The notes: generated from the sequence alone by a model not told the origin. A stretch of 64,000 nucleotides of DNA from Octopus sinensis (GCF_006345805.1 NW_021832828.1:1-64000); one strand, 5' to 3'; counted from the first letter of the stretch, positions 1 through 64,000 are shown. Numbers and translations are program-made.

Positions 1-153
1 CGTTTCTTATCGAAATGCAGTTCGAAAAAGCCCGCCATTTACATAAATATATTACGAATGAACATTTCCATGTGCTACGATGGAGGCGACAGTTGTCTGT
101 TTGGTTCCGCCGGGTATTTTTTTTTTTTATTTTTTATTTTTATCTAGTTTCAG

Positions 154-297
154 CTCGTTGGTTTTGTTTATTCTTAATATGTTTTGAATCAGTTTCACTG
201 ATGAACAAAAGACGTAGATAATACGTTAATTGCGAAATCACAGGTGGTCTGGAACTAAATTCTGTTTTTAAATGTCTTGCTTCGAGAGCTGCATTCG
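154..297 (+). other. Candidate start-codon exon (MSCFESCIR|), weakly resembling the N-terminus of M6/PLP proteolipids
   Basis: A polypyrimidine tract plus CAG acceptor lies at 151-153, ATG at 272, and a donor-like CG|GTACGA at 297/298. No downstream partner exon was found. Confidence 0.2.
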
Positions 298-385
298 GTA
301 CGATTCGTTTATTTTTGGTAGTAATGACTTTGAAAGTTCCTCCTAGCGTGTGGCATTTATGTGTAATAATGCCCTCTATATAATA

Positions 386-650
386 TAAATATATACATAT
401 ATAGATATATACATATATAATATATACATATATACGTTAAAGACTTGTTTTATTTATATTTCCTGAGCGCCATACTAATACAATTGTTCGTTTGTTTTCC
501 ACCTGCCTTCGTCTTTTGTCTATTTTCATAAAGCTTCCCGTTATATATTGTATATATATATATATACATACATACATATATATATATATTCATACATACA
601 TATATATATATATTCATACATGCTATATATATACATACATACGTATATAC

Positions 651-722
<72 letters not shown>

Positions 723-760
723 CATTATATATATATACATATACATATATATATATATTC
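386..760. repeat. (TA)n/(TACA)n microsatellite cluster
   Basis: Directly visible. It explains the YIYIY ORFs. Confidence 0.95.
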
Positions 761-1026
761 AGACTAACTGACATCGATGTGTCTTTTAGAAAATATTGTT
801 TAATGGTGTTTTCTCAACAATGAACCAAACTTTTCAAAAGGTCTGTTCAAATTTCATTTTCTTCAAAAGTAAACTGGATTTTATATCTATAGATATACAA
901 AGATGATGATGATGAGGCTTGTTTACATTGGCCCAAGACCGTGGATTTGGAGATTAGTGAAAGGGAGAGAGATCTTTTAGGGGATTCTTGGGACCAATCA
1001 CTGTAGAAAATATAAGTTGTGAGCTG

Positions 1027-1033
1027 AATAATA

Positions 1034-1082
<49 letters not shown>
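1027..1082. repeat. (AAT)n microsatellite
   Basis: Directly visible. Many similar (AAT)n/(GAT)n tracts across the window are SINE/LINE tails. Confidence 0.95.
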
Positions 1083-1083
<1 letters not shown>

Positions 1084-1097
1084 CTCCTTTCTACTAG

Positions 1098-1265
1098 AAG
1101 CACAATCGCCAAATTTGAGGGGAGGGAATGTGTCAATTACATTTACTCCAGTGTTTCATTGGTTTATTGACCCCGAAAAGATGAAAGGCAAAGTTGACCC
1201 TGGTGACATTTGAACTCAGAACATGAAGACCAACGAAATACTGCTAAGCATTTCGTGCAGTCTAC
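1098..1265 (-). mobile_element. tRNA-derived SINE, degenerate copy of the family most abundant in this window
   Basis: The reverse complement has A-box-like TGGCAGAA..TTAG and B-box-like GAGTTCAAAT motifs and an (ATT)n tail. Related copies lie at about 7635-7845, 33690-34300 (three), 36240-36430, 38030-38225, 58990-59205, 59615-59826, 60385-60596 and 62100-62220. Confidence 0.8.
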
Positions 1266-1613
1266 TAATGTTTCTGCCAACTCACTGCCTTCATTATAAT
1301 AATAATAATGGTTTAAAAGTTTGCCTGAAGAGCAGCAATTATAAAATCAGTTTATACCATAAGCACAAGGCTGGAGATTTATGGGACAAAGAGATTGGGG
1401 CAGCTATCAGCAATCAAATGATGAAATCAACACCCAGACATGACTGGTACATTTTTATTTTACCAACCCCATAAAGACCCCAGTGGGGTTTGAACCTAGA
1501 ACTTGAATTTTCTGTGACTTTAAATCACTCCAGCTAATTCATAGCCCTGGTTATTACTTCCAACATCCAGTTATTGCTTATAATTCCGAATTATTACCCA
1601 AAATCCCTAGCGA

Positions 1614-1816
1614 TTACCCACAATCCTCTGTGAAGAGTTCATCATTGTCATGGTCCAATGAATCGTCAATCAAGAATGACTGCAGCAAACACTCCATAAT
1701 AGTGTCTGTTCTCTTGTTGTAGTCAATCTGGTCCCTGAGGATCAATAGCCTATCTTCAAGGGACAGCTTGTCTCTGACCTCAGGGACACTGAAGTCTCCA
1801 GGATAAGAAATGGGGC
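1614..1816 (-). pseudogene. 3' part of an unidentified ORF interrupted by the LTR retrotransposon (ISYPGDFSVPEVRDKLSLEDRLLILRDQIDYNKRTDTIMECLLQSFLIDDSLDHDNDELFTEDCG*)
   Basis: 65 open codons end in TAA at 1616-1614. They are in frame with 7116-7354 once the element and one TSD copy are removed. Confidence 0.5.
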
Positions 1817-2232
1817 TGTAACGTGAAAGGATCTATCATCGAAGCACTGGTAGGGTGTCGAGATCCTTTCTAGTCACATACAAAATTCTTGCAGAAAACA
1901 AACAGACGAAACTCAGGTTAAAGGTGAACAGACAACTTGGTTTATGATTCATGGTTGTACGTTGTCTTATGGGGGAATAGACAGCCTCTGAGATACTGCT
2001 GGTGTTGGTCGTTGAGGTTGGTTGAAGTTGGTTGAAGCTGGTGTGTGGCTGTCAGAGCCAGGAAAACCGTGACCGATCGCAGTGCTGTCTTGAGCCGAAG
2101 AGAGAGATTTGAGGTTCGCGGGCTCGAGAGATGTTTTCCCGCACATGCGCATGGGGAAGACTTCCGGTGGCCACCCGGAAGTAGTCCCATTCTGCGCATG
2201 CGCGCCGAACCCTACACAGTAGCATCACTACA
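1817..2232 (-). repeat. 3' LTR (416 bp)
   Basis: Differs from 6699-7115 by 2 substitutions and 1 single-base indel on manual comparison. Confidence 0.97.
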
Positions 2233-2245
2233 GGGCTCCCCTCCG
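2233..2245 (-). other. Polypurine tract (CGGAGGGGAGCCC)
   Basis: Purine-rich tract directly preceding the 3' LTR on the minus strand. Confidence 0.85.
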
Positions 2246-2332
2246 AGTGCGAAGTACGGCAACCAGAATATTGTGGTGGTGCTGCAGAAAACAGAAGGCT
2301 TGCCGATCCCCCAGAAGACTTGGTACATACTA

Positions 2333-3478
2333 TTATACAATAAGAAACATTTTAAAGAAAGTTAAATGTAAATTTTTTTGAAAGTTTCTTGGGCCAATGC
2401 ACTGTTCTGCCCGATTTTGTAACATACGGTGTGCTCGGGGCACCCGTTGACGGCGAGGGTGGTGTTGTAGGAGCCGGTGAAGGTGTTTGTGCAGGTGAAG
2501 GCGTTTGTGCAGGTGAAGGCTTTGTGCAGGTGAAGGCGTTTGTGCAGGTGAAAGTGTTGTTAAAGGTGCATAGGTGGGTGTGTCAAGGTTGTCATCAAAA
2601 GATGAAGACGTCTCAAAATGTGCCTTTTTTAAACGGTCCACGGAAACGGTCTCCGAACGACCATTTATCTCAATCGTGAAAACCTTTGGTGTGCGAGAAA
2701 GCACACGAAAAGGTCCTTTATAGGGAGAAACAAGTGGGCCCTTCACAGAATCGTCCCGAACAAAAACATGCGACCAGGTGTTCATATCCGGTGGAAGATG
2801 GGACGGTGGAGATTGCTTTCTGGGAAGCATGGGCGGAAGGTTTGAAAAATATTCCCGCAGTCTGGTGACATAGGTCGCCGGATCATGGGGCGGGGAAGTG
2901 TCTGGCACCAACATCGTACCGGGCAATGCCAGTGTGGTACCATACAGCAGCTCTGCAGCAGAAAACCCCAGGTCTGCCTTGACAGCAGTCCGACAGCCGA
3001 GAAGCACAATGGGCAGAAATTCGATCCAGGACTGTGGGTCCGAAGAGGCACGAAGAGCGGCCTTGAGCTGTCTATGGAACCGCTCAACCAATCCATTAGA
3101 CGCTGGATGGTAGCTTGTGGTGTGGATATGGTGCATACCCAAAATTCGCGACAATTCGCGAAATAGCGAGGCCTCAAACTGTCGTCCACGATCAGTTGTC
3201 AATCGGGACGGGACTCCGAAGCGAGAAATCCAGTTTGAAACGAAAGCTCGCGCAACAGTCTCAGCAGAAATGTCTGCTATCGGAATGGCTTCTGGCCAGC
3301 GGGAGAAACGATCGACACAAGTTAATAGATAAGAGAACCCGCGACTCACAGGCCATGGTCCAACCAGATCGATGTGGACATGGCAAAACGGGCCTCCGTG
3401 GGGGGAAATTGTCCAAGCGGGGCACGAACGTGCCGTTGAATCTTGGATCGTTGACACTTGGAGCAGGTGCGTGTCCAA
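2333..3478 (-). CDS. Integrase catalytic core and C-terminus (frameshifted pol segment)
   Basis: [27 protein letters not shown] and [13 protein letters not shown] motifs and a GPF module. The true C-terminus (...[15 protein letters not shown]) is in a shifted frame. Confidence 0.93.
2476..2553 (-). repeat. 18-bp tandem repeat encoding (TPSPAQ)n in the integrase tail, about 4 copies
   Basis: GGTGAAGGCGTTTGTGCA units. One unit is 17 bp, which shifts the frame. Confidence 0.85.
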
Positions 3479-4431
3479 GAAGTAATTGTGCGACGCATAT
3501 TCGGCCAGAAAAACCGAGCAGTGATTAGTTTGAGGGTGGCAGCGATGCCAGGATGTGATAAGGAGTGCAGTGCTTCAAACACTGAGCGTTGATGGGTCTC
3601 AGGCACCAGTGGCCTGGGAGATCCAGTTGAAGTGTCACAAAGAATGGTGCCTTCGGCTGACGGAAGCGGAAGGTAGGAAAACTGGCAACAGGAGAACTTG
3701 GGAGAAGTTAAATCTAACGACGCCAAAGGTGGCTGCTCCTGCGATATGGCAGCTAAGTCGATAGCAGCAGGAGACGAAAGGGCGCAAACTGGAAGGCGAG
3801 AGAGAGCGTCAGCAGGAACGTTCTCTTTTCCAGGTATGTGTCGAATGTTGCTAGTAAATTGAGAGATAAAATCCAGGTGCCGAAAAGCACGGGGTGAGAG
3901 TTTGTCCGTTTTTGAAAACAGGGCAAACGTAAGGGGCTTGTGATCCGTATAGATCACAAAATCTCGCCCTTCAAGTTGATGCTGGAAATGACGAACCGAT
4001 AGATAGATCGCTAGGAGCTCACGATCAAAGGTGCTGTATCGTCGTTCAGCTGGTTGCAGTTGACGGGAAAAGAAGGCTAGAGGTCGAACATGGTCATCCA
4101 CTGTGTGTTGTAACACAGCGCCAATCGCAGTGTCCGATGCGTCCACAGTCAAAGAGAGAGAAGCACCAGGAACTGGATGTGCAAGCAAAGAAACAGAAGC
4201 CAGCTCCTTCTTAATGGACTCAAAGGCTGTCACTGCCTCAACAGAGAGGGTGACTTGACTGTCCTTTCTAGGAGAGTCCTTTAACAGCCTGGTGAGAGGT
4301 AGCAGCTTATCTGCACAACCGGGAATGAAGCGTCGGTAGAAATTGACCATCCCTAGATAATGCCTGAGGGGGTGCGATGCGTTGAATGGCATCGACTTTT
4401 GACGAGAGGGGGCTGATTCCAGTCGAATCAA
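3346..4431 (-). CDS. RT connection, RNase H and integrase zinc finger (frameshifted pol segment)
   Basis: [39 protein letters not shown] and HSLSHPG...CSKC motifs. Confidence 0.93.
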
Positions 4432-5662
4432 TATGATGCCCTAGAAAATCTAGGGAAGAGCGTCCGAAAACACACTTGTCGGGGTTTATGCGTATGCTAT
4501 ACGCGCGAAGACGCTGGAAGAGTTGAGAAAGGTGCCGGAGATGATTTTCTCGTGTGTCGCTCGCAATGAGTATGTCATCGACATAGGCAAACACAAAATC
4601 AAGACCGCGGACAACCTCATCAATGAAACGCTGGAAGGTGCTAGTAGCATTCCGCAAACCGAAACTCATGTACAAAAACTCAAAACACCCAAACGGGGTA
4701 GTGATTGCAGTTTTTGGAACGTCGGCTGGGTTGACCGGTATTTGGTGGTAAGCGCGTATCAGATCGACCTTCGAAAAAATGGTACAACCATGGAGATTTG
4801 CTGTAAAGTCCCGGAGATTTCTAATCGGATAGCGATCGGCTATTGTGACGGCATTGAGGCGTCGATAGTCTCCAACCGGGCGAAAATCAGACTCGCCCTT
4901 TCGCGCCAAATGAAGGGGAGATGCCCATGGGCTGGTGGAGGGGCGTATAAGGCCAAGTTGAAGCATGTGCTCAAACTCGGCTCTGGCCGTTTTAAGTCGG
5001 TCTGGCGCTAGGCGCCGGGGGCGTGAGAATACAGGTGGCCCATTGGTGGTGATGAAATGGAGGGTCGAGTGGGTAGGTAGGCTTTTCCGGTTTAAGGCAA
5101 TGTCCACTAGCTCCGGAAATGAAACCAAAAGAGAGTGAAAAGGGTCTCCAGAGGTGGCAACAAAGAATGTCGGGCTAAGGACCGCAGTGGTGGAACTCCC
5201 AGTCGGTGTAGAGAGCGACGTCGTGCTATCAAGAAGCCTCCGACGCCTGACATCCACCAATAGGTTAAACCTATCCAGGAAATCAGCGCCGAGAATAGGA
5301 TGCGGGATGTCAGCGATGACGAAAACCCATCGAAAGTCTCGACGAAGGTTGAGGTCGAGGTGCAGCGAAATCTGACCGTAAGTGGTTATGGGAGACGAGT
5401 CAATAGCATGCAAGACAATCGAAGAGCGCTTGGGCTTGTCTGCAGCCAGACGAAGGGGCCAGATGCTGCAACAGGAGCCGGTGTCCACCATGAAGAATGT
5501 CTTCGACACCAGATCTTTTACATAGAATGCACGATGTTTGGGAAACGAGATGGAAGAAGGTGACGTGCTCACCTCCTCCGGATTTAGTTTTCCGAGGGCT
5601 TGAAAGTGCACGGCTGGGTACACCGATCTGCCTTTTCGGCATATCTCGAATGGTACCAGCAC
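4307..5662 (-). CDS. Aspartic protease and reverse transcriptase (pol, 5' segment)
   Basis: VDTGS protease motif, DYRRLN, DLIRAYHQIP, FGLRNA and the YVDD catalytic motif. Confidence 0.95.
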   Translation of the reverse strand: MLVPFEICRKGRSVYPAVHFQALGKLNPEEVSTSPSSISFPKHRAFYVKDLVSKTFFMVDTGSCCSIWPLRLAADKPKRSSIVLHAIDSSPITTYGQISLHLDLNLRRDFRWVFVIADIPHPILGADFLDRFNLLVDVRRRRLLDSTTSLSTPTGSSTTAVLSPTFFVATSGDPFHSLLVSFPELVDIALNRKSLPTHSTLHFITTNGPPVFSRPRRLAPDRLKTARAEFEHMLQLGLIRPSTSPWASPLHLARKGESDFRPVGDYRRLNAVTIADRYPIRNLRDFTANLHGCTIFSKVDLIRAYHQIPVNPADVPKTAITTPFGCFEFLYMSFGLRNATSTFQRFIDEVVRGLDFVFAYVDDILIASDTRENHLRHLSQLFQRLRAYSIRINPDKCVFGRSSLDFLGHHIDSTGISPLSSKVDAIQRIAPPQALSRDGQFLPTLHSRLCR

Positions 5663-6384
5663 CAGCCGGAACGAGAAACAGAGTCACTCCGACTGCGGGA
5701 AATAGAGCTACTGCGACTACGAGATTGGCGTCCGATCGCACGGCACAGATCATCGATCCTCCGCGTAAGCGCGTCGATGTTCTCGGCCAGTTTATCGTTC
5801 GTCGGAGGTGTCGGGGGGATCTGTACATGCGTACAGGCCCCGCGAGGGAGATGGGCGCGAAAACTCCAACACTTTGTCGGCCATCGTGGCGATCTGGTCC
5901 ACAGACACAGCATCCAGTGCCGTGGCCAACATTGTCTGCACGTGGGCAGGCAGCCTTGAGAAAAATATCTTACGTAAGAGCGGCGCGTCAGCGGCGTTGC
6001 CGCTTAGCTCTCTTAGATGGCGCAGAAATGGGATGGAGTTCTGTCCCCTAACTGCTCGTCGGCCATCAGTTCATTAAACTGACTTTCTTCTGAGCGCGTG
6101 TTGCGACGGAGGATCTCCGCCTTTACTGACGCATATGTGGCGTCAGGATGGGGACTCACAATGAGATCCCTGACCGATGTTGCGAGCCGGGAGGGCAAAC
6201 TTGAATACAGTAGATGTAACTGCTGTTGTGGCGGAATGGTATGCGCGGCAAAGTGTGATTCCACCTGTGCAAACCACAGCCCCGCATCCCCCGTAAATGA
6301 AGGCAAACCTGAAGCCATGCCTTTGTCGGAAGGAATCTGTGAGAAGGGGGCAGAAGGTATGGTCGAGAAACGGAGAGAGAACAC
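5584..6384 (-). CDS. gag (two apparent 1-bp frameshifts), ending at a GGAAAAC-TAA gag/pol -1 slippery site
   Basis: LPSFTGDAGLWFAQVES...LGDRTPSHF(L)RHLRELS...RLPAHVQTML...CWYH..C..C. The heptamer GGAAAAC (5587-5593) shifts into the pol frame GKLNPEE. Confidence 0.88.
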
Positions 6385-6686
6385 GTGGAACGAGAAGGCA
6401 ATTCAAAATTGTGTTTGTGTGTGCACCTCGTGGGTAGCAAAAAAAAAAAAAAGAATAAGTGTGTACAAGGAAAACAAAATACAGAAAAGGAAAAATGAAT
6501 GTGTGTGTGTTTTCTTTTTTTTTTTTTTCTTTTTTTGTACTGAGTGCGATGAATAAGGTTATTTGACCCACCTCGCCGTGCTGAAAAGGAGAAAAATAGG
6601 AAAATAAATATGAATTTCCGCGCTCTTCGGCCCCCAAAAAAACCTGTTCGCTGTGTCTTCTTCTATCCTGTTCTTTTTCTCAACTA

Positions 6687-6696
6687 GGGGTCACCA
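6687..6696 (-). other. Primer binding site complementary to the tRNA-Trp 3' end (TGGTGACCCC)
   Basis: Lies 2 nt downstream of the 5' LTR. It has a 10-nt match to the canonical tRNA-Trp PBS TGGTGACCCCGACGTGAT. Confidence 0.9.
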
Positions 6697-6698
6697 AT

Positions 6699-7115
6699 TG
6701 TAACGTGAAAGGATCTATCATCGAAGCACTGATAGGGTGTCGAGATCCTTTCTAGTCACATACAAAATTCTTGCAGAAAACAAACAGACGAAACTCAGGT
6801 TAAAGGTGAACAGACAACTTGGTTTATTGATTCATGGTTGTACGTTGTCTGATGGGGGAATAGACAGCCTCTGAGATACTGCTGGTGTTGGTCGTTGAGG
6901 TTGGTTGAAGTTGGTTGAAGCTGGTGTGTGGCTGTCAGAGCCAGGAAAACCGTGACCGATCGCAGTGCTGTCTTGAGCCGAAGAGAGAGATTTGAGGTTC
7001 GCGGGCTCGAGAGATGTTTTCCCGCACATGCGCATGGGGAAGACTTCCGGTGGCCACCCGGAAGTAGTCCCATTCTGCGCATGCGCGCCGAACCCTACAC
7101 AGTAGCATCACTACA
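6699..7115 (-). repeat. 5' LTR (417 bp)
   Basis: TGTAGTG...CGTTACA on the minus strand, with AATAAA retained. Confidence 0.97.
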
Positions 7116-7354
7116 GGGCTAAGGGACAGCTTCAACTTTGATGCATGTGGTTCTAGGGAGCCACAGCCAAGCTCAACATTGCAATCAAATGTATCCTTCC
7201 TCTTCAGAATTTTCCACTCCTCCACTTCCTTACCATCATCAATACCAGCACTGCTGACACCCCTAGGGTAGAACTCAGAGTACCCGTCTCTCTCCTCTTG
7301 CCATCTGCAGATCACCTCCCACCACCGACTGCATTTCAGAAAGACTCGAACCCA
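7116..7354 (-). pseudogene. 5' part of the ORF interrupted by the LTR element (WVRVFLKCSRWWEVICRWQEERDGYSEFYPRG...SKLKLSLSP)
   Basis: 80 open codons up to the TSD, bounded upstream by an in-frame TGA. The product is not recognised. Confidence 0.45.
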
Positions 7355-7436
7355 TCACTCTTCGTACGTTCGGCACCAATTGAAGCCTTTACAGTTTCAG
7401 CCAATTGGTGGTGGTCATCATGGGTGGAATCCCGGC

Positions 7437-7543
7437 TTAAGGGCTTATCTTGGTGTAGAGATTTACTAGCAGACAAGTCTCCTGTAGTTCTTTGCTGCGG
7501 ATGTCAATGGATCGATAAAATGTAGATTCCAGGTTGCAGCTCT
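7437..7543 (-). other. Candidate terminal coding exon segment of an unidentified minus-strand transcript
   Basis: Strong acceptor TTATTTCTGTCCACAG. Phase-compatible with exon 8403-8508, giving ESCNLESTFYRSIDIRSKELQETCLLVNLYTKISP*. Confidence 0.3.
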
Positions 7544-8060
7544 CTGTGGACAGAAATAAGAAAAATGATGATGATGATGATGACGATGATGATGATGACG
7601 ATGATGATGATAATAATAATAATAATAATAATCCTTACTACTAAAGACACAAGGCCTGAAATTTTGTGGTTGGGGACTAGTCGATTACACTGACCCCAGT
7701 GTATTACTGGTACTTAATTCATCGATCTCGAAAGGATGAAAGACAAAGTCAACCTCAGCAGAATTTGAACTCAGAATGTTGCGATGGACAAAATACCGCT
7801 AAGCATTTCGTACGTTATGCTAACGATGCTGCCAGCTCATTACCTAATAATAATAATATCTTCAAATTTTACTACAAGGGCTGCTTGTGGAAGGTGGAGA
7901 TGAGTTGATTATATCGAACCCAGTTCTTGACTGGTCCTTCATTTTATCGACCCTGAAGGGTGGAAGACACAGTCAACCATTGGGGGATTTGAAATCAGAA
8001 CACAAAGAGCTGAAAGAACAATTCTGACAAATCACCATCACCCATGACCAAACAACAACA

Positions 8061-8370
8061 ACAACTATAGCCACTAATACTTACTACTATACTAAACATT
8101 AGATACTATAGTCCAAGATACACCATGTCTGAATAAAAGATAGGATGGTCACAGCCGGAACGTCTTTGATCATAGGTCTGTCTGGATCAGGACTGACCTG
8201 GGGCTAAGCAACACAACTATAGCCACTAATACTAACTACTATACTAAACATTAGATAATGTAGTCCTAGATACACCATGTCTGACTCAAAGATGGGATGG
8301 TCACAGCTGGAACATCTTTGACGAAATATCTAACTGGATCAGGATTGACCTGGGGTTAAACAACAACTAT
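8061..8370. repeat. Diverged tandem duplication, unit about 152 bp, 2 copies
   Basis: ACAACTATAGCCACTAATAC starts at 8061 and again at 8213, with colinear sequence following. Confidence 0.8.
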
Positions 8371-8402
8371 GGTCTACCCCTTCCCTCAGACTATATACTT
8401 AC

Positions 8403-8508
8403 CTCTCGTATTTTTCTCCACAATGGCTGCTTCACTCCAAGACTGTGGAGGTTGGTAGGAGTGGAGTTTCTCTTTCTCGTTCAGAACACACAGCTCGGTG
8501 GCCCTCAC
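8403..8508 (-). other. Candidate internal exon, 106 nt (VRATELCVLNEKEKLHSYQPPQSWSEAAIVEKNTR)
   Basis: Consensus donor GAG|GTAAGTAT and acceptor TTCCATTGCTAG. Only one frame is open. Confidence 0.35.
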
Positions 8509-8649
8509 CTAGCAATGGAACGACAGCAATGATACTATGAATACAGAGATACAACACAGATATTTACACATGCATTTTTATGTGTAATTACACACACACA
8601 CACACACACATATATACAAATATGTGTAAATATAAACACACTGTCTTCT

Positions 8650-8930
8650 TCTTGCCAGGGAGTTTACCAAGGCCTCACTCTCATTTGACACAGCAGCTAC
8701 AGGCTGGAAGGGGCCCATGGCAAGCCCTGCACCAGATGGCTGAACATGATAAACGATGATCTCCAGAGGTTTGATATAATCTTGGGTGATGCAGAGCTAC
8801 TGGTACAAAGTTGCCAGGGATGGGAAGCATCAGTGGACTTGGTCAGATCTAAGCACAATGACCTCTCTAACACCATTAACCTGAGATGACTCCAGCCCTA
8901 CCAAGCAAAAGCATGAAGCAAAGTGGATGC
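8650..8930 (+). mobile_element. RTE-type LINE 3' fragment
   Basis: Degenerate GWKRPRGRPRTRW-like C-terminal motif (GWKGPHGKPCTRWL). Confidence 0.6.
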
Positions 8931-9297
8931 ATTCATATATATTATGTTGCTCACATTTCTTTCATTGCAACCAAAAGGATTTTAGCTCCGAGGAAGATAA
9001 ATGGAGAAAGCCTATTCTCTACTTTATTCAATCAATCAATTATGGCATCAGACTAGGGAACTGTGCTTCTTCAACCTTATTAGAAACATGTGTAAACTCG
9101 CACGAATAATATACATTAATTTATTGCCATTTCTGTTACACACACACACACACACACAGAAGCAGGAGCTGGAAAGTTCTTCACTTTAGAGGTTTCATGA
9201 AAGGCCTAGTCGAGTTCTTTTACAGGACTTAGAAAAACCAAGAGACCACTGCAATAAGCGTGCGAATCTGAGCAGGGAATATGTTGAATAAATTTAT

Positions 9298-9480
9298 AAC
9301 TCAGTTCTATATTTGAGAGATAAGGAATTATGTACATTATATACATTTGATGGATATTTGTCCTCATCTTGTTTGTTGTTAACACGTTTCAGCTGATGTA
9401 CTCTCCAGCCTTCATCAGGTGTCCTGGGGGAATTTCAAACTTGGGTTCTCATTCCTAAGGTAATTTTCCGATGTTATTGT
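9298..9480 (-). mobile_element. Penelope-like element terminal repeat fragment with a degenerate hammerhead core
   Basis: The minus strand reads CTGATGA-A-GGCTG...CAGCT-GAAA-CGT (9418-9384). Confidence 0.6.
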
Positions 9481-9734
9481 TATTTTTATTATTCAGGTCG
9501 CTGACTGGAATCAAACTCATAATCTTTGGGTTTGTAGCCAACGTTCTTAACCACTACGTCATATGCCTGTGGACAACTATGGAGTAAAATTTAGGGTTTA
9601 TAAATCTAAAGTTTACTTATTCTTCCTTATTACAGGTTCCCAAATGCTAATCACAAATAAACTAGGTTTGCTTAGGAGGTTATTAGGTCCCAGCATGTGT
9701 GCTGCCTCTTTTAGCTTTCGTATTTTCCAGTGGT

Positions 9735-12700
9735 GTCATTTAAAGTCCTCTAACGTCGTGTCATTTAACGTCATTTAACGTCAATTAGCGTCATGTCCTT
9801 TGACGTCATTTAACGTAATGTCTTTAAAGTCATTTAACGTCATGTCATTTAACGTCATCTAACGTCATTTAACATCATGTCATTTAACGGCATTTAACGT
9901 CATGTCATTTAACGTCAATTAACGTCATTTAACGTCATGTAATTTAACGTCATTTGACGTCATGTCGTTTAACGTCTATTAACGTAATTTAACGTCATGT
10001 CATTTAAAGTCGTTTAAGGACATTTAACGTCATGTCATTCAAGGTCATTTAACGTCATTTAACGTCATGTTATTTAACGTCATTTAACGTCATATCATTT
10101 AACGTCATTTAACGTAATTTAACGTCATGTCATTTAACGTCATTTAACATCATGTCAATTAACGTCATGTCTATTAACGTCATTTAACGTCATTTAACGT
10201 CTTGTCTTTAAAATCATTTAACGTCATCTAACGTCATTTAACATCATGTCATTTAACGGCATTTAACGTCATGTCATTTAACGTCAATTAACGTCATTTA
10301 ACGTCATGTAATTTAACGTCATTTGACGTCATGTCGTTTAACGTCAATTAACGTCATTTAACGTCATGTCATTTAAAGTCGTTTAAGGACATTTAACGTC
10401 ATGTCATTCAAGGTCATTTAACGTCATGTCATTTAACGTCATGTTATTTAACGTCATTTAACGTCATATTTAACGTCATTTAACGTCATGTCATTTAACG
10501 TCATTTAACAACATGTCAATTAACGTCATAACATTTAACGTCATGTCTATTAACGTCATTTAACGTCATGTCATTTAACTTCATTTTACATGCCATTTAA
10601 CGTCATTTAACTTCATGTCATTTAACGTCATTTAATGTCATTTAACGTCATGTCATTTAACGTCAAAAAACGTCATTTAGCGTCATGTCATTAAACGTCA
10701 TTTAATGTCATTTATGGTCATGTCATTTAACATCATTCAACGTCATGTCATTTAACGTCAATTAACGTCATTTAGCGTCATTTGACGTTAAGTCATATAA
10801 TGTCATTTAGCTTCATGGCATTTAACGTCATTTCACGTCATTTAACGTCATGTCATTTAACGTCGTTTAACGTCGTTTAACATCATTTAACGTCATTTAA
10901 CGTCATGCCATTTAACGTCATTTAACGTCATGTCATTTCAGGTAATTTAACGTCATTTAACGTCATGTCATTTAGCGTCATTAAACGTCATGTCATGTAA
11001 CGCCATTTAACGTCATGTCATTGCAAGTAATTTAACGTCATTTAACGAAATGTCATTTAACGTCATTTAAATTCATTTAAAGTCATGTCATTTAAGGTCA
11101 TGTCATTTAACGTCATGTCATTTAAAGTCATGTCATTTAACGTCATCTAACGTCATGTCATTTAACGTAATTTAAAGTCATGTCATTTAATGTTATTTAA
11201 CGTCATGTCATTTAATTTCACCTAACGTCGTGTCATTTGACGACATGTCATATAAAGTGATTTAATATCATGTATTTAACGTCATTTTATGTCATTTAAC
11301 GTCATATTACGTCATGTATTTAATGTCATTTAAGCGTCATGTCATTTAACTTCATTTAACTATACGTACGTCAGTATTTAACGTCGTTTTGTGTCGTTAT
11401 CAAACGTCATGCATTTAACATCATTCAACATCATTTAACGTCATGTCATTTAACGTAATTTAACGTCATTTAACGTTATGTCATTTCATGTCATTTAGCG
11501 TTCATATCATTTAAAGTCAGTTAACGTATTTTAGCGTCACGTCATTTAACATCATTTAACGTCATATCAATTTAACGTCCATTTCACGTCAAGTCATTTA
11601 AAGTCATTTAACGTCATGTCATTTAATGTCATTTAACGTCATTTAACGTCATGTCATTAACGACATTTAACGTCATGCATTTTTTTAAAGTTATTTAACG
11701 TCAGTTAACGTCATGTCATTTAACATCATTTAAAGCCATGTCATTTAACGTCATGTCATTTAACGTCATGTCATTTAACGTCATGTAACGCCATGTCATT
11801 TAACGACATGACATTTAACGTCATGTCATTTAACGTCATTCAACGTCATTTAACGTTATGTCATTTAATGTCATTTAACGACATGTCATTTAACGTCATG
11901 TCATTTAACTTCATTTAACGTCATGTCATTTAACGACATTTAACGTTATTTAACGTAATGTCATTTAACGTCACGTCATCTAACGTCCTTTAACGTCATG
12001 TCATTTAACGTCATTTAACTTCATGTCATTTAACGTCATTTGACGTCATGTCATTTAAAGTCATTCAACGTCATGTCATTTAACGTCATTTAACGCATTT
12101 AACGCGATGTCGTTTAACGTCATGTCATTTAACGTCATGTCATTTAACGTCATGTCATTTAATATCATGTCATTTAACGTCCTTTGACGTCATTTAATGT
12201 CATGTTATTTAACGTCATTTAACGTCATGTTATGTAACGTCATTTACCGCCATTTTACATCATGTCATTCAATGTCAAGTAACTTCATGTCATTTAAAGT
12301 CATGTAACGTCATTTAACGTCATGTCATTTAAGGTCAATTAACGTCATTTTATTTAACGTCATTTAACGTCAATTACCGTCATGTCATTTAACTTCATTT
12401 CACGTCATTTAACGTCATGTCATTTAACGTCATGTCACTTAACGTCATTTAACGTCATTTAACATCAAGTCATTTAACGTAATTTAACATCATTTAACGT
12501 CCTGTCATTTTATTTAACGTCATTTAACGTCAATTACCGTCATGTCATTTAACTTCATTTCACGTCATTTAACGACATGTCATTCAACGTCATGTTACTT
12601 AACATTATTTAACGTCATTTAACGTTATGTCACTTAACGTCATGTCATGTTACGTGGTTTATCGTCATTTAACGTCATGTCATTTAACGTCATTTAACGT

Positions 12701-15700
12701 CATGTCATTTAACCTCATTTAACGTTATTTGACGTAATGTCATTTAACGTCATGTCGTGTAACGTCGTTTAACGTCATTTAACGTCAAGTCATTTAACGT
12801 CATTTAACCTCATTTAACGTTAATTAACGTAATGTCATTTAACGTCATTTAACGTCATGTTATTTAACGTCATTTAAAATCATGTATGTAACGTAATTTA
12901 ATGTCATTTGACGTCATGTATTTTAACGTCAATTAACGTCATGTCATTTAAAGTTATTTAACGTCATGTCATCTAATGTCATTCAACGAATTTAACTTCA
13001 TGTCATTTAACCTTCTTTGACGTCATTTAACGTCATGTTATGTAACGTCATTTAACGTTATTTTACATAATGTCATTCTACGACAAGTAACTTCATGTCA
13101 TTTAACGTCATGCAACGTCATTTAACGTCATGTCATTTAACTTCATTTTACATGTCATTTAACGTCATTTAACTTCATGTCATTAAACGTCATTTAATGT
13201 CATTTAACGTCATGTCATTTAACGTCAAAAAACGTCATTTAGCGTCATGTCATTTAACGTCATTTAGCGTCATGTCATTTAACTTCATTTAACATCATTT
13301 ATGGTCATGTCATTTAACATCATTCAACGTCATGTCATTTAACATCAATTAATGTCATGTCATTTGACGTCATTTAGCGTCATTTGACGTTAAGTCATAT
13401 AATGTCATTTAGCTTCATGGCATTTAACGTCATTTCACGTCATTTAACGTCATGTCATTTAACGTCGTTTAACATCATTTAACGTCATTTAACGTCATGC
13501 CATTTAACGTCATTTAACGTCATGCCATTTAACGTCATTTAACGTCATGTCATTTCAGGTAATTTAACGTCATTTAACGTCATGTCATTTAGCGTCATTA
13601 AACGTCATGTCATGTAACGCCATTTAACGTCATATCATTGCAAGTAATTTAACGTCATTTAACGCAATGTCATTTAACGTCGTTTAAATTCATTTAAAGT
13701 CATGTCATTTAACGTCATGTCATTTAACGTCATTTAAAGTCATGTCATTTAACGTCATTTAACGTCATGTCATTTAACGTAATTTAAAGTCATGTCATTT
13801 AATGTTATTTAACGTCATGTCATTTAATTTCACTTAACGTCGTGTCATTTAACGACATGTCATATAAAGTGATTTAACATCATGTATTTAACGTCATTTT
13901 ATGTCATTTAACGTCATATTACGTCATGTCATTTAACGTCATTTAGCGTCATGTCATTTAACTTCATTTAACTATACGTAACGTCATGTAATTTAACGTC
14001 GTATAACGTCATTTAACGTCATGGCATTTAACATCATTCAACATCATTTAACGTCATGTCATTTAACGTAATTTAACGTCATTTAACCTTATGTCATTTC
14101 ATGTCATTTAGCGTCATATCATTTAAAGTCATTTAACGTATTTTAGCGTCATGTCATTTAACATCATTTAACGTCATATCAATTAACGTCATTTAACGTC
14201 AAGTCATTTAAAGTCATTTAACGTCATGTCAATTAATGTCATTTAACGTCATGTCATTTAACGTCATTTAACGTCATGTCATTTAACGACATTTAACGTC
14301 ATGTCATTTAAAGTTATTTAACGTCAGTTAACGTCATGTCATTTAACATCATTTAACGCCATGTCATTTAACGTCATGTCATTTAACGTCATGTCATTTA
14401 ATGTCATTTAACGACATGACATTTAACGTCATGTCATTTAACGTCATTCAACGTCATTTAACGACATGTCATTTAACGTCATGTCATTTAACTTCATTTA
14501 ACGTCATGTCATTTAACGACATTTAACGTAATGTCATTTAACGTCATTTAACGTCACGTCATTTAACGTCACGTCATCTAACGTCCTTTAACGACATGTC
14601 ATTTAACGTCATTTAACTTCATGTCATTTAACGTCATTTGACGTCATGTCATTTAAAGTCATTCAACGTCATGTCATTTAACGTCATTTAACGCATTTAA
14701 CGCGATGTCGTTTAACGTCATGTCATTTAACGTCATGTAATTTAACGTCATGTCATTTAACGTCCTTTGACGTCATTTAATGTCGTGTTATTTAACCTCA
14801 TTTAACGTCATGTTATGTAACGTCATTTACCGCCATTTTACATCATGTCATTCAACGTCAAGTAACTTCATGTCATTTAAAGTCATGTAACGTCATTTAA
14901 CGTCATGTCATTTAAGGTCAATTAACGTCATTTTATTTAACGTCATTTAACGTCAATTACCGTCATGTCATTTAAATTCATTTCACGTCATTTAACGTCA
15001 TGTCATTCAACGTCAAGTCATTTAACGTAATTTAACATCATTTAACGTCCTGTCATTTTATTTAACGTCCTGTCATTTTATTTAACGTCATTTAACGTCA
15101 ATTACCGTCATGTCATTTAACTTCATTTCACGTCATTTAACGACATGTTATTTAACATTATTTGACGTCATTTAACGTTATGTCACTTAACGTCATGTCA
15201 TGTTACGTGGTTTATCGTCATTTAACGTCATGTCATTTAACGTCATTTAACCTAATTTAACGTTATTTGACGTAATGTCATTTAACGTCGTGTCGTGTAA
15301 CGTCGTTTAACGTCATTTAACCTCATTTAACGTTAATTAACGTAATGTCATTTAACGTCATTTAACGTCATGTTATTTAACGTCATTTAAAATCATGTAA
15401 TTTAACGTAATTTAATGTCATTTGACGTCATGTATTTTAACGTCAATTAACGTCATGTCATTTAAAGTTATTTAACGTCATGTCATTCAACGTCATTTCA
15501 CGTCATTTAACGTCATGTCATCTAATGTCATTTAACGAATTTAACTTCATGTCATTTAACGTCATGTCATTTAACCTTCTTTGATGTCATTTAACGTCAT
15601 GTTATGTAACGTCATTTAACGTTATTTTACATCATGTCATTCAACGACAAGTAACTTCATGTCATTTAACGTCATGCAACGTCATTTAACGTCATGTCAT

Positions 15701-18700
15701 TTAAGGTCATTTAACGTCATTTCATTTAACGTCATTCAACGTCATTTAACGTCATGTCATTTAACCTCAATTTTACGTCATGTCCTTTTACGTCATGGAA
15801 TTTAACGTCATTTAACATCATACCATTTAACGTCATTCAACGTCATGTCAATTAACGTCAATTCATTTAACATCATTTAACTTCATATCATTTAACGTCA
15901 TTTTACATCATGTCATATAACGGCATTTGATGTCATATCATTTAACGTAATTTAACGTCTTGTCATTAACGTCATTTAACATCATGTCATTTAACCTCAT
16001 TTAACGTCATTGAACGTCCTGTCACTTAACGTCATGTCACTTAACGTCATGTCATTTAACGTCATTTAGCGTCATGTCATTTAACGTCATTTACTGTCAT
16101 TTAACGTCATGTCATATAACGTCATTTAATATAATTTAACGTCATGTCATTTAACGCCCTTCAACATCATTTAACGTTATGTCATTTAATGACGTGTCAT
16201 TTAAATGTTATGCCATTTAACTTCATTTAACGTCATGTCATTTAACGTCATTTAACGTTATTTAACCTCATGCCATTTAACGTCATGTTATTCAACGTCA
16301 TTTAACGTCATGTCATTTAACGTCATGTCATTTACCGTCATGACATTTGACGTCATTTAATGTCATGTCATATAACGTCATTTAACGTAATATAATTTAT
16401 TGTCATTTAGTGTCATGTCATTTAGAGTCATTTAACGTCATGTCATTTAACGTCATATAACGTCATATCATTTAATGTTATTTAACGTCATATAACGTCA
16501 TTTAGCGTCATGTTATGTAACGTCATTTAACGTCATTTTACGTCATGTCATTTAACGTCATGTAAAATCATTTAACGTCATTTCATTAAAGGTCATTTAA
16601 CGTCATTGTATTTAACATCATTCAACGTAATTTAACGTCATCTCATTTAACGTCATTTAGCATTATGCCATTTAACGTCATTCAACGTCACGTCATTTAA
16701 CGTCATGTCATTTAACGGCAGTTGTTGCCATGTCATTTAACGTCATTTAACGTTATGTCATTTAACCTCATGTCAATCAACGTCATTTAACATCACGCCA
16801 TGTCATTTAACGTCATTTAACGTCACATCATTTAACGTCATGTAAATTAACGTCATTGAACATCATTTAACGTCATGTACTTTAACGTCATTTAACGTCA
16901 TGTCATTTAATGTCATCTAACGAAATGTCATTTAACGTTATGTCATTTAAGGTCATGTCATTTAATGTCATTCAACGACATGCCATTTAACGTCATGTCA
17001 TTTAATGTCACTTAACGACATTTAACGTTATGTCATTTAACGTTATTCAACGTCATTTAATGTCCTTTAACGTCATGTCATTTAACGTTATTTAACGTAA
17101 TATTATTTAACGTAATTTAACATCATGTCATTTAACGTCATTTAAGGTCATGTCATTTAACGTCCTTTAAAGTCATGTCATTTAAAGTCATTTAACTTCA
17201 TGTCATTTAACGTCATTTTACGTCATGTCATTTAACGTCATTTAACGTCATGTCATTTAACGCCATTTAACATCATGTCATTCAACGTCATTTCACGTCA
17301 TTTAACATCATGTAATTTAACGTCATTTAACGCATTTAACGTCATGTCATTTAACGTTCTTTGACGTCATTTAACGTCATGTTTCTAACGTCATTTAACG
17401 TCATGTTATGTAACGTCATTTGCCGTCATTTTACGTCTGTCATTTAACGTCAAGTAACTTCATGTCATTTAAAGTCATGTAACGTCATGTCATTTAAGGT
17501 CATCTCACCTCATTCCATTTAACGTCATTTAACGCATTTAACGTCATGACATTTAACGTCATGTCATTTAACGTCATGTCATTTATGTCATGTCATTACA
17601 CGTCATTTAACGTCATGTTATGCAACATCATATCATTTAACGTCATTTAACATCATGTCATTTAACGTCATTTCAATTAACGTCATTTCATTTAACATCA
17701 TTTTATGTCATTTCATTTAACGTCATGTCATTTAACGGCATTTAATGACATGTCATTGAACGTCAATTAACATCCTTTAATGTCATGTCATTTAACGTCA
17801 TTTAACGTCAAGGATCATCATGTCATTTAACGTCATTTAGCATTATTTCGCTTAACGTAATTTAACGTCTTTTAACGTCATGTCAATAAAATCATTTTAC
17901 GTCATGTCACTTAACGTCATTTAACGTCATGTCATTGAAAGTCATGTCATTTAATGTCATTTAACGTCATGTCATTTAATGTCATTTAACGACATTTCAT
18001 TTAACGTCAATTAACGTCATGTCATTTAATGTCAATAAACGTTGTCATTTAACGTCTTTTAACGTCGTTTACCGTCATTTAACGTCATGTCATTTAACGT
18101 CTTTTAACGTCGTTTACCGTCATTTAACGTCATGTCATTTAACGTCATGTCATTTCACGTCATTTAGCCTCATGTCATTTAACGTCATGTCATTTAACAT
18201 CATTTAACGTCATGTCATTTCACGTTATTCAGCCTCATGTCATTTAACATCATTTAACGTCATTTATCGTCATATCATCTAAAGTCATTCAAATTCATGT
18301 CATTTAACGTCCTTTAACATCATTTAAAGTCAAATTATTTAACGTCATGTTACGTAGCGTCATTTAACGTCATTTTACGTCATGTCAATCAAAGTCAAGT
18401 AACTCCATGTCAATTAACGTCATGTAACGTTCTTTAACGTCATATTATTTAAGGTCATTTAACGTCATTTTATTTAATGTCATTCAACGTCATTTTACGT
18501 CATTTAACATCATGCCATTTAACGTCAAGTCATTTGACGTCATGTCATTTAACGTCATTTAACATCATGTCATTTAACGTCATGTTATGTAACGTCATTA
18601 AACGTCATGTCATTCAACGTCAAGTAACTTCATGTCATTTAAAGTCATGTAACGTCATTTAACGTCATGTCATTTAGAGTCATTTTACGTCATTTTATTT

Positions 18701-21700
18701 AACGTTATTTAACCTCATGTCATTTAACTTCACTTAACGTCATGTCATTTAACGTCATTTAACTTCATGTCATTTAACGTCATGTCATTTAACGTCATGA
18801 CACTTAAGGTAATTTAACGCCATGTCATTTAAAGTAATTTAACGTCACATCATTTAAAGTCATTTAGTGTCATGTCATTTAACGTCCTTTAACATCATTT
18901 ACCGTCATTTAAAGACATGTAATTTACCGTCATTTAAAATCATTTAATGTCTTGTCATATAACATCACGTCATTCTAAGTCATTTAATGTCATGTCATTC
19001 ATCATCACTCAACATCATTTTACGTCATTTAACGCATTTAACGTCATGTCATTTGCCGTCATATTACGTCGTCATTTAACATCATGTCATTTTACGTCAT
19101 TTAACGTCCTTTAACATCATTTAACGTCATGTCATTTAATATCATTTAACTTCATTTAACGTCATGTCATTTAACTTAATTTAACGTCATCTAACATATC
19201 ATTTAGCGTCATGTAATTTAACATCAGGTCATTTAACATCATTTAACGTCGTATCATTTAACGTCAAGTCATTTAACGTCATTAAAAGTTCTTTAACGTC
19301 ATGTCATTTAACGTCATTTAGCGAGATGTCATTTAACGACATGTCATTTAACGTCATTTAAGCTCTTGTCCATAACGTCATTTAATGTCACGTCATTTCT
19401 TTTAACGTCATATAACGTCATTCAACGTCATGTCATTTAACGTCATTTAGCGTCATGTCATTTGACGTCATGTCATTTAACGTCACGTCACATAACGTCA
19501 TGTCATTTAACATAATTTAATGTCATGTCATTTAACGTCCTTTAACGTCATGTCATTTAATGTCATGTCATTTAACGTCCTTTAACGTCATGTCATTTAA
19601 GGTCATGTCATAACGTCATTTAACGTCATGTCATTTAACATTGTCATTATCGTCATTTAACCTCATGTCATTTAACGTCATGTCCCTTAACGTCATGTCA
19701 TTTAACGTCATTTAACATCATTTAACTTCTTGTCATTTAACGACATGTCACTTAACGTCATGTCATTTAACGTCATTTTACGTTGTCATTTAACGTCGTT
19801 TAACGTCATTTAACATCATTTAACGTCATATCATCTAACGTCATGTCATTTAAAGTCATTTAACGTCATTTAACATCCTGTCATTTAAAGTCATGACATT
19901 CAACGTCATTTCACGTCATTAAACGCAGTTAACGTCATGTCATTTAACGTCCTTTGACGTCATTTAACGTCATGTCATTCATCATCACTCAACATCATTT
20001 TACGTCATTTAACGTCATGTCATTTGCCGTCATATTACGTCGTCATTTAACATCATGTCATTTTACGTCATTTAACGTCCTTTAACATCATTTAACGTCA
20101 TGTCATTTAACTTCATTTAACGTCATGTCATTTAACTTAATTTAACGTCATCTAACATATCATTTAACGTCATGTAATTTAACATCAGGTCATTTAACAT
20201 CATTTAACGTCGTATCATTTAACGTCAAGTCATTTAACGTCATTAAAAGTTCTTTAACGTCATGTCATTTAACGTCATTTAGCGAGATGTCATTTAACGA
20301 CATGTCATTTAACGTCATTTAAGCTCTTGTCCATAACGTCATTTAATGTCACGTCATTTCTTTTAACGTCATATAACGTCATTTCATTTAGCGTCATTTA
20401 ACGTCATGTCATGTAACGGCATTTAACGTCATGTCATTTGACGTCATGTTACTTAACGTCATGTCATTTAACATAATTTAATGTCATGTCATTTAACGTC
20501 CTTTAACGTCATGTCATAACGTCATTTAACGTCATGTCATTTAACATTATGTCATTTATCGTCATTTAACCTCATGTCATTTAACGTCATGTCCCTTAAC
20601 GTCATTTAACATCATGTCATTTAACGTCATTTAACTTCTTGTCATTTAACGTCATGTCATTTAACGTCATTTTACGTTATGTCATCTAACGTCACGTCGT
20701 TTTACGTCATTTAACGTAATGTCATTTAACATCATTTAACGTCATATCATCTAACGTCATGTCATTTAACATCCTGTCATTTAAAGTCATTTAACGTCAT
20801 TTCACGTCATTAAACACAGTTAACGTCATGTCATTTAACGTCCTTTGACGTCATGTTATTTAACGTCATTTAACGTCATTTACCGTTATTTTACCTCGTC
20901 ATTCAAGTAACAGCATGTCATTTAAAGACATGTAACGTCATTTAACGTCATTTTACATCATTTAACGTCATGTCATTTTACTTCATTTAACGTCATGTCA
21001 CTTAACGTCATTTAACGTCATGTCACTTAACGTCATGTCATTTAATGTCATTTAACGACATGTCATGTAACATGTCATGTAACGTCATGTCATATAACGT
21101 CATGTTATTTAACGTCATTTCATTTAACATCATTTAACGTCATGTCATTTAACGGCATTTAAATTCATTTCATTTAACGTAAATTAACGTCATTTGACTT
21201 CATGTCATTTAACGTCAGTTAAAGTCATGTCATTTAACGTCATGTCAATGTACGTCATGTCATTTAAGTTCATGTCATTTAACGTCATGTAAAGTCATGT
21301 AATTTAACGTCATTTAACTTTATTTAACGTCATGTCAATGAACGTCATGTCATTTAACGTCATGTAATTTAACGTCATGTCATTTAACGTCATGTCATTC
21401 AACGTATTTAACGTCATTTAAGACATTTAATGTCATTAAACGCAGTTAACGTCATGTCATTTAACGTCTTTTGACGTCATTTAACATTGTTATTTAACGT
21501 CATGTTATGTAACGTCATTTACCGTGATTTTACGTCATGTCATTTAAAGACATGTAACGCCACTTAACGTCATGTCATTTAATGTCATTTAACGACGTCA
21601 TTTAACATCATGTCATATAACGTCATTTCATTTAACATCATTTAACGTCATGTCATTTCACGTCATTTAACGGTATTTAAATTTATTTCATTTGACGTAA

Positions 21701-21896
21701 ATTAACGTCATTTAACTTCATGTCATTTAACGTCATTTAACTTTAATGTCATGTCAATGAACGTCATGTCATTTAACTTCATGTCATTTAACGTCATTTA
21801 AAGTCATGTAATTTAACGTCATGTCATTTAAAGACATTTACCGTCATGTCGTTCAACGTATTTAACGTCATTTAATGCATTTAACGTCCCTTGACG
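9735..21896. repeat. 12.2-kb satellite built from GTCAT (5 bp) and GTCATTTAAC (10 bp) units in irregular 10/15/25-bp combinations
   Basis: Directly visible, with higher-order duplications of about 0.37, 2.6, 0.97 and 0.5 kb. Confidence 0.98.
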
Positions 21897-22545
21897 TGGC
21901 TGAAGATTGTTTTTTATCGCAACATGTTGAATATCTGACAAGGCATCGTCTGGGCAGCAGCCATCTATGCTGGATCTGGTATTCTCCCGCTATCCAAGAT
22001 CAGTGTCAGTCGTATCTGTGTGCACCCCTCTTGCCAAGAGTGATCATGCGGTCCTGAAGTTCGTCATGCACACAACTTTTTCTATGCCCACGACTACTTC
22101 GCTGTCACTTAGTCTTCTCTACAATTAATCTTGAAATTCTAACCGAGGCTTCCGCGCTTCTGGACTGGCAATCCCTGATGACGTTGTCCTCAGTTGACGA
22201 ACTATGGTCATCCCTCAAAGCATATGTAATCTGGTTGACTGACCAGGCAGTTCCCGTTGGGCTTCCCCAGAAGAAACACAAGCCCTGGGTGACGAAGAAG
22301 GTTAAACGAGAACTTCGACTCAGAGATATTGCTTGGGCTGAATTAAAAAATCTGGATTCGACTGCAGCTTTTGAGGTATACAAAACTCAACGAGACCGAG
22401 CCGTGAAAATTGAAAAGGAAGAACGCTTCAGTTATGAATACAAAATCGCGGCAAACGCCAGTAGCAATCCAAAAACCTTCTTTGCCCATGTCCAACGGAA
22501 TTCCCGCTTGAACAACCAAATTGCAGCGTTGGTAGACTCGAGAAT
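21890..22545 (+). mobile_element. CR1/L2-group LINE fragment (APE endonuclease C-terminus and linker)
   Basis: LDVAEDCFLSQHVE, LDLVF and AKSDHAVL across frames, followed by KPWVTKKVKRELRLRDIAW...NPKTFFAHV. Confidence 0.85.
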
Positions 22546-22974
22546 TGCTGAGGTGGGGGCTAAATATGTTTGTAAGAGTGTGAAAGGAGAGTAATAGACA
22601 GTAGAAATGAGGACAAAAGTGAAAATAGTGAATGGTGAACATGGATGGAGGTAGGGTCAATCGCGAGTCTCAATTTGAGGGAATGTAAGGAAAATAGGAA
22701 AAGGTCATGGACGAAAAAGTAATAAGTGGCAATACATACAGACAAAAAAAGTGGGGTGGAATACAACAGTATTATAAAACTATTAATAGATGAGAAATAA
22801 GGGGATGGGATGATGTGTAGAGAGGCACAGTGACAGAGACAGAGGTCAGAGATACATAGGGGTGAATATAATGAGTAAAAAAAATGTATATCATCTATCA
22901 AACATTTCCTAGGGGTGTGCAGAGCATAGAAATGGTTAGGAAGTATTGCCTTTTTTCTCATCTTTATATTTTAC

Positions 22975-23445
22975 TTGTTTCAGTCACTAGATTATGGCCA
23001 GTTTAATGACTAAATTGACTCCAGTTCTTTTTTTTTTTAAGCCTGGTACTCATTCTATCAGTCTGTTTTGCCAAACTGCTAGGTTACAGGGATGTAAACA
23101 CACCAACACCAGTTGTTAAGCGGTGGTGGGGGACAAACACAAACACATTCTTTTATTCTTTAACTTATTTCAGTAAGTTGACTGCGACCATGCTGGGGCA
23201 CCACTTTGAAGGGTTTTAGTCAAACTGACTCCAGGGCCTATTTTTGAAGTCTAGTACTTATTCCATCGGTCTGTTTTGTCAAAGTGCTAAGTTATGGGGC
23301 TGTAAACACACCAATACCAGTTTTCAAGCAATGATAGAGGGGGGGGGGTGCAAACACAAAGACACACACACGTCTTCTACTATTGCCTCTGGCTAACTGA
23401 AGCTTTGCAAGTGGATTAGTGGATGGAAACTGAAAGAAGCCCTTT
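22975..23445. mobile_element. Cluster of degenerate SINE fragments
   Basis: Two copies of the CTAAGTTAYGGGGACGTAAACACACC-type body plus a partial head. Related to 61060-61260 and 61481-61836. Confidence 0.65.
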
Positions 23446-23452
23446 GTATATA

Positions 23453-25436
23453 AATAATAATGATAATAATAATAATAATGAAATTATTGTATACAGTGTT
23501 CAGGTGCACCACAACTTGTCAGAAAGTGCATATAGAGTATATGCAGTAATGTACAAATGTCTGGAAAGCGAACAATGTATGAGTCAGATACATGCTTGTG
23601 TGTGTATGGAGGGGAGAAAATCAGGTGTAGTGTTAGCGAATCTCAGAAAGCATGGAAGTTTTGAAGGATGCAGTGCTCCGACAACTAACAACTGATGCCG
23701 GCAGTTTGTTCCATGCTTCAGCAACTCTCAGCATGAAAAAATGTTTCCTAAAGTCATGGGAGCTGTACTGTTTTCTGACTTTGTAAATATGTCCACAGGT
23801 TTTAGACGGGTGGAGTTTGAAAAGGTGCTCAGAGTTATTGTTTGTAAGATGGTTGATAATTTTATGGGTGTCTGACAAGTCAGCTGCCAGACGTCGGAGT
23901 TTCAATGTGTCCATGCCCAGGGAAGTAAGGCGTTCAGGATATGGCAAATGCCTGATGGAGGGTATTCTTTTGGTTGCACGTCACTGAACAGCTTCCAGAT
24001 GATTGATATTCTGGCCAAGATAGGGGTTCCAGACCGGTGATGCAAATTCCAGGGGAGGTCTTACCATAGCTATATAAAGCCGCAGATAGATAGCTGGAGA
24101 GCGGCTCACAAAGGATTTGGTGAGCGATGCCAAGACACCCTCAGCCTTCTTGACAATTTTAGCGATGTGTTTTGTCCAACGCAAATCACTGTCGACAATA
24201 ACACCCAGGTCACGTTCACATGAAGACTTTTTGAGATTAGTGTTGTGGAGGGAGTAGGTGGACGCTGGGTTTTTCCTCCCAAAATGCATGGTGGTACATT
24301 TGTCCACAGCCAGCTTGAGTTGCAAGTCCATGATCTACTGCTGCATTGTGTCCAGGTCTGCTTGCAATAGAGATCTATAGTGTACAGGATCTGACCTCTT
24401 TATTTCGAGGTACAGCTTGATGTCATCTGCATATTTCAGCACTGTGGCATTCTTTAATTTGGCATCTATGTCATTAACATATGCAACAAATAAAAGGGGG
24501 CCAAGAACAGATCCCTGTGGTACACCAGATGTCATCTCATAGGGTGAAGAGTGCTGTCCTAGAACTGTGACAACCTCTTTTCGGCCGAAGATAAAGGACT
24601 TCAACCAGTTATAGAGTTTGTCTCTTACACCCAACGCAGAGAGCTTCACCATAAGTCTTTTGTGTGGCACAGAGTTAAAAGCCTTAGCAAAGTCCAGGTA
24701 AACATCCACCCAGGATCCGCGATCAGTGATTTGGGTAACGTCCTCTAGAAACTCGATGAGTTGATTACAGCAGCTGGAATTAGGAATAAATCCAAATTGT
24801 GACGGCTGGATGAGGCTGTGAGACTTTCAGAAGTTCCAGAGGGTTTCTCTGATACAGGATTCCATCAGTTTGGCGATGCAGCTAGTAAGACTAGCCTTTT
24901 TTGAACAGAGGGATAACACTGGCAGTTTTCCACTGTTCTAGAGTAACACCATTGTCAAGACAGACTTGGAAGAATAGAGAAAGTTGGCTTAGAAGAAAGT
25001 ACCCACCGCATTTGAGAAGTAGGTATGTAACACCATCGAGACCAGGAGAGGCATAGTCGCGTTTATTCTTAAGATGGCGTTGTAGCATTGCTGGTGTAAA
25101 TTGCATAGTAGATATAGAGTCCGATGTCAGTGGTGATGAAGACGGAACATTTTGGTCTTCGACAGTAAAGCATCCAGCAATGATTTCTGCACATTCTTCG
25201 GGATTGCCAGTAATCTGTCCTGTGTGGGAATTGCGAAGGGGACCAACTGGAGAGTGGGGTCTCTGCTTTGAGTGCACATACTTCCAGAACACTTTGCTGT
25301 CAGGGTTAGTTGCAATGCGTTGTTCAAATTCAAGCACTGCCTTTTTTGTCACCTGCTTGAGGTGGTTGGCTGACCTATTGCGCTTTTTCCTGTTGCTCTC
25401 TGATTTGTGCAATTTGTATTCCTGTTCATCATCATC
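23453..25436 (-). mobile_element. 5'-truncated, frameshifted CR1-type LINE (RT and C-terminus, (TTA)n tail)
   Basis: YLDFAKAF, SGVPQGSVLGPLLF, YADDIKLY, LRRLAADL and FF..RVAEAWNKLP motifs. Confidence 0.93.
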
Positions 25437-25480
25437 GGAAGGCGATGTTAAACGATGATGATGATATATATACATATATA

Positions 25481-26675
25481 CAGTTGCGGCCAAAATGTTC
25501 AGAACGGCATTGTTTTCGTCAGAAAAGTAAGTATGAGTTTTTATCAAAGTAGTTTTATATTCTATAATTTTCACAGACAATAAATACAATATTAATTGTT
25601 ATTGCCTGAGATTTTGGTGTAATTTGAGAGGATAATACAAAAGTTATGGATGATTTAGTGATTTACTGCAAAAGCCATGGCGGCCAAAATGATCAGAACG
25701 GTTGAAAAAATAACAAAATAATCAAAGATGACAGAGAATACTGGAATTATTTAATATTTAGTGTGAAGACACTTCCTCCACCGAATTTAACACTAGTCTT
25801 AAGGCATTTAGGCAACAATTTTTCACCTACTTTTCTACAAACGTACCTTTTCCCATCTGAGCCAAATAACATAAACTTAGATTCATCACTGAAATGCACC
25901 GTTTGCCATTTTTCTTGAGACCACAACACATGTTTGGTTGCAAAGGTAAGACGACACTTTTTATTCTTGGAGCTGATCAGTGGCTTCACTGCAGGTGCTC
26001 TTGCTTGTAGGTCATGTTCAACTAAACGACGAGACACAGTTTTTCGAGATAAAGTTTTCTTCAATACAATGCTCATTTTCCGAGAAGCAGCAGCAGTTTT
26101 AAATCTGTCCTTTTTAACCAACTTCACCATAGCACGATCTTCTCTCTTGGTCGTTTTTCTCGGCCTACTTGTAAACTTTCTTGCTTCACACGAACCACAA
26201 TCATCGTAGACCTTAAGAATACTGTGTACAACACTTTTTGACTTGTTAACAATCTTTGCAATCCAATACTTAAATTATCTTTCCTTCGAAGCTTAATAAT
26301 CTGCTGACGAATTGATAACGGAGTAAGTGGCATTATATTAACAAAGTACACTGCAAATATTCTTACTATTGCTTAGTAAACGAACCGTCACGTAAACAAA
26401 TTCAAAACATTAGAGTTTGCCGGTTAAATATACTAAAACACGGAGTAAAAGCAACTGTTCTGATCATTTTGGCCGCCATGGGTTTTGCAGTAAATCACTA
26501 AATCATCCATAACTTTTGTATTATCCTCTCAAATTACACCAAAATCTCAGGCAATAACAAATAATATCGTATTTATTGTCTGTGAAAATTATAGAATATA
26601 AAACAACTTTGATAAAAAATTATATCTACTTTTCTGATGAAAACAATGCCGTTCTGAACATTTTGGCCGCCACTG
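25481..26675 (-). mobile_element. Tc1-family DNA transposon of IR/DR type, internally deleted (1195 bp)
   Basis: TA TSD and 224-bp TIRs (25481-25704, 26452-26675). Each TIR carries two GGCGGCCAAAATG(A/T)TCAGAAC direct repeats. Confidence 0.95.
25747..26333 (-). pseudogene. Tc1 transposase remnant (paired-like HTH and first catalytic D; the rest of the DDE domain is deleted)
   Basis: MPLTPLSIRQQII..., SRPRKTT, TVSRRL, KWQTVHFSDESKF and VKFGGGSV, then truncation. Frameshifts are present. Confidence 0.9.
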
Positions 26676-26704
26676 TATATTATATATACATATATATTAT
26701 ATAT

Positions 26705-26870
26705 ACATACAACGGGCTTCTTTCAGTTTCCATACACAAGGCTTTGGTCAGCCTAAAGACACATGCCCATGGTGTTGTGCAGTGGGACTGAACCCAGAAC
26801 CACGTGGCTGGAAAGTAAGCTTTTTGCCACACAACCATGCCCGCACCAATGTTTGTACAAACATGTAGCG
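26705..26870 (-). mobile_element. tRNA-derived SINE head fragment
   Basis: The reverse complement matches the head of the copy at 61481. Confidence 0.7.
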
Positions 26871-26917
26871 GAGAGAGAAATAAATTAAATGTACAAAGTA
26901 TTTGTTTTCTAGATAGT

Positions 26918-26923
26918 TTATTG
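26918..26923 (-). terminator. Candidate distal poly(A) signal AATAAA of CDK2AP1
   Basis: Followed about 20 nt later by a U/GU-rich tract. It marks the edge of a repeat-poor AT-rich block. Confidence 0.35.
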
Positions 26924-28270
26924 ACCACAACATTTACATCCTACAAAAGAACACTGGTATGAGACAACAGTTAAGCAAGGAGCAAGTATAATGTAACACA
27001 GTTGGAGCTTTAAAACACAAGTCATGAATGACAAAAAAAAATGATGAATATTTTATAAGTACAGACTAGGAGATGTGAAACCTAAAGACAGCATCCAACA
27101 TGAGAAATTGTGCATTAAAAAAACTAAGAAACAGCAACAATGAAAATGAAACTATAAATACAATAAATATACAATCTGAATATGAATATTTGAACATAAA
27201 CTGTCACATAAGATCAATAATCTCACTGAAAATGAAAAGCAAATAGCAAAATGTCTGACTTTCTTTAGAAGCAGCAAATAGTTTAGCAACAATAATAAAT
27301 GAGCAGCAGTTTTACTATTAAAACAAGTTAAAGAAAGAAAAAAAAATATTATAGAGATGCAATCCCTAAAACTACAATATAGATACATATTATATATATA
27401 TGCTAATGTTCTCCAAAAATTGGTCATGCCATGTTTTTGCAGAAATTGATTTGGTAAAAACAAAAAAAGAAAAGGAATCCATGTTGGTTTCATGAGAAAT
27501 AAAACATGTTTTTACCATATTTGCCAGTGTATAAGATGAAATTTAATTATTTGTTAAATTTCAAAAGATAGCCCCACCCGTCCTTTCCCTAAAATTTTTG
27601 TCTCATATATTGGCTCACACAATTTCTTTTGTTTTCAAATGGGTGTAGGTCAAAATTAGTATTTCTTCTTAAAATACAAAAAAAAAAACTTCTTTATTTT
27701 GGGGGGAATATAGATGTACATATATATATATCTATATATATATTCTCTTCCATAAATATGCATCTATATACTCTTATATACAGATGCACCTATCTACTTT
27801 ACATACACACTGGCAAATATGGTAATAATTGAAATTCCCATTGAGATTTCTAGTACAAATTTTATCACTGTTAGAATTCAAATCATTTTTCATTCTTTAG
27901 AATTGTGATGGTTGGAAGAAATTCTAAACACTACATAGTGTCTATATACAAATTACATTAGTTACTCTCAAGATTATGCTACTAATAGAGAATTACCAGT
28001 TATCTTTGAGCCATTTTTAATTCAATGTAAATGAACATGTGACCTTGAGAGTATTGGACCATGTGTATTGATCTAACCAAATTCTAAAATCCCAGCCTGC
28101 TGGCTGACATCAAATTATGGTTTCTAATCATCTTTATAAAAGCACGGGCTTTTCTATAAAAAAATGACGATGTCTTTATATACATATATTAATGTTTGTT
28201 TTTATATTCATTTATAACAATTTTACATTAATCTGATGGGTTACTCTACACTTTTGTAGAGTACAAATTT

Positions 28271-28378
28271 ATTATTCTTACACAAGAATGCTGTTGACAG
28301 TGACTTTGCAGTCCAACAATGGCTTAGCTGGCTGAAGCTTCAAAGTCACTGTCGACGACATTCTCGTTTAAGAATAAT
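28271..28378. repeat. Inverted repeat / hairpin 1 (38-bp arms, 33/38 matched, 32-nt loop)
   Basis: Arms 28271-28308 and 28341-28378 aligned by hand. Confidence 0.85.
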
Positions 28379-28405
28379 ATATCTATGTATATAGATTTAT
28401 TATAT

Positions 28406-28558
28406 ATACTTAAAAGGTTGTTGGTTATGGCTGGTCGGGAAGTGACATTGGTTTTGCACCTATAAAGTTCTTAGCAGTGTAGGTGACTTGTCAGACTCAT
28501 TGGCTGTGAAACCAATGGTCACTCCTTGTCCAGCCATAACCAACAATCTTTTATGTAT
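28406..28558. repeat. Inverted repeat / hairpin 2 (about 54-bp arms, 45/54 matched, about 46-nt loop)
   Basis: Arms 28406-28458 and 28505-28558 aligned by hand. Confidence 0.85.
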
Positions 28559-29456
28559 TACTGCTCTAAAGTTTTAGAGTATGCTTCTTTTCTGATTTAT
28601 GAACTACTGACTGATGTATATACATATATATATATATACATAAATTCATTTGCAGCAGAATATTCATTAATGTAACTCCCAGGCCATCGACATTAACAGA
28701 CAAGAGTGAGGCATGGAATAATGTAACCACATGGTCAGGTTTAGAATTTGAAAAATGCATGAAGAGGATGTATTATTAATTCTATTTGGGAATTCATTAT
28801 TTGCTTCAAAATGTCCACCTTTATATTATTTTATCCAGAGTGCATCAAATTTAGATGTTAATCAAGAGAATTTATACAAATGTTAATTGATGTAACCAAT
28901 TTGTTTATTCCTTTGGAAAAAAATAGTATTATTATTCTTCTCTTTCAATCAAAAAGAAAAAAAAAGTTATTTTCTTAAGCAATTGCTGAGTCTTGCTTGC
29001 TCAAGAAACTGTGAGATCTTTTTATTTTTAGATTTAAACACAATTTAAGAACAGTATTCCTTCTGACAAGGTACAAGGCCTTTTTATTCTTATTTTATTT
29101 TGAAAGTGGGAAAGAGTATAAGTGATTTAATCAATTAGAATATGTTAATAGTTACTTTATCAAGCCTGGGGAGTTGATGTCAGCTGGATTTCAACTCAAA
29201 AACAGTGAGATATTGGACTAGATACAGTAAAGTAGCCAGTTCAATGTCCTACCGTATTATTATTATTATTATTATTATTAATGGCTATCTCTGTTACCAT
29301 TTATAATTCAATAACAGAATTAGCCAACCTCATTTACATTTTACATCACCATGGCTGCACAAACCAACATTTGTGAGTGCATAATAAAAACACAAACATT
29401 CAGAGATCCACACATTTTATGTACTGTAATTAATATGTTCATATATATAGATACAT

Positions 29457-29512
<56 letters not shown>

Positions 29513-31123
29513 ATATGAAGATAGACAAATACTGTACGTAACTAAGGTCACAGGTTTCAGTATGCTTGTAACATCAAATATTACTGCACACATAAATCAG
29601 ATTTCATAAGTGCATTAATGATGTAAGTCTGGGAAGACAATCTTATCCAAGATTTGAAACCCTGTAACTACTCAGTTTGTTGACAATTATCACCTCTACA
29701 CTATTTGCAACCTCACCTAACAGATAGTGTACAGCCACCAAACAATTCCAAATAAGCAGGTTTTGTCGCTTTTAATCTTATACCAAACTTCCATCTTTGT
29801 ATTATATTTGTTACCACTAAATGACTACACACAGGCACACACACATATATATATATATAGATTAATATATGTGTGTGTGTGTGTATGTGTATGATAATAT
29901 ACTGTATGTTGAATGTTATGAAATGATAAATTCTAAAATCGGTTTATGAATGTTGTATATTTAAATGACAGCCTATTGTGTTTATAAATAATCAAGAAAT
30001 GTGAAATAAACAGTGTAATATGGCTTTAGTTAATAAGCACATGCTCCTGAATCTATGTACCCCAGCCCCACCCATTTAGATGCATGCTCCTATATGAAGG
30101 GTTTTTTTATTGAACAATCACTTAAGACAATTACATTTTACACATGAAAGATGTGAAGAAATTTACTGAAAAATTTAGAAATTTCAGCTAAAAGGAGAGA
30201 AAAATATGAGAACTTATTAGATGAGTGGATGTTAGAATCTTTAATCTTTTGTCTTAATTAATGGCTGTGAGACTTTCCTCTCTCATTTCGTTTTTACTTT
30301 CTCTTTTCTTAGTTAATGTTTCCATATCTGAATTATTTTTACACTAGCATGTGTTAGGTGGCTCTTTATCTCCATAATTTATTAAAGCAAACATTCCCCC
30401 TCCCCACACCACTATTAAAATACTTCCTGCACACAGCATGCTGTCCTTGTAATTAATAAACGAAGTGACAGTACAACACTGATGACTTGCAGCCAGATGC
30501 ACTGAAGATATCTAGGAAACCATCAGCACAGACAGCATATAACAGTAGTCTCCAGCTGGAACAATGCTTCTCCATGCATCAGACCCCGACGAACATACTC
30601 CATTCCATACATCTTTATTAATACCGGAAACAAACCACTATCTTCCTTGGAAGATAAATACTTCATTTCCCTGAAGTAAAGAGACTAGCCACTAATAGAT
30701 ATGTCACATCAGAGGAACATCATTAAAACAATCATCTGTACTTTTAGTGAAAGATCAGCTTTTCATTGTTGATATTTCATGCTTTTATTTATTCACTGTT
30801 TCTTTTTAATTATAATTTAATAAATATTTACAGTAAAAATTCTTTAATTCATGTATTTATTTATTAGGAGTTTGTTTTAAAAAAAAAAAACCCCGCACCC
30901 ACATATCAATGAAAAGCTTAAATGAGAGATTTAGAGAAACCATATTTGTGACAGGAAGAAATCTTCAATCTGCTTAATCTCAGCACACTTGTGGCTTAAG
31001 ATAATAGCAGGAACTTTCTCTGAAAAGGTGTGAACTATTGATCTCATCTCCTGTGTTTCGAACCAGTCCATTCTTGAATTATCAGGGTACCATATATCCA
31101 TTTGATAAACAGAAACTGAACAA

Positions 31124-31154
<31 letters not shown>

Positions 31155-32242
31155 AGTATATAATGGGTGTTTGCTTATGTTTGTGCTTTTCCAAAACTCC
31201 TGCTAAAACCAGTAAATTTGTCATTTCCTCTCTCAACAAACTGTCTGCTGGCTTTGAGCTTTTTAAAGTTATGGAGAATAACAGATCCCTTACTTGAAAA
31301 ATAGGTAAGGATTAGTGACAAGAAGGGTATCCAGATGTAAAACTATACTTTGATAATAGATTCAGCTAACCCATACTAGTATAGAAGAAGGGACATCGAA
31401 ACATATTGAGTGAATAGGGAATGTGGCACCTGAAAATAACAAGAGAATGAACCAGTCAGAATGTAAAGAGAAACACAAAAGATGAGGATAATAGTGCAAT
31501 GAATTCATTCCGTTCAATCTCAGAAAAATAAACAGAGAGAATCAGTAAATTCTTATGGAGTGTTGCTCTGTTTTGTTCCATTTTAGACTTTCCCCGCCTC
31601 TTATCCTGGCTTTCGTCGATAGATTATTGTTTCAAGCAGTTAAATTTCTCATTGGTCTACAGGTGACATGTTATTGTCAATGCCAACAACTACCACATGT
31701 TATATTTTCCAAAGTCTGATGCTGCTGTCAAGAGTAGTTACTAGTTATGGTAACATGAGGCCTGAAGACAGACAGATGTGCACCTGGTTGAAATGCATGT
31801 GGCAAGTCAACCAACAAGGAGGTTCGAAAAGTTCTGGACTTCAGAGTACAAACAAAGCCTCTTGCCAAGAAATACAAGACACTTTATCAGTGAAAGCAAA
31901 GTGCTATGTAGTTTGCAATTATAATATTAACCCAAACATTTACTGAGGCTGTTGTTCCAGCTCTTAACCTCTTTTACGCATATAATCAAAGAAAATAGAA
32001 CTAAAAAATAATTGTATCAATAATTTGTTGTTTTTTTTATAGAATTTAGTTGCAAAATACCAAAAGAAAAGACTAGAGCCATTGGAAATTAAACTCAAAG
32101 GTGACCCATGGCACCCAAAAATATCACTTTAAAAAATCATAAACATCATCTGTAAAGATCTGTATAGAGTTCAACTGTGTTAGGTAATTGGTAGGAATGA
32201 GTTGTAGCTGAATTCTGCAGAGGGCAGTTATAATGTGCTTCA

Positions 32243-32293
<51 letters not shown>

Positions 32294-32732
32294 TGAGCAA
32301 TACTTGTAGATCTTGCCTATCAATATATGTAAATGTCATTGTTAAAAACAAAAAAGAAGATATATTTATATATAAATATCTAACATACTTATGCTTAATT
32401 GTAATATATATATATATATATATAAGACTGTCGTTGACAGAGAGTGAAAGAAAGAGTTGAGATTGAAAACTAAATAAAATCTAAAAAGCAAAACAAAATA
32501 AATAAACATGAGTCATGTCTAAAGGAATGTTGAAATGTTACAGAAGGAAATATAAAAAAAAAATTACTGACAAAAGCTGGAATTTGAAGAAAATTTCAGA
32601 AACTGAGCCATTCTTCAATGATAAAAGTCTACAGACCAACAAACAGACTGGTGGCTGGTTAGTTTATTTGGTTGAGTTGTTGGTTGTTATTTTGACTTGT
32701 AAAAGAAAGAGAGAGGTGGGGAATTGCTTGCC

Positions 32733-33074
32733 TCATGTCCGAGCACTACGTTCACACTCCATCAGACATTCTCGCACCAGTATGCGGGCATGAACGATGC
32801 CTCGCTTCAGTCGTTCAGCGGAGGATTTGCTGCCAGAGTACGTCGGACGTATATCTTTGCCCATGTCCTCGATGACCGCCAGAAGCTGGGTGTATTTTGT
32901 CTGAGGGTGTTGTGACATCTGTGGTAATTGCGGACCCCGGTTGGCTATGGCCGGGGGTGGCGTACCATGGTTGCCATGTATGTCCAACTCTGAGCGTGGT
33001 GTGCCAGGATTGCTCATCACTGGCGTAACCGGTGAACTGGACGCTGTTCCTTCTATGATCACATCATCGTCCAT
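32733..33074 (-). CDS. CDK2AP1: Cyclin-dependent kinase 2-associated protein 1 (DOC-1 family; NuRD subunit), 113 aa from this ATG
   Basis: The C-terminus [54 protein letters not shown] matches the conserved DOC-1 helices. An acceptor TTTCAG lies 9 nt upstream of the ATG (exon starts at 33083). Confidence 0.95.
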
Positions 33075-34319
33075 CGTCCGGTTCTGAAATGAGATTATAC
33101 AAAAAGAGAAATTCTTAGTGAGGTAGATATTTAAATATGTACAATTTTGTCACTTTTACAAAGGCAGCACTAAATTGAGAAAGCAAAGGGGTTAATAAAA
33201 TGAAAGTCAGGTCTATTACTGATTGAAGTGAAAAAAGATTTGGGAGCTTCTTATATCTTCACAGTCACTGTGCATACACAGCAACCTAACAAAACATTAG
33301 AAAATCATTTGGTGGACTGACAAAAAACTGGCGTCTAAATTTGAAAACGGACTTAAATCCTCTTGTCACCCCAAGGCAAAATTGACCTTGGTGGAATTTG
33401 AACCCAAAACACAAAGAATCAGAAAAGTATTTTGTCCAATATGCTAATGATTCTGCCTGCTTGCTAGCTAACATAGGCATAAGGCCAGAAATTAAGGAAG
33501 GAGGGGGAGTACAGAAAAATTAAACTTCACCAGTACTTGAATGGTACTTTATTTTATCAAGGATGAAAGGCAGGGTTGATTGTAGCTGGATTTGAACTCA
33601 AAATTTAAGTACTGTAACTAAATATTGCATGGAATTTTATCTGACAATCTAACAATTTTCCTAATCCACTGTTCAATCATAATAATAATCCTTTCTATTA
33701 AAGACACAAGGCCTAAAACTTGAGGTAGGGAGCTAGTCAATTACATTGACCCCAGTGCTTAACTGGTACTTGTTTTATCGACTACAAAAGGATGAAAGGC
33801 AAAGTCAACCTCAGCAAAATTTGAATTCAGAACATGAAAACAGACAAAATATTACTGAGCATTGTGCTTGGTGTGCTAATGATTCTGCCAGCTCGCCACC
33901 TTATAATAATCGTTTCAAATTTTGACACAAGGTTATCAATCTTGGAGGAGCAAAACAATTACATCAACCCCAGTGCTCAACTGGCACTCATTTTATCGAC
34001 CCCAAAAAGATGAAAGGCAAAAAAAGATGACCTGGGTGGAATCTGAACACAAAGACACAAAATGCCATTAAGCATTTTGACCAGTATGCTAATGATTCTG
34101 CTGCCAGCTCACAGTGTTAGCACCACCACCACCACTACCACTACTACTACTAATAATAATAATAATAATAATTTTTGCCACAAGGGCAGCTTGAAATAGG
34201 TGGAGATGAGTTGATTACATTGACCCCAGTGTTCAACTGATACTTATTTTTCTATCAACCCCAAAAGGATGAAAGACAAAGTCAACCTCGCCGGAATTTA
34301 ATAATAATAATAATAATAA

Positions 34320-34870
34320 TAAATGCCCTGATGCAATATCAGGCACTGGCTCTCATGGCTTCTGATCTTAACTGATTGGAAGTGTTATCATGTACATTGT
34401 TTTGTCTTAGTATAAAAGATGGCCTACAGCAAATATTCTGCTCAATACCACAGATTTGCTGGACAGTTGTTTGATTTTAACCAGTTGAACGTGTCCCTTA
34501 ATGGCTGACGATATGTGCATCTCTGACCACAAGCAGAAGTAGTGGGGGAGCATCATAGCCGTGTGTTGAGAGGGATTCTTAGAGGTTTGGATAATTCACC
34601 TTTGGAAACATGAATGTTTTGTTCATCATCCTTAAACAAACCTCATTCTATGACCTTTTGAGCAGGATGGGCTACTTGACCTGAAGAAAATTCTAACTGG
34701 GCCCCACCTGCAAGGTCATGCGCTGTTAATCTTGATATGAGAGCATCATGTCATGCACACATGGTTGTGATGCATGTGCCTAGTGTACCCTTATCAGATG
34801 GGTAGTCATGATGTGTATACTGGGCTTCGTATATTTTACCCCAGTGTCACTTTGATGGCATGCACTGCTC
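34320..34870. mobile_element. Unclassified ~550-bp interspersed repeat flanked by (AAT)n on both sides
   Basis: Non-coding block of higher GC bounded by TAA tracts. I recognise it as a common repeat but have not classified it. Confidence 0.4.
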
Positions 34871-34889
34871 TTTTAATAATAATAATAAT

Positions 34890-36235
34890 AATATCTCGGA
34901 ATCCAAAGACAGAAGAAATTCAGAAAACAGTGCTTATGGGGGCACCTCATATCCTACAAAAAATACTGTCTACAGGGTGTTCAGGCTAAATTTGACAGTT
35001 TGCATAAAAGAAAAAGAAAAAACAATATTCCTTCCAAAAATAAAAGCACTTTTAAAAACATCAAAACATATCAAGTAGATTATAGCTGGGAGATAAAAGT
35101 TTATTCAAAGTAGCCGTCCTCAGCTTACACTACGGCCTCAAGATGGCTCTGGAACCTGGCACATACGTTCCTCACTGTGTCCCTGGGAAGATCTTTGAAC
35201 ACCTCCTTCATCGTGGCCACCAGATTGGCCTTGATGCTGTAGGGAAGGTAGTTGGTGCTTTTCTCATCCACGTCCCACACATAGTAATCCATGGGATTAC
35301 ATCATCATCATCATTTAACATCCGCTTTCCATGCTAGCATGGGTTGGACGATTTGACTGAGGACTGGCGAACCAGATGGCTGCACCAGGCTTGAATCTGA
35401 TCGGGTAGGGTTTCTTCAGCTGGATGCCCTTCCTAATGCCACAACTGTGGGAAATAGAAAGCCAGAAATTAAGGCTGATGAAGTCGTAGAAATTCTCCAA
35501 CAACTTTCTATAGGTATGGCAAGGAGCCAAATCCTGCTGTCACACATATGCCCTTCCAGCAGCAACCTTCTCCAGCCAGGGTTTGACCACAGTCTTCAGC
35601 AGCCTCACATAGCTGTCTGAATGGAGCCTAAGGTGAGCAGCATGACATCACCCTCACTGGAGTCACACCCAAAAACCATCACCTTACTGCTGGCCACAGC
35701 TTCATAGTCTCCGTTGTAGCTGTCCATGTCATGCCTTACAGCTTTTATAGTGTTCACAGAGCACTGAGTAGCAGTCATGATGTGGGCATTTTGATACCCA
35801 GCATGAATCATCATGATACAGGTAACTCTTTTCCAATATTCAGGTGGTTTCCAGTCTTGCATGTCAGCTAACTTTTTTCTCAACTACAACTTTAATCTTT
35901 ATGCTCTCCAATGCTGTTCTCTGTTCACTGATACATCAAGCTGTTCCTGAAAAAAGGAAACATAAAAAATCATCAAATTTAGCCTGAAAACCCTCCATAG
36001 AACTCCAAAGCAATCTTTTGCTACCTATTATCAAAAGCGCATTTTCTGAAACAATACTTGTTACGAACCCAAGGCACACAATTATGAAACAAATCCCTCT
36101 CACCAAAATATGGCACTTATCAATCAACCTAGTTATAATGCCCGCATGAATATATAACTTGCTGTCTCTTGAGGTCTCTGGATGAGAGTTGGACTCAGCT
36201 CATACAAACAAAGCAAAATCCAAACATAATAGAAA
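34890..36235 (+). mobile_element. R4/Dong-type (RLE) LINE 3' end, split by a Tc1/mariner insertion
   Basis: EEIQKTVLMGAPHILQKILS C-terminal motif after (AAT)n. The 3' UTR-like remainder resumes after about 36000. Confidence 0.55.
34973..35995 (-). mobile_element. Degenerate Tc1/mariner transposon containing a SINE at about 35300-35445
   Basis: TA|CAGGGTGTTCAGGCTAAATTTG left TIR and CAAATTTAGCCTGAAAACCCT right TIR. Transposase remnants include VWQQDLAPCH and RFQSHLEAVV. Confidence 0.8.
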
Positions 36236-36444
36236 CATGGCAGAAGGCAAGCAATTTGGGGAGAGGGGGAGAGTTGATTACATCGACCCCAGTGCTTAAC
36301 TGGTACTTATTTTATCGACCCCAAAAGGGATGAAAGGCAAAGTGAACCTGAGCAGAATTTGAACTCAGAATGTAAAGAGAGATGATATGCTCTAAAGTAT
36401 TTTGCCTGGTACTATAAAGATTCTCCCAGTTCACCATCATAATA

Positions 36445-36710
36445 ATAATAATAATAGGCATATACAATCCTCTTAAGTATAAAATAGAAAATAAAGAAGA
36501 TGAAGATAGTGCCAATTATTGTTGGGTTCTTGGTGACAGTATCAGAAGGCATCAAGAAGAATATAAAGGAAATCAAGAAAGACTGCCCAGTAGAACTGTT
36601 ACAAAAAGTTTTTACTCCTTGGTACGGCCAGAATAACAGCTAAGTATTATATAATTAAAAAGAACAGTTAGCATGGTATTGTAGACTGTGCCCCCAAAAA
36701 ACCTGAGTTA
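36445..36710 (+). mobile_element. R4/Dong-type LINE 3' fragment between (TAA)n tracts
   Basis: Degenerate KIVPIIVG.LVTVSEGIKKNIKEI..CPVELLQK..LLGTARI. A paralogue lies at about 60090-60370. Confidence 0.65.
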
Positions 36711-36899
36711 ATAATAATAATAATCACCTTTTCGTTATTCACCACTGAGGGTTTATATAAAAGATTAGGGATGGCACAGGACAACACAACACAAAAAGAG
36801 TGAAATTTAATCGTGTAAAAAGGTAATAACAATAAAAATTATAACAAATAAATCCCAAAAGAGAGATGCTTCCAAGGCCTGCTCATAAAATCCCCACAA

Positions 36900-38000
36900 A
36901 AACCACAATCACCCTAACCTGTAGGGCAAGTGCCCTCTCCACCTCATCTACCCTCAGTCTAGAGATGCATGCTTAGAGTAGGCCCATTCACTCAGGTGTT
37001 TCATGCTACATTCACCTACTTTTTAACAAAATTACAGAAATTTGAAAAAGTTGATGAGGGCTTGGCCAATGAGGAAAGTGTCTGTCTTTACCCTTTTCAA
37101 CCTGGGCCACCACAACCTCTTTTGCTAAGGTCACCAGACAAAGAAACACTGTCTGCCCTTCCTGGTCAAAGGAAGGTGGTGGGATGATCTTTACAATGGA
37201 CTCAGCATGTAGCCAGATGCATCCTACATGTGACAGAACGTGTTCAACAAAATCCCACAAGTCAGCAATGCTTGGGCACTGGATGAGAATGTGCAGAACA
37301 GTTTCATTGCTCTGTGTGCACCTTGGGCAAACCCAGCTCACAGCACTTCCATGCCTGTAGAGTTTATTCCGAACAGCAGTGCCCACCAGTAGCACTGTCA
37401 GGCCAGGGATTTTCGGAAGTTATTCATGAGCCCCAAACTGAAAATCCTTGAGAACAGACCAGTCAACTCATTGTCATCAATGTCCAGAGTCTCCCCAAGA
37501 ATGTTGTTGTACTTGCCTACCACTAACCCTATAGAGAATGCTTGAGAACTTCCAGTGACTTCATTGCCTGACTGTGAGCACCTGACAACACTCTAGGTGC
37601 CAGGTACCCTGACTCGGTCTATGCTTGATCCAAGACTACAGCTCAGACAAACAGATGAACAGTGGGAAATCGTGCCTGACAAATGGTGACTACAGCTGCT
37701 CACAGTCTAGGAAGCACTGGAGTTGTAGCAGCCTTAGTGCATGTCTGCACATCAACAACCACAGCATGCCCAGCCCTCTATTCAGTGGGTGTTGATAGCA
37801 AATGCAGCACCTGGCAAATGGAACATGTCTCTTCCTCAGAAAGCAGAAGAGCACACACTTCAGTTTGGTGAAATGTGAATAAGGGCAATAATATATGACA
37901 GAGGTGATGTGAGCATTTGCTACTTCTGCCCGATCTTTCAGGGATCGCTTTCTCTCAGCCTATTTCTGGGTGAGATTGGCTACCTTGCTCATCACTTCAT
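36900..38000 (-). mobile_element. Tx1/L1-clade LINE 3' fragment with a zinc-binding domain
   Basis: CPRC...ETVLHILIQCP (zf-RVT-like) in ORF 37012-37395. Confidence 0.75.
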
Positions 38001-39457
38001 CATGATAATAATAATTGTTTCAAATTTTAGCATAATGTCGGCAATTTGGAGAAGGGGTTAGTCAGTTACACTGGTTCTTGTACTCTTCTGGTACGTCAGT
38101 TTATAGACCCCAGAGGGATGAAAGGCAAAGTTGACCTCAGTGGGATTTGAGCTCTGAATGTAAAGAGTCAGAATAAATATCCAAGTCACTTTTCTGACAC
38201 TAGCAATTCTGCCAGATGACTGCCTAATGATATAGTTGATATATCAAAGTAACACCTGTCAACTATATCATAGACGACATCAAAGCACCAGTAACAGTTG
38301 TTAACTAAACAACACACAACAACACAGGACTAGTAACAGGACCCAAACTCCCAATCTCTCCTATACCCTCACCTATTCACCCTCCAAGACTCCACAGGAT
38401 GTTGTACATTCAGGCATTTATACTTTTCCCAAAGACTGTCTGTGCTGCCTGTAAAACTGTTTGAACAGAGTTTCAGAAGTGGATAATGATAGTCAGTGTG
38501 TTGATCTTGTAGAGTAAGAAAAAAATTTTTAAGGATGGTAGACACTTGTGGCCATATTTGGCCCAAATATTCTACCTGTTTTATGTTCAATCTGGCCAGA
38601 TACAGCTTCTAACACTTACCAGACAATGTCCTTCTAAAAAGAAATAATCACATCGTTGAAATTTCAAAGCTGCAAGATAGTGCAGGATTAATTCAAAACA
38701 ATGTGAATAAATAAGCATTACATTTGACAAGAAATATGAATGCCAAAGGATTAAGGATGATGGGAACCATGGCAGGATCTGAACTCATAAAATGGAAGGA
38801 CAACTACTTGAGTCCCCTACAGTAGGGACAAATTAAACAGTAACAAACACTTGGTTATAATTTTTAAAGGATAAATGTTAACTACATCAACCCCAATATT
38901 CCAATGCTATTTATGTCACAGATTCAGAAGAAATGACAGGAAAAGTTCACCTTGGCAGGATTTGAAATGGGGATATAAAGAGGTGTGATTAAATAGCATT
39001 TGTTACTCTACCAATTCGGTCATTCCACCACTTTAGTAACAACAATGAGTGGTTAACAAGACAAGTTAAACAATACAATTAGCAACATAACAGGGCAATG
39101 CAATACAAACAACATAACAAGTACAATTATATTCTCTTTAATGATATGTATGAACAACATAATAGCGCAATTTTGTACTGATAAATCAATATAAGACCAA
39201 CAACAAGATTTATAACAAACAAGGTGTTACAGGTACAACAAGAGTAATGACATAGGTCTAACAGATCAGTTAGCGTACAAGGGCAAAAACAACAGTTACT
39301 ATATACAGTTATAATAACAACACACTATATATAACAGATCAGTAAATATATACTGATATGACAACAGTAAGAACAACAAATAAGACACTGTAACAATATA
39401 TAACAAAACAGTTAGTACAGCTAAAACAATAACAACATGAACCATATCTGTTATCTC

Positions 39458-39865
39458 GGATCTTTTCGGTTTGAACGGCAGTTTCTAACATAATTTCTAG
39501 GTAACTAAAAAATTTTTAACTTCGTATACTGGTAGAATGTGTTTATAAAACATCTTTTTCTCTTGGCTTTATTGAGAAAATTCTATAGTTTGTAAGATAT
39601 TTGTTTTTTTTTCTTCAATTTCTGCAATTTCAACCAATCAGTGACATCTATTGAGTTAAAAAGCATTCTGTGCCATATGAATATGTCCCTCGTTTAAGAA
39701 ACAGATTGGGTTTATTTACATTTCTGAAGAAAAAAAGATACCCTTCCTCCACCCCTAACCCTAAAAGAGATTGAAATGCAATAGATCGATTCTAGGGTCA
39801 TAATTATGGGTGACAATTTCATATGACACTGCTAGAAAAAACTGCCGTTCAAACCGAAAAGATCT
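39458..39865. mobile_element. MITE, about 408 bp, probably Mutator- or hAT-like
   Basis: TIR GGATCTTTTCGGTTTGAACGGCAGTTT and an 8-9-bp TSD (T)GTTATCTC on both sides. Confidence 0.85.
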
Positions 39866-40619
39866 GTTATCTCATCTAACAATCAGATAATATTGGTTTC
39901 AAATTTTGGCACAAAGCCAGCAATTTTGGGGAAGGAGTAAGTCGATTACATTGACCACCAAAAGGCATTTGAATTCAAAATGTAAAGTCAGAAGAAATAC
40001 CACTAAGCATTTTTCTGGTGACAGCTCGTAATCTGATGTCATCATCATTTAACATCCATTTTCCATGCTGGAATGGATTGAACAATTTGGCAGGAGCTGA
40101 CACGCTGGAGAGCTGCATCAAGCACCATTTGTCTGTTTTGGCACAGTTTCTATGGCTGGATACCCATCCTAATGTTGACCATTTAACTGGGTGCTTTTCA
40201 CTTGGCACCAGCAAACCAGTAATATTAAACAGCATCAAACAACAAACCTTGGTTCAATGAATCAGTCCACCACATCATCATACATCATGGACTGTTGTTT
40301 GCTACAATAAAAGTTCCACCCTACATGGGCTGAGGTAGACAGTATCCACTAACTCTACCCTAACTTCTGCAAACCTCATAATTACATTAATGAGATTCAT
40401 TATTTTCCTTTCAGATGTATTTGTGCACCAAGCTGGTGCAAATGTGCACCAACATGATGTTTGTGGATCAAGGGCGATCTATTTGTATAGGAAGCTGATA
40501 TATTTCTGTACCAAATTGATATATTACATGTACTTCTGCATCAAAGTGATTATATTTGAGCATTGAGATGGGTGTACAGGTGCACCAAGGTGGTGTATTT
40601 CTGCACCAAATTCATGTAT

Positions 40620-41500
40620 CCATCAAATAAACAAGTGAAAATCAAATCAAAATAGACAAAAAGATGAACATCAATGGAATTGTATCTTGTGGTACCAGTG
40701 CCTGTGGCACACAAGAAATCCATCAGTGCCGTAGTCAGTGCGGTGGGCACATGACAAACACCATCCGATCGTGGCCGTTCGCCAGCCTCATCTAGCACCT
40801 GTGTCGGTGGCACATAAAAACACCATCCGAAGACCCGGCAAGACTAGTCAGGCCATAACCCATGGCCCCTACCTGGGACGTAGTCAGTCCACCTGTGCAT
40901 ACCTTCCTTCTTGTGACACTTGTGAAGACCTGTTGAGGCAAGTGAAAATCAAATCAAATCAAAACAAATCAAATAGATGAACATCAATGGAATTTGTATC
41001 TTTGTGGTACCAGTGCCGGTGGCACGTGGCACATAAGAAAACCATCCGAACGTGGCCGTAGCCAGTACCGCATCGACTGGCCTCCGTGCTGTGGGCACGT
41101 AACAAGCACCATCCGATCGTGGCCGTTTGCCAGCCTCATCTGGCACCTGTGTCGGTGGCACATAAAAACACCATCCGAGCGTGGCCGTCTGCCAGCCTCG
41201 TCTGGCACCTGTGTCGGTGGCACATAAAAACACCATCTGAGCGTGGCCGTCTGCCAGCCTCGTCTGGCACCTGTGTGGTGGCACATAAAAACACCATCCG
41301 AGCGTGGCCGTTCGCCAGCCTCGTCTGGCACCTGTGTCGGTGGCACATAAAATCACCCACTACACTCTCGGAGTGGTTGGCATTAGAAGGGCATCCAGCT
41401 GTAGAAACCTGCCAGATCTGACTGGACTGGTGCAGCTTTCGGCTCCCCAGACCCCAGTTGAACCGTCCAACCCATGCTAGCATGGAAAGCGGACGTTAAA
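40620..41500 (+). mobile_element. RTE-tail-related element with an internal duplication and a ~62-bp tandem repeat
   Basis: CATAAAAACACCATC recurs at 41161, 41223 and 41284, with a truncated CATAAAA at 41346. It ends in GGAAAGCGGACGTTAAA(TGA)n. Confidence 0.8.
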
Positions 41501-42804
41501 TGATGATGATGATGATGATGATGCAGCAAGGTGATGTATTTCTACATCAAATTGATAATATTTGTGCACCAGTCTGGAGCATTTGTGCCTCAAGGAGGGT
41601 GCACTGGTGCACCAAGGCAATATATTTATGCAGTAAGCTGGTGTAGCTGTGTATCAAGCTGATGTTTTTGTGCACCACATTTGTGCATTCTCAAATCTTC
41701 CCCAGTTTTCATTTGCTTTGAGTATGCAACCTTTTTTTATAGAGCTGTCCCTCCTCCAAATGCATCAAATGCTAATACTAACATAGTTTTTCTCTCTCGC
41801 CCATTACATTGGATTCCTCTTCTGTTCAGTTGTGAAACGTGCTCTAGTAGATGTGTAATGTTAGTGAACATAAACAAAGAGACCATAAATGAGCTGAGAG
41901 AGAAGCAGAACATAAGAGAAGTTAGATGTGCACAGGGGAGGAAAAGTGTTAGTAGCGGCATGTGATGCACAGGGACGAAAACATCTGTATAAAATGCTGC
42001 AGGCTTAAAATGCCTGGAACTTGTGGAAGATGAAGTGTTGGGTGAAAACTGATCTATAATTACATGTCATGGAGGAAACAACAAAGGACGAAGTGGATTG
42101 GCGAGATGCGGTGTGAGAAGATCTGCCTACCCATGCAGGCATGGCGAAATGGATGTTAAAACTAGCAGTGCAGGAGGATGGGAGACATAATGTCATTCTC
42201 CCGTGCTAGCATGGGTCAGATGGTTTAACAAGATCAAATGAGCTGGCAGGTTGCATTGAGCTCCAGCATCTATTTTGCCAAGGTTTCTATGGTTGAATGC
42301 CAATCACTTTACAGAATGCGCTGGGAGCTTTTTTTCTATGATTCCAGTGCAAGTGGGGTTACCAAGTAACTTGCAAAATAAAGAAAAGAGCTTCCACTAA
42401 ATGGGATTGCAGTAGAGTTTGAGGTGGTATTTATGTCAGGTGTTGAAGGACCTAAAGCATGAGAGAAGGGCAGAGACAGGTATCTTGCTACAGATGAGAT
42501 ACATGGTTACACCATATTATAGAAGGGTTAGTAAGAATAACTGCAAAGTAAACAATGATAGGAGCAACAAGCTGTCAGGGTGCAATACAAGAAAGAATAC
42601 ACATAAAGTGCCAGTAAGGGTGAGTGGATAAGTTCATTATAGAGTTTGAGAAGAGAATGACAGATGGTGGGAGATGAATGTAGAGGTGATTGTAATGAAT
42701 AAAGTTGAGGTGTGGCCAACAGTAAATATCAGCATGGCAGTGATGGAGGAAGCTTGCTTCCCAATCATGTGTCATGGGGTCAATATCTATTTCTTTACTA
42801 CCCA

Positions 42805-43015
42805 CAAGGGGCTAAACACAGAAGGGACAAACAAGGACAAACGGATTAAGTCGATTATATCGACCCCAGTGTGTAATGGGTACTTATTTAATCGACCCTG
42901 AAAGGATGAAAGGCAAAGTCGACCTCGGCGGAATTTGAACTCAGTACGTAACGCCAGACGAAATACCGCTAAGCATTTCGCCCGGTGTGCCAATGATTCT
43001 GCCATCTCACCGCCT
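42805..43015 (-). mobile_element. Well-preserved tRNA-derived SINE
   Basis: The reverse complement has an A box (TGGCAGAATCATTGG) and a B box (GAGTTCAAATTCC). Confidence 0.85.
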
Positions 43016-44539
43016 CATGGGGTCAATACCGCAGTACAGCACCTTGGGCAAGTGTCTTCCATAGCCTCAGGCTGACCAAAGCCTCATGAGTAGATCTGGT
43101 AGACAGAAATTGAAAGAAGCCTTTCTTGTAGATGTATGTATGTGTGTGTGCAACCATCATGAGATCATATAATGTTTGTAAGCAAGCATCAGTGTCCACC
43201 ATACAATCCATGTTGTTTGATTTGTGTCTTCCATGGGAAAATATTCCTTGCCTGGAAGCAGTAGGGGCATCCAGCTGTAGAAAATCTGCTTGACCTATGC
43301 AAGCTTGGAAAAGTGAACATTAAATGCTGCTGGTAATTATTCAGTTCTTCAATTAATTGTATTACCTGTTCCCCGAAAATAACAAGTAAGTGGCTGAATA
43401 TTCCACGGAAAAACCTTAAAGTAGTTTTCAGATAGAATCAGCATGGCCACAGTGTGTGAATTACAGATTTAAGGTTATTGCAGATGACATTTTCCCCAAG
43501 ATGCCAAGCAAAAGGACAGAACTCGAGACTTTGTGGTTGTGAAGTGAACTTCTTAACCATGCAGCCATCATAAACCTATATATGCACACATGTGCCTTTT
43601 TTCAAACCCCTTTCATTTTTCTAATGTTCCTATCAGTCAACCCTCTGTCACCCACCACCTTATCACTTTCTCTAACATTCACGTTTGCACCATTCATGTG
43701 TCTTATGTCTCATATATCTCTATCAACTGTGCCGCTGTCATTCTCTTTTTTCACTCAGTGTTTATACTACTGGCACTCCATTCGGTCACGATGACTAGGG
43801 TACCAGTTGATCCAATCAATGGAACAGCCTGCTTATGAAATTAACACGCAAGTGGTTGAGTACTCCACAGCTATGCATACCTTTAATGTAGTTCTCAAGG
43901 AGACTCAGTGTGATACAGAGTGTGACAAGGCTGGAACCTTTGAAATACTACTCATTTTTAGCAGCTGAGTGGACTGGAGCAACACGAAATAAAGTGTATT
44001 GCTCAAGGAAACAATGCATTACCAGGAACTGAACTCACAACCTTTCAGCCATGAGCCAAATACCCTAACCACTAAGTCACACACCTTCACTCAGTGTACC
44101 ATGCTGCTAAAATACCTGAGGATGGCAGTGGATCCCTCCTCTTCACTGTACCATGCTTCCAGTGTAAAAAGGGAATGCCACAGACCTTCTTGTCTCTCCA
44201 ACATACAACCACATCCATTCTCATCCTAATCACTTTGGCTCTCTTGCCAAGAAGGCATCTATATAAAGGGTCACATGAGATTTCCACAAACCCCATACAC
44301 TCTAACTTTTACCCCATCTACACTCCCCCTTATAGCCACTTGTTAGTGACACACTCTTGCTTTCCCCCCTCCTACCCATTCTGCTTGTGTAATCCTCTTC
44401 TAAACACCAGGGACAGCAAAGCATATTTTCATTAATTTCACCACTGGAATTTTAAGTTTGGTTGTTTAACTGGTTAAGATATTTTACCAATTATATTTCT
44501 GAGGAGAAATGTCTTGTGACCCTGACTCCATTTGTTTAT

Positions 44540-44860
44540 AATCACATCACAAAGACATGGGATAAAGTATTGAAGGCCGATCTCAAAACACTGAACCATA
44601 TGAAGGAGATGTCAGAGGATCGAGATATGTGGTGCAATGCTGTACTTGAGAAGACCCACCACAACAGAATTGAGATCCTAAAGCCAAGGTGCCATGTAAA
44701 AGGCATTGGTGTGGATGCTGGTGCCATGTGAAAAGCACCCAGTAAATTCTGGGGAATAATTGGCATTAAGAAGGGCATCCAACCATAGAAACCAAGCCAA
44801 AACAGACTATGGAACCTGGTGCAACCCTGGCCTTACCAGTTCCTGACAAACGGTCTAACT
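44540..44860 (+). mobile_element. RTE LINE C-terminus and 3' tail fragment
   Basis: KTWDKVLKADLKTL..MKEMSEDRDMWCNAVLEKT. Confidence 0.7.
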
Positions 44861-45572
44861 CATGCCAGCATGGAAAGCAGGTGCTAAATGATGATGATGA
44901 TGATGATGATAATAACATCAATAATTGCACCTTCATGCTTTTTGTTTTGTTTTGTTTTGTATTATTATTATTTTCCTGGTTCTCAAGACCCATCATCATC
45001 ATCATCCTTACCATTATTTAACATCCATTTTCAATGCTGGCATGGGTTGGAACCCATGCCAGTATCTGACAAACTGCAGGTCTGCATCAAGCTCTCCTGC
45101 CAGCTTTAGCATGGTTTCTATGACTGGATGCCTTTCCTAACATCAACAATATTACAGCATGTACTAGATGCTTTTTAAATGCAACCAGCAAGTAAAAACA
45201 ATGCCCATCACCATCAAAGGTCCTCCTAAGCCAGTGAGATTTATACCATTAATGTTCCTCTTGAACGTCTCTAAGTCAACATCTGTGGTAAAGATAAGAG
45301 CAGGGAGGACTTTCAGAGGATGAATCAACACAACAAGCGAAACTAATGAACCATTTCTCTTGCTTTCATGTGCAGGTATACACATTTTACTCCAACATGC
45401 TATTCATTTGCAACTAAGTAGACTGAGTTGGGTCATTCAAAGTTAACAATATTTGCTGCTGCAGACCAAATTAATAGAGGTGGGTAGCTGTGAACTTATA
45501 ACCCCATCAAACAACAGATTGCTACACAAACAAACTGTCTGTCTCCTCAGATGTAAAAGCAATTATATAACA

Positions 45573-46366
45573 CTAGCACTATTGCCCGGCTCGTGCGCGT
45601 TCTATGCACGCGCGAATTAAGCTAAACTTGAATGAAGTTCAATCAAAATTCAATTATTTTGGTTTTAAAATCAAGCATTTAATGCCCTCTATTTTTGCGC
45701 TTATGTGTTCCATTTCCTCAATAGGAAGTACATAGAAGTGTTTCATAAATTTTTGTTGATCAAATAATTGCATTGTTGAATTATTCTTTTAGATCAGTAT
45801 TTCTCAACGGGGATTTCAGGGAGTCGCTGGTGATGTATCGTGATGATCAAAAATCCGGCCTGCTAAAATTTGGTTAAAGTGATTCAAACTGCAGACTCAA
45901 CGCAAAATGGTCACATTTAATTCAAAGCGTTAAAAATGTTATGAAAACAATTGGTATGTGTTCACAAAGTCCAAACGATTAATACGAAGAAACCCTCCAG
46001 GCTACATCCCAAAAATTCATTTCTTTGCCGAATTTCTACAATGTTTACAGCGATTCATTCTTATATCTTGATTTTTTTAATTTTTCATGCAATTTACGCA
46101 TACTTGCACACGTGGTGAACACAGTTCACGTCAAACAGCTGACTGAGTAAAGTTCACTATTCAATGCATGGGATAAGGCCTAAACAAACACATTATCGAT
46201 TTTTGCACTTGCGAGATGAATTTCGGAACAGAAATAGCGCAGTTCAATTTTCATTCGCCTAAACCTTAAGTGACCCATTTTTGGTGGTTCTACGATTTGT
46301 TGGCTAGGAGATGTGCTGGGAAGTTAAACACACAGACACACACAAGTTGAGTTTTATATATATAGA
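45573..46366 (-). mobile_element. Non-autonomous Helitron (794 bp)
   Basis: On the minus strand it begins A|TCTATATATATAAAACTC and ends with a CGTGC...GCACG hairpin then CTAG|T. It is inserted between A and T with no TSD. Confidence 0.85.
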
Positions 46367-48460
46367 TTTTGATAGGTAAAACAAAACAAAAAAGAGATGT
46401 AATACATCACAAAAACTAAGGGGATTGTGTGTTATTGAAATAGTGAAACTACATGCAAACATAACAAACGACAACAAGATGACAAATCAAAAGCAGACAA
46501 GAAGTCAGCAACAGTTGGTTAGATACGAACACAACTTCTTAAATAAAAAATGAGACAAAGAATCTGAAAGGAGTAATAGGAGATAGGAAGGCTGCTAGGA
46601 ATGATAGGGGTTATTAGGAGTGATAGGGGATGGGGGAAGTTGGAGACCTTTAGTCAGATAAGGGCAATATATTATAAGATTGTGGAATGAATTTGAATGT
46701 TAGATATATCTAGAACATGCAATAAACCGCCATGAGATGGGAATGGAACTATCTAGAACTTTAAAGTGTTGAGCAAATATGAAAAGATATTAATGGGTAA
46801 GGGGAAGAGAGGGTGAGGCAAGTTAAAAACCTTCATTTTATATAGATACATCCCCAATAACAGGCTGCTGGTATTAAACAGTAATTAAATAGTATTAAAC
46901 ACTTATCGTGTGCAAATTAGTCATTCCAGTTCTCAGTAGCTACTGGATCTGTTGAACATATAAATGGATTGGCTGCTTATTTCTCTGGGATTGATCAAAT
47001 AACATGTACTTCTGATGAGAACCCAAAAATATTCGAAAGTCTGTTAAAGCTGTTCGTCATTTTTGCAACGTACAGAGAAACAGCTAAATTTGCCATGATA
47101 GTATTCCTACCACAGGTTTATATATGACAGACTCTCCCGTCAAAGTTGACGTGAGTGTTTAACTTTTGCCAAACACCCTGCACAAATGATCTGTTTATGG
47201 TGATCAAATATATGTGCCATACATTAGCTCATCCCCTCCATCAAATTGACATTGTTTGAACAGGTGCACAGTGTAACACACGTCAAGTGTCAAAGTGATT
47301 GCAGAGCAATGTGAGATGAAGTGTTTTGCTGAAGCACACAATGCACCACCTGGCCTAGGAATTGAAATTACAATCTCATGATTGTGAGTGCAACACACTA
47401 ACCACTGGGCCATGCGTCCTCACAAGCTTACACTCACACAAGTGTAAACATGGCTGTATAGATACAGAGTGCAGTTCATAACCAAGTGGTCTCAAGTTCT
47501 TACACTGCATTGGGCAAATATCTTCTGTCTTATGGCTGTATAGTGTATTTACCCTTTCAATTTATTCATCTCTTACTCTCTTATTTCTATCTATTCTTCT
47601 TCTTTTCCTTCCACACTTCTCTGTTCTCCCTCTGATCACTAAGATTTTCTTTGAAGCTAATGCAGACACGAATATCTCAGCTGATTTATAACAATTCTGT
47701 ACTATCAAAGGACTCCCTTCGGTTACGAATGACCATGGGATTGCACCTAGAAAGTTTCCCACCAAGGCACAACTCCAGGCAAGGTTGCTTTATGGAAGAC
47801 CAACAGTTGCCTATACATACCAGCCTCCCTGCTCCATGCCACTGATTTTATCCAAAGGAAAGGCAAAGGCCAACACAGCTTGGCACCAGTGATGTTGCAA
47901 CTCATTTCTACAGCTGAGTGAACTGATGCAGCATGAAATAAAGTGTCTTGTGCAAGAACACAACATATAGCCCAGTTCAGGAATTGAACTCACTACCTCG
48001 TGATTGTGAGCTCAATGCTTTAACCACTGAGCCATGCACCTTCACACTATGATAGTTTTAATGTTTTATCTTCTTGACCAGACAACTATCTGAATATACA
48101 GACTAATTAATGAATCCAACTTTTGAAGTGATCTTGTCAAGTGATACGCTCAAACTGTCATCTTTACCATTTCTTTTTATTTGCACTTCTGATGGAAAAC
48201 CCATCCTCCCTGTAAAAATACAAACACTTCCCACCAAATCATCTGTATCTCACCCAAGTTACTCTTGTGTTTGTTCATGACAGTCATAATGAAATAGGTT
48301 TTCTGTATACAATTAATGTCACATAATCGTTGCTCATATTCATATTTTCCCAAAATGCCAGATGTTATTGAAACAGCTGTAACCAAAGAATAAATGCAAT
48401 GCTAGCACCCCCATCCTTCATTTTATATGTGTGTGTGTGTTTATAAATATATATATATGT

Positions 48461-48762
48461 GGAGGCGCAATGGCCCAGTGGTTAGGGCAGCGGACTCGCG
48501 GTTGTAGGATCGCGGTTTCGATTCCCAGACTGGGCGTTGTGAGTGTTTATTGAGCGAAAACACCTAAAGCTCCACGATGCTCTGGCAGGGGGTGGTAGTG
48601 ATCCCTGATGTACTCTTTCGCCACAACTTCCTCTCACTCTTTCTTCTGTTGGCCTGCCCACTTAGCCAGTGGGGTGGCATCATTTGAAGGTTAAAACAAT
48701 GCGAAGCGTATTGTGACCAGCGATGTGTAGCAACATCTGATAGCCAGGTCGGTCACAGTGAT
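48461..48762 (+). mobile_element. tRNA-derived SINE of a second family
   Basis: A box TGGCCCAGTGG, B box GGTTTCGATTCCC and a (TA)n tail. Confidence 0.8.
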
Positions 48763-49428
48763 ATATATATATATATATATGTTTATATATATGTATGTAT
48801 ACACACCATTATATCTTAATTTTTCAAGCTGATCACATGGAGGAATGGGTTATCGTCTCCATTTTGGATGAAAAAAAAATATATATATATACACACACTG
48901 AAGTTGAGTTTCTTTTCATGGTTACTTAGAGTTTTGTATATAGCACTTGTCACATAAGTTGCCTGATTGTAGGTGATTTGTATGAAACGAAGAAATATGA
49001 AAAGAAAGTCACTTTAAAAAAAAACAAATCTCCTTTATTTCGTGTATTGAGTACTTTTTTTTATCGTTTGTAAATTGGAATGTAAATATACATACAAATC
49101 CACACACATCTGTTACTTGTTTCAGTCATTAGACTGTGGCCATGCTGGAGCACCACCTTTTGTGTGTGTGTGTGTGTGAGTGTATGTGTAAGGCAGTGGG
49201 ATGGAAGACAAAGTTAGGGCACATGATTGATTGAATGTTTCCCTTTAAGTCATAACATAAAGGTTATCTATTGTGTACTTTTAGTGTGATTGGTTATTGA
49301 TACTGTGAAGAAGGGGCTTAGTTTGTTAATAGTTCAGGGTGTCAACTGAGAGGTTAGTTCTGTGCTTAGAAGGAAAAAGTAACGTTTTTGAGCAGCTCAG
49401 TTGCTGGGCTGTGGGTTTTGCATCTTAC

Positions 49429-49488
49429 CATGGGTCGCTTGTTGGATGGGTCCTCAATTTTCTTATTGTTATTCATATTCGGAGTTTA
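49429..49488 (-). CDS. CDK2AP1: Candidate upstream coding exon of CDK2AP1 (60 nt; MNNNKKIEDPSNKRPM)
   Basis: Long polypyrimidine tract plus AACAG acceptor, donor ATG|GTAAGA, ATG at 49476 behind an in-frame TAA. The phase-0 end joins in frame to AAC CGG ACG ATG at 33083. Confidence 0.55.
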
Positions 49489-49693
49489 CTGTTTGGGATA
49501 CAGTGGAGAAAAAAAAATGAAAAAAAAAAAAAAGAAACAAAAACAAAAAGAAATATACTTCACAAATAATGAACAAAGAAAGAAGTTTTAAGGAGAGAAC
49601 CTTGTGGAGCATAAGTTCTTGAGAACTAAAAAATGTAAAGAGGTTATTAAAGCAAGAATTCTGGTTTTTTCAGTATTAATTCTGTGGAGTATA

Positions 49694-50070
49694 TTTCCAT
49701 TGCTTTTGGCCTCTTGAGCCATTATAATAAAGACTAAATGTAATGTTATCACAATGTCTATTCCATGTACAATTTCAATAGTTATCACAATGTCTTGGGC
49801 CCTTGCAGTCAATAATAGAAATCGTTATTTTTATTATCAGTAGACTGGCAAAATTATTAAGGCATCAGACAAAATGCTTCACAGTACTTGTTCCAGCTGA
49901 CTGATGTTGCCAAAGACTATCTTAAATATCTGAAGGAAATATATGCAGGTGGAAAAGGGTACTGGGAAGTCCAGCACAAATGCTTGTAACAGAATAGTCA
50001 GCAAAGGTCACAGGCACAGCATCCTTCTTCCCTCACTAACAGATTTTTAATAAAATGTTCTAAAATGTTT
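49694..50070 (+). repeat. 377-bp donor segment duplicated at 52517-52893
   Basis: One mismatch between the copies on manual comparison. Confidence 0.92.
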
Positions 50071-50266
50071 GTCAGATGTTTTGCTTTCATTACAAATTAA
50101 CATGCATTTGTAATCAGGTGTAGTTAATCTGGCATTACCACTACAGAAGTTAACTACTTGAAACTTCCCAGTCTGTATTGATACAAGACACTGCTAAAAA
50201 CCAACCCAGAGAGGTGTTTATAGTAAGTAACTATAGTAAGTAACCCATCTTAGTTATCATCATCAT

Positions 50267-50478
50267 TTAACCCTTTAGCATTTAAACCAGCCAAAATAAT
50301 CTCTTATCTTCAAACTAGCCAAATCTAGACTCTCACACTTACCTTAAAAAATTATTCTAAAAATAAGTAATCGTGCCATTGAAATCTCAAAGCCACAAGA
50401 CAATGCATGACTAATTCATATCAATTTGAATAAATAAGCATTACACTTGACAGACAAATCTGAATGCTAAAGCGTTAA
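50267..50478. mobile_element. TTAA-flanked piggyBac-like MITE
   Basis: TTAA-CCCTTTAGCATT ... AATGCTAAAGCG-TTAA. A degenerate relative lies at about 38530-38755. Confidence 0.7.
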
Positions 50479-52355
50479 TATCCATTCTCCATGCTGGCAT
50501 GAGCTGGATGATTTGACAAGAGCTGGCAAGGCCAGGGACCACATCAGATCCCATAGTCTATTTTGACTTGGTTTCTACGGCTGGATGCCCTTCCAAACAT
50601 CAAACACTTCACAGAGAGTACTGGGAGCTTTTTTACATGGTACTAGCACAAATTCAGGTCATGTCAATATTGGAAGCAGCTCCTGTATCCAGAACTAAAA
50701 AAAATTTAAAAAACAGTGGCTGATGGTGCTAATAATAATAATGCTGATTTCTAGAAAGGTACATCACAAAGGCTTGCAAAATATGTGTCTTTCAGTTGCA
50801 TATTGTGCCAAAACTGGAATGAAAATTTTTTCTTTTTTTTTGGTTGAAAAATATTTCTCTAAAGTAGAAGACACAGCCAAGACATTTCCAGACATTAACT
50901 AAATTCCAGTTAATGAATAAGATAAGGGAAATTCAGTAATTACTCTGTATTTAGTCTTTAGTTCACTGTGACACTTTGATGAGGGGAAAAGCAAGGATAC
51001 ACAAAACAATATGCACTACAGGGGTTAAAACAAAACTACATTTATATACATACATATATATTTTTATCAATTATCGGCAGAAGTAACAGAGTGACTCAAG
51101 GGCTGAGAGATTTGTGCTTGGCACTTATCAAACTGGTTTCAAATCAAAGGTGTCTGTATTTTTATATTGGTGATAATGGGTTTTCCTTGGATTGTTCTAG
51201 AACAAATTATAAAATCAATTACAATGTCACAATGGATAATGTATATTTTCCAAATGGTTTGCTCATTAAGCCTTTCCATAATTAAATAAACAAATAGGGA
51301 AAATTTTAAGATATGTATACAAATATATGCATGCATTAATGAGAATGCCAGTATGTGTGAGTGCATGAACATGCATGCTGGAATATGAGTACATGCATGT
51401 GCACATATGCATATTCAAGTACATGCATACATATTCACCAGTACTCATTTATCTGTATGTATATATGCAATCATCATCATTATCATTTAATGTCTGTTGT
51501 CCATGCTGACATGGGTTGGACAGTGTAATCAGAGGTGGCAAGCTGGGAAGATGCACCATTGGCATGGTCTCAACAGCTCGATGCCCTTCCTAACACCAAC
51601 CACTTTACAGAGTGTGCTGGGTCCATTTACATAGCACCGCATGGGTGCTTCTTACATGGCACCACGTGGGCGCTTTTTCATGGCACCACATGGGCGCTTT
51701 TATGTGGAACTGCCATGGGTGCTTTGCACCTCCAGAATGATCGGTCTTAACACTTCTGCTAAGGAGTACAGGTCTTCTTGAGTATGGCCAGGAGCCAGAT
51801 ATCTTGGTCCTTTGACATCCTGCCCGAAAGGTTCAGCTTCCTGAGGTCATTCTTCAGTACTTCATCTGCATACATATCTTTAAATATCCCTTCTTTATTT
51901 ATTTACATATTCACTGAAGAGCATAATGAGCAAATCATTTGAAAAATATGCATTATGCACATGACACTAATTATTTTTATAATTTGTTCCTGAAAAATTC
52001 AGAGAAATACTATTATCATCGGTATATAAATTTACGAACCCTTAATTTAAAGCCAGTTTGTTAAGTTCCAATGCATGGAACTCAGCTTGAGTCACACTGT
52101 AACAGCCAATTATAAATTTTTAAAAACTGAATGTTTGGATATATATATATCAAATCATCTCTACAGGCTTTAGAATCATGAAGAAAAACCAAAATGACTG
52201 AGCACAACCAACAACGTAATAAAAGAAAATCAGATTCTAGGACTTATTTCCTATGTAAAAGACAGTCCAATTATTCACCACTACTCTTACATTATAATCA
52301 ATGAGTTAAAAACATTAAGTACATTATAATAATTTTATTTGCAGCTGTCATGGTT

Positions 52356-52943
52356 TTAACCCTTTCGTTACCAACCCAGCTGAAACTGCCTGTGGCTCTG
52401 TAGTACAAATGTCTTGTTTTCATGTTTTGAATTAAAATCTTCCACCAAACCTTAGTCACAATTTATGCTCCTAACACCAGCTTAATGATAACAAAGTTAT
52501 TTTACTAAATTCTTTGTTTCCATTGCTTTTGGCCTCTTGAGCCATTATAATAAAGACTAAATGTAATGTTATCACAATGTCTATTCCATGTACAATTTCA
52601 ATAGTTATCACAATGTCTTGGGCCCTTGCAGTCAATAATAGAAATCGTTATTTTTATTATCAGTAGACTGGCAAAATTATTAAGGCATCAGACAAAATGC
52701 TTCACAGTACTTGTTCCAGCTGACTGATGTTGCCAAAGACTATCTTAAATATCTGAAGGAAATATATGCAGGTGGAAATGGGTACTGGGAAGTCCAGCAC
52801 AAATGCTTGTAACAGAATAGTCAGCAAAGGTCACAGGCACAGCATCCTTCTTCCCTCACTAACAGATTTTTAATAAAATGTTCTAAAATGTTTAATTGAA
52901 AGAAATACAGAACATCTCAGAAATACGGTAACAAAAGGGTTAA
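52356..52943. mobile_element. piggyBac-like MITE carrying a captured 377-bp insert
   Basis: TTAA-CCCTTTCGTTAC ... GTAACAAAAGGG-TTAA. An insert-free copy lies at 60597-60825. Confidence 0.9.
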
Positions 52944-54641
52944 AGAACTTTTATTGCAAAAACCCTACAAAGTTCTTCCAAAACTTGATTCAATTCAATC
53001 ACATTATTCAGCTGACTGAATTTTTTTTTTTTTTGTTCTAAACTTTTGATAGAATATTTCTAAAATGCATTTCCCAATCACTGTATCAATACCATCCCTC
53101 TATGATTGATAAAATTAAGAACCAGCTAAGAACTGAGGTCAATTCTATTGACTACTCCCTCCTTCGAACTTCAGATTTTGTACTTATGCTAAAAGCAAGA
53201 TTATTATTATTATTATTATTATGGAATATGGACATTAAATGGTGGTTATGAATTTGGTAAAATAACTTAGTCATTATTAATCTGGTACTTGGAACATAAA
53301 CTTGAAATTTTGATGAATGGTTCTAATTTGGATCACATTACAACAGAAAATTTGTATCACAGAACTAGGTCGCAATTTTAGATGGGTTAGCATAATGAGT
53401 GGAAACACTCACTGAAAATAAATTGAAAAGCATTCTTAATCATATTTGCTGATTGTTATCACTTTATTACAATTTTGAGATGTGTCATTTTGTATATAAA
53501 AAAAGAAGATAGAAAGAGATGCGCAAAGTTACTATTAGTTACTGTAGCGAGGTATACAACAGTTTGGTCTAAATTTTAACTACAATAACAAAATATAATC
53601 AAAGCCAGACTTACAAACCAAAAGACAGGCAACAAAAATAAAAAGTCAGCAAAAAAAACAGGGCAAATAATATATATATATCAAAACAAAAAATTCATTC
53701 TGGCAATACATATTTAAGTAAAACCAATCTGAATATTTTCTGACACCTCAAGAACATTCCAGGAAGCCTAATTAACCCTGGCTGTGTGGTGGTTAAGAAG
53801 TCTGTTTCCAACTGCATGGTTTCAAGTCCAGCCCCACTGCTGGCACCTAGGGTGAGTGTCTCCTACTTAAAGCCCCAAGACAACCAAAGCTTTGTAAGTT
53901 ATTTCAGGAGACAGAAACTGAAATAAAACCTGTTTTATATGTATACATATATATATATATATGGTCAATAATATACAAGCATCATTTAACATTCATTTTC
54001 CATGCTGGCATGGTTTGGACAGTTTTACAGGGGCTGGCCAGTTGAAGAGCTGCCCAGGCTTCTTATTTGTTTTGGCATGGTTTCTAGAACTGGATGCCCT
54101 TCCTAATGCCAAATAATATATATGTGTATATAGAAATATATCATCATCATCATCGTTTAATGTCCACCTTCTATGATGGCATGGGTTGGGTAGTTTGACA
54201 GGAGCTGGCCTAGTAGGAGCCTGCACCAGACTTCTTTGGAAGGGATTTTGGGATTTTACAGCTTGATGCCTTTCCTAACACCAACCACCCAGCATAGTGG
54301 ACTGAGTACTTTTTACATAGCACAAGCATGGAGGAGGTCAGTGTTGCCAAGGTCTTTACAACCACTTTACAGTATGGAGTGAATGCTTTTTAACGTGGCA
54401 CACACACACATATATATATATATTATCAACCATACATCCTCAATGTGTGTGCTTTGCTAGTTCACCAGTAGGCTGAGGGAGTCACCCCCACTGCACTAAA
54501 CTGCAGCCTACCGGTGAACTAGGAAAGCACATACATTGACTATGTGTGTTCAATAATGTTTTGTGTGTAAATATATGTATGGCCATTGCTGGTGTCATTT
54601 AATGACACTCATGAAATTGTAATCATGGCCTTGCCAGCAAA

Positions 54642-57109
54642 ATGATCTTTGAATGTTGGGCCTCACAGAGGCAAGGAATGAGGTGGTGAAGCATGATCTT
54701 TGAATGTTGGGCCTCACAGAGGCAAGGAATGAGGTGGTGAAGCATGATCTTTGAATGTTGGGCCTCACAGAGGCAAGGAATGAGGTGGTGAAGCATGATC
54801 TTTGAATGTTGGGCCTCACAGAGGCAAGGAATGAGGTGGTGAAGCATGATCTTTGAATGTTGGGCCTCACAGAGGCAAGGAATGAGGTGGTGAAGCATGA
54901 TCTTTGAATGTTGGGCCTCACAGAGGCAAGGAATGAGGTGGTGAAGCATGATCTTTGAATGTTGGGCCTCACAGAGGCAAGGAATGAGGTAGTGAAGCAT
55001 GATCTTTGAATGTTGGGCCTCACAGAGGCAAGGAATGAGGTGGTGAAGCATGATCTTTGAATGTTGGCCTCACAGAGGCAAGGAATGAGGTGGTGAAGCA
55101 TGATCTTTGAATGTTGGGCCTCACAGAGGCAAGGAATGAGGTGGTGAAGCATGATCTTTGAATGTTGGGCCTCACAGAGGCAAGGAATGAGGTGGTGAAG
55201 CATGATCTTTGAATGTTGGGCCTCACAGAGGCAAGGAATGAGGTGGTGAAGCATGATCTTTGAATGTTGGGCCTCACAGAGGCAAGGAATGAGGTGGTGA
55301 AGCATGATCTTTGAATGTTGGGCCTCACAGAGGCAAGGAATGAGGTGGTGAAGCATGATCTTTGAATGTTGGGCCTCACAGAGGCAAGGAATGAGGTGGT
55401 GAAGCATGATCTTTGAATGTTGGGCCTCACAGAGGCAAGGAATGAGGTGGTGAAGCATGATCTTTGAATGTTGGGCCTCACAGAGGCAAGGAATGAGGTG
55501 GTGAAGCATGATCTTTGAATGTTGGGCCTCACAGAGGCAAGGAATGAGGTGGTGAAGCATGATCTTTGAATGTTGGGCCTCACAGAGGCAAGGAATGAGG
55601 TGGTGAAGCATGATCTTTGAATGTTGGGCCTCACAGAGGCAAGGAATGAGGTGGTGAAGCATGATCTTTGAATGTTGGGCCTCACAGAGGCAAGGAATGA
55701 GGTGGTGAAGCATGATCTTTGAATGTTGGGCCTCACAGAGGCAAGGAATGAGGTGGTGAAGCATGATCTTTGAATGTTGGGCCTCACAGAGGCAAGGAAT
55801 GAGGTGGTGAAGCATGATCTTTGAATGTTGGGCCTCACAAAGGCAAGGAATGAGGTGGTGAAGCATGATCTTTGAATGTTGGGCCTCACAGAGGCAAGGA
55901 ATGAGGTGGTGAAGCATGATCTTTGAATGTTGGGCCTCACAGAGGCAAGGAATGAGGTGTGTGAAGCATGATCTTGAATGTTGGGCCTCACAGAGGCAAG
56001 GAATGAGGTGGTGAAGCATGATCTTTGAATGTTGGGCCTCACAGAGGCAAGGAATGAGGTGGTGAAGCATGATCTTTGAATGTTGGGCCTCACAGAGGCA
56101 AGGAATGAGGTAGTGAAGCATGATCTTTGAATGTTGGGCCTCACAGAGGCAAGGAATGAGGTGGTGAAGCATGATCTTTGAATGTTGGGCCTCACAGAGG
56201 CAAGGAATGAGGTGGTGAAGCATGATCTTTGAATGTTGGGCCTCACAGAGGCAAGGAATGAGGTGGTGAAGCATGATCTTTGAATGTTGGGCCTCACAGA
56301 GGCAAGGAATGAGGTGGTGAAGCATGATCTTTGAATGTTGGGCCTCACAGAGGCAAGGAATGAGGTGGTGAAGCATGATCATTGAATGTTGGGCCTCACA
56401 GAGGCAAGGAATGAGGTGGTGAAGCATGATCTTTGAATGTGGGCCTCACAGAGGCAAGGAATGAGGTGGTGAAGCATGATCATTGAATGTTGGGCCTCAC
56501 AGAGGCAAGGAATGAAGTGGTGAAGCATGATCTTTGAATGTTGGGCCTCACAGAGGCAAGGAATGAGGTGGTGAAGCATGATCTTTGAATGTTGGGCCTC
56601 ACAGAGGCAAGGAATGAGGTGGTGAAGCATGATCTTTGAATGTTGGGCCTCACAGAGGCAAGGAATGAGGTGGTGAAGCATGATCTTGAATGTTGGGCCT
56701 CACAGAGGCAAGGAATGAGGTGGTGAAGCATGATCTTTGAATGTGGGCCTCACAGAGGCAAGGAATGAGGTGGTGAAGCATGATCTTTGAATGTTAGGCC
56801 TCACAGAGGCAAGGAATGAGGTGGTGAAGCATGATCTTTGAATGTTGGGCCTCACAGAGGCAAGGAATGAGGTGGTGAAGCATGATCTTTGAATGTTAGG
56901 CCTCACAGAGGCAAGGAATGAGGTGGTGAAGCATGATCTTTGAATGTTGGGCCTCACAGAGGCAAGGAATGAGGTGGTGAAGCATGATCTTTGAATGTTG
57001 GGCCCCACAGAGGCAAGGAATGAGGTGGTGAAGCATGATCTTTGAATGTTGGGCCTCACAGAGGCAAGGAATGAGGTGGTGAAGCATGATCTTTGAATGT
57101 TGGGCCTCA
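54642..57109 (+). repeat. 51-bp minisatellite, about 48 near-identical copies, derived from an RTE LINE C-terminal coding segment
   Basis: Unit CATGATCTTTGAATGTTGGGCCTCACAGAGGCAAGGAATGAGGTGGTGAAG. The plus frame reads EVVKHDL*MLGLTEARN and the right flank continues ...WQYAVIEKTYQAK*. Confidence 0.95.
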
Positions 57110-57758
57110 TAGACAAGTGACTGAATGTTAGGCTTGATGACAAGCAACTGAGACCATGGCAATATGCTGTGATTGAAAAGACTTATCAAGCCAAGTGAAA
57201 CCATAGTTGTCACCGTTACCAGTGTCATGCAAATGACACCCATGCCAGTGGCACGTAAAAGCATTCATTACACACTTGGTGTGGTTGGCATTAGGAGGGA
57301 CATCCAGCTGTAGAAACCATGCTAAATCAGACTGGAACCTGGTGCAGCTCTCTGGCTTTCCAGTTCCAGTCAAACTGTCTAACCCATGCCAGGATGGAAA
57401 GCAGACGTTAAATGCTGATGATGTGTCTATGTGTGTGTGTGGGTATATCTCTTTGTCTTGATATTGCGTGATAGCACTGTCATTCATTTCCAATATTTTG
57501 TGACAATGCTCGTGCCCGTCATCGAATTTCAAAATCAAAGTGAAATTCAATGATGGGCACAAGCACCATACGAGCGTGATTGTTGCCAGCCTCGCCTTAC
57601 TGGCACTTGTGCCCCTTGCTAGCAGGGTGCTAAGAGCACCATCTGAGCGTGATCGTTGCCCGAGCAGCTAACTGGCTTCCGTGCCGGTGGCATATTGGAG
57701 GCACCATACGAGCAGGATCGTTACCAGCATCGCCTTATTGGCACCTGTGTCGTTGGCA

Positions 57759-58202
57759 TGTGTAAAAAAAAATTCGAGCAAAGTCGTTGCCAGTACCGCC
57801 TGACTGGCCCATGTGTAAAAATTCAAGCGAGGTCATTGCCAGTATCGCCTGACTGGCCCATGTGTAAAAATTCGAGCGAGGTCATTGCCAGTATCGCCTG
57901 ACTGGCCAATGTGTAAAAATTTGAGCGAGGTCGTTGCCAGTACCGCCTGACTGGCTCATGTGTAAAAATTCGAGCGAGGTCGTTGCCAGTACTGCCTGAC
58001 TGGCCTATGTGTAAAAGTTCGAGCGAGGTCGTTGCCAGTATCGCCTGACTGGCCCATGTGTAAAAATTCGAGCGAGGTCGTTGCCAGTACCGCCTGACTG
58101 GCCTATGTTTAAAAATTCGAGTGAGGTCGTTGCCAGTATCGCCTGACTGGCCCATGTGTAAAAATTCGAGCGAGGTCGTTGCCAGTACCGCCTGACTGGC
58201 CC
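57759..58202 (+). repeat. 49-bp minisatellite, about 9 copies, inside an RTE-tail-related element (about 57540-58385)
   Basis: Unit TGTGTAAAAATTCGAGCGAGGTCGTTGCCAGTACCGCCTGACTGGCCCA. Confidence 0.9.
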
Positions 58203-58922
58203 CTGTGCCGGTGGCACGTAAAAGCACCCACTACACTCTCGGAGTGGTTGGCGTTAGGAAGGGCATCCAGCTGTAGAAACTCTGCCAGATCAAGACTGAA
58301 GCTTGGTGCAGCCATCTGGTTCGCCAGCCCACAGTCAAACTGTCCAACCCATGCTAGCATGGAAAGTGGACGTTAAACGACAATGATGATATCTGGCCAA
58401 TGAAAAGTATCACCTTGCTTGCAAACATGTAGGGCATTCAGCCATAAAAAATCTGTCTCAATAAACTCTGTCTGACCCATGAAAACATAGAAAAGTGGAT
58501 GGTAAAGTGAGGAGGATGATAATGATGACACACACAAACAGGCTTTGTACAATCTCCATCAACCAAATTTACTCACAAAAGCATGGGTTGGCTCAGAACT
58601 ATAAGAGAAATCACTAGCTTAAAGTAATGTGCATGGCTGAATTAGAAACACCTGACTGCAAAGCAAATTTGTTACCCATAAAACCATACAAGCATTTGCA
58701 TGTGAATGGGTGGGGGTGAAAGAGAGAGAGAAGAATTTATGAGCAAACAAGAAATATCTATTTAAACTTTATTCACACTATCTTGACATAACGATCTTTT
58801 GTGAAAGTGGTTACAAATAATTCCATATCACATCAGCTAATCAACACCAATTAAAAAAAGTTCTCAATATTTTCGCTACAGATATTCCCCTTATAAAAAC
58901 ATGTTTCGAAACCAGCACTTAC

Positions 58923-58965
58923 CTGAAAACCACGCTCAAAAAAGTAGCCAGGCTTGTAAGTATCC
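58923..58965 (-). other. Candidate 43-nt 5' UTR exon, possibly of CDK2AP1
   Basis: Acceptor TTTTGTTTTTCAG and consensus donor CAG|GTAAGT, in non-repeat sequence. Confidence 0.45.
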
Positions 58966-59236
58966 CTGAAAAACAAAAGATAATAGTAATGATTTCAAAT
59001 TTTGGCAAAAGGTCAGCAGCTCCAAGGGAAGGGATAAGTCACTTACATTGATTTCAGTGCTCAACTGGTACTTATTTTATTGACACCAAAAGGACGAAAG
59101 GTAAAGCCAACCTAAATGGCATTTGAACTCAGAACCATAAAGACAGACGAAACGCTGCTAAGCATTTTGCCCAGAATACGAACATTTCCGCCAGTTCACC
59201 ACCTTAATAATAATAATAATATAATAATAATAATAA

Positions 59237-59445
59237 TAAGAGAAATCCCAAAGTACTGCCCATGTCCTTAGAAAAACCCTATCAATTTAAATGCCTGTGT
59301 TGTATTACATGAAGCTATTTCGTTACTACCCTACCACTTTCCTTCCCCAGGCTTTCAGTCATACTATAACATCTCTTATCCTTCACTTGCCCCAGGACGC
59401 TAGGCAAGTGGTTGTAACAAACATACAGATTAAAAATGAATAAAC
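59237..59445 (+). mobile_element. R4/Dong-type LINE 3' end after (AAT)n
   Basis: TAHVLRKTLSI* motif and a terminal CACTTGCC...GGCAAGTG hairpin. Confidence 0.55.
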
Positions 59446-59470
59446 CGATTATAGCAGTGACTGCATCTAA

Positions 59471-59510
59471 GAATATCTGAAGAAGGAATATTATTCCGAA
59501 ATATCGTATC
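59471..59510 (+). ncRNA. Minimal type-I hammerhead ribozyme motif, probably from a Penelope-like element
   Basis: AATAT-CTGAAGA-A-GGAAT(ATT)ATTCC-GAAA-TA-TC|GTAT. The full core is present, with a 5-bp stem II, a palindromic ATAT stem III, a 4-bp stem I and an AUC cleavage triplet. Confidence 0.6.
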
Positions 59511-60596
59511 AGACTATGGATGACTAAATTACAACAGGTATACACAGACCATTGTCTGTATTATAGTGCATTGTTGTACTATTCAAAACTTTTTATTCTT
59601 TAATAATAATAATGATATCAAATTTTGGCATAAGGACAGCAATTTCTGAGAATAGGGTAAATCAATTACATTGACTCCAGCGCTCAACTGGTACTTATTT
59701 TATCAACTGTGAAAGGATGAAAAGCAATGTCAACCTCAGTGGAATTTGAACTCAGAACATGAAGATGGATAAAATACCACTAAGCATTTTGCCCAGCACG
59801 CTAACAATTCTGCCAATTTGCCACCTTAATACAAACATCAACAACCTTTTCATTACAGGTTCTTCTTAAATATACAATATTGGAGAAGCTTATTTCCAAT
59901 CTAAATCACATCTCACCTCACAGCCCATACTAAATACTCTTCCCGGTCCTTACTCTCCACTTGTGAAACCCACTGGAATTATAACTGCATTGTCTTCTAT
60001 TTGATGTTTGTCAAATACATCAATCAGGCACTCTGAAAACCTCATGGATACAGGTCCTCTTCACCTATTTAACATAAAGAGGAAGAGATAAACATATACA
60101 ATCCTCTTCACTATAAAATAGCCCAGCTGTGGAAAATGAAGAAGGTGAAGATAGTGGCAATTATTATTGGGTCTTTAGGGACGGTATCAGAAGGCATCAA
60201 GAGGAATATAAAGGAAATTGGAAGAGTGGCCAGTAGAACTGATACAAAAGGTTTGTCTCTTTGACACAGCTAGAATAATCAGGAAAGTATTACAAAGTTT
60301 AAAAGAACAAAAAACATGTTACCGCTACACACACAAGTCTCCAGGAGCTCCAACGGATCTTGAGTTAAAAAAAGAAAATAATAACAATGCTTTCTAATAA
60401 AGGCACAAAGCTTTAAATTTTGGGGGGAGGGCATAAGTCGATTACATCGACCCCCAGCATTCAACTGTAACTTATTTTATTGAAATGATGAAAGGCAAAG
60501 TTGACCTTGTCGGAACTTGAACTCAGAACACAAAGACAGATGAAATGCCACTAAGCATTTTGCTCGGCATGCTAATGATTCTGCCAGCTTGCCACC

Positions 60597-60825
60597 TTAA
60601 CCCTTTCGTTACTGTATTTATTTTGAGATGCTCTGTGTTTCTTCCAATTATTTTAAATATAAGAAAGAATTTAGTAAAATAACATCGTTATCATTGAGCT
60701 AGTGTTAGGAACATAAATTGTGACTAAGATTTGGTGGAAATTTTGAATTCAAAACTTATGAAAACAAGACATTTATACTAAAGAGCCAGAGCCGGTTTCA
60801 GCCGGGTTGGTAACAAAAGGGTTAA
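60597..60825. mobile_element. piggyBac-like MITE, insert-free copy in the opposite orientation to 52356
   Basis: TTAA TSD and CCCTTTCGTTAC / GTAACAAAAGGG termini. Its reverse complement is colinear with the 52356 copy. Confidence 0.88.
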
Positions 60826-61480
60826 TAATAATCTTTTAATATAATAAAATGCTTAGTATGTCCCTGTCAGCCATGCTGTACACCATAGGGAAAAAACAGT
60901 AAAACAACAAAGCTGGAGTGCGTGGCAGAGTGTGATGCAGGCGGACATGTAAAGGCTTTGCTCCCAAGACACTAGAGAAAGAAGAGTAAAACAACAAATG
61001 GAGTGGTAGTGAGTGACAGTCAGTATTTAAATGAAATTAAATTTTTATCGTAAATTATATTTAGCAATTTCATACGTCCCTGCAGTATACAACCGATACT
61101 GGTGTGTTTACGTCCTCGTAACTTAGCGGTTCGGCAAAAGAGACCGATAGAATAAGTACTAGGCTTACAAAGAATAAGTCCTGGGGGTCAATTTCCTTGA
61201 CTAAAGGTGGTGCTTCAGCATGGCTGCAGCCAAATGACTGAAACAAGTAAAAGAGTAAAAAGTACACACTCACACAAAGAGGCATTACATAGAATAAAAT
61301 TATTTCATCAATCTAAAAAATGTAAACAAACATGCACGTGCACACACATTCATTTGTATGCCCATGCATAGATGTACATGAATAGATATTTGTATGAGAA
61401 TATATCAGAGATACGTATATGTGGGCATGTGTGTAGATATATATGTACCTACCTATTTATCTCTCTATATATATATAAAT

Positions 61481-61836
61481 AGGAGCAGGAGTGGCAGTGG
61501 TAAGAAGCTTGCTTCCCAACCACTTGGTTCCGGGTTCAGTCCCACTGCACGACACCTTGGATAAGTGTCTTCTACTATAGCCTTAGGCCAAACAAAGCCT
61601 TGTAAGTGGATTTGGTAGACAGAAACTGAAAGAAGCCCGTCATGTATGTATTTGTGTGTCTGTGTTCGTCCCCTCACCATCGCTTCACAACAGTTATCCC
61701 TGTAACTTAGCAGTTCGGCAAAAGAGACCGATAGAATAAGTTCTAGGCTTACTAAGAATACATCCTAGAGTTGATTTGTTTGACTAAAGGCAGTGCCAAC
61801 ATGGCTGCAGTCAAATGACTGAAACAAGTAAAAGAG
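61481..61836 (+). mobile_element. Near full-length tRNA-derived SINE with a CORE-like central motif
   Basis: B box GGTTCAGTCCC and CACCTTGGATAAGTGTCTT, which resembles the CORE-SINE ACCTTGGGCAAGT motif. Confidence 0.8.
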
Positions 61837-63060
61837 ATATAGATAGATAGATTGATTTGTGTGTATGTATATATGTATTTATATGTATATACAAACATAC
61901 ATTATGTGGGTGATGTTTTCAACCGAGACGTTACATCTTATTCTTCAAGTACTTCAATTCTGCGTATGTACATATATTTACTAAACTTTTGGCAGTTATT
62001 AATAGTTTTCCTGTTGTGTTGATGTGCTATTTTCTATCATTAATAAAACTGTTGGCATTTTTGCCAACACGGGTATGCTACTAATAATAATAATAATACT
62101 TTCTAGTAAAGACACAAGGCCTGAAACCTTGTCAGAGGGGATAAGTCAATTACACTGACCCCAGTATTTCCCTGGTACTTAATTTATCAACCCCAAAAGA
62201 ATGAAAGATAAAGTCGAACTAAAAACATAATAACAACAACAATAATAATAAAAGGTTTCCCCTCTTTGCCTTCCAATTTCACATTTTGTAATCATTCAGT
62301 TCTCATTTTCCATTTACAACAATAGAACCTCATTATTTTAACATGCTCACATATTTCCTTGCTCCAGTGACATTGCAGCTAAGAGATCCGGTATCCTAAG
62401 ATCTGATCACACCACTTCTTCCCATACTTTCTTTGGGTTTCCTGGGCCTTACGTACTTTCCACTGTCAGCACACCACACCTTTATTCACTCAGTACTTCA
62501 CACCACATATCTATATGAGTAAAGAAATTCTATGTTGACTATGAATTCACCTCATGTTGAAATTAAAGGTAATGTATAAATAATGAAATATTAGCACCAA
62601 GCAGTGTTTAGGCATAAGCAAAGTTTAGGTTAGTTAAAATATGTTTGTGTCATATGTCAACTGCGAAAAGGCAAATTCCTTGTGGTTATTGTACTGTAGA
62701 GAAAATATTTCTCTTATGGTAAAAATGTGTGAAAACACCCTATTTGTTTAGTGTTTCCTTGCAATGAACTGACCACACAAGTCCACTCTGTTGCAAGGGT
62801 CAGATCTCTAATCTAAAGAAACCTTTCTTAATTTCTTCCCATTAACCAAAATGTCACTTAAAAGATGACCAAGCTTTTAAAAAAATGAACAACCATCAAG
62901 TCAATGAAACATCAGTATTGACCTTTGATGTGAAATACAGCACCAGACCTTACTCGGCTTCCAGAAATCTGGAAATACTGTGCAATACCATGTAATATAC
63001 TGTACCCCTACTAAAAAATATATATTAGAGACAGAGGCAGTATTAATATTAAGAGGTAAT

Positions 63061-63378
63061 ATTTATCCCCCTTTAAATATGGATGTTCAGTTAGAACAAG
63101 CTATACTGCAGTAGATACCATGAGAGAAACTCTCATATGGGATTTTGGTACAAAATGCACTCTTGTCTATATCACTAACAGGGAGATAAATCCCTGTCAT
63201 ATCCAGTGCTGAGACCACCAGATCACATGACCAAGGTAGGTCAAAATCACGTGATCTGATGGCCTTGGTGCTAGAGATGGCAGGGATTTATCTCTCCACA
63301 AGTGATAAAAATAAGAGTGCATTTTACACCAAAAGCCAATATGAGAGTAGAACATCCACATTTAAATGAGGATGAATA
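63061..63378. repeat. Foldback palindrome (MITE-like), about 100-bp inner arms plus outer arms, 16-nt loop
   Basis: 63129-63230 aligns to the reverse complement of 63247-63348. The outer TTAAATATGGATGTTC / GAACATCCACATTTAA arms also pair. Confidence 0.85.
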
Positions 63379-64000
63379 CTGTACCCTGTATTGAGTAAAC
63401 TGACCCTGTTTTCGAAGTTGGTTAATTTGCATACAGTGTGTTAAAAAATTATTCTAGTTTAATTTAATAACAAAGTGTGTTAGAATTTTTTCTTTTTTCA
63501 GTGGTTTGATAAAGATTAAACATGCTCTACTTTAGAATTTTCATTTGAACTTGTACCTGTTAAATAAAAATCACATTCTTTACTCTCTTCATTTATCATC
63601 CTATAAACATTTTAGTGTATGCGTGGTACAATGATATATTTTAAGAATTTTAAATGGATTACTAAATATCAAACAGACCCTGCTTTAGAAGTGTAGTAAT
63701 TTAAATACAATTTAGTTTTTTACTTTTCATAGTTTATTTTATAGTATAAATATATTAATATACTAGCTGCACTCCATGTAGATTTTACCTAGCTCCTGCA
63801 GGGATGCAAATGGGGCCCGTGTCCCAAAACTAAAGAGAGCTAAATACCATAAATATAATACATCTATAACAACTATATGCCCTGGTGATGCTTGATCAGA
63901 GGTTAAGGATGGATGAGAATTAATTCTCTAATGTAATCATTCTATTGTTCCAGTCCCAAGTTGAATTCCAATTGTTGGCCAATTTGTCCCAAAGTCCTTA

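What the first reader, a model, noticed from the sequence alone, without database searches (positions are those of the whole stretch)
1614..7354. Young retrotransposon splits a hidden 145-codon ORF that is restored in frame on excision
Removing 1817-7115 and one GGGC copy joins ...AAG CTG TCC CTT AGC CC to C ATT TCT TAT CCT GGA... This gives one stop-free frame of 80 + 65 codons ending ...DELFTEDCG* at 1614. The ORF track cannot show it. The product is not recognisable and has an acidic C-terminus. It could be a knocked-out exon of a lineage-specific gene, possibly still polymorphic given near-identical LTRs, or an older repeat ORF. An in-frame TGA at about 7357 means it needs its own acceptor (e.g. 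TTTCTGAAATGCAG) or is a pseudogene.
Basis: partly seen in the sequence, partly recalled or inferred. Interest (0 to 1): 0.7.

Follow-up and report, generated by a model that had tools for sequence, protein, structure and literature searches.

The report
Octopus retrotransposon splits an orphan ORF
A recently inserted jumping gene in the Octopus sinensis genome interrupts a 145-codon open reading frame, but that frame has no start codon, no relatives and no gene-like context, so this is most likely an ordinary insertion into non-genic DNA.

Summary
A 5,299-bp LTR retrotransposon (1817-7115) carries 416/417-bp LTRs that differ by 2 substitutions and 1 indel, and it is flanked by a GGGC target-site duplication. 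Removing it and one GGGC restores a 145-codon stop-free minus-strand frame (7354..7120 + 1816..1617, TAA at 1616-1614, in-frame TGA at 7357-7355).

The window is Octopus sinensis contig VCDQ01001843.1, positions 1-64000. The element is Ty3/gypsy-type, lies on the same strand as the ORF, and has a broken gag-pol frame at three or more places.

The ORF is unusual but not compelling. A frame this long across the junction arises in about 2% of shuffles, and its codon-position bias has P of about 0.02. It has:
- one internal Met and no start codon;
- only a mediocre splice acceptor, with no compatible upstream exon within 2.4 kb;
- no Pfam match;
- no real homologue among 5.8 billion clustered or 1.84 billion exhaustively searched proteins, which include annotated O. 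sinensis proteins;
- no second copy in 75 kb;
- a low-confidence structure model.

It sits in about 0.7 kb of single-copy DNA between SINE copies, 25 kb downstream of a CDK2AP2-like gene. The likeliest reading is a young Ty3-like insertion into a non-genic orphan ORF. A knocked-out lineage-specific exon is not excluded (about 0.2). No empty-site orthologue or expression data could be reached.

The parts
7120..7354 (-). 5' part of the split ORF (78 1/3 codons, WVRVFLKCSRWW...KLKLSLSP)
   Evidence: Translation of the joined flanks. tblastn of the peptide back to the window gives 7354-7112.
1614..1816 (-). 3' part of the split ORF (66 2/3 codons, ...ISYPGDF...DELFTEDCG) plus the TAA stop at 1616-1614
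7355..7357 (-). In-frame TGA that closes the frame upstream. The ORF has no start codon; its only Met is at residue 119.
7329..7342 (-). The exon would start at 7328 in phase 2, and the upstream 20 nt are 60% pyrimidine.
   Evidence: This is a pattern match only, with no expression evidence.
1813..1816 (.). Target-site duplication GGGC, left copy
7116..7119 (.). Target-site duplication GGGC, right copy
6699..7115 (-). 5' LTR of the element (417 bp; reads TGTAGTG...CGTTACA on the minus strand)
   Evidence: LTR alignment with 3 differences. 99.28% by blastn.
1817..2232 (-). 3' LTR of the element (416 bp)
6679..6696 (-). Primer-binding site TGGTGACCCCTAGTTGAG, 2 nt inside the 5' LTR
   Evidence: Read from the sequence. 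The matching tRNA was not identified, and the window holds no tRNA gene.
2233..2244 (-). Polypurine tract GGAGGGGAGCCC abutting the 3' LTR
   Evidence: Read from the sequence.
6013..6384 (-). gag-side ORF with DUF7041 (PF23055). The frame changes at about 6025-6028 relative to homologues.
   Evidence: Pfam E=1.8e-14. tblastn with P0119.
4430..4900 (-). Reverse transcriptase domain (RVT_1) in ORF 4307-5662
   Evidence: Pfam E=6.8e-32. 2653 homologues; the best named one is O. sinensis LOC115212164 at 78% identity.
3856..4236 (-). RNase H domain, in a different frame from RT. The frame break is at about 4337-4368.
   Evidence: Pfam RT_RNaseH_2 and RT_RNaseH. Frame change from tblastn.
3439..3606 (-). 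Integrase zinc-binding (H2C2) domain
   Evidence: Pfam E=1.4e-18.
3104..3388 (-). Integrase catalytic core (rve), back in the RT frame. The frame break is at about 3385-3460.
   Evidence: Pfam E=6.6e-15. tblastn with P0058.
1052..1304 (-). SINE-like interspersed repeat with an (ATT)n tail. It bounds the single-copy segment on the downstream side. A further diverged SINE-like stretch lies at about 1340-1545.
   Evidence: blastn self-comparison finds more than 10 copies in the window. Sequence reading.
7601..7858 (-). SINE-like interspersed repeat with an (ATT/ATC)n tail. It bounds the single-copy segment on the upstream side.

Best explanation
A 5.3-kb Ty3/gypsy-type LTR retrotransposon integrated recently into about 0.7 kb of single-copy, moderately GC-rich DNA between SINE copies. 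The site is about 25 kb downstream of a CDK2AP2-like gene on an unplaced Octopus sinensis contig.

Shown:
- Its integrase made a 4-bp staggered cut, which left the GGGC duplication.
- The element lies on the same strand as the open frame it splits.

Inferred:
- The 145-codon frame is not a working gene. It is either a decaying leftover of some unclassified, once-coding sequence or a fortuitous open frame. I weight the two about equally.
- The insertion therefore destroyed nothing of consequence.
- The age is about 0.7 My (0.1-2.4 My). This comes from 2 LTR substitutions and a rate taken from an O. vulgaris repeat study.
For: Element anatomy:
- LTRs, TSD, PBS, PPT and the RT-RNaseH-IN order.
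- Recently active Ty3-like families are already reported in the sister species O. vulgaris: 9 families and 147 insertions (PMC13282606).

The ORF looks non-genic:
- It has no start codon and one internal Met.
- It has no compatible upstream exon within 2.4 kb. The strong donor at 8403 gives 9 open codons in the needed phase.
- It has no Pfam family, even after extending it by a hypothetical 1-nt frame correction.
- The word-indexed search of 5.8 billion clusters gave no hit.
- The exhaustive phmmer search of 1.84 billion representatives gave only two bacterial repeat proteins. They match one 12-residue motif several times over.
- Those databases do hold annotated O. sinensis proteins (P0005, P0123), so a paralogue would have been seen.
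- The AlphaFold model has mean pLDDT 42.5.
- The neighbourhood is a patchwork of SINEs, a LINE-like fragment, a satellite and tandem arrays.
Against: - The frame is longer than local chance predicts (P about 0.02).
- Its codon-position composition is coding-like (chi-square P about 0.018, A2 P about 0.003).
- Its GC content is 0.47, against 0.33-0.44 in the flanks.
- Together these suggest it is or recently was coding.
- A gene disrupted in the reference individual would not be annotated there.
- A gene restricted to the O. vulgaris/sinensis lineage would have no database relatives.
- An AATAAA lies 157 nt past the stop, and a usable acceptor exists.
Confidence: 0.6

Rival explanations
1. The ORF is the 3'-terminal coding exon of an unannotated gene restricted to the octopus lineage. 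In the sequenced individual it was knocked out by a sense-oriented Ty3-like insertion that may still be polymorphic.
For: - The ORF is restored exactly in frame across a clean TSD.
- Length P is about 0.02 and 3-periodicity P about 0.02.
- GC content is elevated.
- There is a plausible acceptor at 7328 and an AATAAA 157 nt after the stop.
- The LTRs are 99.3% identical, so the insertion is young enough to be segregating.
Against: - No homologue exists in any proteome searched, including annotated O. sinensis, and none in Argonauta hians.
- No compatible upstream exon lies within 2.4 kb, and a 12-kb satellite lies just beyond that.
- The structure prediction has low confidence.
- The acceptor's pyrimidine tract is only 60%.
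Confidence: 0.2
2. The true ORF is longer than it appears. Residual long-read indel errors, or real recent frameshifts, hide a longer gene or mobile-element ORF. For example, one extra T in the TTT run at about 7340 would fuse a 55-codon upstream frame to the ORF and give about 195 codons.
For: - The upstream frame 7337-7500 is open for 55 codons and overlaps the ORF start.
- The inserted element shows three or more frame breaks despite near-identical LTRs. That fits indel errors in an assembly described as PacBio-based in the reference list of PMC13282606.
Against: - The extended 195-aa product still has no ATG and no Pfam match.
- The extension runs straight into a SINE tail at about 7560-7600.
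- No read data were available to test for errors.
Confidence: 0.1
3. The ORF belongs to an older, multi-copy interspersed repeat (a gag, ORF1 or accessory ORF of an unclassified octopus transposon), and the young element is nested within it.
For: - The composition is coding-like without any gene context.
- About 66% of the O. vulgaris genome is annotated as repeats, including unknown repeats (PMC13282606).
- Fast-evolving transposon ORFs of this kind often lack detectable homologues (my own knowledge).
Against: - No second copy exists in the 64-kb window or in a further 10.6 kb of the contig, at DNA or protein level.
- No terminal inverted or direct repeats bound the segment, other than unrelated SINE copies.
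- It shows no similarity to any transposon protein in 1.84 billion representatives, nor to the gag-side frames of the inserted element or its homologues.
Confidence: 0.15

Closest known systems
Ty3/gypsy-type (Metaviridae-like) LTR retrotransposons, including the recently active 'Ty3-like' families reported in Octopus vulgaris (PMC13282606)
   Same: - TG...CA LTRs of about 416 bp and a 4-bp TSD.
- A PBS starting TGG 2 nt from the 5' LTR, and a PPT.
- RT-RNaseH-integrase order with the H2C2 zinc domain.
- Pol 50-55% identical to many animal gypsy-type pols and 78% identical to an O. sinensis predicted protein.
   Different: - This copy's gag-pol is interrupted by frame changes at about 6025, 4350 and 3400.
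- Pfam detects no protease domain or CCHC knuckle.
- There is no room for env.
- Its family assignment within octopus repeat libraries was not testable here.
Classical LTR-retrotransposon insertion alleles that disrupt genes, e.g. copia in Drosophila white-apricot and IAP insertions in mouse (from my own knowledge)
   Same: An LTR element sits in sense orientation inside an open reading frame, with a target-site duplication that allows the pre-insertion allele to be reconstructed exactly.
   Different: In those cases the interrupted sequence is a known, expressed gene with a phenotype. Here the interrupted frame has no start codon, no homologue and no expression evidence.
Non-genic or orphan ORFs ('proto-genes') in intergenic DNA (from my own knowledge)
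   Same: - A lone open frame of modest length.
- No homologues and a low-confidence predicted structure.
- It is surrounded by repeats.
   Different: The frame has a somewhat stronger codon-position bias and is longer than the local null predicts (P about 0.02 for each).

Membership tests
Ty3/gypsy-type LTR retrotransposon (the inserted element) | Two long terminal repeats in direct orientation ending TG...CA | tested here: met
   1817-2232 and 6699-7115 are 99.3% identical, with TGTA...TACA termini.
Ty3/gypsy-type LTR retrotransposon (the inserted element) | Short target-site duplication (4-6 bp) | tested here: met
   GGGC at 1813-1816 and at 7116-7119.
Ty3/gypsy-type LTR retrotransposon (the inserted element) | Pol domain order RT - RNase H - integrase | tested here: met
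   RVT_1, RT_RNaseH(_2), Integrase_H2C2 and rve occur in that order on the minus strand. The region is collinear with homologous pols.
Ty3/gypsy-type LTR retrotransposon (the inserted element) | PBS complementary to a tRNA 3' end, and a PPT | tested here: inconclusive
   TGGTGACCCCTAGTTGAG (6679-6696) and GGAGGGGAGCCC (2233-2244) sit at the expected places. The priming tRNA was not identified.
Ty3/gypsy-type LTR retrotransposon (the inserted element) | Aspartic protease and a gag with a nucleocapsid motif | tested here: inconclusive
   Only DUF7041 is found on the gag side. No protease or zf-CCHC appears at E up to 1.
Autonomous (coding-competent) copy of that element | Uninterrupted gag-pol reading frame(s) | tested here: not met
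   Frame changes relative to homologues lie at about 6025-6028, 4337-4368 and 3385-3460. Assembly indel errors cannot be excluded.
Protein-coding exon of a host gene (the split ORF) | Start codon, or a splice acceptor with a compatible upstream exon | tested here: inconclusive
   There is no ATG before residue 119. The acceptor-like site at 7328 is in phase 2. The only strong donor within 2.4 kb (8403) has 9 open codons in the matching phase.
Protein-coding exon of a host gene (the split ORF) | Homologues (paralogues or orthologues) or a known domain | tested here: not met
   Pfam gave none. The best PDB match has E=0.26. The search of 5.8 billion clusters gave none. The exhaustive search of 1.84 billion representatives gave only spurious repeat hits.
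Protein-coding exon of a host gene (the split ORF) | Coding-type sequence statistics | tested here: met
   The signal is weak: chi-square periodicity P about 0.018, A2 P about 0.003, and length across the junction P about 0.02.
Protein-coding exon of a host gene (the split ORF) | Expression and purifying selection (dN/dS below 1 in relatives) | not testable with these tools
   No transcriptome, read set or other octopus genome region within reach. The fetchable locus stopped 15 kb short of the site.
ORF of an older interspersed repeat (the split ORF) | Multiple copies in the genome | tested here: inconclusive
   No second copy in about 75 kb. That is far too little sequence to exclude a low- or medium-copy family in a genome of this size.
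ORF of an older interspersed repeat (the split ORF) | Similarity to transposon proteins, or bounding terminal repeats or TSD | tested here: not met
   There is no protein similarity. No inverted or direct terminal repeats bound the segment apart from unrelated SINE copies.

The most novel reading that the evidence does not exclude
The 145-codon frame is the terminal exon of a young orphan gene restricted to the Octopus vulgaris/sinensis lineage. The reference individual carries a natural knock-out allele, made less than about 2.4 My ago by a Ty3-like insertion that may still be segregating. That would give a ready-made presence/absence polymorphism for studying both recent LTR activity and orphan-gene loss in a cephalopod.
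Probability: 0.12. Interest if true: 0.4.

Novelty: new member of a known kind. Interest (0 to 1): 0.17.

Why it matters
If the frame were a real gene, this would be a datable natural knock-out by a young Ty3-like element in an octopus, and it could be genotyped. Transposon activity in octopuses is currently debated. As the evidence stands, it is one more recent LTR-retrotransposon insertion into repeat-rich intergenic DNA. Its practical value is as a candidate presence/absence marker for recent Ty3-like activity in O. sinensis, and as an example that an in-frame restoration on excision is not by itself evidence of a gene.

Tried and rejected
1. Pfam on the peptide, on a 195-aa version extended by a hypothetical 1-nt shift, and on the overlapping plus-strand frame: nothing.

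2. Word-indexed homologue search: nothing.

3. Exhaustive phmmer search: two bacterial proteins built of W-x-D-E-R-D-G-N-x-E-I-Y repeats at E about 1e-5. I rejected them as homologues. Four repeats of the target all hit the same short stretch of the query (residues 13-44), which inflates the score.

4. PDB sequence search: best E 0.26.

5. AlphaFold single-sequence model: pLDDT 42.5. It is too poor for a fold search, so I ran none.

6. Looking for an empty or filled allele elsewhere:
- A 26-mer from the left flank in JGI metagenomes gave no match.
- An exact look-up of the neighbouring CDK2AP exon product was not on record.
- The homologue route identified the contig, but the fetched locus ends at record position 22733, about 15 kb short of the site.

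7. Similarity of the ORF to the inserted element's own gag-side frames or to 120 gypsy-type homologues: nothing significant. The best was 28 aa at 39% identity.

8. Terminal repeats around the single-copy segment: none.

9. Rfam, tRNA and bacterial promoter/terminator scans: empty or irrelevant.

10. Procedural disclosure. In some searches my scripts wrote the element's span (whole, internal part) to scratch files for BLAST runs. Nothing beyond coordinates was printed.
Full report
**What is there**

- The window is the first 64 kb of Octopus sinensis contig VCDQ01001843.1 (assembly GCA_006345805.1).
- A locus fetched through the neighbouring CDK2AP2-like gene covers record positions 22733-74607. 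It is 100% identical to window 22733-64000, with the same numbering.
- Positions 1817-7115 are a complete LTR retrotransposon of 5,299 bp.
- Its LTRs (1817-2232, 416 bp; 6699-7115, 417 bp) differ by two substitutions and one 1-nt indel. They end TG...CA and are flanked by a GGGC duplication at 1813-1816 and 7116-7119.
- No other copy of the LTR or of the internal part lies in the window, and no other LTR copy lies in the next 10.6 kb of the contig.

**Orientation and type of the element**

- All coding capacity is on the minus strand. In order it is a gag-side DUF7041, RVT_1, RNase H, the integrase H2C2 zinc domain and the integrase core.
- TGGTGACCCCTAGTTGAG lies 2 nt inside the 6699-7115 LTR, where a primer-binding site should be.
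- GGAGGGGAGCCC abuts the 1817-2232 LTR, where a polypurine tract should be.
- The element is therefore Ty3/gypsy-type, minus-oriented, and on the same strand as the frame it splits.
- Its RT region has 2,653 homologues. These are mostly animal gypsy-type pols at 50-55% identity. The best named one is an O. sinensis predicted protein at 78%.
- Against those homologues the reading frame changes at about 6025-6028, 4337-4368 and 3385-3460. Pfam finds no protease.
- The copy is therefore young but not coding-intact, unless these breaks are residual long-read indel errors. I could not test that.

**Age (inferred)**

- Two substitutions in 416 bp give K = 0.0048.
- I took the rate from the O. vulgaris repeat study, where JC 0.09 corresponds to 25 My (PMC13282606).
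- This gives about 0.7 My, with a Poisson range of 0.1-2.4 My.
- The same paper reports 9 recently active Ty3-like families with 147 insertions in O. vulgaris. Recent activity of this kind of element in octopus is therefore already known.

**The split ORF**

- Joining 1..1816 to 7120.. gives one minus-strand stop-free frame of 145 codons. It runs 7354..7120 + 1816..1617, with TAA at 1616-1614 and an in-frame TGA at 7357-7355.
- The split is 78 1/3 + 66 2/3 codons.
- The product is acidic (pI 4.6), with 10 D/E and no K/R in the last 30 residues. Its only Met is at residue 119.

**Is it more than chance?**

- In dinucleotide-preserving shuffles of the local sequence, the best of six frames across the junction reaches 145 codons in 1.8-2.5% of trials.
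- No other position in about 37 kb of unmasked window is spanned by such a frame.
- I compared the ORF with simulated stop-free sequences of the same dinucleotide content. Its codon-position composition is more periodic: chi-square P about 0.018, A at position 2 P about 0.003, RNY P about 0.05. G1 and R1 are not significant.
- GC content is 0.47, against 0.33-0.44 nearby.
- The sequence therefore looks mildly coding-like, but neither test is strong, and I chose the second one after the fact.

**Is it a gene?**

- Nothing else supports that reading. Pfam finds nothing and the best PDB match has E 0.26.
- The 5.8-billion-cluster search finds nothing.
- The exhaustive search of 1.84 billion representatives finds only two bacterial repeat proteins. 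Their repeated W-x-D-E-R-D-G-N-x-E-I-Y unit matches one short stretch of the query several times. I reject these as homologues.
- These databases do contain annotated O. sinensis proteins (P0005, P0123) and Argonauta proteins. A paralogue or an annotated orthologue would have been seen.
- The structure model is of low confidence (pLDDT 42.5).
The one strong donor upstream within 2.4 kb (8403, GAG|GTAAGT) has only 9 open codons in the compatible phase.
- Beyond that donor lie a LINE-like fragment and a 12-kb satellite.
- An AATAAA lies 157 nt after the stop, but inside SINE-like sequence.

**Is it an old repeat ORF?**

- I could not show that either. There is no second copy at DNA or protein level in about 75 kb.
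- No terminal repeats bound the segment.
- It shows no similarity to transposon proteins, nor to the inserted element's gag-side frames.
- The ORF occupies most of a single-copy stretch of about 0.7 kb. SINE-like copies with (ATT)n tails bound that stretch at 1052-1304 (plus a diverged one at about 1340-1545) and at 7601-7858.
- Genome-wide copy number could not be tested.

**Verdict**

- The best reading (0.6) is an ordinary, recent Ty3-like insertion into non-genic DNA. The open frame is either a decaying remnant of unclassified coding sequence or a lucky open frame.
- A knocked-out lineage-specific exon remains possible (about 0.2).
- The decisive tests were out of reach. They are empty-site orthologues in O. 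vulgaris and O. bimaculoides, genome-wide copy number, transcript evidence and genotyping of other individuals.

- In some searches my scripts wrote the element's span to scratch files for BLAST. Only coordinates were printed.

Noticed in passing
window 9735-21888: A 12-kb satellite built on GTCATTTAAC-type 10-bp units, with higher-order periods of 25, 35 and 110. It is strongly strand-asymmetric: GC skew about -0.2 to -0.29 and GC content 0.31.
   Followed up: no
window 54642-57113: A 51-bp tandem array of 48.5 copies at 98% identity, inside the range of the CDK2AP2-like gene and presumably intronic. It creates spurious ORFs of up to 616 codons and a chance Pfam BESS hit. A 49-bp x 9 array follows at 57768-58207.
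   Followed up: partly
window 32733-33074 (minus): The last coding exon of a CDK2AP2-like gene. It encodes 113 aa, is preceded by a good acceptor, and is 100% identical to O. sinensis isoform X1 (P0123, 154 aa). The gene range is record 32733-64607. This identified the window as GCA_006345805.1 VCDQ01001843.1:1-64000.
   Followed up: yes
window 22000-26400: A cluster of degraded mobile-element ORFs. It includes a Tc1/mariner HTH_Tnp_Tc3_2 domain (25750-26274, minus), a reverse-transcriptase fragment (24338-24826, minus), and unassigned open frames of 235 and 178 codons. A zf-RVT fragment lies at 37015-37419.
   Followed up: partly
window 1052-1304, 7601-7858, 33675-34002, 36241-36453, 42849-43009, 59026-59221, 59601-59815, 60377-60589, 62079-62215 and others: An abundant SINE-like repeat of about 250 bp with an (ATT)n tail. 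Copies are 70-82% identical to each other and mostly in one orientation. ARAGORN and Rfam do not recognise a tRNA-like head.
   Followed up: partly
window 41026-41357 and 8054-8365: Two short tandem duplications: a 62-bp unit x 5.3 at 87% identity, and a 152-bp unit x 2 at 86% identity.
   Followed up: no
window 8660-8900: A stretch whose plus strand reads like the 3' end of a LINE ORF2 tail. This impression comes only from reading the sequence and was not tested.
   Followed up: no
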